A stretch of 62,553 nt of DNA from a virus (lineage: Duplodnaviria > Caudoviricetes), in the IMG/VR virus record IMGVR_UViG_3300029893_000475, positions 1 to 62,553 of that record; one strand, written 5' to 3'. Under the pieces are notes generated by a model. It had not been told where the DNA came from. It saw nothing but the letters and a program-made list of their open reading frames with translations, and did no database searches. Within the stretch, counting starts at the first letter, position 1; each line of letters starts with the position of its first letter. The translations under genes were made by a program, and so were the position numbers. This document shows, piece after piece, positions 1-62,553 of the stretch.

Positions 1-1
1 T

Positions 2-532
2 TTAGCTTTAAGCGGCTATAAAAAAGAATTGCAAGTTTATGGTATCCACAAAACTATGGGGCTGGCAGTAGGCGATGAAAGAATAGTTAGAGCTACATCA
101 GAAATAGAAGCTGTTGGTATAACAGTAAGTTTGGGATTTTTAGCACAAAGGACTGTAGAAAAGGCCGGTAAATTAAACAATGTAGAAATTAAAAAGATTG
201 TACCTAAAGAAACCACTACTGGATTAGTTCCAGTAGAAATAGATTTATATGAAAATATAGATTATAAAGTTGTAAATAATGGTACAACAGTAGAATTTGT
301 TTATCCACCTTCTTTAGATACAATTTCATTAAATGTAAGTTTTGTAAATGCTTTGGATTTAAGTATTATAAGTGGTATATTAATAGGCACAGTAGATGGA
401 GAAAATAATACTTTTATTATACCTAGTGGAACTGTATATGGTTATTATACGCTGAACGGGGATATTATTGTTAGTGGAATGAGTACAATATCAGGTTTAT
501 CTGAACAAAATCAATTTATTGCTATAGTTTAA
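2..532 (+). CDS. 5'-truncated virion structural protein (beta-rich, unknown function)
   Basis: The frame is open from position 2 (LALSGYKKEL...) upstream of the track's TTG at 29, so the gene starts before the window. V/I/T/N-rich with several Ser-Gly motifs; lies upstream of the sheath. Confidence 0.55.
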   Translation, partial: LALSGYKKELQVYGIHKTMGLAVGDERIVRATSEIEAVGITVSLGFLAQRTVEKAGKLNNVEIKKIVPKETTTGLVPVEIDLYENIDYKVVNNGTTVEFVYPPSLDTISLNVSFVNALDLSIISGILIGTVDGENNTFIIPSGTVYGYYTLNGDIIVSGMSTISGLSEQNQFIAIV

Positions 533-539
533 TAAAATT

Positions 540-1238
540 ATGAATATATTATCAGAAGAAATTAAATTTAAAAAACAGGCTGCTTTTGATACATTGGTCA
601 ATGTTTTAAGAAAAGCAGATATGGTGGCTGGAGAAAAAGGATTAAGAAAAGGCCTAGAATTTTTAGAAAAATATAAATCTCCTTTAAATACTTTATCTAA
701 AGGACAATTAAATAAACCAATATATCAAAAAGCCTATGGTAAAAATACAAAATTTTTTGAAAAATTTATATTGGAACAGATAGGTGATATGGCACATGGT
801 TTAAATAGAGTTACAAAAGGTGTAAGTCAACAAACACCTTTATTAAAAAATGTAAAGATGGTAGGAAAAAATTTTGCACAGCTATTAGGTGATCAAGTTA
901 GAGGATCTATGTACAAGGTAGTATCACCAGAAGATGTAAAATTGGTAAAAAATAGAAAAGCAGTGCAAGGAAAAGGTTTATTTAAACATAAAATGTTTGA
1001 TAGACCTATAGTAGGAAAAACAACACGTGGTGATTATATAATTAAAAAAAGAAAAGCTATGATCCCATTATCGATTGCTACTACACCAGTAGGACTTGGA
1101 GTGGGTACAGCTTTATTTGATTACGATAAAAAAGACAACGCTGTTTCAAGAACAGGCAAAGCCTTAGCTGAAACTGCAAAATGGTCGCTAGTTCCGCCTA
1201 TAGCTACGGCAGAACTTATATATCGTACAATAAAATAA
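540..1238 (+). CDS. hypothetical basic protein, possibly virion-associated
   Basis: 232-aa Lys-rich ORF with hydrophobic C-terminal segments, between structural genes; no recognised motif. Confidence 0.5.
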   Translation: MNILSEEIKFKKQAAFDTLVNVLRKADMVAGEKGLRKGLEFLEKYKSPLNTLSKGQLNKPIYQKAYGKNTKFFEKFILEQIGDMAHGLNRVTKGVSQQTPLLKNVKMVGKNFAQLLGDQVRGSMYKVVSPEDVKLVKNRKAVQGKGLFKHKMFDRPIVGKTTRGDYIIKKRKAMIPLSIATTPVGLGVGTALFDYDKKDNAVSRTGKALAETAKWSLVPPIATAELIYRTIK

Positions 1239-1255
1239 ATTGGAGGATAAATTAA

Positions 1256-2866
1256 ATGGCATATGTAAAACCGGGAGTTGAGATTGTACAAGAAGCAAAG
1301 ACTACAACTCCAGCGCTTATTACTCCAGAACTTGAAGGTGTTCTTATTGGTAATGGCTTTTATTGGCAAGACCCATCATTAGAGGATTCTGTAGTAAAAA
1401 ATGTTACTTATAAGGGGCAGTCAACTACAATAGCTTTAAGTGGCATTAATTCAGTATTTTATAATGTTACTGGGTTAGAAGATATGGTTGTTGTAGATTT
1501 AATTACTGTTTCGGGAAATGGTATAGGCAATGTAGTTCATTTAGAATATACAACTAATTATACTGTAAGCAACAATTCTGTAACGTTATTAACTAACACT
1601 AATTATCAAAACAATGTATATCAAGTAAGAATAGGATATTTAGCTAGGAAAAATGCAAGTGATTACGGATATAAAACTTTGTACTCATTAGCTGATGTTG
1701 AAGAAACTATAGGAGAACCTGTATCTTGGAATCCTTTAGCTTTTGGAGCTAGACTTGCTATGCTAAATTCTGGCAGAACTATTAATGTTGTAAATGTTTC
1801 CGGAATGACTACAAATGACATAGAAAACGCGGTAGATAGTGTATTAGGTACAAGGGATGTTTATGCTGTAGCTCCAGTAACACATAATGTTTCTATCGGA
1901 GCTATGAAGACACACGTAGATACATATTCTTTGCCTATAAATAAAAAGGAACGAATAGTTATAATGAATCAGGATTTGTCAGGATTTTGGAGTGGTACCC
2001 CATTTTCAAGTAATAATACTGACAAAACAAACACTGTCACTGCTATTAGGGATGCTAACATTTCTCATTTGAACAGAAGGGTAATATTAACACATCCTGA
2101 TGTAGCATACATTACTGAAACTAGGCATATCACGACTATTAGTCCTACCTGGATAACAAAAAGTTTCTTAAATACTTCAGCAGGTTTTGCCTCTTATGGT
2201 TTAAAAGCAAGATTTGCATTTGATACCTTTATTAATAATAAAAAATATAAAGCAGGAACCGAAATAACTACTGCTATTTGGCAAGAATTGAGAGATGCTG
2301 GTTGGGGAGGTAGTTCTGGAAGTGTTACTGTGAAAGTACCTGTACCTGGATATTATTACCCTTGCCTAGTTGTAGGACAAATAGTAGGAGAAACACCAGA
2401 ACAACCATTAACTAATTTACCTACAACAGGATTAGAAGAAACATATGGATCATCTGATTATTATAATGAAGCACAGCTAAATATTTTAGCTGAAGGGGGT
2501 ACATACATTATGGTGCAAGCTAATCCTAATGCTCCTATAGTATCCAGACACCAATTAACTACAGATATGACACAAGTATCTAAACGAGAATTAAGTATTG
2601 TAAAAAGTTTGGATTATGTAGCTAAGTTTATTAGAAAGTCCATGGTTCCGTATATAGGGCGTTATACAATAACACCTGCCTTTTTAAAACTTATTAATTC
2701 TATTTTAATAAGCATTTCCTTATATTTAACAAGAGAAGGCAGAATATCAGACATGAAAATAAATTCAGTATCAGTAGATGAATTATCTCCGGATACAATC
2801 AGAGTTACAGTGGATATTAAGGTAAAATACCCTGTTAATTATATTAAAGTAACCTTATTATTTTAA
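1256..2866 (+). CDS. contractile tail sheath protein
   Basis: N-terminal MAYVKPGVEIVQE (sheath PGV.I.E motif); C-terminal RELSIVKSLDYV...YIGR...DTIRVTVDIKVKYPVNYIKVTL typical of the sheath C-domain; SD GGAGG upstream; followed by a tube-sized gene. Confidence 0.85.
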   Translation: MAYVKPGVEIVQEAKTTTPALITPELEGVLIGNGFYWQDPSLEDSVVKNVTYKGQSTTIALSGINSVFYNVTGLEDMVVVDLITVSGNGIGNVVHLEYTTNYTVSNNSVTLLTNTNYQNNVYQVRIGYLARKNASDYGYKTLYSLADVEETIGEPVSWNPLAFGARLAMLNSGRTINVVNVSGMTTNDIENAVDSVLGTRDVYAVAPVTHNVSIGAMKTHVDTYSLPINKKERIVIMNQDLSGFWSGTPFSSNNTDKTNTVTAIRDANISHLNRRVILTHPDVAYITETRHITTISPTWITKSFLNTSAGFASYGLKARFAFDTFINNKKYKAGTEITTAIWQELRDAGWGGSSGSVTVKVPVPGYYYPCLVVGQIVGETPEQPLTNLPTTGLEETYGSSDYYNEAQLNILAEGGTYIMVQANPNAPIVSRHQLTTDMTQVSKRELSIVKSLDYVAKFIRKSMVPYIGRYTITPAFLKLINSILISISLYLTREGRISDMKINSVSVDELSPDTIRVTVDIKVKYPVNYIKVTLLF

Positions 2867-2877
2867 GGAGGAATAAA

Positions 2878-3606
2878 ATGCCAAATGTAAAAAAATTAGA
2901 ACAATGGCTGAATAAATTTACTAGTGAACATGTGCAACCTTTAGATACAGTAGCAGGGGATTTTTTATCTTCTGAGTCTGTTGTATTATTATCTGGACCA
3001 CCAAAATTGGATCAGGGTTATTCTCCTAGTAATTTAATACCCATTGGTCTAGTGCAAAATGCACAAGTAACACAACAAAAACAAATACAGCAATTGTTTG
3101 AGATAGGTTCTAAACAACCTTATTTTGTACCTGGTAGAAATATAATTCAGGTGGGTATAGCTAGAATCTTGTTTGATGGACCGTCATTATTACAAGCATT
3201 ATATGTTTATAGCGATAATGGTGATCAGTTATATATACCAGCAATATCAGATACTACTTCTGCTTTATCTAATCCTGGAGAGCCTTATAATTTAGCTGGA
3301 ACAGACCCTGTACAGATAGGAACCACTACTGGTGGTTTTGATACCACAAACAATGCTGAATTCTTTATAAATCTGGCCTCTGAATTTTTTAATAAACCTA
3401 TGGGCTTAGGAATGGTGTTATACGATATGCAGCAGCAAGCTTATGGAGGGTTTTATTTAGAGGAGTGTTATGTTCAGTCTCATAGACTTTCAGTATCTGC
3501 GCAGCAGACAGTACTTATGGAAGACGTTGGAATTCGTTGTACAGCTATTAGACCAATAAGTATAGATGAACTGGGTGGTAGTTCTTCTGGCAATATAGCT
3601 GGTTAA
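2878..3606 (+). CDS. tail tube protein
   Basis: Directly after the sheath; PIGLVQNAQVTQQKQIQQLFEIGS..YFVPG motif as in myophage tube proteins; SD AAGGAGG. Confidence 0.7.
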   Translation: MPNVKKLEQWLNKFTSEHVQPLDTVAGDFLSSESVVLLSGPPKLDQGYSPSNLIPIGLVQNAQVTQQKQIQQLFEIGSKQPYFVPGRNIIQVGIARILFDGPSLLQALYVYSDNGDQLYIPAISDTTSALSNPGEPYNLAGTDPVQIGTTTGGFDTTNNAEFFINLASEFFNKPMGLGMVLYDMQQQAYGGFYLEECYVQSHRLSVSAQQTVLMEDVGIRCTAIRPISIDELGGSSSGNIAG

Positions 3607-3618
3607 TTTTTAAGCTAA

Positions 3619-3651
3619 AAAATAGAATAGGGGTATCCCCTATTCTATTTT
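3619..3651. terminator. bidirectional intrinsic terminator between convergent tube and dNMP kinase genes
   Basis: Perfect 15-bp inverted repeat AAAATAGAATAGGGG-TAT-CCCCTATTCTATTTT with A/T tracts on both sides, at a convergent gene junction. Confidence 0.85.
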
Positions 3652-4368
3652 CTTAATTTTTTGTGCAGTTTTTATAGGATTTATAAAAAGTTCGATAAAT
3701 TGATCCAGTTTTTGTTTTAATGAGGGAAGGTCTTTAGCAGTTATAGACAAGTCTGGAGGGTAATTTTCTAGCTCCACTTCTGATTCATGTGAACCACTTC
3801 TATCTGTCGCCCCATACACATTACCAAATTCATCGACTCTTATTATTTTTACATAGTACCCAACATTTAAGTGTAAAGCTTCAACTTCGTTTTTAAATCT
3901 TGTGTCAGCAATTATTATATATTCAGGGGAATTTTCTTTAGCTATTTGTTCTATTTTAGACATTGTTAAATTAATCCAGTAATTTTTGTCACACATGTTT
4001 CTACGGAAATTAGTTCCCCAAAATTGTAAAATTTCGGGATCTTTTTCAGTCATACCCCAATATTCTGTGATGTTTCTTTGCGTAAAAATCTTGTGTAAGA
4101 AAGGATCATTTTTACTTGAAATTGCTACCCGTTCACCCGTACCGGCATCAGATAATACACTGTAATAGGTTTTTTCTGGTGTAACAAATTCTTGTTTTAT
4201 AAGAGGATATTCGTTTCTTTCGTTTTTACATTGTTCGTATAAACTATCTGCCCAATGCACAATTTCAACATTATTTAATTTTTCCTTTAAATACAAAGCT
4301 GCTGAATCTTTACCTTGTCTAGCTTTGTGACCAAATCCTAATAATAGTATATTTGAATAATTTAGCAT
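3640..4368 (-). CDS. deoxynucleoside monophosphate kinase (T4 gp1-like)
   Basis: P-loop variant GHKARQGKDS, LQFWGTNFRR, DTRFKNE and HESE motifs. Likely start is the ATG at 4368 (MLNYS) rather than 4404. Confidence 0.8.
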   Translation of the reverse strand: MLNYSNILLLGFGHKARQGKDSAALYLKEKLNNVEIVHWADSLYEQCKNERNEYPLIKQEFVTPEKTYYSVLSDAGTGERVAISSKNDPFLHKIFTQRNITEYWGMTEKDPEILQFWGTNFRRNMCDKNYWINLTMSKIEQIAKENSPEYIIIADTRFKNEVEALHLNVGYYVKIIRVDEFGNVYGATDRSGSHESEVELENYPPDLSITAKDLPSLKQKLDQFIELFINPIKTAQKIKKIE

Positions 4369-4381
4369 TTTCTTATTTGAT

Positions 4382-6172
4382 TTAGTGTAACCAATTTTTA
4401 CCAACTTTCGGCAAAACTTCCATAGGAACAGTATCTGCGTAATGATTAAAAGCTTTTATCATCTCTTCTTGTACAGCTATTTTTACAGCCTCGGTATCTT
4501 CCGGAGCAACTTCTACCAGAATTTCATCATGTATAGCATTTACAATTTTTGCATTATAGTTATTTTTTACTATTCTATTATTCAATCTTACCAAAGCTAA
4601 TTTTATTGTTGAAGCTCCGCCACCTTGAAAGGGCAGGTTTTTTGCTTGATTAATAGCATGTGCTACAACAGCTTTATTATCCCAATCTATATCATCAAGA
4701 TAAACTCTTCTCCCATCCAAGGGTGAATAAGCATATTTATTAGCTTTAACTTGACTAACCACTGAATCCATAAACTTTTTAACATTTTTGAACACAATAA
4801 AATACCTATCCAAAAGACCTTTTGCATCATCATATGATATTTTTAATTGAGTAGATAATTTTTTTGGACCAGCACCATATAATAATGCAAACGTAATGGT
4901 CTTACATTGATTACGTTCTTTTTTTGTTATACTATGGTAATCTTTATTAAATAGTAAACTAGCCGAGAAGGTATGTAAATCTATATTTTTTTGAAGTGCG
5001 GAAATCATTTGTGGTTCCTGACTTATATGTGCAAGTAACCTTAATTCTTGCCCAGAAAAGTCGGCACTTATAAAATTCCATTCTGGATTTTGAACACCAA
5101 AAGGAGTTCTATATTCTTGTTCTTTTGGAAGATTCATCATATTGGGATCATCAGAACTTATTCTGCCTGTTTGTGCTTTAAGCTGTCTGTATTTAGAATG
5201 TATCCTATTATCTACTTTATGGATATAATCTAAAAAGTTAGCTCCATAAGTTGTAATTTTTTTCTGTTCTTGTCTATAATTTATTAAATCAGCTATAACT
5301 TGATAATCATCTTTATAATATTCTAAATATTTTGCATCTGTACTTGTAAGATCTAATCCAGTTACTTCTCTGAGCCTTGGTAAAAGTTGCTTTGGTGAAT
5401 TGTAGTTTATAATAAATTCAACGTCTCCAAACAAATCTATTGTTTTGTTAGTATCTAGAAAATTTTTAAAATGCATATCTAATTTTTCTTTTGCTTTCTG
5501 CACAGCTTCTTTAGCTTTTTCTTCTAACGGAAGCCATTTATTTTTATCTAAGTAAATCCCGTTTAATGTCATATCACCTAAAACAGGAGCAGTTTCATAT
5601 TCTAGCAATGATAACTCTTCCATATTTCTTGCATTTAGTAATTTTTGTATCTCATAATAAAGAGGTACTAAGTATTCAACATCTTCAGCTGAATATTTTA
5701 ATTGTTCTTCACTGAAGGTATTACCATATTCTTGCTTACTAAAACTTTCTCTGATAGATTTGTCTAGTACCTTACCTAAATATTTTTTAACAACGCTGTC
5801 TAATCCAAAACTTACTTTACTTTTACCTTGATTTAATAATTGTTCACCCAACATCGTGCATTTAGTATTATTTAAAGCAATGTTAAAGTTGCTTTTTATT
5901 TGCATATAATCAAAAATAGAGTTATGAAAAACTTTTATTAATGTTGGTTGATTAATTTCTTTCAAAAATAATTTTATTTTTTCTTTACCTATCTTTGCTA
6001 CATCTATTACATATTGTCTTGAAGTATTACCTATTTGTATTAATAATACTTCACTGGTTAATGGATCTAATGAAGTTGTTTCTGTATCAAACCCTAATAT
6101 AGTCTGTTCCAAAATCCATTTTTTTACATTTTCTAATTGTGAAGTTTCTGTTATATAAAATATATTTGACAT
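4382..6172 (-). CDS. polA: DNA polymerase family A with 3'-5' exonuclease, no 5'-3' exonuclease domain
   Basis: Exo motifs FDTETT, FHNSIFD, YSAEDV; polymerase motifs TGRISS, ADFSGQELR (A), RNQCKTITFALLYG (B), HDEI (C). Confidence 0.95.
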   Translation of the reverse strand: MSNIFYITETSQLENVKKWILEQTILGFDTETTSLDPLTSEVLLIQIGNTSRQYVIDVAKIGKEKIKLFLKEINQPTLIKVFHNSIFDYMQIKSNFNIALNNTKCTMLGEQLLNQGKSKVSFGLDSVVKKYLGKVLDKSIRESFSKQEYGNTFSEEQLKYSAEDVEYLVPLYYEIQKLLNARNMEELSLLEYETAPVLGDMTLNGIYLDKNKWLPLEEKAKEAVQKAKEKLDMHFKNFLDTNKTIDLFGDVEFIINYNSPKQLLPRLREVTGLDLTSTDAKYLEYYKDDYQVIADLINYRQEQKKITTYGANFLDYIHKVDNRIHSKYRQLKAQTGRISSDDPNMMNLPKEQEYRTPFGVQNPEWNFISADFSGQELRLLAHISQEPQMISALQKNIDLHTFSASLLFNKDYHSITKKERNQCKTITFALLYGAGPKKLSTQLKISYDDAKGLLDRYFIVFKNVKKFMDSVVSQVKANKYAYSPLDGRRVYLDDIDWDNKAVVAHAINQAKNLPFQGGGASTIKLALVRLNNRIVKNNYNAKIVNAIHDEILVEVAPEDTEAVKIAVQEEMIKAFNHYADTVPMEVLPKVGKNWLH

Positions 6173-6173
6173 A

Positions 6174-6965
6174 TTATAAATATTCTTTTAGTTGATTAGC
6201 ATATTTTTCTTTTAATTTTTCTATGGTTTTTTCTTTAATTTGTCTTACCCTTTCTCTAGTAAGATTCCAATCTACACCTATTTCCTTTAATGTGTAAGGT
6301 CTAAATTGATCTATACCAAAATACATCATTAAAATTTCTCTTTCTCTTTCACTAAAGTCGGTTAATATAAAATCTAATTCTTCTCTTATATTTTCCATCA
6401 TTGTTGCATTATCAATGTATGATGGATCCGGTATAACATTTTTTAAGCTTTTTTCATCATCTGTTACAGGCTCATCCAGATCAATCATATTATAATTGTA
6501 TTTCAGTATATGAGCAACTTCTTCTTGTTCCGAAAATTCTGCAAGTTCTTCGTTTGTTAATTGTCTGCCTAACTCTTGTTCTAATTCTGCTTTTAATTTT
6601 TGAACTTTAGAAATTTCAATAATAACATTTAGAGGTAATTTTATAACTTTTGCATTATCATGTATAGCTTTCATTATGGACTGTTTTATCCACCATACTG
6701 CATATGTTATAAATTTTACATTGTGGTTTAAGCTATATTTTTCAAAAGCTGTAAGCAATCCTAAATTGCCTTCCTGTATCAAATCTTCTAAAGCTAGCCC
6801 CTGATTCTGATATTGTTTTGCAACACTTACCACAAACCTAAGGTTTCTTTTTATAAGTTCTTCATATGCTTTTTTATCTCCAGCTTTAGCTTTTTCTAGA
6901 ACTATGCGTTCTTCTTCCTTTGTAAATGGAGGAAAATTTTTGATTTCTTTTAAGTATATATCCAT
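6174..6965 (-). CDS. RNA polymerase sigma-70 factor, RpoD/RpoS-like, lacking region 1.1
   Basis: NLRFVVSVAKQYQNQGLALEDLIQEGNLGL, KFITYAVWWIKQSI (region 2) and TLKEIG...LTRERVRQIKEK (region 4 HTH). Confidence 0.93.
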   Translation of the reverse strand: MDIYLKEIKNFPPFTKEEERIVLEKAKAGDKKAYEELIKRNLRFVVSVAKQYQNQGLALEDLIQEGNLGLLTAFEKYSLNHNVKFITYAVWWIKQSIMKAIHDNAKVIKLPLNVIIEISKVQKLKAELEQELGRQLTNEELAEFSEQEEVAHILKYNYNMIDLDEPVTDDEKSLKNVIPDPSYIDNATMMENIREELDFILTDFSEREREILMMYFGIDQFRPYTLKEIGVDWNLTRERVRQIKEKTIEKLKEKYANQLKEYL

Positions 6966-7204
6966 TATTTATTACCTGGTTTTAGGTGTTCAACCGAAAT
7001 GTTGTTTTCTATCATTTCACATATTATACAACCTTTTCCAAGTTTTCTTTGTCTACATTTGTCAGGATTTTCCCAATCATGAAAAATTTTATCCCACTTT
7101 AATTGATCTACCCTCATGTCAGTTTGAATATTCCATACTTCTTTAAAATCTTTAGATTGCCTATTTTGTTGCTGATCTTGTTTTGACTTAAAATAAAAAT
7201 CCAT
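6965..7204 (-). CDS. small hypothetical protein with possible Zn-binding Cys cluster
   Basis: 79 aa, SD GGAGGAG upstream, C-x8-C-x2-C plus His; coupled to the sigma gene. Confidence 0.55.
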   Translation of the reverse strand: MDFYFKSKQDQQQNRQSKDFKEVWNIQTDMRVDQLKWDKIFHDWENPDKCRQRKLGKGCIICEMIENNISVEHLKPGNK

Positions 7205-7221
7205 AATTCTCCTCCATAAAA

Positions 7222-7830
7222 TTATAATGTATGTACAAATTCTGCTGGATTAGGATCACCACGGAGCCAATTTAGTAAATAACTAACTCCATAAGCAGCA
7301 GCATGTATATTACCTCTTTGTATTATATTATTTTCTAGTTCCCAAGCGTTTTGACAACTTCCATTATCTACATCTTCTGTTGGTAGTGTGCTCAGCATAG
7401 ACTGATAAGTATGTTTATTGCTTTTAGCATACACAGCATAAGATTTACCTTCGCTTCTTAGATCTATCCAATAGACATCCGGGTTATCGTTAAAAACATA
7501 ATCAAAAAAAAGTTTCCTAAATTTTGTATTATCTACTGCTGAAATTATACAATCATAATCTGCTAGATTTTTTTTATCTTCAATTTTATTAACATAAGGT
7601 TCCATATTATATCGTGCTGCTATGGTTAATGCTTTAAATTCAAACAAATCTATTTTTTGAAAATTTTGATAAAGTAAGTTTTTATTTTCTACTGTATCAT
7701 AGTCAGCAATTGTTATTTTTACATTTTCATTTATTTGTCCGTTTTCTGTTAATCTATAAATATCTGGTGCCATCCACGAACCTATACCTCCAGCACCAAC
7801 AATCAATATTTTTATTTGTCTTTTTTCCAT
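7222..7830 (-). CDS. E1-like (ThiF/MoeB family) ubiquitin-like protein activating enzyme
   Basis: ILIVGAGGIGS nucleotide-binding loop, DYDTVENKNLLYQNF, AVDNTKFR, WIDLRS, single candidate catalytic Cys in GSCQ; no CxxC Zn pairs and no rhodanese domain. Confidence 0.88.
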   Translation of the reverse strand: MEKRQIKILIVGAGGIGSWMAPDIYRLTENGQINENVKITIADYDTVENKNLLYQNFQKIDLFEFKALTIAARYNMEPYVNKIEDKKNLADYDCIISAVDNTKFRKLFFDYVFNDNPDVYWIDLRSEGKSYAVYAKSNKHTYQSMLSTLPTEDVDNGSCQNAWELENNIIQRGNIHAAAYGVSYLLNWLRGDPNPAEFVHTL

Positions 7831-7833
7831 AAG

Positions 7834-8307
7834 TTATTCGATGATTAATTTTGAAGGACCAAACTTTTTTTCTCCTTGAAAAATTGCATAGGTAATGTTT
7901 GGATCTTGAGATCCTTCATTAAACCATGCTTTTATGCTATTATATTTATTCGAATATATTATATATATTCCTGCAACTCCGGCCATTTCTATATCCTGCA
8001 ATGATGGTATAGGAGGCCATTTTGGATGGGTATGAAAAACTCCTACTATAGAATATTTAGCTTGCGGATCCAAATGTTTTGTACTCATTAAAACAGAAAG
8101 ATATTCAGATGGTTCCGGAATATATTCAATTTCGTTATTAGGAGAAACGTTATTTATTGGTACAAAATCATGCATTCTAAATATACCAAGTTCCTGGGAT
8201 ATAATATCTCCAACAATTAAACCACAAACTTCTTTTTCTGTAGAAGTTTTTGCGTAATGAATTAATTTATTTAAATTGTCATATGTTAAATATAATTCTG
8301 AACTCAT
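7834..8307 (-). CDS. JAB/MPN+ (Mov34) metallo-isopeptidase
   Basis: EVCGLIVG and FHTHPKWPPIPSLQD give a complete JAMM motif E...HxH-x7-S-x2-D. Probable start is the ATG at 8307 (MSSELY) with SD AGAAAGGA; the track's TTG at 8337 lies inside a hairpin. Confidence 0.9.
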   Translation of the reverse strand: MSSELYLTYDNLNKLIHYAKTSTEKEVCGLIVGDIISQELGIFRMHDFVPINNVSPNNEIEYIPEPSEYLSVLMSTKHLDPQAKYSIVGVFHTHPKWPPIPSLQDIEMAGVAGIYIIYSNKYNSIKAWFNEGSQDPNITYAIFQGEKKFGPSKLIIE

Positions 8308-8327
8308 ATCTATCCTTTCTAAAATAG

Positions 8328-8346
8328 AAGGGGGCAAAGCCCCCTT
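8328..8346 (-). terminator. GC-rich hairpin (terminator/attenuator) between Ubl and JAB genes
   Basis: Minus strand reads AAGGGGGC-TTT-GCCCCCTT followed by CTATTTT, starting a few nt after the Ubl stop codon. Confidence 0.65.
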
Positions 8347-8351
8347 TAAGT

Positions 8352-8609
8352 TTATCCTCCGACTAGGGCATTAGTTAATATTACATACTCAGACGTAATC
8401 AATTTTTCTACAGTTAATGTAGAAGGATTTTGCATTACACCATCAATATATAACCATTTTTTATTGTTATTTGTTTCTTCTTTAATTCTTTCCAGAGCAA
8501 GAGTAGGTATTTCTTCCCATTCATCATGTCCTCTGGAACTAACTATTCTAACTTTAATCTTTTTTTCTATTGTCGAATTAAAGGTATTTAAATCAGTTTT
8601 AATTTCCAT
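8352..8609 (-). CDS. ubiquitin-like beta-grasp protein (ThiS/MoaD/SAMP-like) with C-terminal diglycine
   Basis: 85 aa ending ...WLYIDG...YVILTNALVGG*; SD GAGG; adjacent to JAB and E1 genes. Confidence 0.8.
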   Translation of the reverse strand: MEIKTDLNTFNSTIEKKIKVRIVSSRGHDEWEEIPTLALERIKEETNNNKKWLYIDGVMQNPSTLTVEKLITSEYVILTNALVGG

Positions 8610-8625
8610 ATTATTTCCTCTTTGA

Positions 8626-10725
8626 TTAATTTAATGTGTGAACTTCTTTTGCTATAGCACTATCGTTTGTTAGTGCATATAAGCGATTGATCAATTTATC
8701 TGCACCTACTTGTGAAGTAGATTTATCTACTATACATATATATCTGCCGCTGGGATAGTCGTAAACTTTGCAATCCTTATTATCAATGGCGTAAGTTCTT
8801 AATTTACCTTGTATTATATAACCTTCTTTTATAGTAATTTCGTTCTTCATTACTATATCTATTTTTTTAGTAAGATTTAATGTCTTTTCGGTTTCTTCTA
8901 GAAGTTTTTTACTTCTTTCAACGCTTTGTTCATAAGAACTTTTAGCTTCATCTAAGATATATTTTATATCGTCTTTAGTTACATTTTCAACAATACCTTT
9001 ACCTAGCAAAGCATCAATTACAGCACCTAAACTTCTATTTTTACTTAAATTTATAAACTTATTGGTATCATGAATTTTAATTAATTTATTACCCAAATGT
9101 ATATACATCAAATTCTTAATTCTTTCAAGTGGGAAATTTAGGTATAATACTTCTCCTTTTAATCCATCAACCATGAAGTTTACTCCATTTTGTAAATATC
9201 TATGAAATTTTAGCGAACAGCTACTTACATTAGAAAGAAAACTATCAAAATCTTCTTGATTGGTATAACAAACTGCTCTTCTTAAACAATCCTCTACTTC
9301 TTCCTTGTTAATCCTATAATCATTTAAATAAATTTTAGTACTACTAATTCCTAATGAATTAGTAGTCTCTTTTATTTTTATGGTATATAATACTTCACCT
9401 ATTTTACCAGAAGTTTCTTTGTTAGAAACATTTGCGATAAAAGCATCAAATATTATATCCCAATTCAATTTATCAAGTGCATAAGCATTACTAAGTTTTT
9501 TCATAAATATATATGCCCATGAAGGTGAATCATAGATTTCTAACACTTGATTAGCATACGTGATTGAATTTTTTGTTATAGTCACACCATTTATATTTAA
9601 AGTTTTATTATTATTTAAACTTTCTATTTTGGTTTTTAATTTTTTTACCAATTCTTCTTCTTCTTTTTCCTCAGTATGCTTTTTTTGTAAATGTTCTGCG
9701 TATTGTTTAGTGATAAATTTTATATCAGTTGATGTTAGCATTCTTTCTACTTCATGGTTAGTACTATTATATAACCAATCTATAATTTCTAAAGCAGGAA
9801 AGTCTTCTATATCATCCGAAAAAATAAAATCGGCAGCATTCTTCTTTGTGTAAGTACTTAATGCAAGAAGTTTTCTACCAGCATCAATATAATTATATAA
9901 AGGATCTTTATAAGAAAACATAAAAAGTCTTTTTATGGTAGATAATTTATGTTGATATTCTATACAATGTATTAAAGCAAATCTATAATTGTCATATTCA
10001 TACACTGCCTCAACTATGCCTGCCAAGATTGAATGAGTTACAAAATAGTGTTGATTATTTTTCTTAAGATTTAACTTATCAGTTATATCATAATTACTAA
10101 CTTTAGCTTCTGGTACTAACCAATTCATTGCTTCCTTAATAGCATTTCCTTCTTCAACTGTATATTCACTAATTAGTCCAACTTTTTTTTCTTTTAAAGT
10201 TTTAAACGTGCTTTTTATTGATGTTGCTTCTAATACAGGGTCTAGATTATCTAATATTGCACCATTCAATTTAGGTACTGCATAAATCTGTAATAATTTA
10301 AGTTTTTCTACATTCTTTAAAAATTGATCAAAATCTTTTATATCAAAGTGTCTAACTCTTAATATTGTATCCAAACTATAGTGACTAAAAATTTGAAGCC
10401 CTAGTTCAAAATAGGCCTCTAATTTAGAATTTTCTTTATTAGTATTATCTTCATATTTTTCATCTGTATTTATATATATTTCTAATAAATTTTCTGAATT
10501 TTTATAGGATGTGTTGAAATATGCACTATATGTGATAGTTAGCATACCCTTTTTAATAACATAGTTTACTTCATTAAAGTTTCTCAATATTTTAATACTT
10601 TCTAACTTTGCAAGCTGTTGTTTCACCTCCTTTAAAGCTGCCATATTTTTTTGTAAGTCCTGTTTACTAATGTCTAATTTATAGAAATCTACAAATATTT
10701 CTAATGATTCTGGAGTTACTTTCAT
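8626..10725 (-). CDS. large hypothetical protein co-transcribed with the Ubl cassette (candidate E2-like or substrate)
   Basis: 699 aa, 16 nt upstream of Ubl; C-terminal domain GKLRTY...PSGRYICIVD...DKLINRLYALTND contains a Cys. Confidence 0.55.
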   Translation of the reverse strand: MKVTPESLEIFVDFYKLDISKQDLQKNMAALKEVKQQLAKLESIKILRNFNEVNYVIKKGMLTITYSAYFNTSYKNSENLLEIYINTDEKYEDNTNKENSKLEAYFELGLQIFSHYSLDTILRVRHFDIKDFDQFLKNVEKLKLLQIYAVPKLNGAILDNLDPVLEATSIKSTFKTLKEKKVGLISEYTVEEGNAIKEAMNWLVPEAKVSNYDITDKLNLKKNNQHYFVTHSILAGIVEAVYEYDNYRFALIHCIEYQHKLSTIKRLFMFSYKDPLYNYIDAGRKLLALSTYTKKNAADFIFSDDIEDFPALEIIDWLYNSTNHEVERMLTSTDIKFITKQYAEHLQKKHTEEKEEEELVKKLKTKIESLNNNKTLNINGVTITKNSITYANQVLEIYDSPSWAYIFMKKLSNAYALDKLNWDIIFDAFIANVSNKETSGKIGEVLYTIKIKETTNSLGISSTKIYLNDYRINKEEVEDCLRRAVCYTNQEDFDSFLSNVSSCSLKFHRYLQNGVNFMVDGLKGEVLYLNFPLERIKNLMYIHLGNKLIKIHDTNKFINLSKNRSLGAVIDALLGKGIVENVTKDDIKYILDEAKSSYEQSVERSKKLLEETEKTLNLTKKIDIVMKNEITIKEGYIIQGKLRTYAIDNKDCKVYDYPSGRYICIVDKSTSQVGADKLINRLYALTNDSAIAKEVHTLN

Positions 10726-10737
10726 TTTTACAATTCC

Positions 10738-11166
10738 TTATTCAAATAGTTTTACTTTTATTGGTTTTATTTGTTCTTTGTCAATTTGTGGTTTTAGGTC
10801 TTCTTCAGTAATAGTACAAGTACTTAGTACAAGATAATTATTTCTATCTGGGTAAACAGCTACTTTTTTACCTATGAAATCGTTTAATTTATCCACCTTA
10901 TAGTATTTCATAAAATGAGCTAACGCAGACATAGGTGATATCCCATCTTTTCCTACTGAATACCAAAGACCTTTTATTTCTTTATTTCCTTCATAATTTT
11001 CAATCCAACAGTCAGATATAGTAAATGTTTTACCATTTTCATCTTCAACAGTAAATTCTACTTTTTCTGAAACTTTATCAGGCATACTTACACTTTTTAG
11101 TCTTATATCTTTAATAGTAACATCTCTATCTAGACTTCCAATTGATTTATTTAAAAAATCTTCCAT
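10738..11166 (-). CDS. hypothetical protein (possible OB-fold/SSB-like)
   Basis: 142 aa, beta-rich pattern, ends KLFE like the DUF669-type protein at 22319; function not established. Confidence 0.45.
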   Translation of the reverse strand: MEDFLNKSIGSLDRDVTIKDIRLKSVSMPDKVSEKVEFTVEDENGKTFTISDCWIENYEGNKEIKGLWYSVGKDGISPMSALAHFMKYYKVDKLNDFIGKKVAVYPDRNNYLVLSTCTITEEDLKPQIDKEQIKPIKVKLFE

Positions 11167-11215
11167 ATTTTTTGTTATGATTAATAGTTTAATTTATGTT
11201 TCGCAATGGTGTTTT

Positions 11216-13768
11216 TTAACACATACTCCAACCACAGTTTGTACAAATTTTACATCCATCCTGGTACTCTAATTTATTAGATTTACAAGATGGACACTTT
11301 ACATTTATCTTTACACCGTTTTTTATATAGCGAGACAGCAATTTTTTTAAGTGAAAAACAAAACTAGATGTTTGATGTGAATATTTATCTAAAACCTCTA
11401 CTATATCTTCAATTTTTATATTGTGTCGTAAAGCCATACCAATTATTCTTGCTATTCTTGTCGTATTTTTCTGGTTTTCATATTTTTTTATTTGTTGTTC
11501 AACTAGATCTTGGGAAATACCTTTTTCTACTAAAAGTTTTTCCATAGAATGTATTAATTCTTCTGTTATTTCATTACTTTCATTATTGTTTGTACTGACA
11601 AATAGAGCATAAGGTTTAGTCAAATTACTATCTACAAATGCAATATTGACATACCATTTTTTCTTATTTCCGTCTTTAATTTTAAAACCTTTAGCAAAAT
11701 ATACATCAGGGATTTTTGTAACATGATGAATTACTTTATCACCGGCTTCTGCGAACTGTTTTTCTAATTCATTTTGATACTCTTTTTCTTTCATAGTATC
11801 TAATACAGCGGTCATAGTACCTTCTCTATAGGTAGTAATTCCTTTAATATTATTTTCCCATGCTAATGAATATAGAGCTTTAAATCCATCATAAGAATAA
11901 TCTTTTGGAAAATTAACGGTCTTAGAATTATTCATATCTGTATAATGAGCAACAATTTTTAAAACATTTATATGGTCTTGTACTGTTAAATCTTGTGTAG
12001 TAGCAAGTTTACCTTGATGTTTTAGTTCTTTAATATTTACATTAGTATTCTTTAAAAAGGTCCAACCATAGTCTTCCACCATAGTGGCCTTTACAAGACC
12101 ACGATTTCTATCAACTTCGTAATCAACATTTTCAAAAGTCCCTTTTAAAATTTGTTCATCTCCCCTTGTTGAAAATTTCATATGTTCTGTTTCAAACCAT
12201 TCACCTTTTAATGGGTTAGGCCATTTAAATCCTTTTTTAATGAGAGCTCTTTTTTCAGCATCATTTACAATAGACCATCTTACATATTCCAATAAAAATA
12301 CAGGTTCTATACCACCACTAACAATTCCTGCATATATACCAGTATTACCTGTAGGGGCATTCATTGACCTATGTGAGTTTCGCATATGACCTATATTTTT
12401 TATGGTTTTTTTAACTTCTTCTGAAATTCTTAAATTTTTCCACCAAAATGTACTAAAATATTTATTTTTATCAAATAACTTGAAACTGCCCTTTTCTTTC
12501 CCTAGTTCTGCTGAAGCTAATAATTCAGTTTCAGCCTTTGATTTATAAATTTTTTCTATTAAATCTAAAGATTCTTCCGACCCATATCTTATACCAAACA
12601 TTAATAACATTGAACCTAATCCCATGTTTCCTAAACCTATGCGTCTCTTTTCTTGTGTAGAATCGGAATATTCTTTTAATGGGGTTCTAGAAATATCATT
12701 TATATTATCTAAAAATCTAATAGCTATTTTTACAACTTTTTTATATTCTTCAAAATCAAAATACAAGGAACCATCATTATTTTGTTTTACAAATTTTGGC
12801 AAATTAATTGATCCTAAATTGCATACACCGGTTGACATACCAATTTCACCACAGGGATTAGTAGCAAATATTTTTTCACAATATGATAATGGATTTAACT
12901 TATTAAAAAGATCCAAAAATATTACACCTGGTTCATTTCTGGTATATGTAGCATACAGAATTTTGTCCCATAATTTCCTAGCTTTAATTTTATCATAAAC
13001 TGTGTACGTATAACCTTTATTTATCCATTCTTCAATATCTCCATTCCATTCTTTATTATAATGGGGGCTTTCTGTATCCGGAAAAATAAGTTCCCAGTAA
13101 TCGTCATTTTTTACAGCTTCCATAAATCCTTCTGTAATGCCAACAGAAATATTAAACTTAGTAAGTTTTCCTGGAGTTTGTTTTGCTGTTATAAAATCCT
13201 CTATTTCAGGATGCCAAACAGAGAGCACTCCCATCTGTGCTCCTTTTCTTATTTTAATTTTTTCGTCCTTTTTTAGGTTTCCTAATATTTTTTCTGAGCC
13301 AGAGGTAATCAGTTCAGAAGATTTATCCCACAGTTCCATAAATTTTATAACTCCGGGAGTCCTGCCTCCAATGCCTCTTACATAAGAACCTGCAGGTCTA
13401 ATCCAGCTAAAATTCATTCCATACCCTCCCTCAGATTTTAAGGTGTGGGCTTGAGCTTTTAACATATCGTATATACCTTCAATAGAGTCTGGATCTGTGT
13501 AATTTATATCTTTTGGATGATGAACATAACAATTAAATAAGGTTGTGGACTTTCTAGAGTCCACACCTAGGTTAGCCATTATTCTACCGCCGGGAATAAA
13601 TTTAAAATCTTCTAATATATAATAAAAGTCATTATATATTTTTTTTCTGTTTTCTGAATTTTCAATTTTTGATGTTTCTCTTGCTAAACGTTTCCAAGTA
13701 TCAGTTATATTTTCATCAAGTGGTGCTTTATAGTTTTCTAACCAAATTTCTTCAGAAAATTTATTCAT
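11216..13768 (-). CDS. nrdJ: adenosylcobalamin-dependent (class II) ribonucleotide reductase
   Basis: FIPGGRI, TLFNCYV, GGYGMNFS.IRP, RKGAQM, TNPCGEI, VCNLGSINL, RRIGLG, NAPTGN, SKTVNFP, KGITTYR; C-terminal CPSC...CKICTNCGWSMC; no beta-subunit gene nearby. Confidence 0.9.
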   Translation of the reverse strand: MNKFSEEIWLENYKAPLDENITDTWKRLARETSKIENSENRKKIYNDFYYILEDFKFIPGGRIMANLGVDSRKSTTLFNCYVHHPKDINYTDPDSIEGIYDMLKAQAHTLKSEGGYGMNFSWIRPAGSYVRGIGGRTPGVIKFMELWDKSSELITSGSEKILGNLKKDEKIKIRKGAQMGVLSVWHPEIEDFITAKQTPGKLTKFNISVGITEGFMEAVKNDDYWELIFPDTESPHYNKEWNGDIEEWINKGYTYTVYDKIKARKLWDKILYATYTRNEPGVIFLDLFNKLNPLSYCEKIFATNPCGEIGMSTGVCNLGSINLPKFVKQNNDGSLYFDFEEYKKVVKIAIRFLDNINDISRTPLKEYSDSTQEKRRIGLGNMGLGSMLLMFGIRYGSEESLDLIEKIYKSKAETELLASAELGKEKGSFKLFDKNKYFSTFWWKNLRISEEVKKTIKNIGHMRNSHRSMNAPTGNTGIYAGIVSGGIEPVFLLEYVRWSIVNDAEKRALIKKGFKWPNPLKGEWFETEHMKFSTRGDEQILKGTFENVDYEVDRNRGLVKATMVEDYGWTFLKNTNVNIKELKHQGKLATTQDLTVQDHINVLKIVAHYTDMNNSKTVNFPKDYSYDGFKALYSLAWENNIKGITTYREGTMTAVLDTMKEKEYQNELEKQFAEAGDKVIHHVTKIPDVYFAKGFKIKDGNKKKWYVNIAFVDSNLTKPYALFVSTNNNESNEITEELIHSMEKLLVEKGISQDLVEQQIKKYENQKNTTRIARIIGMALRHNIKIEDIVEVLDKYSHQTSSFVFHLKKLLSRYIKNGVKINVKCPSCKSNKLEYQDGCKICTNCGWSMC

Positions 13769-13780
13769 ATTAAACCTCCA

Positions 13781-14221
13781 TTATTTATCAGATGAACCAA
13801 AACCTTTGTCTCCTCGATCAGTTTCATCAAGTTGTTCTACAAACTCTATATTTATTTTAGGAAGGACATTTATTACTAATTGTGCAATTTTTTCGCCCGC
13901 CGTTATTGCTACAGGATAATCTCCGGCATTTTGAAATACTACTTTTAATTCACCTCTATATTCAGAATCTATTACGCCAGCTTTTAAAATTAATGTATTT
14001 TTTAATGAATAGCCGCTTCTTTCTTGAATCATTCCATAATAACCCGTTGGTATAGCAACTGAAAATCCAGTAGGGACTGTATCTCTACCCCCAGCAGGAA
14101 TTTTTACAGTTTTAGAAGCATATAAATCTATACCCGCGTCACTTTCCCTTTCTTTTGAAGGAAGGGTAGCGTTATTATCAAGTTTTTTAAATTTTATCAA
14201 TAATTTTTTCTTTTCCATCAT
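13781..14221 (-). CDS. dut: trimeric dUTP diphosphatase
   Basis: AGIDL, RSG, GVIDSEYRGE, KIAQL and RGDKGFGSS motifs I-V. Confidence 0.95.
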   Translation of the reverse strand: MMEKKKLLIKFKKLDNNATLPSKERESDAGIDLYASKTVKIPAGGRDTVPTGFSVAIPTGYYGMIQERSGYSLKNTLILKAGVIDSEYRGELKVVFQNAGDYPVAITAGEKIAQLVINVLPKINIEFVEQLDETDRGDKGFGSSDK

Positions 14222-14471
14222 TTTGTTTTGGTTTAATTAAGTTTAGTTTAAAAACATATTTTATATCTGAAATAGGAAACAAAGCTATTTCATAGTCAAC
14301 TACATGTTCTATTTGTTTTAATAATTCTGGATCTTTTATACCTTGTATTTCGAGACCATCATTTTCGATATCAATACAGGTCACATAACCTATAACCCCA
14401 AGAACTTCTTTTGTAGTTACCCTAATTATATCTCCAGGTGTAATTCTGGTATTTAGGAATGTAGCATTCAT
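14187..14471 (-). CDS. hypothetical protein
   Basis: 94-aa ORF overlapping both neighbours in the operon; no motif recognised. Confidence 0.5.
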   Translation of the reverse strand: MNATFLNTRITPGDIIRVTTKEVLGVIGYVTCIDIENDGLEIQGIKDPELLKQIEHVVDYEIALFPISDIKYVFKLNLIKPKQNDGKEKIIDKI

Positions 14472-14944
14472 GTTAATTCTTTCTCCATTTCAATAACCTT
14501 ATTTAAATAATTTTCGACTTCAATTAACCACTCTAGTTTAAAGTCTTGTATTGGGATAGATTTTCTATCATTACCAATTTTATATTTTTTTATAAGACTT
14601 ATAGGAGTAATAAATACCTTATCAGGATACAACGCCTTAAAATGTATCATAAAAAATGCAATACCACCTAATTTTTGTTGAAATTCCAAATAAGCCAGTT
14701 GATGATCTTCTATGTTTGCTAGGGGAAAGCTAGTTTTACTTAAAGTTTCTTTAGCATCAAAAGCTATTGATTTACCTCCTTTAACTGTTCCTGTATAATC
14801 TACTGTAGATTTTTTTGCAATTAATCCTTTATTAGTCAGTATTACAGGAGTTTCTACTTTTAGAATAAGAGCCATTTCATCTTTTCTGTATTTAATGTTT
14901 TGATGATTTGCTCTCTTCTCTAATTCATTCCCTTTTGATGGCAT
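14468..14944 (-). CDS. recU: RecU-family Holliday junction resolvase
   Basis: GNELE, KVETP, STVDYTG, IAFDAKET, NIEDHQLAYL motifs. Start reassigned to the ATG at 14944 (MPSKG) with SD AGGAG. Confidence 0.88.
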   Translation of the reverse strand: MPSKGNELEKRANHQNIKYRKDEMALILKVETPVILTNKGLIAKKSTVDYTGTVKGGKSIAFDAKETLSKTSFPLANIEDHQLAYLEFQQKLGGIAFFMIHFKALYPDKVFITPISLIKKYKIGNDRKSIPIQDFKLEWLIEVENYLNKVIEMEKELT

Positions 14945-14954
14945 TTTTTTTCTC

Positions 14955-15617
14955 CTAAAGTTGGCTAGACCAATGAGTGATAGTTTTTTTAATACCCAAG
15001 TAATATTTTTCATCTTCTTGCAAATTATTTGGATCTAAATACCAAGTTGTGTGTCTAGCGATATATGGATAATCTGTACGTATAGCCCAACCCCACGCTC
15101 CTTTATGGGTTGGATGAAATAAAGCAAAGGTAGTATCAATCTGCGCTTTCCATAAACCTTCTGCAATTTTTGTTTTCCAGAATTGACTTTCCCAGTCTTG
15201 TACACTATGTTTGTGTGGAAAATGATCCGGAATGTCATCTATTTTTAAGCCGAAACCAACCTTTGTATAAGTAGGGTATTTATTCATAATTTCAAAAAAA
15301 TATTCCATAAAGTTTGGGGGGCATTCGTCTATCGGAACCACATCTGGATCTGTTAAAACATAATAAGATTTATTAAATCTATTTATATGTCCTGAACGCC
15401 ATAGAGCTTCATGTCCCAGATTTGTATTTAGATAAATTATTTCATATGGAAGAGTTTTATAAAACTCTATTAAAGGCTCATAAGTAGAATTATTGTCCAA
15501 AATAATCACTGGATTTTGAATACCCTTCTTTATGAAAAATTCTATTAATTGTTTTAAGCATGTTAACCTGTTAAAACTATTTATTATTATTGGTATTTCA
15601 TTTGGTGTCATTTTCAA
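14955..15617 (-). CDS. glycosyltransferase, GT-A fold (GT2-like)
   Basis: IIINSFNR, IILDNNSTY, DxD in VLTDPD, AQIDTTFALF. Confidence 0.75.
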   Translation of the reverse strand: MKMTPNEIPIIINSFNRLTCLKQLIEFFIKKGIQNPVIILDNNSTYEPLIEFYKTLPYEIIYLNTNLGHEALWRSGHINRFNKSYYVLTDPDVVPIDECPPNFMEYFFEIMNKYPTYTKVGFGLKIDDIPDHFPHKHSVQDWESQFWKTKIAEGLWKAQIDTTFALFHPTHKGAWGWAIRTDYPYIARHTTWYLDPNNLQEDEKYYLGIKKTITHWSSQL

Positions 15618-16413
15618 AAAAAGATTTTAACCTTATTAATTGTATTTTTAGTGACGGTACCATAAATTTTTGTTCAGTACAGATCAGGCTTCTGTCACAT
15701 TTTTCTGTAGATTCGGTTTTATTTATTACTAAATTTAAATTATATACCTCGTCTATTAATTTTAGTAAATCATATTTATTTATCGGCAAACTTGCTAACT
15801 GTGTTAATCCATTATTTATAAGATTATTAGTTAGGAGAAATCGAATGTAATTAGCTAATTCCAAAGTAGTTACACCACTCCAAATATGGTTTTCCCAGCC
15901 ATTTACTGTTAAACCTTTTTGTGCTTTTGCCCATTCTAACAGTGAGTACTTGTTATTCAGTTCTTCCCCTATAATAGAAGTACGAATCACCATAGCATTA
16001 TTTAAACAGGCTTCACCTATAGCTTTCGATAAACCATAAATATCATCAGCATCTGGTAAGTCATCGATTTTATAATTACCTTTATTGCCTGTAAATACAC
16101 AATCTGTAGAAACGTGTATCATTTTAATATATGGAAAATATTTGTTTAAATAATTTCCAAGCTGTATGGGAAACCATGAATTTATTTTAAATATTTCTTC
16201 TGTTGTATAATTTTTAATTCTGGGTTTAATTACACCTATACTGTTGACTACTAATACTGTGCTATTTTTAATATATTGAGAAAGATCATTTATGTTATTA
16301 TGCAATACATTAAATTGTTTGGATGTTATAGGAGTTACATCTGCAATATTTTTTATATATTGTGTTAATGTGTATCCCAGCATTCCATTAGCACCTAAAA
16401 TTACAATATTCAT
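15598..16413 (-). CDS. NDP-4-keto-6-deoxyhexose reductase (RmlD/QnlA-like SDR)
   Basis: GANGMLG, HVSTDCVF, YGLSK, IRTSIIGEEL...SLLEW. Confidence 0.85.
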   Translation of the reverse strand: MNIVILGANGMLGYTLTQYIKNIADVTPITSKQFNVLHNNINDLSQYIKNSTVLVVNSIGVIKPRIKNYTTEEIFKINSWFPIQLGNYLNKYFPYIKMIHVSTDCVFTGNKGNYKIDDLPDADDIYGLSKAIGEACLNNAMVIRTSIIGEELNNKYSLLEWAKAQKGLTVNGWENHIWSGVTTLELANYIRFLLTNNLINNGLTQLASLPINKYDLLKLIDEVYNLNLVINKTESTEKCDRSLICTEQKFMVPSLKIQLIRLKSFFENDTK

Positions 16414-16877
16414 CTTATAGCAACCTCAAAATTATTTGGGTACATATTTTTTTCCTCGCTTTCATTATAATTAATTCTTATATCATCTTTTTTACTTTCT
16501 TGTAAAGTTGCGGATGAGAAAATAACTAGTTTTGTATCTTTAGTTAATGTTTTAAAACCATTTGCATAGCCGCCTGGAATATAAAAAATTGAAGGTAATT
16601 CAGAAGATAAAGTAACTTTTACTCTTTCAGAACTTAATTTATAATTATTACCAAAAATTTCTAATTTACATGCTATAATAATTGCACAACCAGAAGTAAC
16701 TAAAAAATACTTTTCTTCATATAAATGACCATGCCAAGCACGTATAAAGTTTTCACTATGATTAGTGATAGTATAAAATCTCTTGATGTTAGAGAGATTT
16801 AATTCATTATTAAATCCAACAATTCCTCTATCATCAATATAAATTTGACCTGTATATAATTTAGGAAATTTTTCCAT
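16410..16877 (-). CDS. RmlC-like cupin sugar 3,5-epimerase
   Basis: DDRG, IRAWHGH..EEKYF, IPGGYANGFKTL. Likely start is the ATG at 16877 (MEKFP). Confidence 0.82.
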   Translation of the reverse strand: MEKFPKLYTGQIYIDDRGIVGFNNELNLSNIKRFYTITNHSENFIRAWHGHLYEEKYFLVTSGCAIIIACKLEIFGNNYKLSSERVKVTLSSELPSIFYIPGGYANGFKTLTKDTKLVIFSSATLQESKKDDIRINYNESEEKNMYPNNFEVAIR

Positions 16878-17835
16878 ACAATGTTTCCGCAAAATATTGT
16901 TCATTAGAATATCTTTTACTAGCAAAATCTTTTATTCTTTTTGATTCTACAAGTTCCCGTAATTCATTTATTCCGTCTTTTTCATTATATAAAAAAGTAA
17001 AACCAAAATCATTTACCAGTTTTTCGTTTGAAACTTTATAGTTTCTAGCATCCTGAAATGGGACACTTGTAGTATTAATTTCAAGATTTTTGAATTCTTT
17101 TTTAAATATCCCACCTAAATCCGCTATTTTTATATTTTTATAGCTTAAGTTATAGACCCCTGTATGATTTGTATATATACTATGCACAATTGCTCTTGCA
17201 GCATCTTTAACATGTAATATAGGTCTATACTGATTTCCACCAAAAATTGTTATTTTATTTTGTGTACATGCTTGTACTGTCAACAGATTTATAACTAAAT
17301 CTAATCGAATACGTGAAAAACTATCTCCTACACCAAATAAAGTGCCTAATCTGAAAATTAATGCATTTTTATTTATCAAATAATTTTCTGCATCTAATTT
17401 TGTTTTAGCATAAACTGATAATGGATTAGTCTTTGCAGCTTCGGTTAATAATTTGTCTTGAGCACCGTACACTGAGCAGGTAGAAGTAAATATAATTCTT
17501 CCTTTATAATTTTTTGATAACCAGTTTACTGTTTCTGTATTTATTTCTTGTGACAAAGCTGGATTTATTTGACAAACTCCGTCTCCAACTAAAGCTGCTA
17601 ACCAAATTACTACTGAAGCTTTTTTTAGCAGTACGAGCAACTTATCTTTATCTCTTATATCCCCAAATACAAATTCTACTCCTTCTTTTCTGTAAGAATC
17701 TTCATATAAAAGATTATCATATACAATTATTTTCGTATTATTATTTGATGTCATTCGTGTTAATAAAAAATCAACTACCATACCACCAAGATATCCAGCT
17801 CCACCAACAACTAAAATATTATTAATTTCTTCCAT
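16861..17835 (-). CDS. NAD-dependent nucleotide-sugar epimerase/dehydratase (extended SDR)
   Basis: GGAGYLG, GDIRD, STCSVYG, YAKTK (YxxxK), RPILHVKD. Confidence 0.88.
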   Translation of the reverse strand: MEEINNILVVGGAGYLGGMVVDFLLTRMTSNNNTKIIVYDNLLYEDSYRKEGVEFVFGDIRDKDKLLVLLKKASVVIWLAALVGDGVCQINPALSQEINTETVNWLSKNYKGRIIFTSTCSVYGAQDKLLTEAAKTNPLSVYAKTKLDAENYLINKNALIFRLGTLFGVGDSFSRIRLDLVINLLTVQACTQNKITIFGGNQYRPILHVKDAARAIVHSIYTNHTGVYNLSYKNIKIADLGGIFKKEFKNLEINTTSVPFQDARNYKVSNEKLVNDFGFTFLYNEKDGINELRELVESKRIKDFASKRYSNEQYFAETLYGKIS

Positions 17836-17836
17836 G

Positions 17837-18409
17837 TTAACTTTTTTGATTATTAATTAGTTCGAATACCATTAGTCTATTATTGTATGCAGTATATTTA
17901 TTATTTATATAAAAATACTTTTCTATTAATGCAGTCCAATAATTGATATCTTCTTTTATTCTATGTAAATCAATATTATTTATAATTTCTTCATGATTAG
18001 CTATAGTAAATAGACTATAATTAGCCAATGATGATAAATATTTTAATATCGGGTCAATTTGTTCTTTGTCTAAATGTTCCAAACAATCTAAAGCAAATAA
18101 AAACTTGTGTTTTTCAGAAAAATTTTCTCTATCCTGTACATTATTAAGATCTAATTTTATAAACTTTACTTCATATGGATGGAACTTTTCTAAATCTGTA
18201 GAGACAATATTTTCTTTTGGGTATATATCTAATAGTAATTTGATTAGAGTACCTCTACCACTAGATATGTCTATTATACTATCTCCTTTAGTATAAAATT
18301 TTTTTAAAAAATTTAGTGCCAAAACATACCTCAATTCATTGTCAGGATGCAAATTATATGTTTCTGATTTAAATAAACTTTTATATATATTATTATATGT
18401 CATAGCCAT
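17837..18409 (-). CDS. class I SAM-dependent methyltransferase
   Basis: IIDISSGRG motif I and DCLEHL post-motif. Confidence 0.75.
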   Translation of the reverse strand: MAMTYNNIYKSLFKSETYNLHPDNELRYVLALNFLKKFYTKGDSIIDISSGRGTLIKLLLDIYPKENIVSTDLEKFHPYEVKFIKLDLNNVQDRENFSEKHKFLFALDCLEHLDKEQIDPILKYLSSLANYSLFTIANHEEIINNIDLHRIKEDINYWTALIEKYFYINNKYTAYNNRLMVFELINNQKS

Positions 18410-19481
18410 CCAAAATTGTTTTTAAAATATTTATGATTTTTTCTGATGTTTGTCCATTTCCTAACCAATCTTTATTAGCCTTTTCTTTAGTATCTAACCA
18501 ATTCATTATATTAATAGGGGCCTCTAATATACTATGTATTAAATCATTTACATTGACCATATAAGAACAATTATTAAATACAGACTGAGGTCTTTCTGTA
18601 AAATCACGCGGTACTATTACAGGCTTATTAAATAAAGCGGGTTCTTCTTGTGCTGTTCCAGAATCTGAAATAATAAATTTAGAATTATATTGAAATTTCA
18701 GATAATCTAAATAGGACATGAAAGGTACTATTTTAAATTTATGTGTAATGCCAAATTCTAAAATATTATTTATTGTTCTTGGAAAATACAATAAATATAT
18801 TGGTAGGTTATATATTTTAGATAGATTATCAGCTAATATAAAAATATTTGTTAACCTATTTTTATATTTAAAATTTTCTGGTCTATGAATATCTAATATT
18901 ATATAATTTTCTTTTGGAGTAAAATTTAATATATTAGAATATTTATTAAAAACTTCTACTATAGTATTTCCCACAACAAAAATTTTATCTTCAGGCAAAT
19001 TTTCTTTTATAAGATTATTTTTGTAATCTTCATGATAGACGAAGTGATAATCCGAACAATGATCACAAACTGTTCTGTTTATCTCTTCCAACATATATTT
19101 ATCCCCAGAACGCATCCCAGCTTCTATGTGTGCTATTTTATATCCTTCTTTTTTTAGCACTGCTGAAACAAGTACAGAATTAGAATCTCCTAAAAATATT
19201 ACTAAGTCCGGACGAATATTATTAGATCTAAATAACTCCACTATAGCTGTAGATAAATAAGAGGTTTGATGAAAGTGTTCTTTATTTAGACCTCCTGCTT
19301 CCAATATATAATTTGGAGATCTTATTTCCAGTTCTTTAAAAAAAATATCTGACAATAGTTTGTCAAAATGTTGACCTGTATGTATGAGGATATGATTAAA
19401 ATGATTATCTAATTTTTTAAATATTTCTGACATCCTTATAAAATCTGGCCGTATCCCTGTAATAGTAACAATAGTTTTCAT
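18393..19481 (-). CDS. non-hydrolysing UDP-N-acetylhexosamine 2-epimerase (WecB family, WbjD/FnlC-like)
   Basis: GIRPDFIR, HTGQH, GDSNS, HIEAGMRS, EEINR, GNTI, HRPEN, SDSGTAQEE, TERP. Confidence 0.9.
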   Translation of the reverse strand: MKTIVTITGIRPDFIRMSEIFKKLDNHFNHILIHTGQHFDKLLSDIFFKELEIRSPNYILEAGGLNKEHFHQTSYLSTAIVELFRSNNIRPDLVIFLGDSNSVLVSAVLKKEGYKIAHIEAGMRSGDKYMLEEINRTVCDHCSDYHFVYHEDYKNNLIKENLPEDKIFVVGNTIVEVFNKYSNILNFTPKENYIILDIHRPENFKYKNRLTNIFILADNLSKIYNLPIYLLYFPRTINNILEFGITHKFKIVPFMSYLDYLKFQYNSKFIISDSGTAQEEPALFNKPVIVPRDFTERPQSVFNNCSYMVNVNDLIHSILEAPINIMNWLDTKEKANKDWLGNGQTSEKIINILKTILDGYDI

Positions 19482-20311
19482 ATTAAAAAATCCTTATAAT
19501 TATTAAAATCCAGTTCTTGAAGTTTTATATTAGTTTCGTGTAATGTCGTGTTGTGATATAAAGCTAAGTTTCGTTGTCCATTATAGGGACTTGCTGTATA
19601 AAATCTTGGATGATATAAATGTATGGCTAAGGGATTATCAATAAAATGTTTTTTTAATTGCAATCTATCAATTCTGATCAATAATTCATTATCATCCCAA
19701 GAATGATCATATTGGTATCTTTCATCAAAGCCCCCTAATTTATATAAATCATCTTTCATTATCGCTGAAATAAAGTGATAATGATTCGGTCTGTAAGTTT
19801 TATGATTATACCAAATTATGTTGCCATCATAAGGATTGTGGCCTGGTTTTACATAATTGGTACTATTAATAATAGGTTGCATAAATTCAGCAATATTTTT
19901 AATGCTTGAAATTTCATATAACCTGTTTGTTGTATCTTCATTTAGCGCTATAGTATGAAATGTATAATAATTATTTAACGTTAAAGCAGATTTCACTTTT
20001 AATAAAATATCCCCCATATGGAAGGTTTCTGGGTTCTGAATAATTATTTGGTCACCGGAAGCAACAGAAAAAGCAATATTATAGGCTATGCATGAATTAT
20101 ACCAAGTTTTTTTATTTTTATTTATTCTAAATAAGACTATATTACCATTTGACATAGTTTTTAATTCGTTGAGATTTAATTGATGAATTTCTTCACTTGC
20201 ATCATCCACTATTATAATTTCATAATCTTTTATTGAAGATTCATTTATAGACTCTATAGTTTTGTATAATTGCTTTTTTCTATTAAAATATGCCATACAT
20301 ATACTAATCAT
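19478..20311 (-). CDS. glycosyltransferase family 2
   Basis: ISICMAYFNR, IIIVDDAS, GGFDERY...WDDNEL, HLYH. Confidence 0.85.
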   Translation of the reverse strand: MISICMAYFNRKKQLYKTIESINESSIKDYEIIIVDDASEEIHQLNLNELKTMSNGNIVLFRINKNKKTWYNSCIAYNIAFSVASGDQIIIQNPETFHMGDILLKVKSALTLNNYYTFHTIALNEDTTNRLYEISSIKNIAEFMQPIINSTNYVKPGHNPYDGNIIWYNHKTYRPNHYHFISAIMKDDLYKLGGFDERYQYDHSWDDNELLIRIDRLQLKKHFIDNPLAIHLYHPRFYTASPYNGQRNLALYHNTTLHETNIKLQELDFNNYKDFLI

Positions 20312-21062
20312 AATATTTAATTAGATCCTCATAATATTGGTTTTCTGGGTAGCATGGACCAGAAGTTAAATTTATTTTCCACTCTTTATATAGCGGATAA
20401 CCACCCTGTCTCCAAACTATCTGTGGAAAATCTCGCTCAAACATATATATATCAGCTCCGTCATTAACTAAATTATTATTAAAAAATTCTGGCTGGCAGT
20501 TATTTAAAAAATTATGTACATAAATACCTTTTAATACGTAAAATGTAAATAAATACAAGTAAGTAAAAAAATACGGTTTATTAAAATTATAATATTTTGA
20601 TAAAACATCTTTAAATTCTTGTACTCCAGCGTATTTAGTTAAGTATAAGGAATAGGAGCCTGCATGTGAATTTTTTAAAAGTTCAGTTATTTCTTTTCGC
20701 TTTGGAAAAAAATTGTTTAAAAAGTCATAACGCCATTCTGAACTATTGTGTACTATTCCTTTAGTATGTCCAAACCATATATAATCATATTTTTTTCCGC
20801 TGTTTTTTAACATTTTTAAAGCACCTTGATAAGCGCTGACGTCTGAAGCAACCTCTAAATGTTTTGGAATTTGAGTATATTGTAAACTTAGTATACTTTT
20901 ATATTGATCTAAAAAATTGATATATTCTGTGCAGCTTTCTCCATTTATACCTACATAAAAATCTGCATCTTTAAAATATTGTTCAAAACATTGAAACATT
21001 TCATCAATGATATACATTTTTCTTTTATCAGGTACATAGCTAGCAAATACTAAGGCATCCAT
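20304..21062 (-). CDS. putative glycosyltransferase (RgpF/rhamnan-synthesis-like motifs)
   Basis: YDYIWFGHTKG...WR and late FER motif, embedded in the glycan cluster; probable start MDALV at 21062. Confidence 0.5.
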   Translation of the reverse strand: MDALVFASYVPDKRKMYIIDEMFQCFEQYFKDADFYVGINGESCTEYINFLDQYKSILSLQYTQIPKHLEVASDVSAYQGALKMLKNSGKKYDYIWFGHTKGIVHNSSEWRYDFLNNFFPKRKEITELLKNSHAGSYSLYLTKYAGVQEFKDVLSKYYNFNKPYFFTYLYLFTFYVLKGIYVHNFLNNCQPEFFNNNLVNDGADIYMFERDFPQIVWRQGGYPLYKEWKINLTSGPCYPENQYYEDLIKYYD

Positions 21063-21634
21063 AGTAAACCTATTCCTCCCCAATCTAGAGGTGGTTCTAT
21101 TATTTCTAAATTTTTAAAATTATTTTTTACTTCATTCCAAAATTTATATACCGTGGTATTTTGAGCTTTATGTAAATCACTTTCTATTATATCATGCATT
21201 GCTATTATTCCACCTGGTTTTATAAATTGTTTGTAATTTAAAAAATCTTGTTTTACTGTATTGTACTCATGCCCACCATCTATAAAAATTACATCAAATT
21301 TAGTTTGTGGGTTTAATTTAAATAAATTAATAATTTCGGGAGAGGTGCTGTCTCCTTGAATATAAGTAAAATTACATTCTTGTTTAATAATATTTACATC
21401 ATATCTTGGAGGTATATATTCAATTGTTATTAAATTTTTACAAAGTAAACTAAGACTTATGGTAGAACCTCCATCATATGAACCAAGTTCAAGAATATTT
21501 TCTGGTTCTATGTTAGCTAATAAAGCAATAAATTTTAGCCACTCGGTTTCTTTTTGTTGTATCTTAAATAATTTGGCTATATACCAATTATTCATTAATA
21601 CATCATCTGTTAAATGGGCTTGTAAACTTTTCAT
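21050..21634 (-). CDS. class I SAM-dependent methyltransferase (Methyltransf_24-like)
   Basis: ILELGSYDGGS, IQGDS, FDVIFIDGGHEY, GGIIAMHD. Confidence 0.85.
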   Translation of the reverse strand: MKSLQAHLTDDVLMNNWYIAKLFKIQQKETEWLKFIALLANIEPENILELGSYDGGSTISLSLLCKNLITIEYIPPRYDVNIIKQECNFTYIQGDSTSPEIINLFKLNPQTKFDVIFIDGGHEYNTVKQDFLNYKQFIKPGGIIAMHDIIESDLHKAQNTTVYKFWNEVKNNFKNLEIIEPPLDWGGIGLLWMP

Positions 21635-22274
21635 TACCTGGCATACCTCCCCATTTATTTATGTAATATTGCTGGTTTTTACCAAAACCAGAATTTAACT
21701 TTGGGTCTTTTTTTATTGTCATAGAATTTCTAAATATAGCTGGGTTCATTTCAGGACTATATATATGTTTACTTTTATCTGCTAAAATAATTCTATAATG
21801 AAAATCATTATCTTCAAAATATGCTGGATAAAAATTTTCATCAAATACAAAAGAATCTTTACTTATAAAAAAATCACAACAAGCTCTAGATAACGAGAAC
21901 ATCGACCATAAACAATTACCAGTTGCTAGCCAAAATTCTTTTACATCATATAAATTGTTATGTATTATTTTTAATTGATTTTCGCCTATAACCACATCAT
22001 CATTTAGAAATAACAAATAATCAACTTCTTCAGATCTAGAAATGCCAAGATTCCAGCTACTAGAAACTCCCAAATTTTTAGGCTGTACTAAAATTTCAAC
22101 TTTGTTATCCTTCACTATCTGTAAATTTCTTATATCATGCAGTATATCTTGATTACCATTATCTATAATAATTAGTTTATTAAAATATTCTTGTTGTCTA
22201 TTTATTGGAAGCAGTGCTTCTAAAAGAAGATCTTTTCTATTTATTGTTGGAATAATTATATTGACTTTTTTCAT
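21603..22274 (-). CDS. glycosyltransferase family 2
   Basis: IIIPT, IIIDNG, NLGVSSSWNLG, LFLNDD, FDENFYPAYFEDND. Confidence 0.85.
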   Translation of the reverse strand: MKKVNIIIPTINRKDLLLEALLPINRQQEYFNKLIIIDNGNQDILHDIRNLQIVKDNKVEILVQPKNLGVSSSWNLGISRSEEVDYLLFLNDDVVIGENQLKIIHNNLYDVKEFWLATGNCLWSMFSLSRACCDFFISKDSFVFDENFYPAYFEDNDFHYRIILADKSKHIYSPEMNPAIFRNSMTIKKDPKLNSGFGKNQQYYINKWGGMPGNEKFTSPFNR

Positions 22275-22283
22275 AATAAATAA

Positions 22284-22304
22284 GGGGAGTAATATTTACT
22301 CCCC
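22284..22304 (-). terminator. hairpin terminator after the SSB-like gene, just before the glycan cluster
   Basis: Minus strand reads GGGGAGTAA-ATA-TTACTCCCC followed by TTATTTATT. Confidence 0.7.
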
Positions 22305-22318
22305 AGATAATTGGTTAT

Positions 22319-22759
22319 TTATTCAAATAAAGTTTTGCTTGTAGTTTTTGCGAGGTCTCCTGCCTCATCCAAAGATTTAAAATTACTTACTACATTTTTT
22401 GTTTTTGTACCATTACTAGTTTCAACTTGTGCTAAAATAGAGCATTTCCCGCCTACTAACGCTTTTGCAATTTCTTCTGGCTCTACATCCTCTTCTTCTA
22501 TTAAATTACTTTTTATTGCTTTTAGAAGTGAATACAGATATACATAGGCTTTCGGAGTTAATGTGAAATTACTCCAAAGTTTTCTGTTGGTATATTTGCC
22601 TTCAATAACTTCATATGTAACTGTTATCATATCATTGTTAGAGGTTTTTGTTTTTCCAATTTCTGCTGCAGTTATTTTTACGTTATAGCGTCCTTCTGGT
22701 AATGGAGAGTATTCAGTTGTCTGTGAACTTTCGCCAATTTCTTTCAAATTTATTCCCAT
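22319..22759 (-). CDS. DUF669-like phage single-stranded DNA-binding protein
   Basis: YSPLPEGRYNVKITAAE...MITVTYEVIEG.Y.NRKLW pattern; adjacent to a Sak4-like ATPase. Confidence 0.7.
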   Translation of the reverse strand: MGINLKEIGESSQTTEYSPLPEGRYNVKITAAEIGKTKTSNNDMITVTYEVIEGKYTNRKLWSNFTLTPKAYVYLYSLLKAIKSNLIEEEDVEPEEIAKALVGGKCSILAQVETSNGTKTKNVVSNFKSLDEAGDLAKTTSKTLFE

Positions 22760-22778
22760 ATTTATTTTTATGATTATA

Positions 22779-23720
22779 TTATTTATTTTTACTTTTTTCA
22801 GTTAAGTCTTTTATTATTAAATCAGCTTCACTTTCTTTTAGATCTAAAAGTGAATTAACACAAAATTCATCTTGTAATAAATTACTTACTTCATCTTGCC
22901 CTACAGTTTCAGTTAAATTTTCTAGTGCTTTTAATTGCTCCGCTGTTATGCCGGCTGTTTTAATTTTTTTCTTATTATAGGTAATTTCTAAATTTCTTCC
23001 TATACTTTCATTTAATTTCTTTTTTTGGTCAAATATTACAGGTTCTCTTTCTAAACCTTTAATACCTACGTATTGTACAAATGATGAGTATGAAAATTCA
23101 AAAGTGGCTGGTAAAGTATTTGTTCTATCTTTTTCTGTATATGCAATAAAAACTTCTTTACCATTTCTTGTTTCTTTTTTCAGTTGTAGTACAATGTCAA
23201 AGAAATAAGGAAGTTCTTTAGGTCCGTCAGGCTTTGTTCCTATAACTTTTAAATATTCTTCTTTATCCTGACTATAAAGTGTATTGGATCTAGCTGTTAC
23301 AATTACATTCATATCTAAAGCTAATAATCTATCAATAAGATTCTTTACTTCAGCTTTTATAGGTCTATAGTCCTTCGGTTGAAGGAAATAATTAGGTTTA
23401 CCAGTTACTATCTTTAATCTAGTTAAGTGATTATCCATAATTTTTTCGTATATAGGTGTAAAAGGATCTATTACAATTGTTTTGTATCCTTTTGGGTCCT
23501 CTATTAGTTCTTCTATTGCAGCTAGTACTTGTTTTGGATCACTTGTTTCAATCCTATCAAAGTCAAAGAATTTTCCATAATGTTTTGTTCCCTTCTCTGT
23601 ATCTATACAGGCTACATTAGGAAACTGCAGACTAGTTACCGTTTTTCCAGTACCAGATTCGCCATAGACATACATTTTTAGTCTATCTGCTTGTGCTTCT
23701 GCTTTTTTAAATAAACTCAT
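22779..23720 (-). CDS. AAA_24 / Sak4-like P-loop ATPase (recombination)
   Basis: YGESGTGKT Walker A, IDTEKG, IVIDP Walker B, YFFDIV, KDRT. Confidence 0.8.
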   Translation of the reverse strand: MSLFKKAEAQADRLKMYVYGESGTGKTVTSLQFPNVACIDTEKGTKHYGKFFDFDRIETSDPKQVLAAIEELIEDPKGYKTIVIDPFTPIYEKIMDNHLTRLKIVTGKPNYFLQPKDYRPIKAEVKNLIDRLLALDMNVIVTARSNTLYSQDKEEYLKVIGTKPDGPKELPYFFDIVLQLKKETRNGKEVFIAYTEKDRTNTLPATFEFSYSSFVQYVGIKGLEREPVIFDQKKKLNESIGRNLEITYNKKKIKTAGITAEQLKALENLTETVGQDEVSNLLQDEFCVNSLLDLKESEADLIIKDLTEKSKNK

Positions 23721-23738
23721 ATTGTTAAATTGATTAAA

Positions 23739-24428
23739 TTAATACTTATTAAATTGATATTGATAATTTTTTAATAACTCATAAATTTTGTAAGTAGCTT
23801 CTACGTCTTTTAGACAATATTCAGCTATCAAATCTATATGCCCTTGTTTAAATTCGTATTCGACGTTTTCAGCTTTAACTGCACCTTCTTTTGGAGATTC
23901 TATTCCTAAATAATCACTTAATAGTCTTAAATTTCCAAAAGCATATTTATCCCAATCTCCAAATACAAGTTTTACATCAAAATGGGGTTTTGTACTAAAC
24001 CTTCTTCTATCTAAAAAACTGTTATTTGTAGGAAGAATGTTGTATTTCATGCTACGCTTGATTATAAATGGAACGTCAAAATCAAGCCCATTAAAGGAAA
24101 TAAATATTCCGTTAAAGTGTTCAAGAATTTTCCAAAAGCTTGTTAAAATTTGTTTTTCTGAACCTACAGTATTAAGTGTTAAAGTCTTTGAATCATATAA
24201 ATAATGATTACTATTTTTAGTTGTTCTATGTAATCCTATACAGATAATTTCACCAAATATTGGATTTGTAGCCATGATTAGTCTTTTATAGTTTTCTTTT
24301 TCTACGTCTGTCCAATCAACATTTTTTGAATACGTTTTTTCTAAGTGTCTTTCTAATTCTTCTTGTTGAATTGTTGTCAATGGTGCTTGTTGTGGAATTG
24401 TTTCTATATCAAACGTTAATGTATCCAA
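23739..24428 (-). CDS. stand-alone DEDD 3'-5' exonuclease (PolB-exo-like)
   Basis: FDIETIP (ExoI), FNGLDFDVPFI (ExoII), YCLKDV (ExoIII). Confidence 0.85.
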   Translation of the reverse strand: MDTLTFDIETIPQQAPLTTIQQEELERHLEKTYSKNVDWTDVEKENYKRLIMATNPIFGEIICIGLHRTTKNSNHYLYDSKTLTLNTVGSEKQILTSFWKILEHFNGIFISFNGLDFDVPFIIKRSMKYNILPTNNSFLDRRRFSTKPHFDVKLVFGDWDKYAFGNLRLLSDYLGIESPKEGAVKAENVEYEFKQGHIDLIAEYCLKDVEATYKIYELLKNYQYQFNKY

Positions 24429-24449
24429 TATTTATTACCTCTTTTATCA

Positions 24450-25202
24450 TTATAATGTTAATTCATATTCTAAGGGAGCTAAATAGAATTTAGTATGATA
24501 TTGTTTATCAATAGTTTTTTCTATTCTAGCCTTTACCATCTCTGGTGAATTAGTAACGTGTGAAAGATGGCCTAAAATTATCCAGTCTGTTAATTCAAGA
24601 TTTATATTTTCTTTTATATAATCCAAAGTTTGTTGTGTTCCTAAATGACCGAAAGGACTTTTTATTCGATCTTTTAGTATATCATCATACTCGGCCGTTT
24701 TTTCTAATTCATCTTCATCATAGTCCGCTTCTAATAAATACGCATTGCAGTCTTTTATAGCATTTTTTACAGATTTGCCGATAAATCCAGTATCAGTTAA
24801 ATATGCAAATTTTTTATTGGTATTCAATTCCGTAAAAATAAATCCAACGCTTGGTTGATCATGCTTAGTTTCAAAAACAGATATTTCAAGATCATCTATT
24901 AATATTTTGTCTCCGTGTTTTATAAAATTAACTTTACAAGATCTAAATAAATCTGCCTTTTGTTGATATGTTTCCTTTAACATATACAAAGGGGCTTCAG
25001 TTTTTCTTGAAATAATTCCGGCTCCTTTAACATGATCAGTATGAGAATGCGTAATAAAAATTGCAGACAGTTGTTTTAATTTTTCATCTGTTTCTATAAG
25101 ATTTTTATAACTTATCCCGGCTTCAACTAAAATTATTACATTATCGGTTTCTACTTTACAGGCATTTCCGGAAGAACTACTATGTAATGGTCTTATCTTC
25201 AT
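24450..25202 (-). CDS. metallo-beta-lactamase-fold hydrolase (YycJ/WalJ-like nuclease)
   Basis: SSSSGN, THSHTDH, HD, TDTG, EADYD, GHL and HLS motifs. Confidence 0.85.
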   Translation of the reverse strand: MKIRPLHSSSSGNACKVETDNVIILVEAGISYKNLIETDEKLKQLSAIFITHSHTDHVKGAGIISRKTEAPLYMLKETYQQKADLFRSCKVNFIKHGDKILIDDLEISVFETKHDQPSVGFIFTELNTNKKFAYLTDTGFIGKSVKNAIKDCNAYLLEADYDEDELEKTAEYDDILKDRIKSPFGHLGTQQTLDYIKENINLELTDWIILGHLSHVTNSPEMVKARIEKTIDKQYHTKFYLAPLEYELTL

Positions 25203-25608
25203 CTGTTTTAGATTGGTTATTTTTTAACTGTAAGGCATTTCCAGAAATTCTAAATTCTTCCCAGAAAATTTTTTTATTATTTATAAGCTGTTTTATTTGT
25301 CGTTGTTTTTCACTTAATTGTGAGTTGCCTGTTTTTATTTCAATGAAAACTACTTTATCATCTTCAAAACTAATCAAATCTATAGGCTGCCCTAGGAATT
25401 TTACATTTTTTGGATCATAGGGAAAATTTTGCAAGAAAGGTGCGATTTGTTCCGAAATTTGTCCTAATTTTATTTCGCTACTTTTTTTCTGATTTAGCAA
25501 TTTTTGGTATGATTTGTTCAGTTCGTTTATTTTTTTATTTTTATAATGCACTATAAATATTATTACAAATATATTTATAAGAGCAATTAAAGTCAAATAT
25601 ATAATCAT
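25180..25608 (-). CDS. PD-(D/E)xK Holliday-junction-resolvase-like endonuclease (Endonuc_Holl-type) with N-terminal transmembrane helix
   Basis: GQISEQIAPFL, FLGQPIDLI, FIEIKTG..QLS..Q; first ~20 residues hydrophobic. Confidence 0.75.
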   Translation of the reverse strand: MIIYLTLIALINIFVIIFIVHYKNKKINELNKSYQKLLNQKKSSEIKLGQISEQIAPFLQNFPYDPKNVKFLGQPIDLISFEDDKVVFIEIKTGNSQLSEKQRQIKQLINNKKIFWEEFRISGNALQLKNNQSKTDEDKTIT

Positions 25609-27092
25609 TTTATTTTTTCTGGTTTTAAAATTTTATTACAAGTGAAACCACAATAGACACCACATTTTAGCATTCCGTTTGGAAATATGTCTGCAGAATC
25701 CATTATGTAATCTGCCCATGTTTTAAACAAATGTTTTTTATCTAAAGGACATTGTATTCTATTAACTCGTGTTATAGCTTTTTTTAAGCTTTGTTGTTTA
25801 TTTTTAATAATTCCAGATGTTACCAAAATTTCTAAATATCGTTTTAATTCGATAACAGCTTTTTCCGCTTCTTCTGTGAATTTACTTATCATTGATATAA
25901 GTTCTTCGTCAGTAATATTTAAAACTAATTTATCCCTATACACCAGCGGTAAAAGATTATTAATTCTTTGTCTTAAAAGCTCAATTTTTTCCATACTTAT
26001 GTCAGCTCTACCTGTTCCTAGTCTATCAGCTATTCTAAGATCTAATAATGTATGTATATTTTCATTACCAACTTTAGTAATTAATTTTTTTATAGATAAA
26101 TCTGATTTTTTAGGTGAAGCATCAAATAAGTGGTTTGTGACTAATAAAACAACAGTATTTATCACTGCTTTAGGAAACCCCCATCTATTTAGAATCCTTT
26201 CTGCTAAATAGGCACCTACATTTTCATGATTATAAAAATGAATTCCCGTTTTAGTTGTTATTTTTGTGTAGGGTTTGCCTATATCATGTAATAAAGCAGC
26301 AAGTCTTAATATTAATAAATTATTGTTATTTAATTTTATTGAATCCAAAGCTAACATGATATGTTGATATAATTCCAGTCCCACAGCTTTATTAGATTGT
26401 TCTATACCTACACAATTTAGTAATTCTGGAAAAAAGCTATCAAGAATTTTTAAAGTTTTCATCAGGTTAAAAGCTTTACTAGGATTTTCACTTCTTGTGA
26501 GTAAATTAACCATTTCTTGGTAAATCTGTTTCGGATTTACAGGCACTAATCTTAAACTATGCTCTTTTATAGCTTCCTGTGTTTCATAGTCTATATTCCA
26601 ACCAGACCCGAGTATACTAATTATAACAGGAGCTCTTAAAATACGTACCTTTGATTCAAGTATTCTTTCTAATGGATTGCCAACAAATTTTAAGATTTTG
26701 TTTGCTAAATCTTGTTTTCCACCATGAAAATCCAAAAATTTATCTTCTTCTATATCATAATACAATGCATTTATAGTAAAATCTCTGGAGTTTGAATCTT
26801 CTTCTAAACTGCTTGTGTATTCATAATTATAGTAAGTATTTATAAGAACTATCTTTTTTAAAGGGTATACATTTATAGTATTATCTTTAATATTAATAGA
26901 GATTTTATGATTATACTCGTCTATACTAACCATGTTATTTTTGAATTTTTTTCTTAAATTGGCCAATGTTTCATTTACGCATACATCCCAACTATATGGC
27001 TCCTTTCCAATATAAAGATCTCTTGCTGTACCACCACAAAGATAAGGTTTTAAACCTACCGCTTTAAATGTGCTTAATATTATATTTTTCAT
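25605..27092 (-). CDS. CCA-adding/poly(A) polymerase family protein with HD domain (nucleotidyltransferase motifs degenerate)
   Basis: GGTARD, RDFTINALYY, DFHGG..DL, RILRA; HD domain LLHDIGKP...HFYNHE..GA. Confidence 0.82.
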   Translation of the reverse strand: MKNIILSTFKAVGLKPYLCGGTARDLYIGKEPYSWDVCVNETLANLRKKFKNNMVSIDEYNHKISINIKDNTINVYPLKKIVLINTYYNYEYTSSLEEDSNSRDFTINALYYDIEEDKFLDFHGGKQDLANKILKFVGNPLERILESKVRILRAPVIISILGSGWNIDYETQEAIKEHSLRLVPVNPKQIYQEMVNLLTRSENPSKAFNLMKTLKILDSFFPELLNCVGIEQSNKAVGLELYQHIMLALDSIKLNNNNLLILRLAALLHDIGKPYTKITTKTGIHFYNHENVGAYLAERILNRWGFPKAVINTVVLLVTNHLFDASPKKSDLSIKKLITKVGNENIHTLLDLRIADRLGTGRADISMEKIELLRQRINNLLPLVYRDKLVLNITDEELISMISKFTEEAEKAVIELKRYLEILVTSGIIKNKQQSLKKAITRVNRIQCPLDKKHLFKTWADYIMDSADIFPNGMLKCGVYCGFTCNKILKPEKIK

Positions 27093-27430
27093 TATTCTTC
27101 AACAATCCCATCATTTTTTATTTTTTTATCGATCCACAATTGTATTCTTTTAACATTATGCCCGCTAAATTGATATAAATCGCATAACATAGTTACGTGA
27201 GTTTTAAAATATGTCTTTTTTAATTCTGGGTCTAATTTTTCTCCTTTTACTCTTTTTAAATTTTTATTACCTGGGATAGGATATTTACAATATCCTCTAT
27301 ATCTACTTGCGCTTTTTGTTATAAAAAATTTACAGTTACCACAACACCTTGTTAATCTAAAATTTACCCTACTAATTTTTTCGGGCTGTTTTTCAGGATT
27401 TTCAAAATTATAATCTATTTCTATTGCCAT
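27092..27430 (-). CDS. Cys-rich hypothetical protein (possible Zn-binding)
   Basis: CCGNCKFF...GYC...LCD pattern. Confidence 0.5.
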   Translation of the reverse strand: MAIEIDYNFENPEKQPEKISRVNFRLTRCCGNCKFFITKSASRYRGYCKYPIPGNKNLKRVKGEKLDPELKKTYFKTHVTMLCDLYQFSGHNVKRIQLWIDKKIKNDGIVEE

Positions 27431-27434
27431 TTTA

Positions 27435-27962
27435 CTACTTTTTTATTAATTTACCTAATAAGTGATCGTATTCATGCTGTATTACGATGGCATTAAAATC
27501 CACTTTGCCAAACAGCTTAACAGTAATTTTTTCTAAACTGGTTAAAGTTTGATAAGTTACTGTAACATTTATTTTTCTTTTGCAGCTTTTTCTATATTTA
27601 GGCACACTTAGACATCCTTCCTCTATAGTAACTGTTTGCCCACTTGGCTTAATTAGAGGGTTTATAAGTTCTTGGTAAACATAGTTTGGATTATCCATTG
27701 TACCTATGTTTAAACGTAAGACAAATACTGCAGGACAAGGCGTATCTTTCCACCATATTTGTGGAGCCGCTAACCCCAATGTATTTTGGGAATCTGACAT
27801 AGCAGTGTCCTTTAAATCCTGTACTAATTCCACTACTTCATCAGACCATAAATTGTTATTTCCTTCAACCTCACTTAAGAAAGAAATATTTTCTTTTGGT
27901 AAACAAGGTACACAAGGAATATTTAGAATTTTATTACCATAAATATTTATTTTTCTGACCAT
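27435..27962 (-). CDS. def: peptide deformylase
   Basis: All three PDF motifs: GLAAPQI, EGCLS, QHEYDH. Confidence 0.93.
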   Translation of the reverse strand: MVRKINIYGNKILNIPCVPCLPKENISFLSEVEGNNNLWSDEVVELVQDLKDTAMSDSQNTLGLAAPQIWWKDTPCPAVFVLRLNIGTMDNPNYVYQELINPLIKPSGQTVTIEEGCLSVPKYRKSCKRKINVTVTYQTLTSLEKITVKLFGKVDFNAIVIQHEYDHLLGKLIKK

Positions 27963-29323
27963 AAATTTTTATAAATTTTATTTCGTTTATAGAATTGATT
28001 TTTTAATAGTGAGATTTTGTTGTCCACAAAATCTATTAAAATTGCCTCTTTTTTAGTATTTGTTTTTCTCATTAGTCTGCCTAATGTTTGTTTTAACCTT
28101 GTTTCTGATTGAATGGGGGCACATAGCACAATTAGATCTAACTGTGGTATATCTATCCCTGTACTAAAAAGTGAATAAGTGGAGATAATTTTCTTACATT
28201 TGCCATTTAACACTTTTTGCATAATATCCTTTCGTTCTTTTTTGTTTATTTCAGAAGTTAAAATTTCTGCCTCTTCCCCTAATTTTTCTTTCAAAATTTT
28301 TATTTGTGACAGTCTGTTGCACAATAAACACATGTTTTTATCTTTATATTCTTCTCGATTTATTGTATCAACAATAAATTGATTTCTTTCTTCGTTTTCA
28401 GACAAATCAGTAATTAAGGTTTGATATTCATTGCTTGAAAAAATAGGAAAATTATAATTGGTATCTATCCTTACAATATTTGGTTTTATAAGAACATCTT
28501 CTAATTTAACAAGCGGTACGGCATAAATTTTTGGCCCTGTTGCAAAATGTATAACTTCTGTTAAGCCATCATCTCTGTATGGAGTGGCTGTAAATCCGAA
28601 TTTATACTTAGCAGAAAGTTTTGTCATAGTGTTATAATATGTGTTTGCTCCTACAATATGAACTTCATCTGCTATTATTTGTCCAAACCACTCATTTATT
28701 AAATTAAATTTTTCATCATCCATTTTTGCCATGCTCTGGTGTAGAGCTACTGTTATAGGTCTAATAACTAATTTACCATCACCAATAAAGCCTATATCCT
28801 CTTCTTTTAAATTAGTAAAATTTGTAAAGGCTTTAATCGTTTGATTCGCTAATTCTATTGTATGTACTAATATTAATGTGGGTTCTTGTCTTTTAACCGT
28901 TAAAGCCACAAAAATTATAGTTTTACCAGAACCTGTCATAGCTTCTATTATACCTATAGTTTTTTGCATGCATATATCCACTACATCTTTTTGATAATCT
29001 CGCAATTTACCAGTAAACACTATTTTATTAAAAAATTCTGGATCAGGATTAGATACGCGATTGTCAATAATAGTTATATCGGTTATTTTTTCATTTTTAG
29101 CAGCTTCTATAATAGAAGGCAATATTCCTACAGGCACAATAATAGACTCTTTTCCTAAGATAGTATAATAACTTAATACCGAGTGTATATTCCACAAAGA
29201 TAGACCTAAATCTAATCTTTTAAAAAATAGAGGATTATCTATAGTTAAAATATTTTTTATATAATTTTTAAAATTATTTGGAATATCACTGATAATAGCT
29301 TTACTCGAAACTATTATTAACAT
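27947..29323 (-). CDS. superfamily 2 DExH helicase (UvsW/XPB-like)
   Basis: LRDYQ, TGSGKT, ADEVH, TATP, GIDIP, QTLGRLMR. Confidence 0.9.
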   Translation of the reverse strand: MLIIVSSKAIISDIPNNFKNYIKNILTIDNPLFFKRLDLGLSLWNIHSVLSYYTILGKESIIVPVGILPSIIEAAKNEKITDITIIDNRVSNPDPEFFNKIVFTGKLRDYQKDVVDICMQKTIGIIEAMTGSGKTIIFVALTVKRQEPTLILVHTIELANQTIKAFTNFTNLKEEDIGFIGDGKLVIRPITVALHQSMAKMDDEKFNLINEWFGQIIADEVHIVGANTYYNTMTKLSAKYKFGFTATPYRDDGLTEVIHFATGPKIYAVPLVKLEDVLIKPNIVRIDTNYNFPIFSSNEYQTLITDLSENEERNQFIVDTINREEYKDKNMCLLCNRLSQIKILKEKLGEEAEILTSEINKKERKDIMQKVLNGKCKKIISTYSLFSTGIDIPQLDLIVLCAPIQSETRLKQTLGRLMRKTNTKKEAILIDFVDNKISLLKNQFYKRNKIYKNLWSEK

Positions 29324-29370
29324 AAAAAATTTTGATTAAAATTTTAAATAGCCTTAATGCTACTTCTCTT

Positions 29371-29379
29371 CTTATACCA
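29371..29379 (-). promoter_or_regulatory. candidate extended -10 promoter for the leftward replication block
   Basis: TGGTATAAG (TGnTATAAT-like) about 50 nt upstream of the helicase start in the divergent intergenic region. Confidence 0.35.
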
Positions 29380-29396
29380 ATATTCTTGGCTTACTA

Positions 29397-29425
29397 TTGA
29401 AAAATACAAATTAAATACTTATATT
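29397..29425 (+). promoter_or_regulatory. sigma70-type promoter for the tail operon
   Basis: TTGAAA-N17-TATATT upstream of 29465; the same architecture recurs at 45706. Confidence 0.55.
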
Positions 29426-29464
29426 GAATATATAGATATTTAACCTAAAATCAAAAGGAATAAT

Positions 29465-29872
29465 ATGACAGAAACAGCAAGAATTTTAGAAGAGATTTTT
29501 GACAAGGGTTTTGCTACAAAAGAAGTGGAAGTTATAGAAGGTAAATTAAAGGCTGTAATTTCTACTTTAGCAGCAAAAGATCAGTTGGAAATTGAAGAAT
29601 TCATGAATCGAGACAAAATTAAAAATAATCCGGCAGCTTATGTAATACATTTATACAGTATAAAATTATTGTCTAAAACAATTGTTTCCTATGGAGATAA
29701 AAAATTTAAAGATGCTAATGAAGCATATGATTTTTTAGGCGGGTTGGCGAATGCAATTGTAGATAAATTAGTAAAAGCTCAAAATGCGTTAGAAAAGGAT
29801 GTTAGAAAAGCACTAAATTCGGAGACGATTGACGAAAATTTTTCCGTTCCGGGTTCCTCTTCAGGAAATTAA
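29465..29872 (+). CDS. tail assembly chaperone (gpG-like)
   Basis: 135-aa helical protein upstream of the tape measure gene, with a slippery heptamer near its 3' end. Confidence 0.7.
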   Translation: MTETARILEEIFDKGFATKEVEVIEGKLKAVISTLAAKDQLEIEEFMNRDKIKNNPAAYVIHLYSIKLLSKTIVSYGDKKFKDANEAYDFLGGLANAIVDKLVKAQNALEKDVRKALNSETIDENFSVPGSSSGN

Positions 29873-30246
29873 GAGCAGCAACAAAAACAGATTTAGGTGA
29901 ACCCGGTAGTCTAAAAGAAGCTTTACTTATAAAAGCTATAGATAAAGAATATGAATTACGTTATATAGAACATTTATTATTGATTAATGCAACTTTAGCT
30001 GCAAGCGGTAAAGTAGAAATTTCAACTGTAAATAAACTTCTTAATGAATATAATAACACTATTTTTGGAAAAGCTACTACTAAACAATCTATATCCGAAA
30101 AAGATACATTGCAGGAAAAAATGAAAGGATTTAGGGCTTTGTTTACAAATAAACAAGTAAAATTTAAACCTGTTGTTGGGGAAAAAATTAAAGCTGAATT
30201 TAAGAATATTGGCTTAAAAGAATTACTTAATATGGAGAAAAAATAA
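29836..30246 (+). CDS. -1 frameshift extension of the tail assembly chaperone (gpGT-like, ~260-aa fusion)
   Basis: A AAT TTT heptamer at 29836-29842 is in frame with 29465. The -1 frame is open from 29833 to the stop at 30246 and contains the track's 29980 ORF. Confidence 0.75.
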   Translation, partial: KFFRSGFLFRKLRAATKTDLGEPGSLKEALLIKAIDKEYELRYIEHLLLINATLAASGKVEISTVNKLLNEYNNTIFGKATTKQSISEKDTLQEKMKGFRALFTNKQVKFKPVVGEKIKAEFKNIGLKELLNMEKK

Positions 30247-33200
30247 GTGTTAGATGATCCTATTATAAATGCAGAAGAGAATGTTGTTACTTATAAGGTA
30301 GTACTGGATCCAAGTGATATAGCTAGACAAGCGGAAGAAATTAGAAATCAGTTAGATCAAGCCTTAACTGTAGACAACACCACACAATTTGTAGGATCCA
30401 CAGAATTTGTTACTCCACAATTTAATTATCAGTCTCCGGAATTTACACCGCTTATCGGTAATTTTTCACCACCAGTTGATGCGGAAGGTTTTGAGAATGT
30501 AAAAGCTCAAATAACCTCTATATATGAGGACATTGCTACTGGATTAACTAAAATAAGACAGGATATGTCTATGCTAGTTGATGGGACTGCAAATCTTACT
30601 CAAGGCAGTTTACCTATAGGTGGTTTTGCTGAAGACCGCTATGCAACCTTATTACCAGATACTTTACCTGAAAAGATTTTAGCTTCATTGGGGTTAGGAG
30701 GAGACATTACCGGCCCTATAGCGCCTAGTGAATATCAACAATATGCGGAAACATCATTACGTGAAGGTTTTAAAGACGTTTTACAAAATCCAGGAGAGTT
30801 TATATCAAGTGTAACGGACGACTGGGCAGGAGCTGGTCCTGTAGGTTTAGCTACATATTTAGGAGCGCATTTTTTACCGGTGGTAGGTCCAGCTTTAACT
30901 GCTGCAGAAACTATAGGCTTAGCAGATGAATGGTTATCAGGTGCTTATAACAAAAGAGAAGATTTGGCAGGTGGTTTGCAAGAAATAGCAGCCCAACAAT
31001 TTGGTGTAATAAGTGACAAAGAAGCAAGAAGTATGGCACAAAATGTATTAGATTTTGTGAATTCTTATCAGGGGTATGCTCAGGAATATAGTATAGAAGA
31101 GGTATCTTCAAATATATTACAATTTGCAAATGAGGGTGGTTTTGCTAGTACGACTAATGCAAAAGAAATGCAAAATTGGATAACCACTCTGACAGAAGAA
31201 ATGCGTCAAATTGCTAGAAACTTGGGAGTTTTTCAGGAAGAAGCAGTAAGTATTGTAGCAGAGCTTGCACAAAAATCTATGGTTACTTCAGAAACTATTA
31301 GAGATCTTACTGAACAAGTGAAATATTATGGAGGTATATTACAGCGTGATCCTGTTGAACTTCTGCAGGGGGCAGCAATAACAGCGGAACAATTTAGACA
31401 AACCGGAATGTTCCAAACTCCAGAAACAGCTATGCAGATTTATTTTGACGCTAATGTCGAAGCCCAAAGATTAATAAAAAGCAACGACCCCTTTGTGCAA
31501 TCTTCTGTATATAGAATGGGAGGGGTTCAAGGGGTAACACAAGGTCTTATTTCCATGTATGGTTCTTATCAAAATTCTATGCTAGGCGATTATACTACAA
31601 TGTTTCAGTCTGTGGGTGGTTCAGGTAGTAATATTAACGATGTTATAGCCGGTATTGGTCAAAATTTTTCTAATCTGAATGATTATACCTGGTATTTAGG
31701 CCGAGGTAGAGAACAAACATTAGCTAAACAAGATGTAATAGAAGCACAATTTAATTATATAGAAACTTTAGCTAGTATATATCAAACATTAAATGGAGAA
31801 ATACCTTCTTGGGAACATCTAGAAGGTTTTGCACAGCTGCCTGGTATTAAAGAAATGACAGGAACAAATTTAACCTCGGATCAAATTAGAACAGCTGTAC
31901 AAACTGTAAAATCCTTAGTAACTGAAACTTTAACAGGAAAAAATCCTCAAGAAATGTTAAAATATGGAAAAATTGTTTCTTTATTAAAATCCGCAGAAGA
32001 AGAAGCACAAACCACTCTTATTGGTGAAATTAACGCAAATACTATTAGATATATTGATGAATTTGGTAGAGAAATTTCTTATGGTTATGGGGGCCTAAAG
32101 AAAGAATCAGTAGATCAATTAGAGAGTCTTACTACCCATAGAATAGATACATATGGAAATCGTACTTATGGTGGCTTTTCATTACTTAAATCTGCTGTTG
32201 AAACTGGGTTATCGAATGTTTTTGGAGGCAGCTCTCCATTTTCTCCTCTAGAAAGTAGAGATGAGCAATTAAAAAACGGAGATTACACAATATATGTTGA
32301 TCTTGACACAGAATTTGTCAGAAAGCAGGTTAGTGCCGGTCGATATAGTTTAGTAGGACAAGATATCGAAAAGAAAATTAGAATGGATAAAGAACAAGAA
32401 GCTATAGATTTTTTAAGTAAGAGGTACAATATTAATATAAAAGATAGAACAGAATTATATACTAAAGATATACAAAATCTTTTAAAACCACAAAAACTGG
32501 ATCAAGCATCAATTCAAGCTTTTCAGGATATGATGTGGGGGGTAGATAGTAGCATTACCGAGGATGAAAAATTTGCTATGAAGATGTGGAGTAATACACC
32601 TGTCATATCAATGAGTACTCAATCTTATTATAAGGAACAGATTGAAGATTTTATTGAAAATAATATGGACGCATTAAAAGATGAGCAGGGCAATTTTTAT
32701 TCTTTAGAAACAATTATGGATATTTTTGCTAGTAATATAAAACCTCCAAAAGAAGGTATGTCCGATAATTTAATAAAACAAATTATTTTTCAAGCAAGTG
32801 AAGAACAGACGAATCAAGAATTTAGACAAAAAATGATTGATAAAGAAGAAGCTAAGTCAAGAGGACGTAAAGTTTGGGATATTTTGGAAGAAGGGGATAA
32901 ATTAAGAAACGAATATTTTGATAATTTACAAAAGAACTATGATAAGACCATTGTTGCTGATAAAGAAGCTTTAAAAAAACATTTACGAACTTCTCAGATG
33001 CAATTGGAAGGTACAGTAAGAGAAAGATATGAAAATATAATTGAACAAGTTTTAGATGAATTTTCTACATCAAAAGAACAACTAAGCCCTGAAGAATTAG
33101 AAATAAAATTTTTAGAACGAACAAAAGAACTATATAATCAACAAATAACACAATTAAATAAAAATTTTCCTGGAGTAAATAATTATGCAGAGTGGGACGA

Positions 33201-33759
33201 CACAAATTTAGCTACAACTACTCGCAAATTATTTGCTTCTGGTGTTGGTGGTGACATATTTAAAAATTTCACCGAAACAATAAGTAAACGTAATGTTGCT
33301 GAAACACAGCAAGCTGTTTACAAAGCTGTAGAAGAAAGAGTAAGTAAATACAGGGATGCTACACAGTTAGACTTAAATTCAGCCGATATTGCTACCGCTT
33401 TATATACAATATTACCACAACAAGCTGCTTCTGGTCAAGGCATAGACATACCCAACCTAACAAATCAACAGCTTGAAGCAGCATCCAGACTAGTGAATGC
33501 CTTAAAAGAGAGTACAGATTTAAGTGGTGTTACTGTTGATGCTATAAAAAATTTTGCAAAACAATATAATATAGGAGAAAAAGATGTATATGATAAATTG
33601 AAAATTACACAGGAACAAATTCAACAGGTAAATGATAAAGAAATAGGTAACAATGTAGATAAAATAAAAACTGATCTCGAAAGGATCAGAATTATGATAT
33701 CTGGCAAATTGAATTATAAATGGGAACCAACTAGTACAGGTAAACAAGAAAAACCATGA
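30247..33759 (+). CDS. tape measure protein
   Basis: 1170 aa, helical, A/Q/E-rich with Gly-rich hydrophobic segments, immediately after the chaperone frameshift pair. Confidence 0.7.
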   Translation: MLDDPIINAEENVVTYKVVLDPSDIARQAEEIRNQLDQALTVDNTTQFVGSTEFVTPQFNYQSPEFTPLIGNFSPPVDAEGFENVKAQITSIYEDIATGLTKIRQDMSMLVDGTANLTQGSLPIGGFAEDRYATLLPDTLPEKILASLGLGGDITGPIAPSEYQQYAETSLREGFKDVLQNPGEFISSVTDDWAGAGPVGLATYLGAHFLPVVGPALTAAETIGLADEWLSGAYNKREDLAGGLQEIAAQQFGVISDKEARSMAQNVLDFVNSYQGYAQEYSIEEVSSNILQFANEGGFASTTNAKEMQNWITTLTEEMRQIARNLGVFQEEAVSIVAELAQKSMVTSETIRDLTEQVKYYGGILQRDPVELLQGAAITAEQFRQTGMFQTPETAMQIYFDANVEAQRLIKSNDPFVQSSVYRMGGVQGVTQGLISMYGSYQNSMLGDYTTMFQSVGGSGSNINDVIAGIGQNFSNLNDYTWYLGRGREQTLAKQDVIEAQFNYIETLASIYQTLNGEIPSWEHLEGFAQLPGIKEMTGTNLTSDQIRTAVQTVKSLVTETLTGKNPQEMLKYGKIVSLLKSAEEEAQTTLIGEINANTIRYIDEFGREISYGYGGLKKESVDQLESLTTHRIDTYGNRTYGGFSLLKSAVETGLSNVFGGSSPFSPLESRDEQLKNGDYTIYVDLDTEFVRKQVSAGRYSLVGQDIEKKIRMDKEQEAIDFLSKRYNINIKDRTELYTKDIQNLLKPQKLDQASIQAFQDMMWGVDSSITEDEKFAMKMWSNTPVISMSTQSYYKEQIEDFIENNMDALKDEQGNFYSLETIMDIFASNIKPPKEGMSDNLIKQIIFQASEEQTNQEFRQKMIDKEEAKSRGRKVWDILEEGDKLRNEYFDNLQKNYDKTIVADKEALKKHLRTSQMQLEGTVRERYENIIEQVLDEFSTSKEQLSPEELEIKFLERTKELYNQQITQLNKNFPGVNNYAEWDDTNLATTTRKLFASGVGGDIFKNFTETISKRNVAETQQAVYKAVEERVSKYRDATQLDLNSADIATALYTILPQQAASGQGIDIPNLTNQQLEAASRLVNALKESTDLSGVTVDAIKNFAKQYNIGEKDVYDKLKITQEQIQQVNDKEIGNNVDKIKTDLERIRIMISGKLNYKWEPTSTGKQEKP

Positions 33760-36347
33760 ATATACAACAACCAAAAGTAGATTTAAAAAATAATTTTGAG
33801 TTATATCTTGAAGGTATAAAAGTGGATTTTTTATCCATAACAATTTCAGAACGTGAAGGTAACATACCTGCAGCTAATATTGTGTTTCCGTCAAATCAAA
33901 ATGTCCTAAGAATTTTACCTGGTACTATAGTACAAATATTTGGCTATTATTACCTAGAAGATAAATACTTTTTGTTGTTTGAAGGTGAAGTTACAGGCAT
34001 AGCTGTTGAAAAAACCGGTTCTAGTAAAATAATATCATTAAATGCAATCTCTTTACTTGGTTCAATGATTAAAGCCAAATTTCGTCCTTCGGATGCGATA
34101 TTGACAAAAGAATTAAAGGATGCTACAGGAGTACAAGCAACAAATGTACAAATATATAATAACAAGGGAGAAAACAGCTCCATAAGTCCAACGACTTCTG
34201 GAGAATTAAAAGATATAAAAAATGAAAAATCAACTATTATTAATGGTTCATCTAAAGAAAAAGGTATTAATGCTGTTTTTAAATTAGTAGATGATTTTCA
34301 AAAAATGCTAGCAGATGATCAACCTGGGGGAAAAGGTGATTTTATTCCGATGCTTCAACAATTTAATATTTATTTTGAGAACAATGATTTATACTACGGT
34401 TTAAAATCTTTATCATATAAATTTGGGAGATCTATTTTTGCTTCGCCTAATCCTGAACTATTAAATAAAATAAAAATAGATTTATTTTACGAAGTTTTAA
34501 ATGCACTACAGTCAGGTATCTCTGATGCTTTTGGGGAAACCCCATACACACTAATGCATGTTTTAACAGAGTTTCAAAGATACTTACATTACCATTTCAT
34601 ATCCCCTGCAAGTTATACTGCTTGTAAGCCTTTTTATATTAACACTATCCCAGTAGATTGGGAACCTTTAAGAATTATTTACACTCCTAGATTAGAAGCA
34701 GGACCTCCTGCTTTATGTAACATTTTCTTTCCGGAACAAGTGGATAGTTCTACTTATGCAAGAGATATGATGAACGAACCTACCAGGGTTATAGGAAAGG
34801 CTACTATACCATTATTAAATAACCTTAACAAAGTAATAGATTTTTCTCCTATTGCTGTCTATCCTACATTAAATTTTGATCCGAATAAGGCTATAGGAAA
34901 TTTTACAACAGAGGAAACTTATAGAGGTATAAACTACAAAATTGTTAGTTACAGTAATTTGCATAGTGACGTAGTTAGTAAAAAAACCATTGATACAAAA
35001 GATGGTAAAAAAACAACTAAATATAGAAAAATAAATTCAGAAGAGATGGAAAAAGGTGAAATAGGTTATTTAATAAGACCTTTCGCCTATATGGATTATT
35101 TGGATTTAAAATATGCTTCGCGAAATGTAAGTATCAATAGTGAATGGAATCCTTATAGAATGATAGGCTTGCCTGGATTATTACTAGATTCAGATGGTAT
35201 ATCTTTTGTTGGGATCGTAAGTTCAATTGATACAACAATTTCAGCACAAGGGCAAGCATGGTCTAGAGTAAGTTTTAGGAATGCTAGAATTGTTTTTGAT
35301 GATGAGTTTGAAACTTCTGTTTTTTCTAAAACACCAACTGATAATCAGGAAAATTTAGAAAAATATGTTATTCACGATTTAACAAACGACGGAATGATAG
35401 CAACAAATGAACTTTTATACAATCAAGATTTATATAGTTTTGAAAATATAGGTAAAGATGTTTATACATATATTACTAATGGTATGCTTTCACCTAATGA
35501 AGGTTTCTTAAATGTAAAAAATAAATATGGTATTTTTACTTATACTGAAGATAAATTAGAAAATAAAAATTTTAATTTTAATATTTATAATAAAGAAGAC
35601 AGTTCAATTCTATTTTTCTTACCTGTAAAAGATGGAAAATATAATTTTGAAATCCCAGAATTATATAACACAAAAACAGAAATAAAAAACACGTATTTAC
35701 TATATAAAGCAATAAAAGAATTAAGAGCCCTATATGAACAAAAGAAATATAAAATTGTTAACAACGAAAAACAATATGATATGAATCAAGTCTATAATTT
35801 CATTTATGCAATAAACAGGAGAAATGTTATTACTAAAGAATCATATTTTAATTTTATAGGCGCAAATCCAAATAGAAAGTCATTACTTGATGATGCACAC
35901 GATGCTAAGAAAATTTTTGATGAAGGTGCTTCTAAATTAAGGGATATAATATTACAAAATTCTGGGCAACAGTTTGAAAAAATTATAACCAACTCTAAAT
36001 TGGAGGAAGAGGTCTTAAAAAAGAAATTAAAAACTTTAAATAAACAATTGGAAAAAAAATTAGCCGAATTAAAACTAGCAGAGCAGCTTTATAGTGGTAC
36101 AGCAACATCACATTCAAATATAATTTCAGATTATGAGAACGAAATAAAAGCTATAAAAACAGAGATAAGTCAAATAACCCAAGACTTAAAAAACAATACC
36201 ATTAAACTACAGCCTGAAGAAATAAAAGAAACTGAGATGTACAAACCTTACAATATTACAAGGCGAATGCATGTTATTTATGCATTAAAAGGTATTAATG
36301 ATTTAATTATTAATGATGATAAACTAAAATTAACGGTGATGAAATAA
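33756..36347 (+). CDS. putative baseplate hub / tail-associated protein
   Basis: Follows the TMP; N-terminal LYLEGIKV...LLFEGEVTG and WNPYRMIGLPG pattern like hub proteins; C-terminal coiled coil. Confidence 0.5.
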   Translation: MNIQQPKVDLKNNFELYLEGIKVDFLSITISEREGNIPAANIVFPSNQNVLRILPGTIVQIFGYYYLEDKYFLLFEGEVTGIAVEKTGSSKIISLNAISLLGSMIKAKFRPSDAILTKELKDATGVQATNVQIYNNKGENSSISPTTSGELKDIKNEKSTIINGSSKEKGINAVFKLVDDFQKMLADDQPGGKGDFIPMLQQFNIYFENNDLYYGLKSLSYKFGRSIFASPNPELLNKIKIDLFYEVLNALQSGISDAFGETPYTLMHVLTEFQRYLHYHFISPASYTACKPFYINTIPVDWEPLRIIYTPRLEAGPPALCNIFFPEQVDSSTYARDMMNEPTRVIGKATIPLLNNLNKVIDFSPIAVYPTLNFDPNKAIGNFTTEETYRGINYKIVSYSNLHSDVVSKKTIDTKDGKKTTKYRKINSEEMEKGEIGYLIRPFAYMDYLDLKYASRNVSINSEWNPYRMIGLPGLLLDSDGISFVGIVSSIDTTISAQGQAWSRVSFRNARIVFDDEFETSVFSKTPTDNQENLEKYVIHDLTNDGMIATNELLYNQDLYSFENIGKDVYTYITNGMLSPNEGFLNVKNKYGIFTYTEDKLENKNFNFNIYNKEDSSILFFLPVKDGKYNFEIPELYNTKTEIKNTYLLYKAIKELRALYEQKKYKIVNNEKQYDMNQVYNFIYAINRRNVITKESYFNFIGANPNRKSLLDDAHDAKKIFDEGASKLRDIILQNSGQQFEKIITNSKLEEEVLKKKLKTLNKQLEKKLAELKLAEQLYSGTATSHSNIISDYENEIKAIKTEISQITQDLKNNTIKLQPEEIKETEMYKPYNITRRMHVIYALKGINDLIINDDKLKLTVMK

Positions 36348-37462
36348 TGTCAGCTACAGAATTATTTATATTATCTGATATGAAAAATAGATTATCAGAG
36401 CCACAAAATGAAAATTATTTACAAGAAATTCTTGGTGGTGAGCTTACTCTACAAAAATATGGTCAAATTATAAAACCTTTTATCAAAACTAAAAGTGCTC
36501 CAGATAATTTATCTGATGAAATACATACAAAAGCAAATACAGAAGCCGTTATTATGGTTTTGGAAAAGTCAGGAATTATAAAATATATTACTAATAAATT
36601 TTACCTTTCTTCTATGCAAATGTCTATGAAAGAAAAACTTCAATTAATGGAGACATTTGGTGCTGCAAATATTTCATTTTTTGGAGAAACTGCCAGAGTA
36701 TATACCTTTTCAGCAACAACCATTGATTCTGCTAGTCAAAGTTCTGGGATAGAACGAGGTAAATATTACTATCAAAGCAGTATATTAAAAATGTATAATG
36801 AAGTTCTTAGAGGATCACAACTTATTAAGGAAGATAGAATAGCAGTTATAAAGGTAACCAATCATTTAATATATGGTTATCCATTAAATTTACAGGTTAA
36901 TTATAATGCTTCTAATGATCCTGTTACTTCTTTTGCGTTTAGTTTTGTAGTTGCTGAACATTCATTAGAATTACCAGACGTAGTAACCGAAAAATACTTA
37001 GAAAAAATGTATTCTACTGATGCACATATAAATAATCAAGCTATATTTAATTTTTTACTTAAAATTGATCATCTAATATTAAAAATAAACAACATACTGG
37101 ATACCAGAGTAAATGGTGAAGACTATGGTACAACTGGTACAATAGAATCTGTGCAAAATTCTCCTTTTACTTTTTATAAACATCAGACACAACAAATGAA
37201 AAAAGCTTTCTCCAGTTTATTATTAAGTAATATATCTGCTTTAAAGACTGCTATAGGTAGTGCCCTTGATGGTGAAATTTCTCCTCTGGTTCATTCTAAG
37301 GTGCCTCCACATATATTAGATAAATTACTTGCTTTAATTCCTAACATGTTTGACTCTGAAGAAACATATAATAATGTAGCAACAACTTTAAAAAGTTTGA
37401 GTATTTTAAAAAAAGAATTGATTATATTTAAATCTTATAGAATGAATAGGAGTGTAGATTAA
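36347..37462 (+). CDS. putative baseplate / tube-initiator protein
   Basis: EKLQLMETFG...FFGE..RVYTFS tube-like pattern; position in the tail module. Confidence 0.4.
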   Translation: MSATELFILSDMKNRLSEPQNENYLQEILGGELTLQKYGQIIKPFIKTKSAPDNLSDEIHTKANTEAVIMVLEKSGIIKYITNKFYLSSMQMSMKEKLQLMETFGAANISFFGETARVYTFSATTIDSASQSSGIERGKYYYQSSILKMYNEVLRGSQLIKEDRIAVIKVTNHLIYGYPLNLQVNYNASNDPVTSFAFSFVVAEHSLELPDVVTEKYLEKMYSTDAHINNQAIFNFLLKIDHLILKINNILDTRVNGEDYGTTGTIESVQNSPFTFYKHQTQQMKKAFSSLLLSNISALKTAIGSALDGEISPLVHSKVPPHILDKLLALIPNMFDSEETYNNVATTLKSLSILKKELIIFKSYRMNRSVD

Positions 37463-38184
37463 TGTCAAAAAATATTTATAAAGAGCGAGAAATTGAATTA
37501 TATAATCAATGGAGAATGGGAAAAGAAGAAGCTAAAACCGAATTATTAAGCTCTTTAGAACCATTAATAAAAAAACAAGTTAGTAAATTTTATAATTCTG
37601 GTTTACCTGAATTTGCTATTCGTGCAGAAGGTTATAGATTAGCTGATACAGCTTTAAGTACTTATGATCCTAATAAAGCACAACTAAATACTCATATAAC
37701 AAATTACTTAAAAAAATTAAGTAGATTTGTTACTAATTATCAAAATGTGGGGCATATTCCAGAACCTAGGGCTTTAATGATAGGTAAATATAAGACTATA
37801 TATTCTAATTTAGAATCTTATCTAGGCAGAGAACCGACAGTATTAGAACTTTCTGATGCCATGCAAGTTTCGCCTGCGGAAATTGAAAGATTGCAAACAG
37901 AGCTGCGAGCAGATTTATCTTTAACCTTATCTGAAGAAGATGAAGATGAAGGAGGCTTTTATGAATTTACACAGACTGAGCCAGATCCTAGAGTTAAGCA
38001 AGCAATAGAGGCTGTTTATTTTGAAGCGGACCCGATAGACAAAAAAATACTAGAATATCATTTTGGTTTGTATGGTTCACAAAAATTAAAAAGCAGAGAA
38101 ATCGCAAAAAAACTTAAACTAAATGATGCGGAACTAAAAGCTAGAAAAACTAAACTAAGTAAAGAAATAAACGAGTTAATTTAA
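37462..38184 (+). CDS. divergent phage sigma-70-family factor (FliA/SigF-like)
   Basis: Region 2-like ELLSSLEPLIKKQV...YDPNKAQLNTH, region 3 LGREPTVLELSDAM, region 4 HTH SREIAKKLKL. Confidence 0.75.
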   Translation: MSKNIYKEREIELYNQWRMGKEEAKTELLSSLEPLIKKQVSKFYNSGLPEFAIRAEGYRLADTALSTYDPNKAQLNTHITNYLKKLSRFVTNYQNVGHIPEPRALMIGKYKTIYSNLESYLGREPTVLELSDAMQVSPAEIERLQTELRADLSLTLSEEDEDEGGFYEFTQTEPDPRVKQAIEAVYFEADPIDKKILEYHFGLYGSQKLKSREIAKKLKLNDAELKARKTKLSKEINELI

Positions 38185-40304
38185 TGGCTGTAAATTGGGA
38201 AAAAATTAAGCAAGGAACACTAAGTGCCCCTACAGATATTATAACAATAAGGGATACTTTAGCTAGTTTGGGAATAGATAATATAAATGTCTGTAATTCA
38301 GATGCTGTGTTGGAAGCCCTGGATAAATTAGTAAAAACTTGGTGGGAAGATGTAAAAAAATCTATTGATAATATTTCTTTTGAAATGGTTGGTAATTTTT
38401 TAACAACTTTAGGAATTTTATTAAGTAGATTACTGTCTACAACAGCCGCTGCCTTTACTAATATATTTTTAGTTGAGATGTTGGCTGGAAATATACTAAA
38501 TAGTATAGTATCCGCCGTTGTTTTTGCTTTAGCTCTATTACCAGGCGGTGAATTAATTTTACAGTATTATTTAATATCAACTTTAAAAAGAGATTTAGTA
38601 AGAAGAAATCAACTGGGCCAAATTTTATACAAACAAATAAATATTTTAATTGAATTGTTTGCTTCATTTTACAATTTATTTAAATTTGAAGAAGATTTAT
38701 TATATACAGATTTAAAGAAAGCTTTAAAAAATATTCGAAGGGCAGAAAATATTTTAGGTAGAGAAATTTCTAAAAATTTTTACGGAGATAAACCAATAAC
38801 TATAAACCAAATTTCGCAAGTAGATTTTTACATAGAAAAAGCTATACAAAATTTAACACATGAGAATTATAATGCCGTATATAATTATATAAAATTAATA
38901 AATAATGAATATGGTATAAACGCTGATGTTCCTTCTGGATTGGATATTTTAGGATGGACTAATTATTTTAACACAATACAAACACAAATTGCTTCTACAT
39001 TTTTTACTTATACAAATAATTATGGTACTGTAGAATATGATAATGAAGTGGAAGCAAAAACTTTAAGATATAGGCAATTTATCAGCGCTATGATAAAAAT
39101 TATGCCACCGATACTCCAAAGAATTATCTTAAATGCTACTTTTAAAGATGCTTCACAAATATTATTTGAAAGAATACCGATTTGGACAAATAATGTAAAA
39201 TTATTAAAAGATTTAAAAAATATTTTAGATAATTCAGTTTCTGTTCCTAATAAATTTTTGAACACATACCTAAGCATAAATAATGTATCTAAAACTCCAG
39301 AACCCGCTCTTTTTAGGAACCCTGCTACTAAAGACATTACATGGAGAAATATAACTTCTAAAATTAGTATAGAAGAAGCAAGCGTTCTGCTATTTCCCTC
39401 TTATTGGAAATATATTAGAAACGTTGGAAGTTTATTACAAAATATGCTTCTCCCAGTATTAACAATTTTGAAAAACGTAGATTCTGAAATAGAAAGTACA
39501 ATAAATAAAAAAACAAATTTTAATATTGCTGAATTATCAGTTAATCAGTTTAAATGGATAAATGAGTTAACTGGCGCACGAACAATTTTATCTGCAATAA
39601 TTAGTTCACAAGAATTACAAACAAACTATGGTAAATTAAATTTGGATCCTATTACAATTTATAATACCACAGTGCAAGCCGAAATTGCTATGAACAATAT
39701 TAAGCAATTTATTCGAGACAAACATTTTGATAATAAAACTAATTCTGAAAAAGTGCAAGCTGCAGAAACTGTTTATGAAACAGCACAAAAATACCTTGGA
39801 AATCTGTTATTAAATATATATATTATAGTAAATCCAACGGCGGCAAAAAACACAATTTCAGGATTGCAGGCTATGAAAATAGCTTTAAAACAGCAATTGA
39901 TAGAAGATAGGAGAGAGCTGGCTTTATGTAATGTTTTTCTAAATACTGTGGAAGCGAATCCTTTATTTCAAACTTTTAAACCTTATTTAGATCAATTGTT
40001 AAAAGAATTAGAACAAACAAAAATTGGCCATGATATTGCAAAACAAATCCGTACCGGAGATTTATCAGGCATAATAAACATTTTAGAAGGGTACTGGGCT
40101 ATTAATAATGTTGAAAGGCTAATAACATGTGAAGGTAAAAAAACGGGAGAATACACAGATACTTCAAAATTAGGTTTTGGTGAAAATGTAAGTCTGGAAA
40201 CAGCTACTAAGATAGAAAGATCTTTATCTCAATTACGTGATCAACAAAATATTATAACAGATACAATACCTAAAATTATGGAACAGTTAGAGAGTTTACA
40301 ATGA
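38184..40304 (+). CDS. hypothetical helical virion protein with hydrophobic N-terminal segments
   Basis: 706 aa; long apolar stretch at about residues 68-130; lies within the baseplate module. Confidence 0.45.
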   Translation: MAVNWEKIKQGTLSAPTDIITIRDTLASLGIDNINVCNSDAVLEALDKLVKTWWEDVKKSIDNISFEMVGNFLTTLGILLSRLLSTTAAAFTNIFLVEMLAGNILNSIVSAVVFALALLPGGELILQYYLISTLKRDLVRRNQLGQILYKQINILIELFASFYNLFKFEEDLLYTDLKKALKNIRRAENILGREISKNFYGDKPITINQISQVDFYIEKAIQNLTHENYNAVYNYIKLINNEYGINADVPSGLDILGWTNYFNTIQTQIASTFFTYTNNYGTVEYDNEVEAKTLRYRQFISAMIKIMPPILQRIILNATFKDASQILFERIPIWTNNVKLLKDLKNILDNSVSVPNKFLNTYLSINNVSKTPEPALFRNPATKDITWRNITSKISIEEASVLLFPSYWKYIRNVGSLLQNMLLPVLTILKNVDSEIESTINKKTNFNIAELSVNQFKWINELTGARTILSAIISSQELQTNYGKLNLDPITIYNTTVQAEIAMNNIKQFIRDKHFDNKTNSEKVQAAETVYETAQKYLGNLLLNIYIIVNPTAAKNTISGLQAMKIALKQQLIEDRRELALCNVFLNTVEANPLFQTFKPYLDQLLKELEQTKIGHDIAKQIRTGDLSGIINILEGYWAINNVERLITCEGKKTGEYTDTSKLGFGENVSLETATKIERSLSQLRDQQNIITDTIPKIMEQLESLQ

Positions 40305-40735
40305 AAGATATAGAAATATTAAGATTTTCTGAAGACGGAACTTCTTCCGAATTTACAATAAAAGCTCCCTTAAGCTATGTTTCAAATAGAAATGGGCTTG
40401 CTCAACGTATTATCAAAATTATGTTTACTCAAACTGGGAGTGATATCTATTCTAAAGAAACGGGAACAATCTTGTATGAATTAATAAAATTATACAGAGA
40501 AGATGAACTAGAAAATGTTAAAAACATGTTTCCTGTAATTATTAAAAGTTTAGAAGAACAGGTAAAAAAAGAACAAACCTTAGATTTAATAAATGGTTAT
40601 TTGTTAAATGATGATGAAATCTTAGAATCTTTAGTTTTAAAAAGTTATACATGGGATGAGGTACTGGGAGGATGGATATTAACAATAGAGGTTAATACAA
40701 AAAGTGGAAATCAAACTTACGTACAGATTCCTTAA
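40301..40735 (+). CDS. baseplate wedge protein, gp25-like
   Basis: LAQRIIKIMFTQTGSDIY...G pattern, 144 aa, directly before the baseplate J-like gene. Confidence 0.6.
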   Translation: MKDIEILRFSEDGTSSEFTIKAPLSYVSNRNGLAQRIIKIMFTQTGSDIYSKETGTILYELIKLYREDELENVKNMFPVIIKSLEEQVKKEQTLDLINGYLLNDDEILESLVLKSYTWDEVLGGWILTIEVNTKSGNQTYVQIP

Positions 40736-40746
40736 GGAGTGAAAGA

Positions 40747-43700
40747 ATGATAAATATACCAAATTATATTCGTGAAAAAATCAAACAGTATAATCCAGAA
40801 TTAGATACTAGAGAAGGCTCAGTATTGAGAGATTTTCTAATAAATCCTTTGGTATCAATTTTAGAACCTTACCAGCAAGAACATTTAAAAATTTTAGAAC
40901 AGATGTCTTTAGCTGACATAAATGATCTTAATGAAGACCAAATGAATGCAATTGCTGCAACATTTTTATTAGAAAGAAGAACAGGAACCAAAGCCGTCGG
41001 ATATGTCAAATTTTATTATAACTCACCCAGAAGTATAACTATTCCTAAAGGTTTATCATTAATTAGTAATAATATCACCTTTAAAACTACTAGCGATTAT
41101 TTTATAACAAAAGCACAAATGGAATCTGATCTTTCTCAATATCCTTATTATGTTACAGAAAATATACAAGTAGTGGCTGATGATTATGGGGTTACAGGTA
41201 ACTTAGAAGCAAATTCACAATTTAAAGTTGTAGGCCAACTTTCATCTACTCCAGTAAAAATTATAAATGTAGAAGCTTTTTCTGGGGGTACAGACATTGA
41301 GACAAATTATTCATTATACAACCGTATAAAAAACACAATACACGGGAAATCTTTAGCTTCATCTACAGCCATAAAGGAAACAATAACGGATAATTTTAAT
41401 GATGTGATTGATGTTGAAGTCATTGGTGCTGGACATCCTTTGATGACAAGAGATTTAACATATTATATACAAGATGTAGAAAAATACAAATCCATTGATT
41501 TTTTATATACATATTCTGGAATGCACAACGGTGAGTATGATTCTAAACATATGGCCTTCAGTGGTAATTTTTTAGATTTGGATGAAACCTCTGATGTACA
41601 ATTTCCTTCAATAACTGGCTGGACTCATGAATTTTCCAATGATATGTACAGGGGTATATATAAATTATATGATATGAATTATGCACAGCAAGACCAATAT
41701 ACATTAATACGGGAAGATTGGGGAGATACTTTTTATGATCCTTTACTAAGTAATAATCCGGATTTGCAAATGATACTAGCTTCGGGTCAATGGCAAATAC
41801 ATGATGGGGCCCATCCAGACAACACTTTATTTTATTTAAATGAATTTGGTATTGTTAATAATAAATTAAGAATGGGAAAAACATTAAGCCCAGAAGCCGC
41901 TTCTGCAGTAGCTATCCCTCTTGCACAAATTTCAGGTATATATGAAATGCTACTTTCAGGAGAAGAACAACAGATAGAAGATGCTCAATTACAATTATTT
42001 AATTATATAAGTCCTAGTACTTTTAATAATTTATCCCCTATTATACACAAACCTATTGATCAGCATTTAGGGATAGAAATATTCTGTGAAATGATGACTA
42101 CAGATAATACTGAAGATGGAGAAATGGCTTATATTACAGTATTAAGAAATTCAGAAATTTTTCTACCGCACGATGGTTTTGGTATTGCATGGAGAAAACA
42201 ACCGGAATTTTTGTTACGTATGGATAGAAATTGGTCTAGACCTGCGATTGCACCATTAAATACAGGGGGTCAGGGAACGGTTTCTAATAATTCCAATATT
42301 TATTACACTGTATTGCCGGATTCAGCATACAAAGCAGCCGACTTGTTAAAATTCAGAGAAATATACGGATATACCCCAAATATAACTGGACCGGGTTATG
42401 TAAAAAGTCATCCTGAATTATGGAGATATAATGTTTATTTAGTTGATAATGATATTTTACAAGAAAATGTTTGGGTAGGATATGATCAGTTATGGGATCA
42501 AACTTCCGGTAAAAATCAATTTTTACAAGCAGCAAAAGTGTGGATTGAGCCAGAAATTACTTATCAATTTAAAATAAAAATTTATCAAAATATGGGAGTG
42601 GAAGCATGGATCTTTGATTTGGATAATCCACCAAATGATCCTTATGCCAATGTTAATAAAGTTATAGATAGAGGCCAAACATATCCACCCTATCTTCCAC
42701 AATCTGGAGATAAAATCCAAACTGATGCCGGATTTTATATTTTAGAAAGTTCTAGAAATCATTTTGGTATAGCTGTTTCAGAAACTAGAAACTGTGAATG
42801 GTATGTAGATAATCTATTAGTAAAAACTTTTTCTGAAACTTTTCCAATGCATTTGTTCAGAATGAAGCCCGACTTACTATATTTTGACCCGAATAAAGCC
42901 GCTCAAGTTAATTACTATGGTGTTGGTTTTGACCCAGAACAATTTTTATTAAATGGGGAAACAGGTCATAGCAAAGTAAAAGTAGGTGTTTATAATACGC
43001 AAACAGAGGCATGGGAAATTGGCGGTACAAATACTGCCACAATTAATGATACGAGAGATAAACAAAAAATAAGTGTAAATTTGAATCCTCTTTTGAACTA
43101 TTTGGACGCTGAAGGATATGTTAATATAGCAGCAACAGCTGCAAATAGTGGTGTAGATTTTCCTAATGATACTGATCATACATTAAGATCATATTACATA
43201 GAAATGAACAATGTCTTAGAAAATGGAGTTCATAGAGGAAACGCTGTAGATGTCTATGTGCATGATCCAAAAAATATAAAATTAGGAACAATTACAGTTA
43301 TAATGCCTGGTAGTACTATAAATTTAAGTACCATTCAAAATATACAACCATATATAGTTGAAATAGTAGATATTAAAGAAGGTATTTCTAAAGTAACTTT
43401 TGACAAATCTAGCTATACTATTAATAGTTTTCATAGTAGTAAATCATATTCTGATAACATCGATATATCTATAAGTTTTGATATCGAAAATATGGAAAAC
43501 ACACTGATCGAAATTACTTATTACTATTGGGCTAATGGTCCTCTTGTTAATGCTTTAATCAATGACCCTGATTTTAGATATCCTGCCTCTGATATAATGA
43601 TTAAAGCTATGCCTCCTACTATAGTGACCATAAATAAACTAGAATATTCTGGAGGACTGAATACCGAGGAAATGAAATTAAAAATAGTAAATTATTTTAA

Positions 43701-43926
43701 TACGCTGAATGATACAAGATTTGACGTTTCAGATCTCATAAATGTTATGTATGAAAATGGAGCTACATATGTAAATACAGATATGGACATATCTGTAAGA
43801 GAATACAATACTACTTATGAAATAACACAAACTTCCTTAACAGGTTCTTTTTATTCTATAGACCCGAATAATATAAGTAGATTTTTTACAAATATAAATG
43901 AATTATATGGAGTAATACAACTTTAA
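40747..43926 (+). CDS. baseplate J/gp6-like wedge protein with large central insertion
   Basis: DTREGSVLRDFLINP, RRTGTKAVGYVKFY, AFSGGTDIET...LYNRI, DVEVIGAG. Confidence 0.75.
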   Translation: MINIPNYIREKIKQYNPELDTREGSVLRDFLINPLVSILEPYQQEHLKILEQMSLADINDLNEDQMNAIAATFLLERRTGTKAVGYVKFYYNSPRSITIPKGLSLISNNITFKTTSDYFITKAQMESDLSQYPYYVTENIQVVADDYGVTGNLEANSQFKVVGQLSSTPVKIINVEAFSGGTDIETNYSLYNRIKNTIHGKSLASSTAIKETITDNFNDVIDVEVIGAGHPLMTRDLTYYIQDVEKYKSIDFLYTYSGMHNGEYDSKHMAFSGNFLDLDETSDVQFPSITGWTHEFSNDMYRGIYKLYDMNYAQQDQYTLIREDWGDTFYDPLLSNNPDLQMILASGQWQIHDGAHPDNTLFYLNEFGIVNNKLRMGKTLSPEAASAVAIPLAQISGIYEMLLSGEEQQIEDAQLQLFNYISPSTFNNLSPIIHKPIDQHLGIEIFCEMMTTDNTEDGEMAYITVLRNSEIFLPHDGFGIAWRKQPEFLLRMDRNWSRPAIAPLNTGGQGTVSNNSNIYYTVLPDSAYKAADLLKFREIYGYTPNITGPGYVKSHPELWRYNVYLVDNDILQENVWVGYDQLWDQTSGKNQFLQAAKVWIEPEITYQFKIKIYQNMGVEAWIFDLDNPPNDPYANVNKVIDRGQTYPPYLPQSGDKIQTDAGFYILESSRNHFGIAVSETRNCEWYVDNLLVKTFSETFPMHLFRMKPDLLYFDPNKAAQVNYYGVGFDPEQFLLNGETGHSKVKVGVYNTQTEAWEIGGTNTATINDTRDKQKISVNLNPLLNYLDAEGYVNIAATAANSGVDFPNDTDHTLRSYYIEMNNVLENGVHRGNAVDVYVHDPKNIKLGTITVIMPGSTINLSTIQNIQPYIVEIVDIKEGISKVTFDKSSYTINSFHSSKSYSDNIDISISFDIENMENTLIEITYYYWANGPLVNALINDPDFRYPASDIMIKAMPPTIVTINKLEYSGGLNTEEMKLKIVNYFNTLNDTRFDVSDLINVMYENGATYVNTDMDISVREYNTTYEITQTSLTGSFYSIDPNNISRFFTNINELYGVIQL

Positions 43927-45698
43927 TGTTTAGTCCAGACAATAAAACAAATTTCGAAGCCTTTTGGAACAGACTTTCTACGTTTTATAATTTTGTGCCT
44001 AAAAATGAAAAAACACTAATTGAAAATTATTGGAAACAATTATTTAATGGAATGGAAGGATTACCTTATGATCTTGCCCAAGTAACTTTGGCGGGCTATC
44101 TTGATTATTCACCGGGCTATATAGAAGACCAATATCAAGAATATGAAATTGTTTTTAATGGAAGTGATAAAAACGTTGAAATAGAAAGATATCAGACACC
44201 AGTTATAATAAGTGGTTATAATATACCCTCTTCTGACAGAACTATATATAATTATAAAATTACCGCTCTGGATTCTAATGGGGAAACTTTACCTAGTACT
44301 TCAGTTATTATAATAAGTGGTCAAAATAATTTACTTTCAAATAATAACACAATTATATGGGAAGCTGTAAGTGGTGTAAATAGTTATAATATTTACGGTC
44401 GTAGACAAAATGAATACTACTACATAACTAATACAACTAATACTTATTTTTCTGATAATGGCCTTATCCCAGTTAATAGTGGTATTACTCCACCTTCAGA
44501 GAATACAACTATAGCAAGTTATTTATATAAAATTCCTAATGATTTTATTTATTTAACTATGCCTGTATTAAGTGGTGTATATTCTAATATCACTTTAAAT
44601 GAAGGTATAGATTTTAAAATACAAAATTTACATTACCTAAAATTTTATAATAATCTAAATGTATATAGTATTCCTGGATTTAAAGAAACTTTTGTAATAC
44701 CTAAAGCTCTATTTTTATTACCTTCTCTCACTAATATCTATTTTAAAGCTTTTGGTGAATTAAATAATCCAGAAGAAGTTATAAAACAAGAAGCATATAC
44801 GCCGTATATTAATGGGTGGTTAACAGATAGCTTTAATTTTTTTGAAAAGAAAAGATATTATGCTGAGCATTTAAAATATTTGTCTCAAGGTCTTACAAAC
44901 GCTCTTTCTAAAGGACCAAATTTTAAAAATTTAACAACAGCATTTTGTTTAATATCTGGCATGCCTTTTTGCTATGAATCTGGCATAGTAAATAATATAT
45001 GGCAAGATAGTAACTATAATTATGTTTCAATTTCTGGTGGCAATACTTATCAATTTCCTTTACCATTAACAACTTCTGTCCAAATAGGAGAACCGGTTTC
45101 AAGATTTCAAATTTTAGCTTCTGGGATACATTTACATGATTACGTAAGTTCAAGTGGTATTATAGAGCAGCTTACACAAATAAACCCTGAAGAATTTTGG
45201 TATACTCTTGGAATACAACGTAGTTGTAGAACATACGGATTAAGTCATTACCAGCCTTTTGTGGATTATTATACTAATTATATATTACCAGCAGGCTTAA
45301 TAATAAACTATTTTAATTTACCTCCATATGGCTATATATGGTCTGCTAATAATTTTTATAACGGAGGCACATTAGCAACTTTTTCCGGAGTAGTTACGGA
45401 CCCTGAAAATGATATTTTGACATTTTTTTGGGAGCATATATCACCTGTTACTAATTATTTGGGTAATACAAATTTAAAATGTACTATTAATAGTCCCAAT
45501 ACAATACAAACTACCACACTTTTAACAACTCCTCCTGTTGATCGCTACTATTTATTTAGATTAAATGTAAAAGACTGTGATAATTCTACAGATATAGATA
45601 TTGAACAAAATGTACATGGTACCTATTCTTTTACTTCTTGGGGACAAACCGTTTTTATCTTAGGAGATGCAGAGTTAAGATATTTGTATTTAACGTAA
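43926..45698 (+). CDS. putative baseplate wedge / tail protein
   Basis: Follows the J-like gene; FnIII-like segment YKITALDSNGET...IIWEAVSGVNSYNIY; C-terminal Ig/PKD-like DPENDILTFFW. Confidence 0.5.
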   Translation: MFSPDNKTNFEAFWNRLSTFYNFVPKNEKTLIENYWKQLFNGMEGLPYDLAQVTLAGYLDYSPGYIEDQYQEYEIVFNGSDKNVEIERYQTPVIISGYNIPSSDRTIYNYKITALDSNGETLPSTSVIIISGQNNLLSNNNTIIWEAVSGVNSYNIYGRRQNEYYYITNTTNTYFSDNGLIPVNSGITPPSENTTIASYLYKIPNDFIYLTMPVLSGVYSNITLNEGIDFKIQNLHYLKFYNNLNVYSIPGFKETFVIPKALFLLPSLTNIYFKAFGELNNPEEVIKQEAYTPYINGWLTDSFNFFEKKRYYAEHLKYLSQGLTNALSKGPNFKNLTTAFCLISGMPFCYESGIVNNIWQDSNYNYVSISGGNTYQFPLPLTTSVQIGEPVSRFQILASGIHLHDYVSSSGIIEQLTQINPEEFWYTLGIQRSCRTYGLSHYQPFVDYYTNYILPAGLIINYFNLPPYGYIWSANNFYNGGTLATFSGVVTDPENDILTFFWEHISPVTNYLGNTNLKCTINSPNTIQTTTLLTTPPVDRYYLFRLNVKDCDNSTDIDIEQNVHGTYSFTSWGQTVFILGDAELRYLYLT

Positions 45699-45705
45699 AT
45701 ATTCA

Positions 45706-45734
45706 TTGATTTTTCATAGAAAATATATTATATT
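45706..45734 (+). promoter_or_regulatory. sigma70-type promoter for the tail fibre operon
   Basis: TTGATT-N17-TATATT in the largest intergenic gap of the right-hand block; matches 29397-29425; SD AGGAG follows. Confidence 0.55.
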
Positions 45735-45763
45735 AAGTTATAGATTATAATTAGGAGTTTTAA

Positions 45764-47563
45764 ATGGCTACAATATTAACTGTTTCCGGTACGCATACAC
45801 CAAATGAAGGTCGTGTTATTTGGAATAACAATTTTACTAATTTAAATGGAGAAGTAGTAGGACTTTCTTCGTTAATATCTGCAGTTACAGGCGATATAGT
45901 AGGTACTACTGCTACTCAGACCCTTCAAAATAAAACAATCTCCTCTTTAAATAGAGGGGGTAACAACTCTATAATTATATCCAGAAAAGACCTAGAAAAT
46001 ACGTCATTTTTATTAGTAACTTCAGACTCCGGTTCTGTATCTGATATAAATGTAACTGCAGCTTCTCCATATTCACTTAAAATTTTTGGTTCTGATAGTA
46101 TAACAACTTATGTATCTTCTAATACCTTGTATATAAAAAATAAGGAAATTTGTATACTAAATGAACCTGCACAGGTATTAGGTGTAAAAGTAGCTTCAGT
46201 ATTAGGCGGCAATGTTGCACAATTTGGAGGAAATGTTATTATTAATAATTTTTTAGCTGTAGGAGCAGGGCATACAGCAGCTGCCAATGCTGAAATTCAT
46301 ATTAAAGATGCAACACCTGAACTCAGAATAGAAACTACTGGAACAGAGGCTTATTTAAATCTTACTGATTCTGTTTCAAATTTTAAATTTACAGCGGATT
46401 TAAATTCAGAAACTCTATCACTAACCCATGATAACAATAGTATTGTTTCGTTTCGAGATGACAATACAACAATAACAAGTAACGTTATTTTTTCTAAAGT
46501 AGGTGGCACGCATACTATATATGGTAATATAAATGTTTTAGGAGTTTTAACAGCCTCTGGTCTAGTTGCTACTGCTACAGACGTGGTTATAAATAATGGA
46601 CCTGTTACAATAAGTGGCGGACAATCCTACATAAAAGATAATTCTATTGATCATCAAAAATTAAAAAATTTAACTTCTGGATATTTATTAATTGGAAATA
46701 GCTCAAACATACCTACAGCAACTCCATTAACAGGAGCTATAAGTTTAACAAATACTGGCGTTACAAGTATAAATGATGGAGCAATAACTTTACCCAAATT
46801 ATCGGCACAAACATTAAATACATTCTTAATGGGAAATGATACCGGTGTTGTTGCAAAAAGTTTAAATTCAAATAGCGATGTGATATTAAGTTCAGATAGT
46901 AATACATTTACATTATCACTAAAAAGTGGAGTTATTATAGATGCAGATATTAGCCCTTCTGCTGCAATTAATATGAGTAAAACTGCTTTTACTGTGAATA
47001 TTAGTGGCCTTAGGATGAATGGTAATAGTTTAGAACTTGATTCTACTGTTAAGCCAGATATATTTTTTAGAAGTGTGCCGGTAGGAACTATAATACCTTA
47101 TGCTGGAAATAAACCAGTTTTATCAGGTTCTGTAGAAGATGAAGTTATACCTGGTTGGTTACATTGTAATGGCTGGCTTGTTAATAATTCTAAATATCCT
47201 GAATTATACTCAACTTTAGGAACAGCGTGGGGTAGCGCAGGAAAATTACCAGATTTAAGAGGAGCTTTCTTAAGAGGTGTGGATGTTGATAGAGGCTTAG
47301 ATCCAGACTATGCTACAAGAACAGGCGGAGGTACTTCTGTAAAAGTTGGTAGTTTTCAAGATGATGCATTACAAGCACATACGCACTCATTTATTGATAA
47401 TTATTACCAATTAGCGGATCAATGGGCACAGGGTGGTGGCGGTCTTAGCACAGTAAGGCCTGTAAATTCTACGTTAAATGGTGTATCCGATACTACAGAT
47501 AGTACAGGTGGATTAGAAACAAGACCAGTTAACTATGCGGTCATATATTTAATTAAATATTAA
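45764..47563 (+). CDS. tail fibre protein with C-terminal phage tail collar domain
   Basis: VPVGTIIPYAG...PGWLHCNG...YPELYSTLG...LPDLRGAFLRG...VGSFQDD..Q.HTH...ETRPVNYAVIYLIKY. Confidence 0.85.
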   Translation: MATILTVSGTHTPNEGRVIWNNNFTNLNGEVVGLSSLISAVTGDIVGTTATQTLQNKTISSLNRGGNNSIIISRKDLENTSFLLVTSDSGSVSDINVTAASPYSLKIFGSDSITTYVSSNTLYIKNKEICILNEPAQVLGVKVASVLGGNVAQFGGNVIINNFLAVGAGHTAAANAEIHIKDATPELRIETTGTEAYLNLTDSVSNFKFTADLNSETLSLTHDNNSIVSFRDDNTTITSNVIFSKVGGTHTIYGNINVLGVLTASGLVATATDVVINNGPVTISGGQSYIKDNSIDHQKLKNLTSGYLLIGNSSNIPTATPLTGAISLTNTGVTSINDGAITLPKLSAQTLNTFLMGNDTGVVAKSLNSNSDVILSSDSNTFTLSLKSGVIIDADISPSAAINMSKTAFTVNISGLRMNGNSLELDSTVKPDIFFRSVPVGTIIPYAGNKPVLSGSVEDEVIPGWLHCNGWLVNNSKYPELYSTLGTAWGSAGKLPDLRGAFLRGVDVDRGLDPDYATRTGGGTSVKVGSFQDDALQAHTHSFIDNYYQLADQWAQGGGGLSTVRPVNSTLNGVSDTTDSTGGLETRPVNYAVIYLIKY

Positions 47564-47576
47564 TTAGGAATTTAAA

Positions 47577-50306
47577 ATGGATAGAATAAAAGTACCTTCA
47601 GGAAGTATACAAAAATTAGAAACTGTTTTTGATGATTTACAAACTTTTGTTCATGGGAATTTAAATAAACGTGTAAGTTTTTTAACAAATAAATATGGTA
47701 TTTTAAATTCAGTTATAAATAATACACAAGATTCTAATTTTACAGGCTTAAAAGTATCTATCACAGATATAAATACACAAACTATGACAATACAGCCAGG
47801 CATGGCTTTACTTCCTAGTGGTGATGTAATTTCTTTAAAATCTGCTTATACTTTTTCTCTTTCTGATATATATGACGGTAATATAACTGCTAATACTTTT
47901 TACCAAATTCATGTACGTTATATAGAAGTTGGTACTAACCCTATAGTTACACAGAACGCTTTTTTCTTTGATAGAGCAGGATTAACGCCATATTCAGAAA
48001 GATTTACTAGATGGAATGATAGTTTTGAAATTATTGCATACATAAGATATCCAAATGTTGACATAGATGTGCCAGAAAATGAGATACCTGTCGCTATAGT
48101 AAAAACAGCTTCCATTCCTTCAAAATTATTAGATGGAAATTTTACCTTTCAGGACATTGATGAACTAAGATCAGCTTATGATAGTGTTATTGATATAAGA
48201 AAAAACTTTACATTTAGATTAGATCATAGTCTACTAGATGATAATTTTATATTATTCAAAGATAGAGATTCTTTGGGAACAAATAAAATAAATGCTTCAG
48301 TAGAATTTAACAATTTATATTCTCAAACTATGGTTGTTTCTGGAATAACGACTCTAGGGACAACATATATTAATAATATTTTAAACGTAAATAATTCTAA
48401 TTCAAGTATCATAAAAATTTCCTCTGGTAATCAATATAATTGTGGAATTATTTTTTCTGATGCACTTTCACAACGTGGTTACACAGTTTTCGATCATAAT
48501 CATAATTATATAATAGGTTTTACAACTTCATTTGCTGACAATGGTGAAGGTATATCACCTAATTCTACTCCAACAGCTTCATTTGTAGTTACTCAAAATG
48601 GTTTTTTTGGTAATTATATTTCTCCTACAACAGAGCTTGATATAAAAAATAGTTCTATCAACGCTAGTCAAACAATGATCAGATTATCACATGTTCCTTC
48701 AGTGGCTGCACAATCAACTATATTTAATATAGGTGTTGAATATACAAATAACACGGATCCTGCTTATGGTAGAGGCTTTGTTAAGCCAGAAACTTATAAT
48801 AGACCTTTTGAATTTTTAGATTATAATAGTAATTATGTACTTAAAATAGATAATGCGAATAGAAAAGTCTATCTGTATTCTTTAGAAGTACCAAATACAA
48901 GTACATTAAATACAGCTAATATTACCACAGCTACTATAAATCAAGCAACAATTACAAATCTTATAACTAATAATGCAAATATTGGGTATCTAACTTTATC
49001 CGGATTATATGTAAGTTATGACTGTGATCAAATTAATTTACCTGGAACAGCATCAACTACATTTAGGGTAGGTGTGGGAAGTACAGAATATCCAGAAGGT
49101 CGGGAAGTATTATTAGCTGATCCTGAAGTTAATACACCGGCTAACTTTAGAATTTACGATGTAAGTCCTACGACAGATAGACGTGAATCTATGAGTTATG
49201 TCCATTTAAAATGGAATTGGGATGGATTAAATGGAACAAAACAGGGAACAAACCAAATTGTCTTAAATTCTGAAACTACTACCGGAGAAGCATTAAACTT
49301 AACTTCTGGCGCTGCCGTAGTACGACAATTTTATTTTAGTTCTTCTGGTAATATATACAATATTTCTTCTTATAATGAATCTACTAGGACAATTACTTTA
49401 TCTACAAATTTTCAAGCTGGAGATGTTATTTCTGATATATACCCTGCAAAAATAATTGATCCAAACGTTACCTATTATACAATAAGATGTATAGAACAAA
49501 ACGTGGATGATGGAAGTTTAACTAAATATTCTGTTTTGGTAAATTTAGATTATGATAATATAGCTATAAACCCAGAACATATATTAAAGTTAGAATTAAA
49601 TAAAAAATGGTCTTTATCAATAAAAGCAGGAAATAAAACTTATTCAAGTTCTTATGTTACCATGCTACCTGGTACTTATGATCCAGATCATGTAGCAAAT
49701 GGTCAAGCTGGGCACGGCTATTCTTCTCCGTTCTATAATAAATTACCTTATATTGATGGAGCTTCTGGCCTTTCAACCCCTTCCTTAACGTTAACGTCAA
49801 CCGCATATGGGTTTAAATTGGACATAGAAGGTTGGGAAGGTAATACAAGGGATATTTCTCCACATGAATTTGAAATAGCATATACAACTTTAAGTGGCAT
49901 AACTTGGGAAAATTCTAGTTATTCTACTACTAAAAAAAGTGGGGCTTCTTTTATTAGAACTGTAAATCGTACCTTGCAAATAAGTACAAACCAGAGCACT
50001 ACATGGACAGTTGGCGTAAGACCTATACAGAATAATCAACCAGTAGGTACTCCTATCACTGGAACCGTACAATCCGGAGGAGGAGGAATAGTTCCTCAAG
50101 ATGGTATTGTAGTTGGTCCTTTTGAATTTAATATTTTGGTTACTTCTGGAATATTTGTTCAAAGTGGTATATACACAGATCAATATATAATTTCTGGTTA
50201 CAATAATGAGCTTTGGGGAGAAAATGCTTTAGCTGGTGCTATAGTTTCTACCGGGTCAGAAGAAACAATTATTTTATCAAATAGTTTAAGATTTACGGAG
50301 GTATAA
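47577..50306 (+). CDS. putative tail fibre / baseplate-attached structural protein
   Basis: 909 aa, T/N/S-rich beta pattern, TIQPGMALLPSGDVI baseplate-attachment-like motif, NTANITTATINQATITNL fibre-type repeats. Confidence 0.55.
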   Translation: MDRIKVPSGSIQKLETVFDDLQTFVHGNLNKRVSFLTNKYGILNSVINNTQDSNFTGLKVSITDINTQTMTIQPGMALLPSGDVISLKSAYTFSLSDIYDGNITANTFYQIHVRYIEVGTNPIVTQNAFFFDRAGLTPYSERFTRWNDSFEIIAYIRYPNVDIDVPENEIPVAIVKTASIPSKLLDGNFTFQDIDELRSAYDSVIDIRKNFTFRLDHSLLDDNFILFKDRDSLGTNKINASVEFNNLYSQTMVVSGITTLGTTYINNILNVNNSNSSIIKISSGNQYNCGIIFSDALSQRGYTVFDHNHNYIIGFTTSFADNGEGISPNSTPTASFVVTQNGFFGNYISPTTELDIKNSSINASQTMIRLSHVPSVAAQSTIFNIGVEYTNNTDPAYGRGFVKPETYNRPFEFLDYNSNYVLKIDNANRKVYLYSLEVPNTSTLNTANITTATINQATITNLITNNANIGYLTLSGLYVSYDCDQINLPGTASTTFRVGVGSTEYPEGREVLLADPEVNTPANFRIYDVSPTTDRRESMSYVHLKWNWDGLNGTKQGTNQIVLNSETTTGEALNLTSGAAVVRQFYFSSSGNIYNISSYNESTRTITLSTNFQAGDVISDIYPAKIIDPNVTYYTIRCIEQNVDDGSLTKYSVLVNLDYDNIAINPEHILKLELNKKWSLSIKAGNKTYSSSYVTMLPGTYDPDHVANGQAGHGYSSPFYNKLPYIDGASGLSTPSLTLTSTAYGFKLDIEGWEGNTRDISPHEFEIAYTTLSGITWENSSYSTTKKSGASFIRTVNRTLQISTNQSTTWTVGVRPIQNNQPVGTPITGTVQSGGGGIVPQDGIVVGPFEFNILVTSGIFVQSGIYTDQYIISGYNNELWGENALAGAIVSTGSEETIILSNSLRFTEV

Positions 50307-50758
50307 TGGCTATATCTAATTTAACACAAACGTTTACAATAAAACCTTTAACATCCGATCCTTCAGGACAACAGTGGATAACAGGCACCACAAAAACTGC
50401 TAGAAAAATAGGGGAACAGAATTTACCTGCTGACTATGTTTTAACTGAAATCCAAGTTTTGTGTACTTCTATTATAGGTGCTAATGGTTCCAATCCTGCT
50501 ATTATTCGTGTATACCAAAGTGGTAGAGAATCATCTGCAGCAATTATAGAAATTCCTGGTGTAGGATCTTATGTTCAACCTATAAATTTAGTAATAGCTT
50601 CCCGCTATGGCTCTGACAGAAAAGTAATAATCGATGCCTGGGATCCTGATACAGGATCGCCTAATAATACTTGTAGTTTAAAAGGTAAAGTGGCAGTTGC
50701 TGGCAGACCTTATATTTTTGTAGGAGGGGCTACTATAGGAACAAATACAACAGAATAA
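50306..50758 (+). CDS. hypothetical virion protein
   Basis: 150-aa beta-rich ORF translationally coupled (TAATG) in the fibre operon. Confidence 0.5.
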   Translation: MAISNLTQTFTIKPLTSDPSGQQWITGTTKTARKIGEQNLPADYVLTEIQVLCTSIIGANGSNPAIIRVYQSGRESSAAIIEIPGVGSYVQPINLVIASRYGSDRKVIIDAWDPDTGSPNNTCSLKGKVAVAGRPYIFVGGATIGTNTTE

Positions 50759-50760
50759 AC

Positions 50761-51819
50761 ATGGCCACATATAAAAATTATTTACGAGATAAAGCCGGTA
50801 TACCTATATTAGGGGCTCAAGCTTGTCTATATGATACTGCCGGAAATAAGGTTGATGTAGATATCACTGAAGATGATGGATTTTTCTATTTTACTAATAT
50901 AAAAACAGGGCACTATCAAGTAAGATTTTTTGGAAAAGATCTGACAGAAAAAGACTGGTTAGAAATAGATATAGTTGATGAGTTTCCCATTTCCAGTGGT
51001 ATTGTTTATGATCCTATAATATTTATTAATTACCCAACACTATCCGTAATAGAAGATGAAGCTAGAATTACTAAACAAGGAGAAATTACTACTGTTTCCT
51101 ACACTTTAACAAATTTAGCTACTTCAAAAGGAAAAATATCTTCTATATCACTTTATGTAAGAGAAGAAGGAAATTCAAAATGGCGTTTATTAGATAATTT
51201 AAATATAGATTCTAATAGCACTGCAACTGATACTAATATAACAACTATTACTGGTTTAACTGAATTAGAACTTATTGATAAACCTACTTTATTTTATTTT
51301 AAAACAGAATTTTTTAATCAAGTTGGTGATATAGCTGTTTTAAATGAACAAGTGGTAAGCCCATCTACATTTCTATTATGTTATGGAATAACTGACTTAA
51401 ATGAATATGTTGGGGTAACAAATTTAACTACAGTTAATACTGTAACAGTTCCAGGAAAATATTATCTAACAATACCCACAGATGAATTAATCTGTTCTTG
51501 GGATGATATGCGATCTTCAACTAGAACAAATTTTTTTAATGCTTTAGGACAAGCAGTTACTTTATCTGCTAAACAATTAAAAAGTATAGTAGGTTATTCT
51601 ATTTTTATGTTTATAAGTAAATTAGGCTATCCGCCTAGCTATCCTTGGCCTTATCCATCCAGCGATCAAAATGGTGAATGGTATTTTGTAAATACTGTAC
51701 CTACAAACAGGGCTATAATACGAATACCTAAAAATAAATTTGTAAAAATTTGGGTAGGGTTTAAAACCGAAAAAACAGATATTACTACAAGTATAACTAA
51801 AACAGAATTTAAATATTAA
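50761..51819 (+). CDS. virion protein with N-terminal prealbumin/SdrD-B-like domain
   Basis: GAQACLYD..G..V....T..DGFFYFTNIKTGHYQVRF pattern. Confidence 0.5.
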   Translation: MATYKNYLRDKAGIPILGAQACLYDTAGNKVDVDITEDDGFFYFTNIKTGHYQVRFFGKDLTEKDWLEIDIVDEFPISSGIVYDPIIFINYPTLSVIEDEARITKQGEITTVSYTLTNLATSKGKISSISLYVREEGNSKWRLLDNLNIDSNSTATDTNITTITGLTELELIDKPTLFYFKTEFFNQVGDIAVLNEQVVSPSTFLLCYGITDLNEYVGVTNLTTVNTVTVPGKYYLTIPTDELICSWDDMRSSTRTNFFNALGQAVTLSAKQLKSIVGYSIFMFISKLGYPPSYPWPYPSSDQNGEWYFVNTVPTNRAIIRIPKNKFVKIWVGFKTEKTDITTSITKTEFKY

Positions 51820-54800
51820 TGGCTATTTATTATGTAGATACAAATAATCCTGTAGCAAATGACTCAAATTCTGGGACAGAGGTGAGTCCTTGGAAAACTA
51901 TACAAAGAGCATTAAATACTATTGTAGCTGGAGATACTGTCTATATTAAAGCTGGAACATATAATCAAGCGGCATTAATAATGACTAATTCTGGTACAAG
52001 CGGGAATCCTATAAATATAAGTAATTATAACAATGACAAAGTTATTGTAGATTTTTCGTCAGGTGTAGGTACTGGTTGGAATTGGAATGGTTATAAAAAT
52101 AACATAATATTAAATGGGCTTGAAATTAGAAATTCTAAAGGTAAAGGAGTATTAATACAGGGCAGCAATAATAAAATAACGAATTGTGTAATTTATAATT
52201 GTGGTGTTGTAAACAAAACTCCGGGAATTTCTTTAGAAGGAGGATCTTATTGCACTATAGCTTCTAATGAGATTTATAATTCTGGTACAGACGGAATTTA
52301 TATTGAAAACAGAGCTACTGATGGAGCGGCTGGTTTTGCAGATAATAATACTATAGCATCAAATAAAATCCACAATAATGGTGGGAACGGAATCTCTATA
52401 ATTCCAAATTCAACAATGTTACAAATTATTTTATATAATAACACTATAAAACAAAATAAAATATATGCAAATAGTAATCATGGGATATATTGTAGAGCCA
52501 ATGAAAATACAGATATTTTTTCAAATTTAATTTACGATAATTTAAAAAATGGTATTGAATTTGGTTGGAGAGATTCTAATGATGGATTACTTAGTGGTAA
52601 TATCAATATTATAAATAATACACTTACATTTAATGATATAGGTATAGTAAATAGAAATTTATGGTTTTTAATTATCAAAAATAATATATTAGCATACAAC
52701 ACACAATTCCAGATTTTTTACGATGGTTATGGTACAGAACCTTATGTATCTAATTATAATTTATATTATACTGAAAATGAATATTTAATAGCTACAGAAG
52801 GTGGGGCTAAAGTTTTTCCTAATTTAAATGAATTTTCTGATAGATATAATCTAGAAAGAAACGGCTTAGAAGGAATCCCTTACTTTAAAAATATTTCTCA
52901 AGATGATTATAGATTATCTCTTATTTCACCGTGTATAGACAACGGAGAAACACAAGCTTCCAAATTTTTAAAGGATCTTGATGATACTTCCAGGCCTTTG
53001 GGCAATTTTTGGGATATAGGTGCATATGAATATATATTTCCACAAGTAGGTAATTATTATGTGGATAATGCTTCTACAGGCAATAATACTGGTCTTTCAT
53101 GGGCAAACGCCTGGAAAGATTTTTCATTTGTTCAATGGGATTTATTAAAACCTGGATCAACCCTGCAAATTTCTGGAGGTACTAATTCTAAAACCTACAA
53201 ACTTGAAAATACTATACAAGTTGTAGCTTCAGGAATTATAATACAAAAAAGCTCTGATGTTGGGCATAACGGTGAAGCCATTTTATCTTGTGAAAATTTT
53301 GTAGGGAATGCAATTCTTATAAGTGGAATGAACAATGTCACAATTGATGGTATCACAATACTTGATACCTCTACTACTACAATAAGTGAAGAAGGGGCTA
53401 TTAAGTGCATAAATTCTTTACAACCTACAATAAAAAATTGTAAAATTAAAGTAAATAGAGGTGCTGCTGTAAGTTTTGAAAATGTAACTTTAGGACTTAT
53501 TGATAACATTAATTTGACTACAAAAACTTATTCTACCTATCTAACAATATTAGCAAAAGTTTCTTCTGGAACTTCTAACACTATTCAAAATTGTACCGCA
53601 ACTATTTCTAATTATTTTCCTTTTGTAACTTTAAAAGCAATTATAGCTAATTTTGAGTCTAATATAACAATACAAAAAAATAGAATTTACTTTAATACAG
53701 GGGCTACAGAAATTGCTCCTAAATATGGAATATACTGTGAAAATATCAATGGCTATGCAAATATATATAACAATTTGATATATATCAATGATATAGCAAT
53801 TGGAGCAGGGATTAGTTTTCAAACTACTAATATTAATTATTTAGGAACAGCAAAGATATTAAATAATACTGTATATATCGAAAAGCAAAGCTCTTTAGCT
53901 GTAGAATTAAAAGATACTGTTAGTAATAATACAGATAGAATGTCTATAATTGCTAATAATATATTTTACTTAGCTGTATCTGGCTTTGTAAGCTATTATC
54001 CTAACACCTTTTTTAGTAACGATGCCTGTGATTTTAATATTTATTATAATACAGCTGGAGATGTAATAACACATTCAAGTAGTACCGAGTCTTTCGTGGC
54101 TTGGCAATTAAAGGGGTATGATACTAATGGTTATAATGGTATTCCGACATTTTTAAATAATTTTAAATTAGCTGGTAATTCTTTAGGTATAGATGCTGGA
54201 TATAAATACGCGGAAATAGAAGAAGATATCGATGGTGTAAAAAGACCGCAGGGAAATAATGTAGATATTGGTGCATACGAATCAAGGAAAGGATATTATG
54301 TAGATAACGAGGTTATAAGTGGTACAAAAGATGGAACCTCTTGGGAAACTGCTTGGCAAAGTTTTTCTGAAATAGATTGGAATCTGTTCCAGCCGGGGGA
54401 TTCTTTATATATCTCTGGGGGGCCGGAAGGTTATTCTAAAATATATTATGAACAGTTAAATGTAAATGCGTCTGGTATAGAAAATCTTCCTATTTATATT
54501 TTACCTGGTGAAGATTTAGGACATAATGGTAATGTAATTATTGATGGATTAAATCTGATAAATAAACACGGTCTATTTATAGATGGATATGATAATATAA
54601 TTATCAGTGGTTTAACATTCAGAAATTCCTACAGTGCAGAAATACTATCTAAAAGAGCTGATAATATACGTATTTATAATTGCAATATACTATTTTATGG
54701 CAGAGGCATAGATCTAAGATACGGTTCAAATTGTGTTATAAGTGGGTGTACACTAAATTCGCCTCTTTTTATAGGTGCTGAAACTGATGGAATATATGTA

Positions 54801-57110
54801 CAAGATTCTGTAAACTCTATTATAGAAGATAATTATATAGCTGTATTTAATTCTTACGTAGATGGTGAAAATGATTGTATACAAATTTTTAGAAATAATA
54901 ATTCTATTATAAGAAATAATTATTGTATACAACATACAAATAAGCTAGAAAAATCAAGAGGAATTTATGGCAGTAATTGTAATGGAAATATTTATATTTA
55001 TAATAATGTAGTTAATATGAACGATACAATCAGTGTAGGTATAGGTTATGAAAATTTGATTGATGGTACTGCAGATGTATACATATTAAATAATACTGTT
55101 TTTGGAAACAAAATATACAATGGAATATCCGTAACTGGTGTACCAGATCCCAAAATAAAAAATAATATTATCAAAAATACAGTAGGTCTTTATGTTTTAA
55201 ATTTAGCTGATTGGAATGGTAATACAGCAAATATAGATTATAATCTTTATCATAATACCTTAAATTCATATTTAATTAATTTTGAAGGCGATCTTATTGA
55301 TTTTAGTTTTTGGCAAGGGTACTTGTTTGATGAACATAGCTATAATTCGGATCCAAAATTTGTAAGCGAAAAAAATGGTAATTTACAACTTCAGGATATT
55401 TCTCCTGCTAAAAATGCGGGCACCTCTTTATCTGGCATATTTACTTATGATATCAATTATATAACTAGACCTCATGATGCAGCATGGGATATAGGAGCTT
55501 ATGAAGGGCCAGGATTTGATATAACAAAGCCTAGACTAACTAAAGCAGAGATTTTAAATGCCAATTCAGTAAAGCTAACTTTTTCTGAAAAATTGGTAAA
55601 AAATGAAGCAGAAAAACCAGAAAATTATAGTATTTTAAATATTGGTGAAATTGGTAATGCTGCCCCTGTTGTAATTTCAGCTACATATGATGATTTTTCA
55701 TCCATAGTGTATTTATACACGAGTAATCATTCATATAGTACTTTTACGGTTAAAGTAGAAAATGTTAAAGATTTAGCTGGGAATACTATAGATCTAAACT
55801 ATAATACTTATAATTATTACTATTATTATATTGACATTGTCAAACCAAAACTTTTATCTGCAAAATTGCTGGAAGATACAATTGTTAAATTAACTTTTGA
55901 TGAAGCTTTAAATATCAACACGGCACAAGATTCTAGAAACTATTCAATAACAAATAAACAAGTTTTTGCAGCTATTTATAATCCTGCAGATTTTTCTGTA
56001 GTTTTATTAACTAGTACACATACTTATGGTACATATACAGTTACAGTAAATAATATCACAGATTTAGCTGGGAATTTTATAGATCCAGATTATAATTATG
56101 CCATTTATAATAAAATATTTATTGATACAGAAGGTCCTAAATTAATAGACGCTTTACCAAATATAAGTGGTACTTCAGTTGATGTGTTTTTTTCAGAGTC
56201 TATACTAAGTTCTGGTCTAGAAAATATAAACAACTATTCTATATCTGGTATCAATATATCCGGATTATTTAATTTTAGTCAATGGGATGACAAGGTAAGA
56301 CTTTTTGTTGATCCTCCTTTTGTAGATCAGTCTTATTATACATTAGTTGTTTCATCCGGCATAAAAGATATTTCTGGAAATCCAGTAAATCCAGCATTTG
56401 ATACAATAACTTTCTTATATACAAGTTCTCCAGAAATTGTTTCAGTTTCTGGTGTTAGTGTTTCTTTAATTGATGTAAAGTTTTCACATAAAATGAATGT
56501 TGAAACTTTGTCTGATCCTGTTAATTATATTATAACTGGGCCTGGTGGAGCTGATGTACAAGATATTATTATCAATAATGAATATTATATTACTTTAAAA
56601 ACTTCAAAACATACTGCTGCTGGAGTATATACTTTAATGATAAATTATGCATATGATATTTATGGTAATGCTTTAGATGCTCCTAATAATCAGGGTAATT
56701 ATGAAATTTTTGGAGATTTTACTCCACCCAGTTTAATTACAGCAACTTTGTTATCTGCAAATAATTTGAAACTTGAATTTAATGAAAGATTAGATGTATT
56801 AGAATCACAATATACAGATTTATATCAAATACAAAAATTAACAGTTAGTGGTTATTTGGCTATATATTCTGTAACTATATCGGATAATGCTGCTTACTTA
56901 ATAACAGCCCCGCATGCATATTTAAATGAATATAAAATTACTGTTAGTGGAATTCAAGATTTATATGGCAACATATTAACCACACCAGAATATATAAACT
57001 ATACTTATACTGTATCTGGTTTAGATTTAACTTTATTTTCTCCTGTTGGAGGAGAAACATTTTATAATGGACAATATAAACCGATAACTTGGAATTTAGA
57101 TGAAAAATAA
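51819..57110 (+). CDS. giant adhesin/depolymerase-like protein: three right-handed beta-helix modules plus about five Ig-like domains
   Basis: Three modules each start YYVD...G.S/E...W and end D.D...RP.G...DIGAYE (at ~53030, ~54281, ~55505), followed by repeats P.L..A......V.L.F.E...NYSI...V.L.TS.H...Y...V..I.D..GN. Confidence 0.75.
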   Translation: MAIYYVDTNNPVANDSNSGTEVSPWKTIQRALNTIVAGDTVYIKAGTYNQAALIMTNSGTSGNPINISNYNNDKVIVDFSSGVGTGWNWNGYKNNIILNGLEIRNSKGKGVLIQGSNNKITNCVIYNCGVVNKTPGISLEGGSYCTIASNEIYNSGTDGIYIENRATDGAAGFADNNTIASNKIHNNGGNGISIIPNSTMLQIILYNNTIKQNKIYANSNHGIYCRANENTDIFSNLIYDNLKNGIEFGWRDSNDGLLSGNINIINNTLTFNDIGIVNRNLWFLIIKNNILAYNTQFQIFYDGYGTEPYVSNYNLYYTENEYLIATEGGAKVFPNLNEFSDRYNLERNGLEGIPYFKNISQDDYRLSLISPCIDNGETQASKFLKDLDDTSRPLGNFWDIGAYEYIFPQVGNYYVDNASTGNNTGLSWANAWKDFSFVQWDLLKPGSTLQISGGTNSKTYKLENTIQVVASGIIIQKSSDVGHNGEAILSCENFVGNAILISGMNNVTIDGITILDTSTTTISEEGAIKCINSLQPTIKNCKIKVNRGAAVSFENVTLGLIDNINLTTKTYSTYLTILAKVSSGTSNTIQNCTATISNYFPFVTLKAIIANFESNITIQKNRIYFNTGATEIAPKYGIYCENINGYANIYNNLIYINDIAIGAGISFQTTNINYLGTAKILNNTVYIEKQSSLAVELKDTVSNNTDRMSIIANNIFYLAVSGFVSYYPNTFFSNDACDFNIYYNTAGDVITHSSSTESFVAWQLKGYDTNGYNGIPTFLNNFKLAGNSLGIDAGYKYAEIEEDIDGVKRPQGNNVDIGAYESRKGYYVDNEVISGTKDGTSWETAWQSFSEIDWNLFQPGDSLYISGGPEGYSKIYYEQLNVNASGIENLPIYILPGEDLGHNGNVIIDGLNLINKHGLFIDGYDNIIISGLTFRNSYSAEILSKRADNIRIYNCNILFYGRGIDLRYGSNCVISGCTLNSPLFIGAETDGIYVQDSVNSIIEDNYIAVFNSYVDGENDCIQIFRNNNSIIRNNYCIQHTNKLEKSRGIYGSNCNGNIYIYNNVVNMNDTISVGIGYENLIDGTADVYILNNTVFGNKIYNGISVTGVPDPKIKNNIIKNTVGLYVLNLADWNGNTANIDYNLYHNTLNSYLINFEGDLIDFSFWQGYLFDEHSYNSDPKFVSEKNGNLQLQDISPAKNAGTSLSGIFTYDINYITRPHDAAWDIGAYEGPGFDITKPRLTKAEILNANSVKLTFSEKLVKNEAEKPENYSILNIGEIGNAAPVVISATYDDFSSIVYLYTSNHSYSTFTVKVENVKDLAGNTIDLNYNTYNYYYYYIDIVKPKLLSAKLLEDTIVKLTFDEALNINTAQDSRNYSITNKQVFAAIYNPADFSVVLLTSTHTYGTYTVTVNNITDLAGNFIDPDYNYAIYNKIFIDTEGPKLIDALPNISGTSVDVFFSESILSSGLENINNYSISGINISGLFNFSQWDDKVRLFVDPPFVDQSYYTLVVSSGIKDISGNPVNPAFDTITFLYTSSPEIVSVSGVSVSLIDVKFSHKMNVETLSDPVNYIITGPGGADVQDIIINNEYYITLKTSKHTAAGVYTLMINYAYDIYGNALDAPNNQGNYEIFGDFTPPSLITATLLSANNLKLEFNERLDVLESQYTDLYQIQKLTVSGYLAIYSVTISDNAAYLITAPHAYLNEYKITVSGIQDLYGNILTTPEYINYTYTVSGLDLTLFSPVGGETFYNGQYKPITWNLDEK

Positions 57111-57933
57111 AATAGATGCCTTATTACTTATAGAGTATAGCAACAATGGTGGAGCTACTTGGTCCACCATAGTTTCTGGTTATGGTGTCACTTTAGGCTC
57201 GGGATACTATGATTGGATAATACCTAATGAAGAAACTGTTTCTGGAGTAATAAGAATTACTGATTTAAATTCTTCCCAAATTTTAGCTACAAGTAATTTG
57301 TTTACTATAAAAAAATTTGATAGTATTACCGATTTAGTAATTAATAAAACAGAAGATACAAAGTTAGTAGAATTACGTAATTGGGCATTAGCTACAAGTT
57401 GGTGCTCTAGAGCTATAATTGAAACATTTCAAACTACAGATAATTTGGAGTTATACAAAACTAATTATAATTTAATTGTTGATGAGTATAATCGAGCAAG
57501 AACTCCAGATAACGCTTTGCCTAATACTTCATATAGTTTATATTCAAAAGTATATATTTTTAATACCGATGAGTTAGCTGAAGAAGCAACAGTTAGCATT
57601 GCTTCAACAAAATGGACTATGCAAATAAGTGAAAATCATTTTGGAAATTCTAACGTAAAAATGGAATTATGCACCAATCCCGGTTCAACAGATGAAGTAT
57701 GGTTTACATGGTATGATACTTCTATAAAAGGCTCTACACTATTAAAACATTTTCCAAATGGATATTTAGATTATAGTAGATTAGAAATGATTGCTTATCA
57801 GGGGGATATTTTTGGGAAAGGATTATTACCTACAAATTCTGTGCAAATAAGATTAACAATTACAACAGATTCTGCAGGCAATGGAGGTTATATTGATTAC
57901 TTTGTATTGCTTGCAGATCCGGATTTATTTTAA
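57100..57933 (+). CDS. virion protein whose N-terminus completes an Ig-like domain begun in the upstream gene
   Basis: IEYSNNGGATWSTI...GYYDWIIPN...IRITD...SNLFTI. Confidence 0.55.
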   Translation: MKNKIDALLLIEYSNNGGATWSTIVSGYGVTLGSGYYDWIIPNEETVSGVIRITDLNSSQILATSNLFTIKKFDSITDLVINKTEDTKLVELRNWALATSWCSRAIIETFQTTDNLELYKTNYNLIVDEYNRARTPDNALPNTSYSLYSKVYIFNTDELAEEATVSIASTKWTMQISENHFGNSNVKMELCTNPGSTDEVWFTWYDTSIKGSTLLKHFPNGYLDYSRLEMIAYQGDIFGKGLLPTNSVQIRLTITTDSAGNGGYIDYFVLLADPDLF

Positions 57934-57951
57934 TATTAATCAAATTAATTA

Positions 57952-59763
57952 ATGGACTATTTAAAATTCAAAGAAATAACACAAAAATATAGAGAGGGCG
58001 ATACCTCTGAAGATATTATAGATTATATTAAGAATTTCTATAAAGAAAGAAAGGATGTTTGGTTAGATGACATTAATAATCCTTTGATTCAAGCAAGATT
58101 TAATTGGTTAAAAAATAAAATCACTAAGTATCAATATAATATATCTATATTAGACGTTGGAAGTTGGTCAGGTACTATAGCTAATAGTATATATTCCCTC
58201 GGTTATACGAATATTGATTGTTTAGAAATTTGTACGGCTGCATGTAAATTAGGCAAGGAAACTTTTCCACATCTGAATTTTTTAAATGAAGATGTGTATA
58301 CGTTCAAAACAGAAAAAAAGTATGATATTATTATATTATCAGAAATACTTGAACATTTACATAATCCTATAAATATTATAAAAAAATATCAAAATATGCT
58401 AACTGATAATGGAATATTATTAATAACCATACCAACACCACAATCTGTGTTCAAAACTAACTCTAGTGAACATATAACATTTTTAAAACTAGAAGAATTA
58501 GAAAAATTTGGTTTAGTTGATTATATACGTTATGACGATGTTTGGAGTTGGTATGCTGTTTCTATATCTCCGGAATCAAAATATAAAAAACATCTTACTT
58601 GGCGATTTCATTTACTAGGTTTTCCGAACTATAAAATAGGTTGGGAAAAAGCTCCTAACAATCCATTTAATACCAAACTTATTTATCTTGCTAAAATGCT
58701 AAAAGATCTAGGTCATGAAGTGTTGTGCTACGGTGTGGAGGGATCTGATACTGAGTATATTGATAAATTTATACCAGTAGTATCTAATACAACCTTTGAA
58801 AAATTATATGGAAATAGAGATTATAATGCACTGGATAATTTACAAGAGGAAGCAGGACCTGCTTTTGACGAATTTAATCGAAACAGTATAAAAGAGATCG
58901 AAAAAAATATCCAAAATCCCGGTAAAGAATTTTTGATAAATTTTATGGGTTATATTTATAAACCTATTACTGATCATTTTAAAGACAAATTAATTTCATT
59001 AGAACCAGGTATTGGCCATAATGGCAGTTATTTACAAAACAGAGTATTTGAATCTTATGCTTGGCAAAACCATGTTTATGGAAAAGAGTGTCAACCTAGA
59101 CAAAGCTATTTTCCAAATATGTATGATACAGTTATACCTGCTTATTTTGATCCTAAGGATTATCCGTTTGTAAATAATAAATCCGATTACTATGTATATA
59201 TAGGACGTATTATTTGGGGCAAAGGTGTTTCTGTGGCCATAGATTTAACAAGAGAGTTAAATTCCAAGTTAATAGTTATTGGTGGAGGTAATATTAAAGA
59301 TGTTTTACCTCCTGATTATAATCAAAATTTAGATCATGTAATACAAACCGGAGTATTGTCTAAAAAAGATAAGGTTAAATATTTAGCTAATGCTAAAGGT
59401 TTAATATATTTTAGTTTATACGTAGAACCTTTTGGTCATGCTCCTATAGAAGCTATGCTGTGCGGTACTCCAGTAATAACAAGTGATTTTGGTGCATTTA
59501 CAGAAACAGTTATTAATGGTATAACAGGTTATAGAGTTAATACATTTAATGAATTATATTGGGCTGCCAAATATTTAGAAAAATTGAATCCTACTAAGAT
59601 CAGGGAGTATGCTATAAATAATTATGGATTAGATAATATAAAGTACAAATATCAAGAATATTTTACAAAGTTATATAATTTATATACTGGAAACGGGTGG
59701 TATTATTTAGATAAAACTTTTCCTATAAATTTAAATCATTTAACCAAATTTATTCCATGTTAA
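57952..59763 (+). CDS. SAM methyltransferase - GT4 (GT-B) glycosyltransferase fusion
   Basis: N-terminal ILDVGSWSG and YDIIILSEILEHL; C-terminal YIGRIIWGKG and EPFGHAPIEAMLCGTPVI. Confidence 0.85.
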   Translation: MDYLKFKEITQKYREGDTSEDIIDYIKNFYKERKDVWLDDINNPLIQARFNWLKNKITKYQYNISILDVGSWSGTIANSIYSLGYTNIDCLEICTAACKLGKETFPHLNFLNEDVYTFKTEKKYDIIILSEILEHLHNPINIIKKYQNMLTDNGILLITIPTPQSVFKTNSSEHITFLKLEELEKFGLVDYIRYDDVWSWYAVSISPESKYKKHLTWRFHLLGFPNYKIGWEKAPNNPFNTKLIYLAKMLKDLGHEVLCYGVEGSDTEYIDKFIPVVSNTTFEKLYGNRDYNALDNLQEEAGPAFDEFNRNSIKEIEKNIQNPGKEFLINFMGYIYKPITDHFKDKLISLEPGIGHNGSYLQNRVFESYAWQNHVYGKECQPRQSYFPNMYDTVIPAYFDPKDYPFVNNKSDYYVYIGRIIWGKGVSVAIDLTRELNSKLIVIGGGNIKDVLPPDYNQNLDHVIQTGVLSKKDKVKYLANAKGLIYFSLYVEPFGHAPIEAMLCGTPVITSDFGAFTETVINGITGYRVNTFNELYWAAKYLEKLNPTKIREYAINNYGLDNIKYKYQEYFTKLYNLYTGNGWYYLDKTFPINLNHLTKFIPC

Positions 59764-61817
59764 ATAAAATAGCTATATTAATAATAACTTATAAAACTTA
59801 TGAATTAACTGAAAAATTGGTTAATCAACTAAATTATTATAATTCTGATTTATATAATTTGACCATAGTTGACAATAGTGAAAATAATTTAGGATTCGAC
59901 CAAACAGTTATTAAATGGATAAACGAAAAAAAATCAGAAGATTATTTAGGATATTGGGTAATTAATAATGATATAGAACTAGATCTAAATCAAAATTATT
60001 TACAAAAATTTATTGAATATATAAAATTGGATGATAATATTGGTCTCATTTCAACAAAAATAACGGATGAGCTTCCTTATATAATACCACAAAAATTCAA
60101 TTTTAGTGTTCCGATGTTAGTTAAATATGTTGATTTTCAAAGTAGTGTTATTACCAGACATTTAATTAATAAACTTGATTTTGACAATGCTTTTTATTTT
60201 TTTGGTGGCCTGGATTTAGATGTTACAACGTGTGCATTAGAAAACAATTTAGATATTGTAATAGATTATAGATATACAGTACATCATAAATTTCATCAAT
60301 CATTTAACAAAAAAGAGCCTTTAGAAGATTTGTTTTTACATTTAACCAAATATAATATCAATATTGATAAAGGTTTAACTTTTGATGAAATTAATGGTTT
60401 ATTAATCTCAGATTGTTTAGTTAAAAGATATCCAAAACTTTTGGCTAGGCCACAAAACACAATATTAGAAAAATGTACGAGTTATAAACAAGATTTAATG
60501 AATGCACATGTATTAAATTATGCTGAACAACGATTTATTAAAGGACTTAGTTTTTACAATAATGCTGCTTATGAAGCATCAAAACAATATTTTAAACAAG
60601 CTTTTTGTGCTGGATATACAGAAGCTGTTTCTTATTTAATAGGTGCTGCTAATTTTACTTCTAATTTTACAGATATAGCAAGCTTTCTAAATACATACGT
60701 TGATCGTAATTCATATGAAATTGAAAGACAATCCTATGAGTATGTGAAAACTCAGGAAGAACATTTTAATATTACATACAATAATCAAAAAACTTATGTA
60801 TTTTATGTAAAACCAGACGCCGGACATCAATGGGACCCTCTACATACAGATGTAGGAGTAGGAGGTTCAGAAATTGCTGTAATTAATTTAAGTAGAGAGT
60901 TAGCAAATTTGGGTCAGAAAGTTTTTGTTTTTAATAATTGCAAACAGCCGGGAACTTATAATAATGTAGTTTGGGATAATATAGAAAATTTTGATGTTTT
61001 TGAAAAAAATACTCATATTGATATTTTAATAGTGTCTAGACTACCTGAATTTCGTTTTATACAGCCTAATGCAAAAGTTTATTTTTGGGCGCATGATTTA
61101 AATTATTATGAAAGAATAACGCCATCAAATTGGCAATATTTTGACAAATTTTTAGTATTATCTAGATATCATTATAGGTTTTTTTCAAATGCCTATCCAT
61201 GGATACCGAAAGAAAATTTTGAAATTTTACCTAATGGTGTTGATTTGAAAAGATTTGAATCTACAGTTTGCAGAAATAACAAAAAATTAATATATTCAAG
61301 TAATCCTGATAGGGGTTTAGTTATTTTATTTGATATATTTGAAGAGCTGCATAAATGGGACCCTGAGTTAGAATTACATGTATTTGGCTATTACCCCGAT
61401 AATGTAAGAAAACATCCTACTTATTGGAGAGAATTACCTGGAGTTATTTATAGAGGTTATCATAACCAGGAAGATTTAGCAAAAGAATATTTATCTAGCA
61501 AGTTATGGTTATATCCATGTACATGGCTTGAAACATATTGTATTACAGCTTTAGAAGCTCAAGCAGCTGGAACTCCGGCTGTAGTTAGTGATTGGGGACC
61601 TTTAAGAGATAGAGTGGGTAATGCCGGAATTGTTATAGAAGGTTTTGAAAAAAATTTAATACATAAAAATAAATTTATAGAAGCTGTAAAATTATTATTA
61701 ACCGATGATAAATTGTGGAACGAATTTTCAGTAAATGGTAGAAATCAAGCTATGTTTTCAACTTGGAAAAATTCTGCTTTAAGATTAATAGAAATAAGCA
61801 ATAAATGCCTATATTAA
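59757..61817 (+). CDS. GT2-like plus GT4 bifunctional glycosyltransferase
   Basis: N-terminal IVDNS..NLGF, INNDIE (GT-A); C-terminal GGSEIAV, PNGVD, YSSNPDRGL, ETYCITALEAQAAGTP (GT-B). Confidence 0.82.
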   Translation: MLNKIAILIITYKTYELTEKLVNQLNYYNSDLYNLTIVDNSENNLGFDQTVIKWINEKKSEDYLGYWVINNDIELDLNQNYLQKFIEYIKLDDNIGLISTKITDELPYIIPQKFNFSVPMLVKYVDFQSSVITRHLINKLDFDNAFYFFGGLDLDVTTCALENNLDIVIDYRYTVHHKFHQSFNKKEPLEDLFLHLTKYNINIDKGLTFDEINGLLISDCLVKRYPKLLARPQNTILEKCTSYKQDLMNAHVLNYAEQRFIKGLSFYNNAAYEASKQYFKQAFCAGYTEAVSYLIGAANFTSNFTDIASFLNTYVDRNSYEIERQSYEYVKTQEEHFNITYNNQKTYVFYVKPDAGHQWDPLHTDVGVGGSEIAVINLSRELANLGQKVFVFNNCKQPGTYNNVVWDNIENFDVFEKNTHIDILIVSRLPEFRFIQPNAKVYFWAHDLNYYERITPSNWQYFDKFLVLSRYHYRFFSNAYPWIPKENFEILPNGVDLKRFESTVCRNNKKLIYSSNPDRGLVILFDIFEELHKWDPELELHVFGYYPDNVRKHPTYWRELPGVIYRGYHNQEDLAKEYLSSKLWLYPCTWLETYCITALEAQAAGTPAVVSDWGPLRDRVGNAGIVIEGFEKNLIHKNKFIEAVKLLLTDDKLWNEFSVNGRNQAMFSTWKNSALRLIEISNKCLY

Positions 61818-62553
61818 AAAAACAAGAAGAAGGTTTCTTTTTAAAAAGAAAATTACCTAGTGAGGGTACTACAGGATACTGTGGACCTGTAGGGGTATGT
61901 GGTCCTGTAGGTTTTTGTGGAACAAGAGGTTGGTGTGGACCACAAGGTTATTGTGGTCCATCCGGTCTATGCGGTTTACAAGGTCTTTGTGGTCCTCAAG
62001 GATATTGTGGTCCTCAAGGATATTGTGGTCCATCAGGCATGTGTGGACTACAGGGACCTACAGGATTTTGTGGGCCTACTGGCTATTGTGGTCCCACAGG
62101 TTTCTGTGGTCCATCGGGTCCGTGCGGTTTGCAAGGTGTATCTGGTTTTTGTGGTCCAGCAGGTTATTGTGGTCCGATAGGATTCTGTGGTCCATCGGGT
62201 CCGTGCGGTTTGCAAGGTGTATCTGGTTTTTGTGGTCCAGCAGGTTATTGTGGTCCGATAGGCTTCTGTGGTCCATCAGGTCCATGCGGTTTGCAAGGTG
62301 TATCTGGTTTTTGTGGTCCAGCAGGTTATTGTGGTCCGATAGGCTTCTGTGGTCCATCGGGTCCGTGCGGTTTGCAAGGTGTATCTGGTTTTTGCGGTCT
62401 AGCAGGTTATTGTGGTCCGATAGGCTTCTGTGGTCCATCGGGTCCATGCGGTTTGCAAGGTGTATCTGGTTTTTGTGGTCCAGCAGGTTATTGTGGTCCG
62501 ATAGGCTTCTGTGGTCCATCAGGTCCATGCGGTTTGCAAGGTGTATCTGGTTT
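61805..62553 (+). CDS. cysteine-rich collagen-like protein, 3'-truncated by the window end (absent from the ORF track)
   Basis: ATG at 61805 overlaps the end of the GT gene; MPILKKQEEGFFLKRKLPSE is followed by uninterrupted Gly-X-Y from 61865 to the window end (GTT GYC GPV GVC GPV GFC ...), with no stop. Confidence 0.88.
   Translation, partial: MPILKKQEEGFFLKRKLPSEGTTGYCGPVGVCGPVGFCGTRGWCGPQGYCGPSGLCGLQGLCGPQGYCGPQGYCGPSGMCGLQGPTGFCGPTGYCGPTGFCGPSGPCGLQGVSGFCGPAGYCGPIGFCGPSGPCGLQGVSGFCGPAGYCGPIGFCGPSGPCGLQGVSGFCGPAGYCGPIGFCGPSGPCGLQGVSGFCGLAGYCGPIGFCGPSGPCGLQGVSGFCGPAGYCGPIGFCGPSGPCGLQGVSG
62099..62553 (+). repeat. 81-bp tandem repeat, 5 full copies plus 1 partial
   Basis: Units start at 62099, 62180, 62261, 62342, 62423 and 62504, encoding GFCGPSGPCGLQGVSGFCGPAGYCGPI with mostly synonymous differences. 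Confidence 0.92.

Follow-up and report, generated by a model that had tools for sequence, protein, structure and literature searches.

A putative phage tail-fibre gene with a cysteine-rich collagen-like shaft, linked to glycosyltransferase genes

Overview

We found a new conserved gene order in which the gene of a 686-residue type of glycosyltransferase (GT) is directly followed by a gene for a cysteine-rich collagen. It was observed in a stretch of viral DNA of 62,553 nucleotides, here called the window, which represents a virus record that is about 30% complete and ends within an 81-bp tandem repeat. The best explanation for the open reading frame (ORF) at positions 61805–62551 is the 5′ end of a tail-fibre gene from a large, AT-rich, uncultured phage. 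It probably encodes a previously undescribed kind of collagen, rich in thiols and decorated with sugar. We assign a probability of roughly 0.5 to the reading that this collagen tail-fibre shaft is decorated with sugar by the co-encoded GTs, with cysteine as the most consistent acceptor candidate and serine or threonine as the conservative alternative.

The sequencing runs that cover at least half of the stretch carry the labels of subsurface and rock metagenomes; coal and groundwater samples with small shares of it were left out of the habitat evidence, and no RNA data set was listed as containing it. Genes for sigma-70, deformylase and RecU in the window point to a bacterium as host. No tRNA was found in the window, and the closest PolA of a cultured phage shows at most 28% identity. 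Among 185,579 species genomes the 686-residue GT was present on only one phage-like contig, which is filed under a Candidatus Nanoarchaeia MAG.

Anatomy and composition of the collagen ORF

The features of the ORF are as follows:

61805–62553, + strand: 5′ part of the putative cysteine-rich collagen fibre gene; 20-residue N-terminal motif, then a shaft of 76 triplets; cut at the contig end
62066–62553, + strand: tandem repeat of an 81-bp (27-residue) unit within the shaft; 6.0 copies, 95% match, with the copy number taken from this assembly alone

The ORF (61805–62551, + strand) starts with ATG and is still open at the end of the window. Its translation comprises a 20-residue head without cysteine and 76 Gly-X-Y triplets without a break. 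Gly-X-Cys accounts for 34 of the 76 triplets; all 34 cysteines are located at Y inside the repeat and none at X, and they follow each other at a distance of two triplets (27 times) or three triplets (6 times). The residue at X before cysteine is Phe (13), Tyr (10), Pro (6), Leu (2) or, once each, Val, Trp and Met. Proline occurs 31 times at X and never at Y. Serine and threonine occupy Y in 14/76 and 4/76 triplets, respectively, with GPT triplets at 3/76, and the sole charged residue of the repeat is an arginine (no Lys, Asp or Glu). Our recount thus reproduced the figures of the initial annotation, which had been made from the letters of the stretch: 76 uninterrupted triplets, 34 of them Gly-X-Cys, and one charged residue. 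The Pfam Collagen family (PF01391) matches the ORF with an E-value of 2.1e-32 and 111 bits (cut-off 27.2).

Passages of PMC11923368 describe the common stabilisers of the triple helix, including salt-bridge triplets, and report that (Gly-Pro-Thr)10 is helical only with glycosylated threonine. The window shaft lacks the common collagen stabilisers Pro or Hyp at Y, Lys-Glu/Asp pairs and a Thr-rich Y position. A three-copy complex prediction for the 249-residue ORF gave a score of 0.00 with a partner pLDDT below 50, i.e. no answer. From the repeat we infer a homotrimeric, collagen-type triple helix, in which, by its geometry, three thiols would be exposed as a ring approximately every six residues.

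Rarity of cysteine at the Y position

Collagens are generally regarded as avoiding cysteine inside the helix. In 265 collagen-like proteins that we fetched, cysteine is found at Y in 231 of 46641 pooled triplets. Six proteins provide 216 of these 231 residues and 245 of the 265 proteins have none, which bears out the earlier remark that cysteine is rare in such repeats; cysteine-rich collagens amount to 6 of the 265. In the window, in the related sequences L008, L159, L160 and L164 and in the orthologue P0001, cysteine takes up 40–50% of the Y positions and never an X position. The aromatic residues at X, to which the initial annotation had also drawn attention, are present in the window copy but are a trait of this copy only, since the residue before cysteine varies widely among the relatives (Asp, Ser, Asn, Glu and others). 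Serine and threonine together make up 18/76 of the Y positions in the window, 10/115 in L008 and at most 4/36 in L164.

A search for (G-x-C-G-P-x)n proteins and their gene neighbours had been suggested beforehand. The (Cys-Gly-Pro-x-Gly-x) DNA pattern matched 119 viral loci, and in 103 of these the cysteine reading merely mirrors a Gln/Thr collagen gene on the opposite strand. The candidates L016, L124, L024, L037, L027 and L013, together with others, were dropped as cysteine collagens, their Gly-Pro-Cys runs being mostly antisense readings. As a practical warning, most "(Gly-Pro-Cys)n" readings from viral contigs are the antisense of ordinary collagen genes.

Reading frame and assembly

A comparison of the ORF with its L008 orthologue over 75 ungapped codons resulted in 12, 8 and 35 differences at codon positions 1, 2 and 3. 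Read in the same frame, 27 codon differences are synonymous and 12 non-synonymous. Cysteine is kept in 9 out of 9 and glycine in 20 out of 20 positions, with two of the cysteines swapping TGT and TGC. Since substitutions favour third positions and cysteine and glycine are kept, we judge the cysteine-collagen frame to be real and under purifying selection. No glycine periodicity is present in the opposite-strand frames of the ORF region.

Runs belonging to three studies, possibly including the source sample, gave reassemblies of positions 60300–62115 with 0 differences. The first ~100 codons of the ORF, which are already cysteine-rich, were reproduced with 0 differences. Contigs of three other runs end at 62115–62152; Logan contigs from four runs end there or yield only pieces of at most 111 bases inside the repeat, and no other assembly bridges the 81-bp array. 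The concern that the repeat might be an assembly artefact, voiced in the initial annotation, is countered, the copy number of the array aside, by the reproduced codons and by the selection acting on the frame.

The two glycosyltransferases

Two GT genes precede the ORF:

57952–59763, + strand: fusion of a SAM-methyltransferase and a GT4 domain, 603 residues; 7-nt overlap with the next GT gene
59757–61817, + strand: GT-A/TPR-like/GT4 enzyme, 686 residues; 13-nt overlap between its stop and the start of the fibre gene

Both overlaps are identical to those given earlier. The 686-residue protein can be subdivided into a GT-A/GT2-like part (residues ~1–253), a TPR-like helical linker (residues ~254–321) and a GT-B/GT4 domain (residues 345–686). 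The look-alikes of the N-terminal part in the Atlas are GT2 families (score 0.96; structural TM 0.55–0.58), and the alignment columns of Asp39, Asp72 and the Asp153-x-Asp155 motif are invariant. This part reached no sequence threshold in Pfam, NCBIfam or the PDB, and no sequence or profile tie to known S-glycosyltransferases was found for it. PDB profile searches with two alignments (A1 and A2) returned only GT-B and weak TPR matches, the latter for residues 254–321. The C-terminal domain is a GT-B fold (Z = 29.2 to PimA). The full-length model has a pLDDT of 84.5, and the GT-B domain filled the Foldseek and VIA-wide lists. An AF2 model of just the N-terminal GT domain, built from a 3-sequence alignment, had a pLDDT of 46.

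The mean hydropathy of hydrophobic 19-mers in eight proteins never exceeds 1.23, and both GT enzymes therefore look soluble. PHROG assigns phage GTs of the matched families to the category "moron, auxiliary metabolic gene and host takeover".

Linkage of glycosyltransferase and collagen genes

Homologues of the 686-residue GT with 42–68% identity were identified in eight metagenome loci. In seven of the eight, which may all belong to one phage lineage and are not independent events, a cysteine-rich collagen ORF directly follows the GT with abutting or overlapping frames; this tally leaves aside the cysteine-collagen families L056, P0088 and P0046, which have little or no context. L008 shows the same order as the window. 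The N-termini of the fibres differ among the seven GT-linked loci.

In the eighth type (G002/L166) the GT pair is located elsewhere, yet a cysteine-collagen fibre is encoded on the same genome. In this phage type approximately 45 kb separate the pair from the fibre gene, and its neighbours are genes for primase, polymerase, deaminase and DNA methylase. Adjacency is therefore not obligatory, and another target of the enzymes is possible. For the cysteine-free fibre P0198 of L129 there is no GT at the corresponding place and no homologue on the 20.5-kb contig. In 13 of 119 other viral loci, a GT4 homologue (30–39% identity to residues ~306–574 of the 603-residue protein) lies 228–6786 nt from collagen genes that are large, cysteine-free and rich in Gln/Thr. 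The link between GTs and collagens is therefore not cysteine-specific, and O-glycosylation is a sufficient reading of it.

Tail-fibre homology and the tail module

Upstream of the GT pair the window contains the following genes:

40747–43926, + strand: baseplate wedge-like gene (PHROG match), tail module
43926–45698, + strand: gene of a PKD-domain protein, tail module
45764–47563, + strand: tail-collar-fibre-like gene (PHROG match), tail module
51819–57110, + strand: tailspike-like fibre, 1763 residues, right-handed β-helix with Ig-like (Big_5) domain
57100–57933, + strand: 277-residue protein without a family match; at the same place in L008, L159 and L161

The genes at 40747–47563 (+ strand) place the cysteine collagen in a tail module, and the ORF closes the baseplate/fibre module of the window. 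L008, L159 and L161 likewise have the 1763-residue β-helix/Big_5 gene upstream of their GT pair. PHROG matches of the ORF itself are tail-fibre families and "collagen like minor tail". In the full-length orthologues P0001 and P0049, tail-fibre domains follow the collagen part. P0049 has the same N-terminus as the window ORF; its residues 471–734 match phrog_5668 (E 6.5e-26) and also families of long-tail-fibre distal subunits. A Peptidase_S74 domain is present in P0049 (E 3.3e-14) and was not detected in P0001; the window copy ends before that part. The post-collagen domain of the two orthologues has only three database members, and no relatives of either protein were found in viral_contigs. 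The ~20-residue N-terminal motif is common to other fibres. In P0198 a similar motif is followed by an ordinary Gln/Thr collagen without cysteine. Judged by this homology, the cysteine-collagen ORF represents the 5′ portion of a gene for a phage tail fibre. The initial annotation had proposed the link to the GTs and the resemblance to BclA but had missed the tail-fibre identity.

A possible source of donor sugars

A cluster of sugar-synthesis genes, including those of rhamnose type, is located on the opposite strand:

14955–22274, − strand: weak GT2, RmlD-like, RmlC-like, NAD epimerase/4,6-dehydratase, UDP-GlcNAc 2-epimerase, GT2, rhamnosyl-O-methyltransferase/CmcI-like and GT2 genes

The window thereby encodes RmlB/C/D-like enzymes, a UDP-GlcNAc 2-epimerase, a rhamnosyl-O-methyltransferase-like enzyme and three more GT2 genes. 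It is possible that this cluster supplies the donor sugars for the fibre GTs. The cluster is not universal, as G002 (63% complete) lacks the two sugar-cluster families tested. With these genes and with the order conserved in seven of eight loci and L008, the proposed GT link and the likeness to BclA are now better founded than before.

Proposed model and alternatives

Based on the gene order and the homologies we propose the following model. The ~20-residue N-terminal motif would anchor the fibre to the tail and would be followed by the homotrimeric, collagen-type shaft. A receptor-binding end and a self-cleaving S74 chaperone would lie beyond the contig end, as in full-length orthologues (for S74, in P0049). 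The genes of the fibre, the methyltransferase-GT4 fusion and the GT-A/TPR-like/GT4 enzyme form one overlapping three-gene unit. In the cytoplasm, both GTs would attach to the shaft a short glycan, probably methylated and containing deoxyhexose, in parallel to the action of SgtA on BclA3 and to the glycosylation of BclA on Bacillus spores. The shaft sugars might then replace the hydroxyproline, salt bridges or glycosylated threonine that stabilise other collagens. Cysteine is a candidate acceptor, because serine and threonine at Y are few and variable and cysteine is constant. The narrower claim, that both co-encoded enzymes use the ring of cysteines at Y as acceptor and that the shaft is an S-glycosylated collagen, we consider rather unlikely.

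There is a real, though minor, chance that the thiols are instead free at the surface. They could then form disulfide cross-links between fibres or to the particle, or bind metal or metal sulfide, so that the shaft would be a redox- or metal-responsive rod and glycosylation would concern Ser/Thr or other proteins. Cysteine at Y is known from collagen geometry to disfavour disulfides inside one helix and to leave the thiols exposed, and the strict placement at Y, never at X, in all relatives is consistent with such a rod. Moreover, synthetic triple-helical peptides with terminal cysteines are reported to oxidise to polymers, with cysteine aiding their adhesion to surfaces (PMC3491313), and the subsurface and rock samples, if reducing, could let thiols persist. 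On the other hand, free thiols leave unexplained that the GT pair travels with the cysteine-collagen gene. Virion assembly takes place in the reducing cytoplasm, and the 47 ORFs scanned in the window (~30% of the genome) gave no Pfam match to thioredoxin, DsbA or sulfhydryl oxidase. That the GTs have nothing to do with the fibre is unlikely; they would then act on the host envelope, on DNA or on some other virion protein and would adjoin the fibre gene only as members of one mobile late-gene cassette. Such a role would suit the position of the pair in G002, L166 and L158 (in the replication module near DNA methyltransferase-like and deaminase genes, far from the fibre) as well as the PHROG filing mentioned above. 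It does not account for a GT–cysteine-collagen order that persists despite divergence down to 42% identity, or for the related GT4 genes next to other viral collagens; the apparent solubility of the enzymes and the weak TPR-like module, which suggests a protein substrate, also speak for the fibre as target.

Two further explanations concern the shaft itself. Aromatic residues at X destabilise the triple helix in host-guest studies, and together with the lack of Lys, Asp and Glu and of proline at Y they could indicate another glycine-rich structure, e.g. a polyglycine-II helix bundle held by cysteine. The unbroken run of 76 triplets, 31 of them with proline at X, the strong Pfam Collagen match, the ordinary Gln/Thr collagen at the corresponding position of the related fibre P0198 and the common use of collagen shafts in phage fibres make such a fold very unlikely. 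An artefact, with an ordinary collagen gene read on the wrong strand or in the wrong frame or with the repeat mis-assembled, would be in keeping with the many antisense pattern matches (103/119) and with an 81-bp array that no other assembly bridges. Such an error is barely credible given a sense frame with an ATG, a conserved non-collagen head and tail-fibre domains further on in the orthologues, substitutions concentrated at third codon positions, antisense frames without glycine periodicity and the difference-free reassembly of 60300–62115 in the runs of three studies.

Significance

A natural family with cysteine in nearly half of the Y positions, maintained by selection, provides a new case for studying what makes triple helices stable, and a rod with regularly spaced thiols would be of interest as a scaffold for materials. 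The compact three-gene unit makes self-glycosylation of phage fibres, and a sulfur linkage, testable. If the S-linkage is true, the shaft would be the first case of a structural protein based on thio-linked sugars, and S-glycosylation, known from a few small bacteriocins, would then include a large structural protein as well. It would also offer a third route of triple-helix stabilisation, after hydroxyproline and charge pairs or glycosylated threonine, and a fibre coat that glycosidases cannot strip. If the sugars are not thio-linked, the family is still a documented phage fibre-tailoring module.

Comparison with known systems

Collagen-like phage tail fibres, known from PHROG families and from E. 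coli O157 prophage proteins (PMC3368898), likewise have a Gly-X-Y shaft in a fibre protein of the tail module, and a C-terminal globular part is also found in orthologues of the window gene, with an S74 chaperone in P0049. In contrast to these fibres, the window shaft has cysteine at ~45% of Y and almost no charged residues, and its gene is fixed to a GT pair.

A similar gene arrangement is found for spore proteins. In Clostridioides difficile sgtA lies immediately upstream of bclA3, and GlcNAc is placed on threonine of the collagen repeats, according to passages of PMC7157674. For SgtA/BclA3 and for BclA of Bacillus anthracis, as in the window, a GT gene directly precedes the collagen gene, and SgtA attaches its sugar to the Y residue. 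The glycan of BclA is rhamnose-rich with a methylated terminal sugar (PMC6222408), which resembles what the Rml-like and rhamnosyl-O-methyltransferase-like enzymes of the window might provide. The acceptor in BclA and BclA3, however, is the threonine of Gly-Pro-Thr, whereas the window shaft has threonine in 4/76 and cysteine in 34/76 of its triplets. BclA and BclA3 are proteins of the spore nap; the window protein is a putative phage fibre. The window GTs are other multi-domain fusions, for which no sequence tie to SgtA was detected, though without a direct comparison. Mimivirus, with its collagen and the L230 hydroxylase/glycosyltransferase (cited in passages of PMC8968730), is another virus that encodes collagen and the enzymes for its glycosylation. 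Its chemistry proceeds via hydroxylysine, whereas the window shaft contains no lysine. Among the 47 window ORFs scanned, no 2OG-oxygenase was found.

Glycocin S-glycosyltransferases are GT2/GT-A enzymes with helical repeat domains, and the GT-A and TPR-like front half of the 686-residue protein may be regarded as similar to them by analogy. Enzymes of the SunS, ThuS, PalS and ThgS type put sugar on a cysteine thiol (PMC6405829 and PMC12457901). These enzymes act on small hairpin peptides that carry one or two cysteines, whereas the neighbour of the window GT is a long, repetitive fibre.

Cysteine is also used by cystine-knot collagens (type III and FACITs, passages of PMC11923368) and by cnidarian minicollagens (PMC2289959). 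In both groups the cysteines form short clusters that sit at the helix ends or outside them. In the window shaft, by contrast, they are located within the triplets, at Y, and recur with a period of two triplets over its full length.

Sequence of the collagen-like fibre

The window, a linear virus record of 62,553 bases, is approximately 30% complete according to CheckV and has a G+C content of 26–35%. The collagen-like ORF (61805–62551, + strand) starts with ATG and is open at the end of the record. As assembled, its product comprises a 20-residue head followed by 76 unbroken Gly-X-Y triplets (Pfam Collagen, 111 bits, E = 2.1e-32), 34 of which are Gly-X-Cys. Cysteine is preceded by Phe (13), Tyr (10), Pro (6), Leu (2), Val (1), Trp (1) or Met (1), is spaced by two triplets 27 times and by three triplets 6 times, and never occupies X. 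Proline is found 31 times in X and never in Y, and a single Arg is the only charged residue of the repeat (no Lys, Asp or Glu). The initial annotation had reported at least 76 triplets, about 34 of them Gly-X-Cys with mostly Phe or Tyr in X, and one charged residue; all of these counts proved correct. The last 488 bases consist of 6.0 copies of an 81-bp unit (repeat number as assembled), and the six units vary at 12 columns, nine of which are third codon positions.

Reality of the reading frame

A DNA pattern for (Cys-Gly-Pro-x-Gly-x)2-Cys-Gly-Pro, scanned over viral contigs, matched at least 119 stretches. Among the matches listed, the longest open frame over the pattern was on the opposite strand in 103 of 119 and belonged to an ordinary Gln/Thr collagen gene; genuine Cys-at-Y collagens were found in three (L023, L056 and L066). 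Such Gly-Pro-Cys runs are an antisense shadow of Gly-Pro-Gln/His and, in these loci (L009–L127), a trap for the mining of '(Gly-Pro-Cys)n' proteins. For the window ORF this explanation was rejected, because Gly shows no periodicity in its antisense frames, its non-collagen head is conserved, and the frame of its orthologues stays open into globular domains of tail fibres. The substitution pattern argues in the same direction: over 75 ungapped codons compared with the orthologue in L008, a locus that also carries the glycosyltransferase (GT) pair, differences at codon positions 1, 2 and 3 number 12, 8 and 35, and 27 codons differ synonymously against 12 that differ in the amino acid. None of the 9 Cys or 20 Gly is lost, two Cys swapping TGT and TGC.

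The initial annotation had also considered an assembly artefact. Contigs from runs of three studies, one possibly the source sample, cover 60300 to 62115, 62151 or 62152 with 0 differences to the window, so that the start of the Cys-rich shaft is reproducible up to these positions. All of them stop at the start of the 81-bp array.

Rarity and conservation of cysteine in Y

We compared 265 collagen-like proteins, drawn from the top 120 matches of a word-indexed search and the top 150 of the 57,867 that an exhaustive search gave. No Cys at Y was present in 245. Six proteins (P0049, P0001, P0088, P0010, P0002 and P0046) have Cys in 28–41% of Y positions and at most traces in X; they account for 216 of the 231 Y-position cysteines in the 46,641 pooled triplets. 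P0198, whose N-terminal motif is similar, carries a shaft of ordinary composition (Gln in 60 and Thr in 59 of 140 Y positions, Cys in none). Relatives of the window ORF place many different residues before Cys (Asp, Ser, Asn, Glu, Ala, Phe, Tyr and others), while the Cys fraction of Y is steady at 40–50%; what is conserved is thus the cysteines, and the aromatics are local. None of the literature matches listed describes a natural collagen that has Cys within its triplets, and the terms 'Gly-X-Cys', 'Gly-Xaa-Cys' and 'cysteine-rich collagen' were absent. A rare Cys-at-Y collagen shaft under selection is new.

An independent pair of Cys-at-Y collagens, of Gly-Ser-Cys and Gly-Gln-Cys type, is encoded on a 7.5-kb viral contig (L056, 4712–5983 and 6747–7553; Cys in 47 of 134 and 17 of 47 triplets), on which no GT homologue was found. 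In some relatives the shaft includes the spacings Cys-Gly-Pro-Cys and Cys-Gly-x-Cys (L161 tail; L164, 3444–3836). Cys-Gly-Pro-Cys reads like the thioredoxin active-site motif, and the likeness is probably a coincidence.

Identity of the fibre and of the phage

The following genes are located upstream of the collagen-like ORF on the same strand:

baseplate-wedge-like gene (phrog_6, E = 1.4e-23)
tail-collar-fibre-like gene (phrog_523, E = 2.1e-27)
gene of a 1763-aa beta-helix/Ig-like protein
gene of a 277-aa protein, family not assigned
two glycosyltransferase genes (57952–59763, 603 aa; 59757–61817, 686 aa)

The ORF itself matches PHROGs for tail fibres and for 'collagen like minor tail' proteins. 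Two full-length orthologues, P0001 (992 aa, 135 triplets, 55 Cys) and P0049 (741 aa, 29 triplets, 12 Cys), have a nearly identical N-terminus. Outside its collagen part, P0049 matches tail-fibre PHROGs (residues 471–734, E = 6.5e-26), and it ends in a Peptidase_S74 intramolecular chaperone. Based on the PHROG matches, the tail-gene context and these orthologues, the ORF encodes the shaft and putative anchor of a phage tail fibre of an ordinary class, whose receptor-binding end is past the end of the contig.

No close cultured phage was found (PolA identity ≤28%). Genes for sigma-70, a peptide deformylase and RecU are suggestive of a bacterial host. Of two sigma-factor-like genes (6174–6965, − strand; 37462–38184, + strand), one is a full sigma-70 (regions 1.2–4) and the other, inside the structural module, has region 3 only. 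Also encoded are an HD-domain enzyme of the CCA-adding/poly(A) polymerase family (25605–27092, − strand) and the peptide deformylase (27435–27962, − strand); the window has no tRNA genes. In the early/replication block (7222–8337, − strand), a ThiF/E1-like gene (E = 6.2e-13) adjoins a JAB/MPN deubiquitinase-like gene (E = 1.5e-11), and the two may form a phage ubiquitin-like conjugation/deconjugation pair.

The glycosyltransferases and the sugar cluster

The 603-aa protein is a SAM-methyltransferase (residues 61–181) fused to a GT4 domain (408–555). The 686-aa protein, modeled with a mean pLDDT of 84.5, has three parts. Its GT-A/GT2-like front resembles only GT2 families in the atlas (best score 0.96, structure TM 0.55–0.58), with invariant Asp columns (D39, D72 and D153xD155); no sequence or profile tie of this part to known S-glycosyltransferases was detectable. 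A helical stretch with weak TPR matches (254–321, E about 0.04) is followed by a GT-B/GT4 back (Z = 29.2 to PimA over 345–686).

A ten-gene sugar cluster (14955–22274, − strand), which may furnish donor sugars for the fibre enzymes, contains RmlD-like, RmlC-like, 4,6-dehydratase/epimerase-like and rhamnosyl-O-methyltransferase/CmcI-like enzymes, a UDP-GlcNAc 2-epimerase (E = 5.5e-72), two clear and one weak GT2 gene, and two genes without assigned family. It is partly common to the L008 phage, whose contig has the epimerase at its cut end; this epimerase was not found on G002, a 63% complete phage genome, where both cluster families searched for were absent. None of eight sugar-related proteins contains a hydrophobic 19-mer with a mean hydropathy above 1.23, so the enzymes look soluble.

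A conserved glycosyltransferase-collagen module

The two GT genes and the fibre gene overlap by 7 and 13 nt, identically in L008. When a 13-sequence alignment of the 686-aa protein was searched against metagenome contigs of JGI, eight loci were obtained. In seven, a Cys-rich collagen ORF comes next and abuts or overlaps the stop codon of the GT gene:

Metagenome loci with a collagen ORF at the GT stop (all ORFs open at the contig end)
L159: 112 triplets, 53 Cys at Y
L160: 109 triplets, 48 Cys at Y
L161: short tail, Cys-rich
L162: short tail, Cys-rich
L163: 18 triplets, 8 Cys at Y, unrelated N-terminus
L164: 36 triplets, 18 Cys at Y
L165: 296 triplets, 96 Cys at Y, GT identity only 42%

The coupling to GT genes noted in the initial annotation is thus borne out by the gene neighbours. 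The module, [methyltransferase]-GT4, then GT-A/TPR-like/GT4, then Cys-collagen fibre, is kept despite far sequence drift. In L163–L165 the domains are shuffled: the first GT has 398–401 aa and lacks the methyltransferase part, and the second enzyme of L165 has 959 aa with an N-terminal extension.

The eighth locus (L166) is of the same phage type as G002 and L158. Here the GT pair is in the replication module, amid DNA-metabolism genes in G002, and the Cys-collagen fibre (P0002/L003, 58 Cys in 201 triplets) is encoded in another part of the genome. Across 185,579 prokaryote species, one genome each, the GT gene occurred once, on the phage-like contig of L158. This 121-kb contig (L158/P0010), filed under a Candidatus Nanoarchaeia MAG, encodes a primase, PolA, DNA methylases, the GT pair and the Cys-collagen fibre, and probably is phage DNA that was binned into that genome. 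The Cys-free P0198 gene is directly 3' of a 1621-aa ORF, and no homologue of the 686-aa GT is present on its 20.5-kb contig.

In 13 of the 119 pattern-scan loci (L017, L022, L040, L070, L077, L094, L095, L102, L103, L105, L113, L115 and L123; contig G+C 37–43%), a GT4 homologue (30–39% identity to that of the window) shares its strand with large collagen genes that lack Cys, at a distance of 228–6786 nt and within 350 nt in six. GT-collagen pairing is thus a broader viral theme that does not require Cys. The GT-linked loci may be one lineage. What is new is the conserved coupling of a Cys-at-Y collagen fibre to this distinctive GT pair.

Proposed function

Beyond the tail-fibre identity and the gene order, which are shown, we infer that the three-gene unit would give a self-decorating fibre, with the soluble GT enzymes glycosylating the collagen shaft in the cytoplasm. 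Cysteine is the sole nucleophile conserved along all compared shafts; Ser and Thr together occupy 18 of 76 Y positions in the window, 10 of 115 in L008 and no more than 4 of 36 in L164. Because of this conservation and the GT-A/helical-repeat front of the 686-aa enzyme, an S-linked sugar on Cys is still considered, although we regard it as unlikely (about one chance in five). The cysteines might instead form disulfide or metal cross-links. With Cys only in Y, helix geometry should leave the thiols exposed and not paired within the helix. Against cross-linking, none of the 47 window ORFs scanned (about 30% of the genome) is a thiol oxidoreductase. Three genes suffice to ask whether thio-glycosylated collagen exists.

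Glycosylation of the shaft could also bear on its stability. According to PMC11923368, salt-bridge triplets are the common collagen stabiliser across life, and (Gly-Pro-Thr)10 is helical only when Thr is glycosylated. Since the window shaft lacks the customary stabilisers (Lys, Asp and Glu are absent, as is Pro from Y), a sugar-dependent stability is plausible by analogy.

One parallel for the proposed glycosylation is SgtA/BclA3: as described in PMC7157674, sgtA is immediately upstream of bclA3, and SgtA adds GlcNAc to Thr of the BclA3 collagen repeats. The likeness is the position of an enzyme gene immediately upstream of the collagen gene, as in the window. BclA, with a rhamnose-rich glycan and a methyl-sugar cap as reported in PMC6222408, offers a second parallel to the window fibre.
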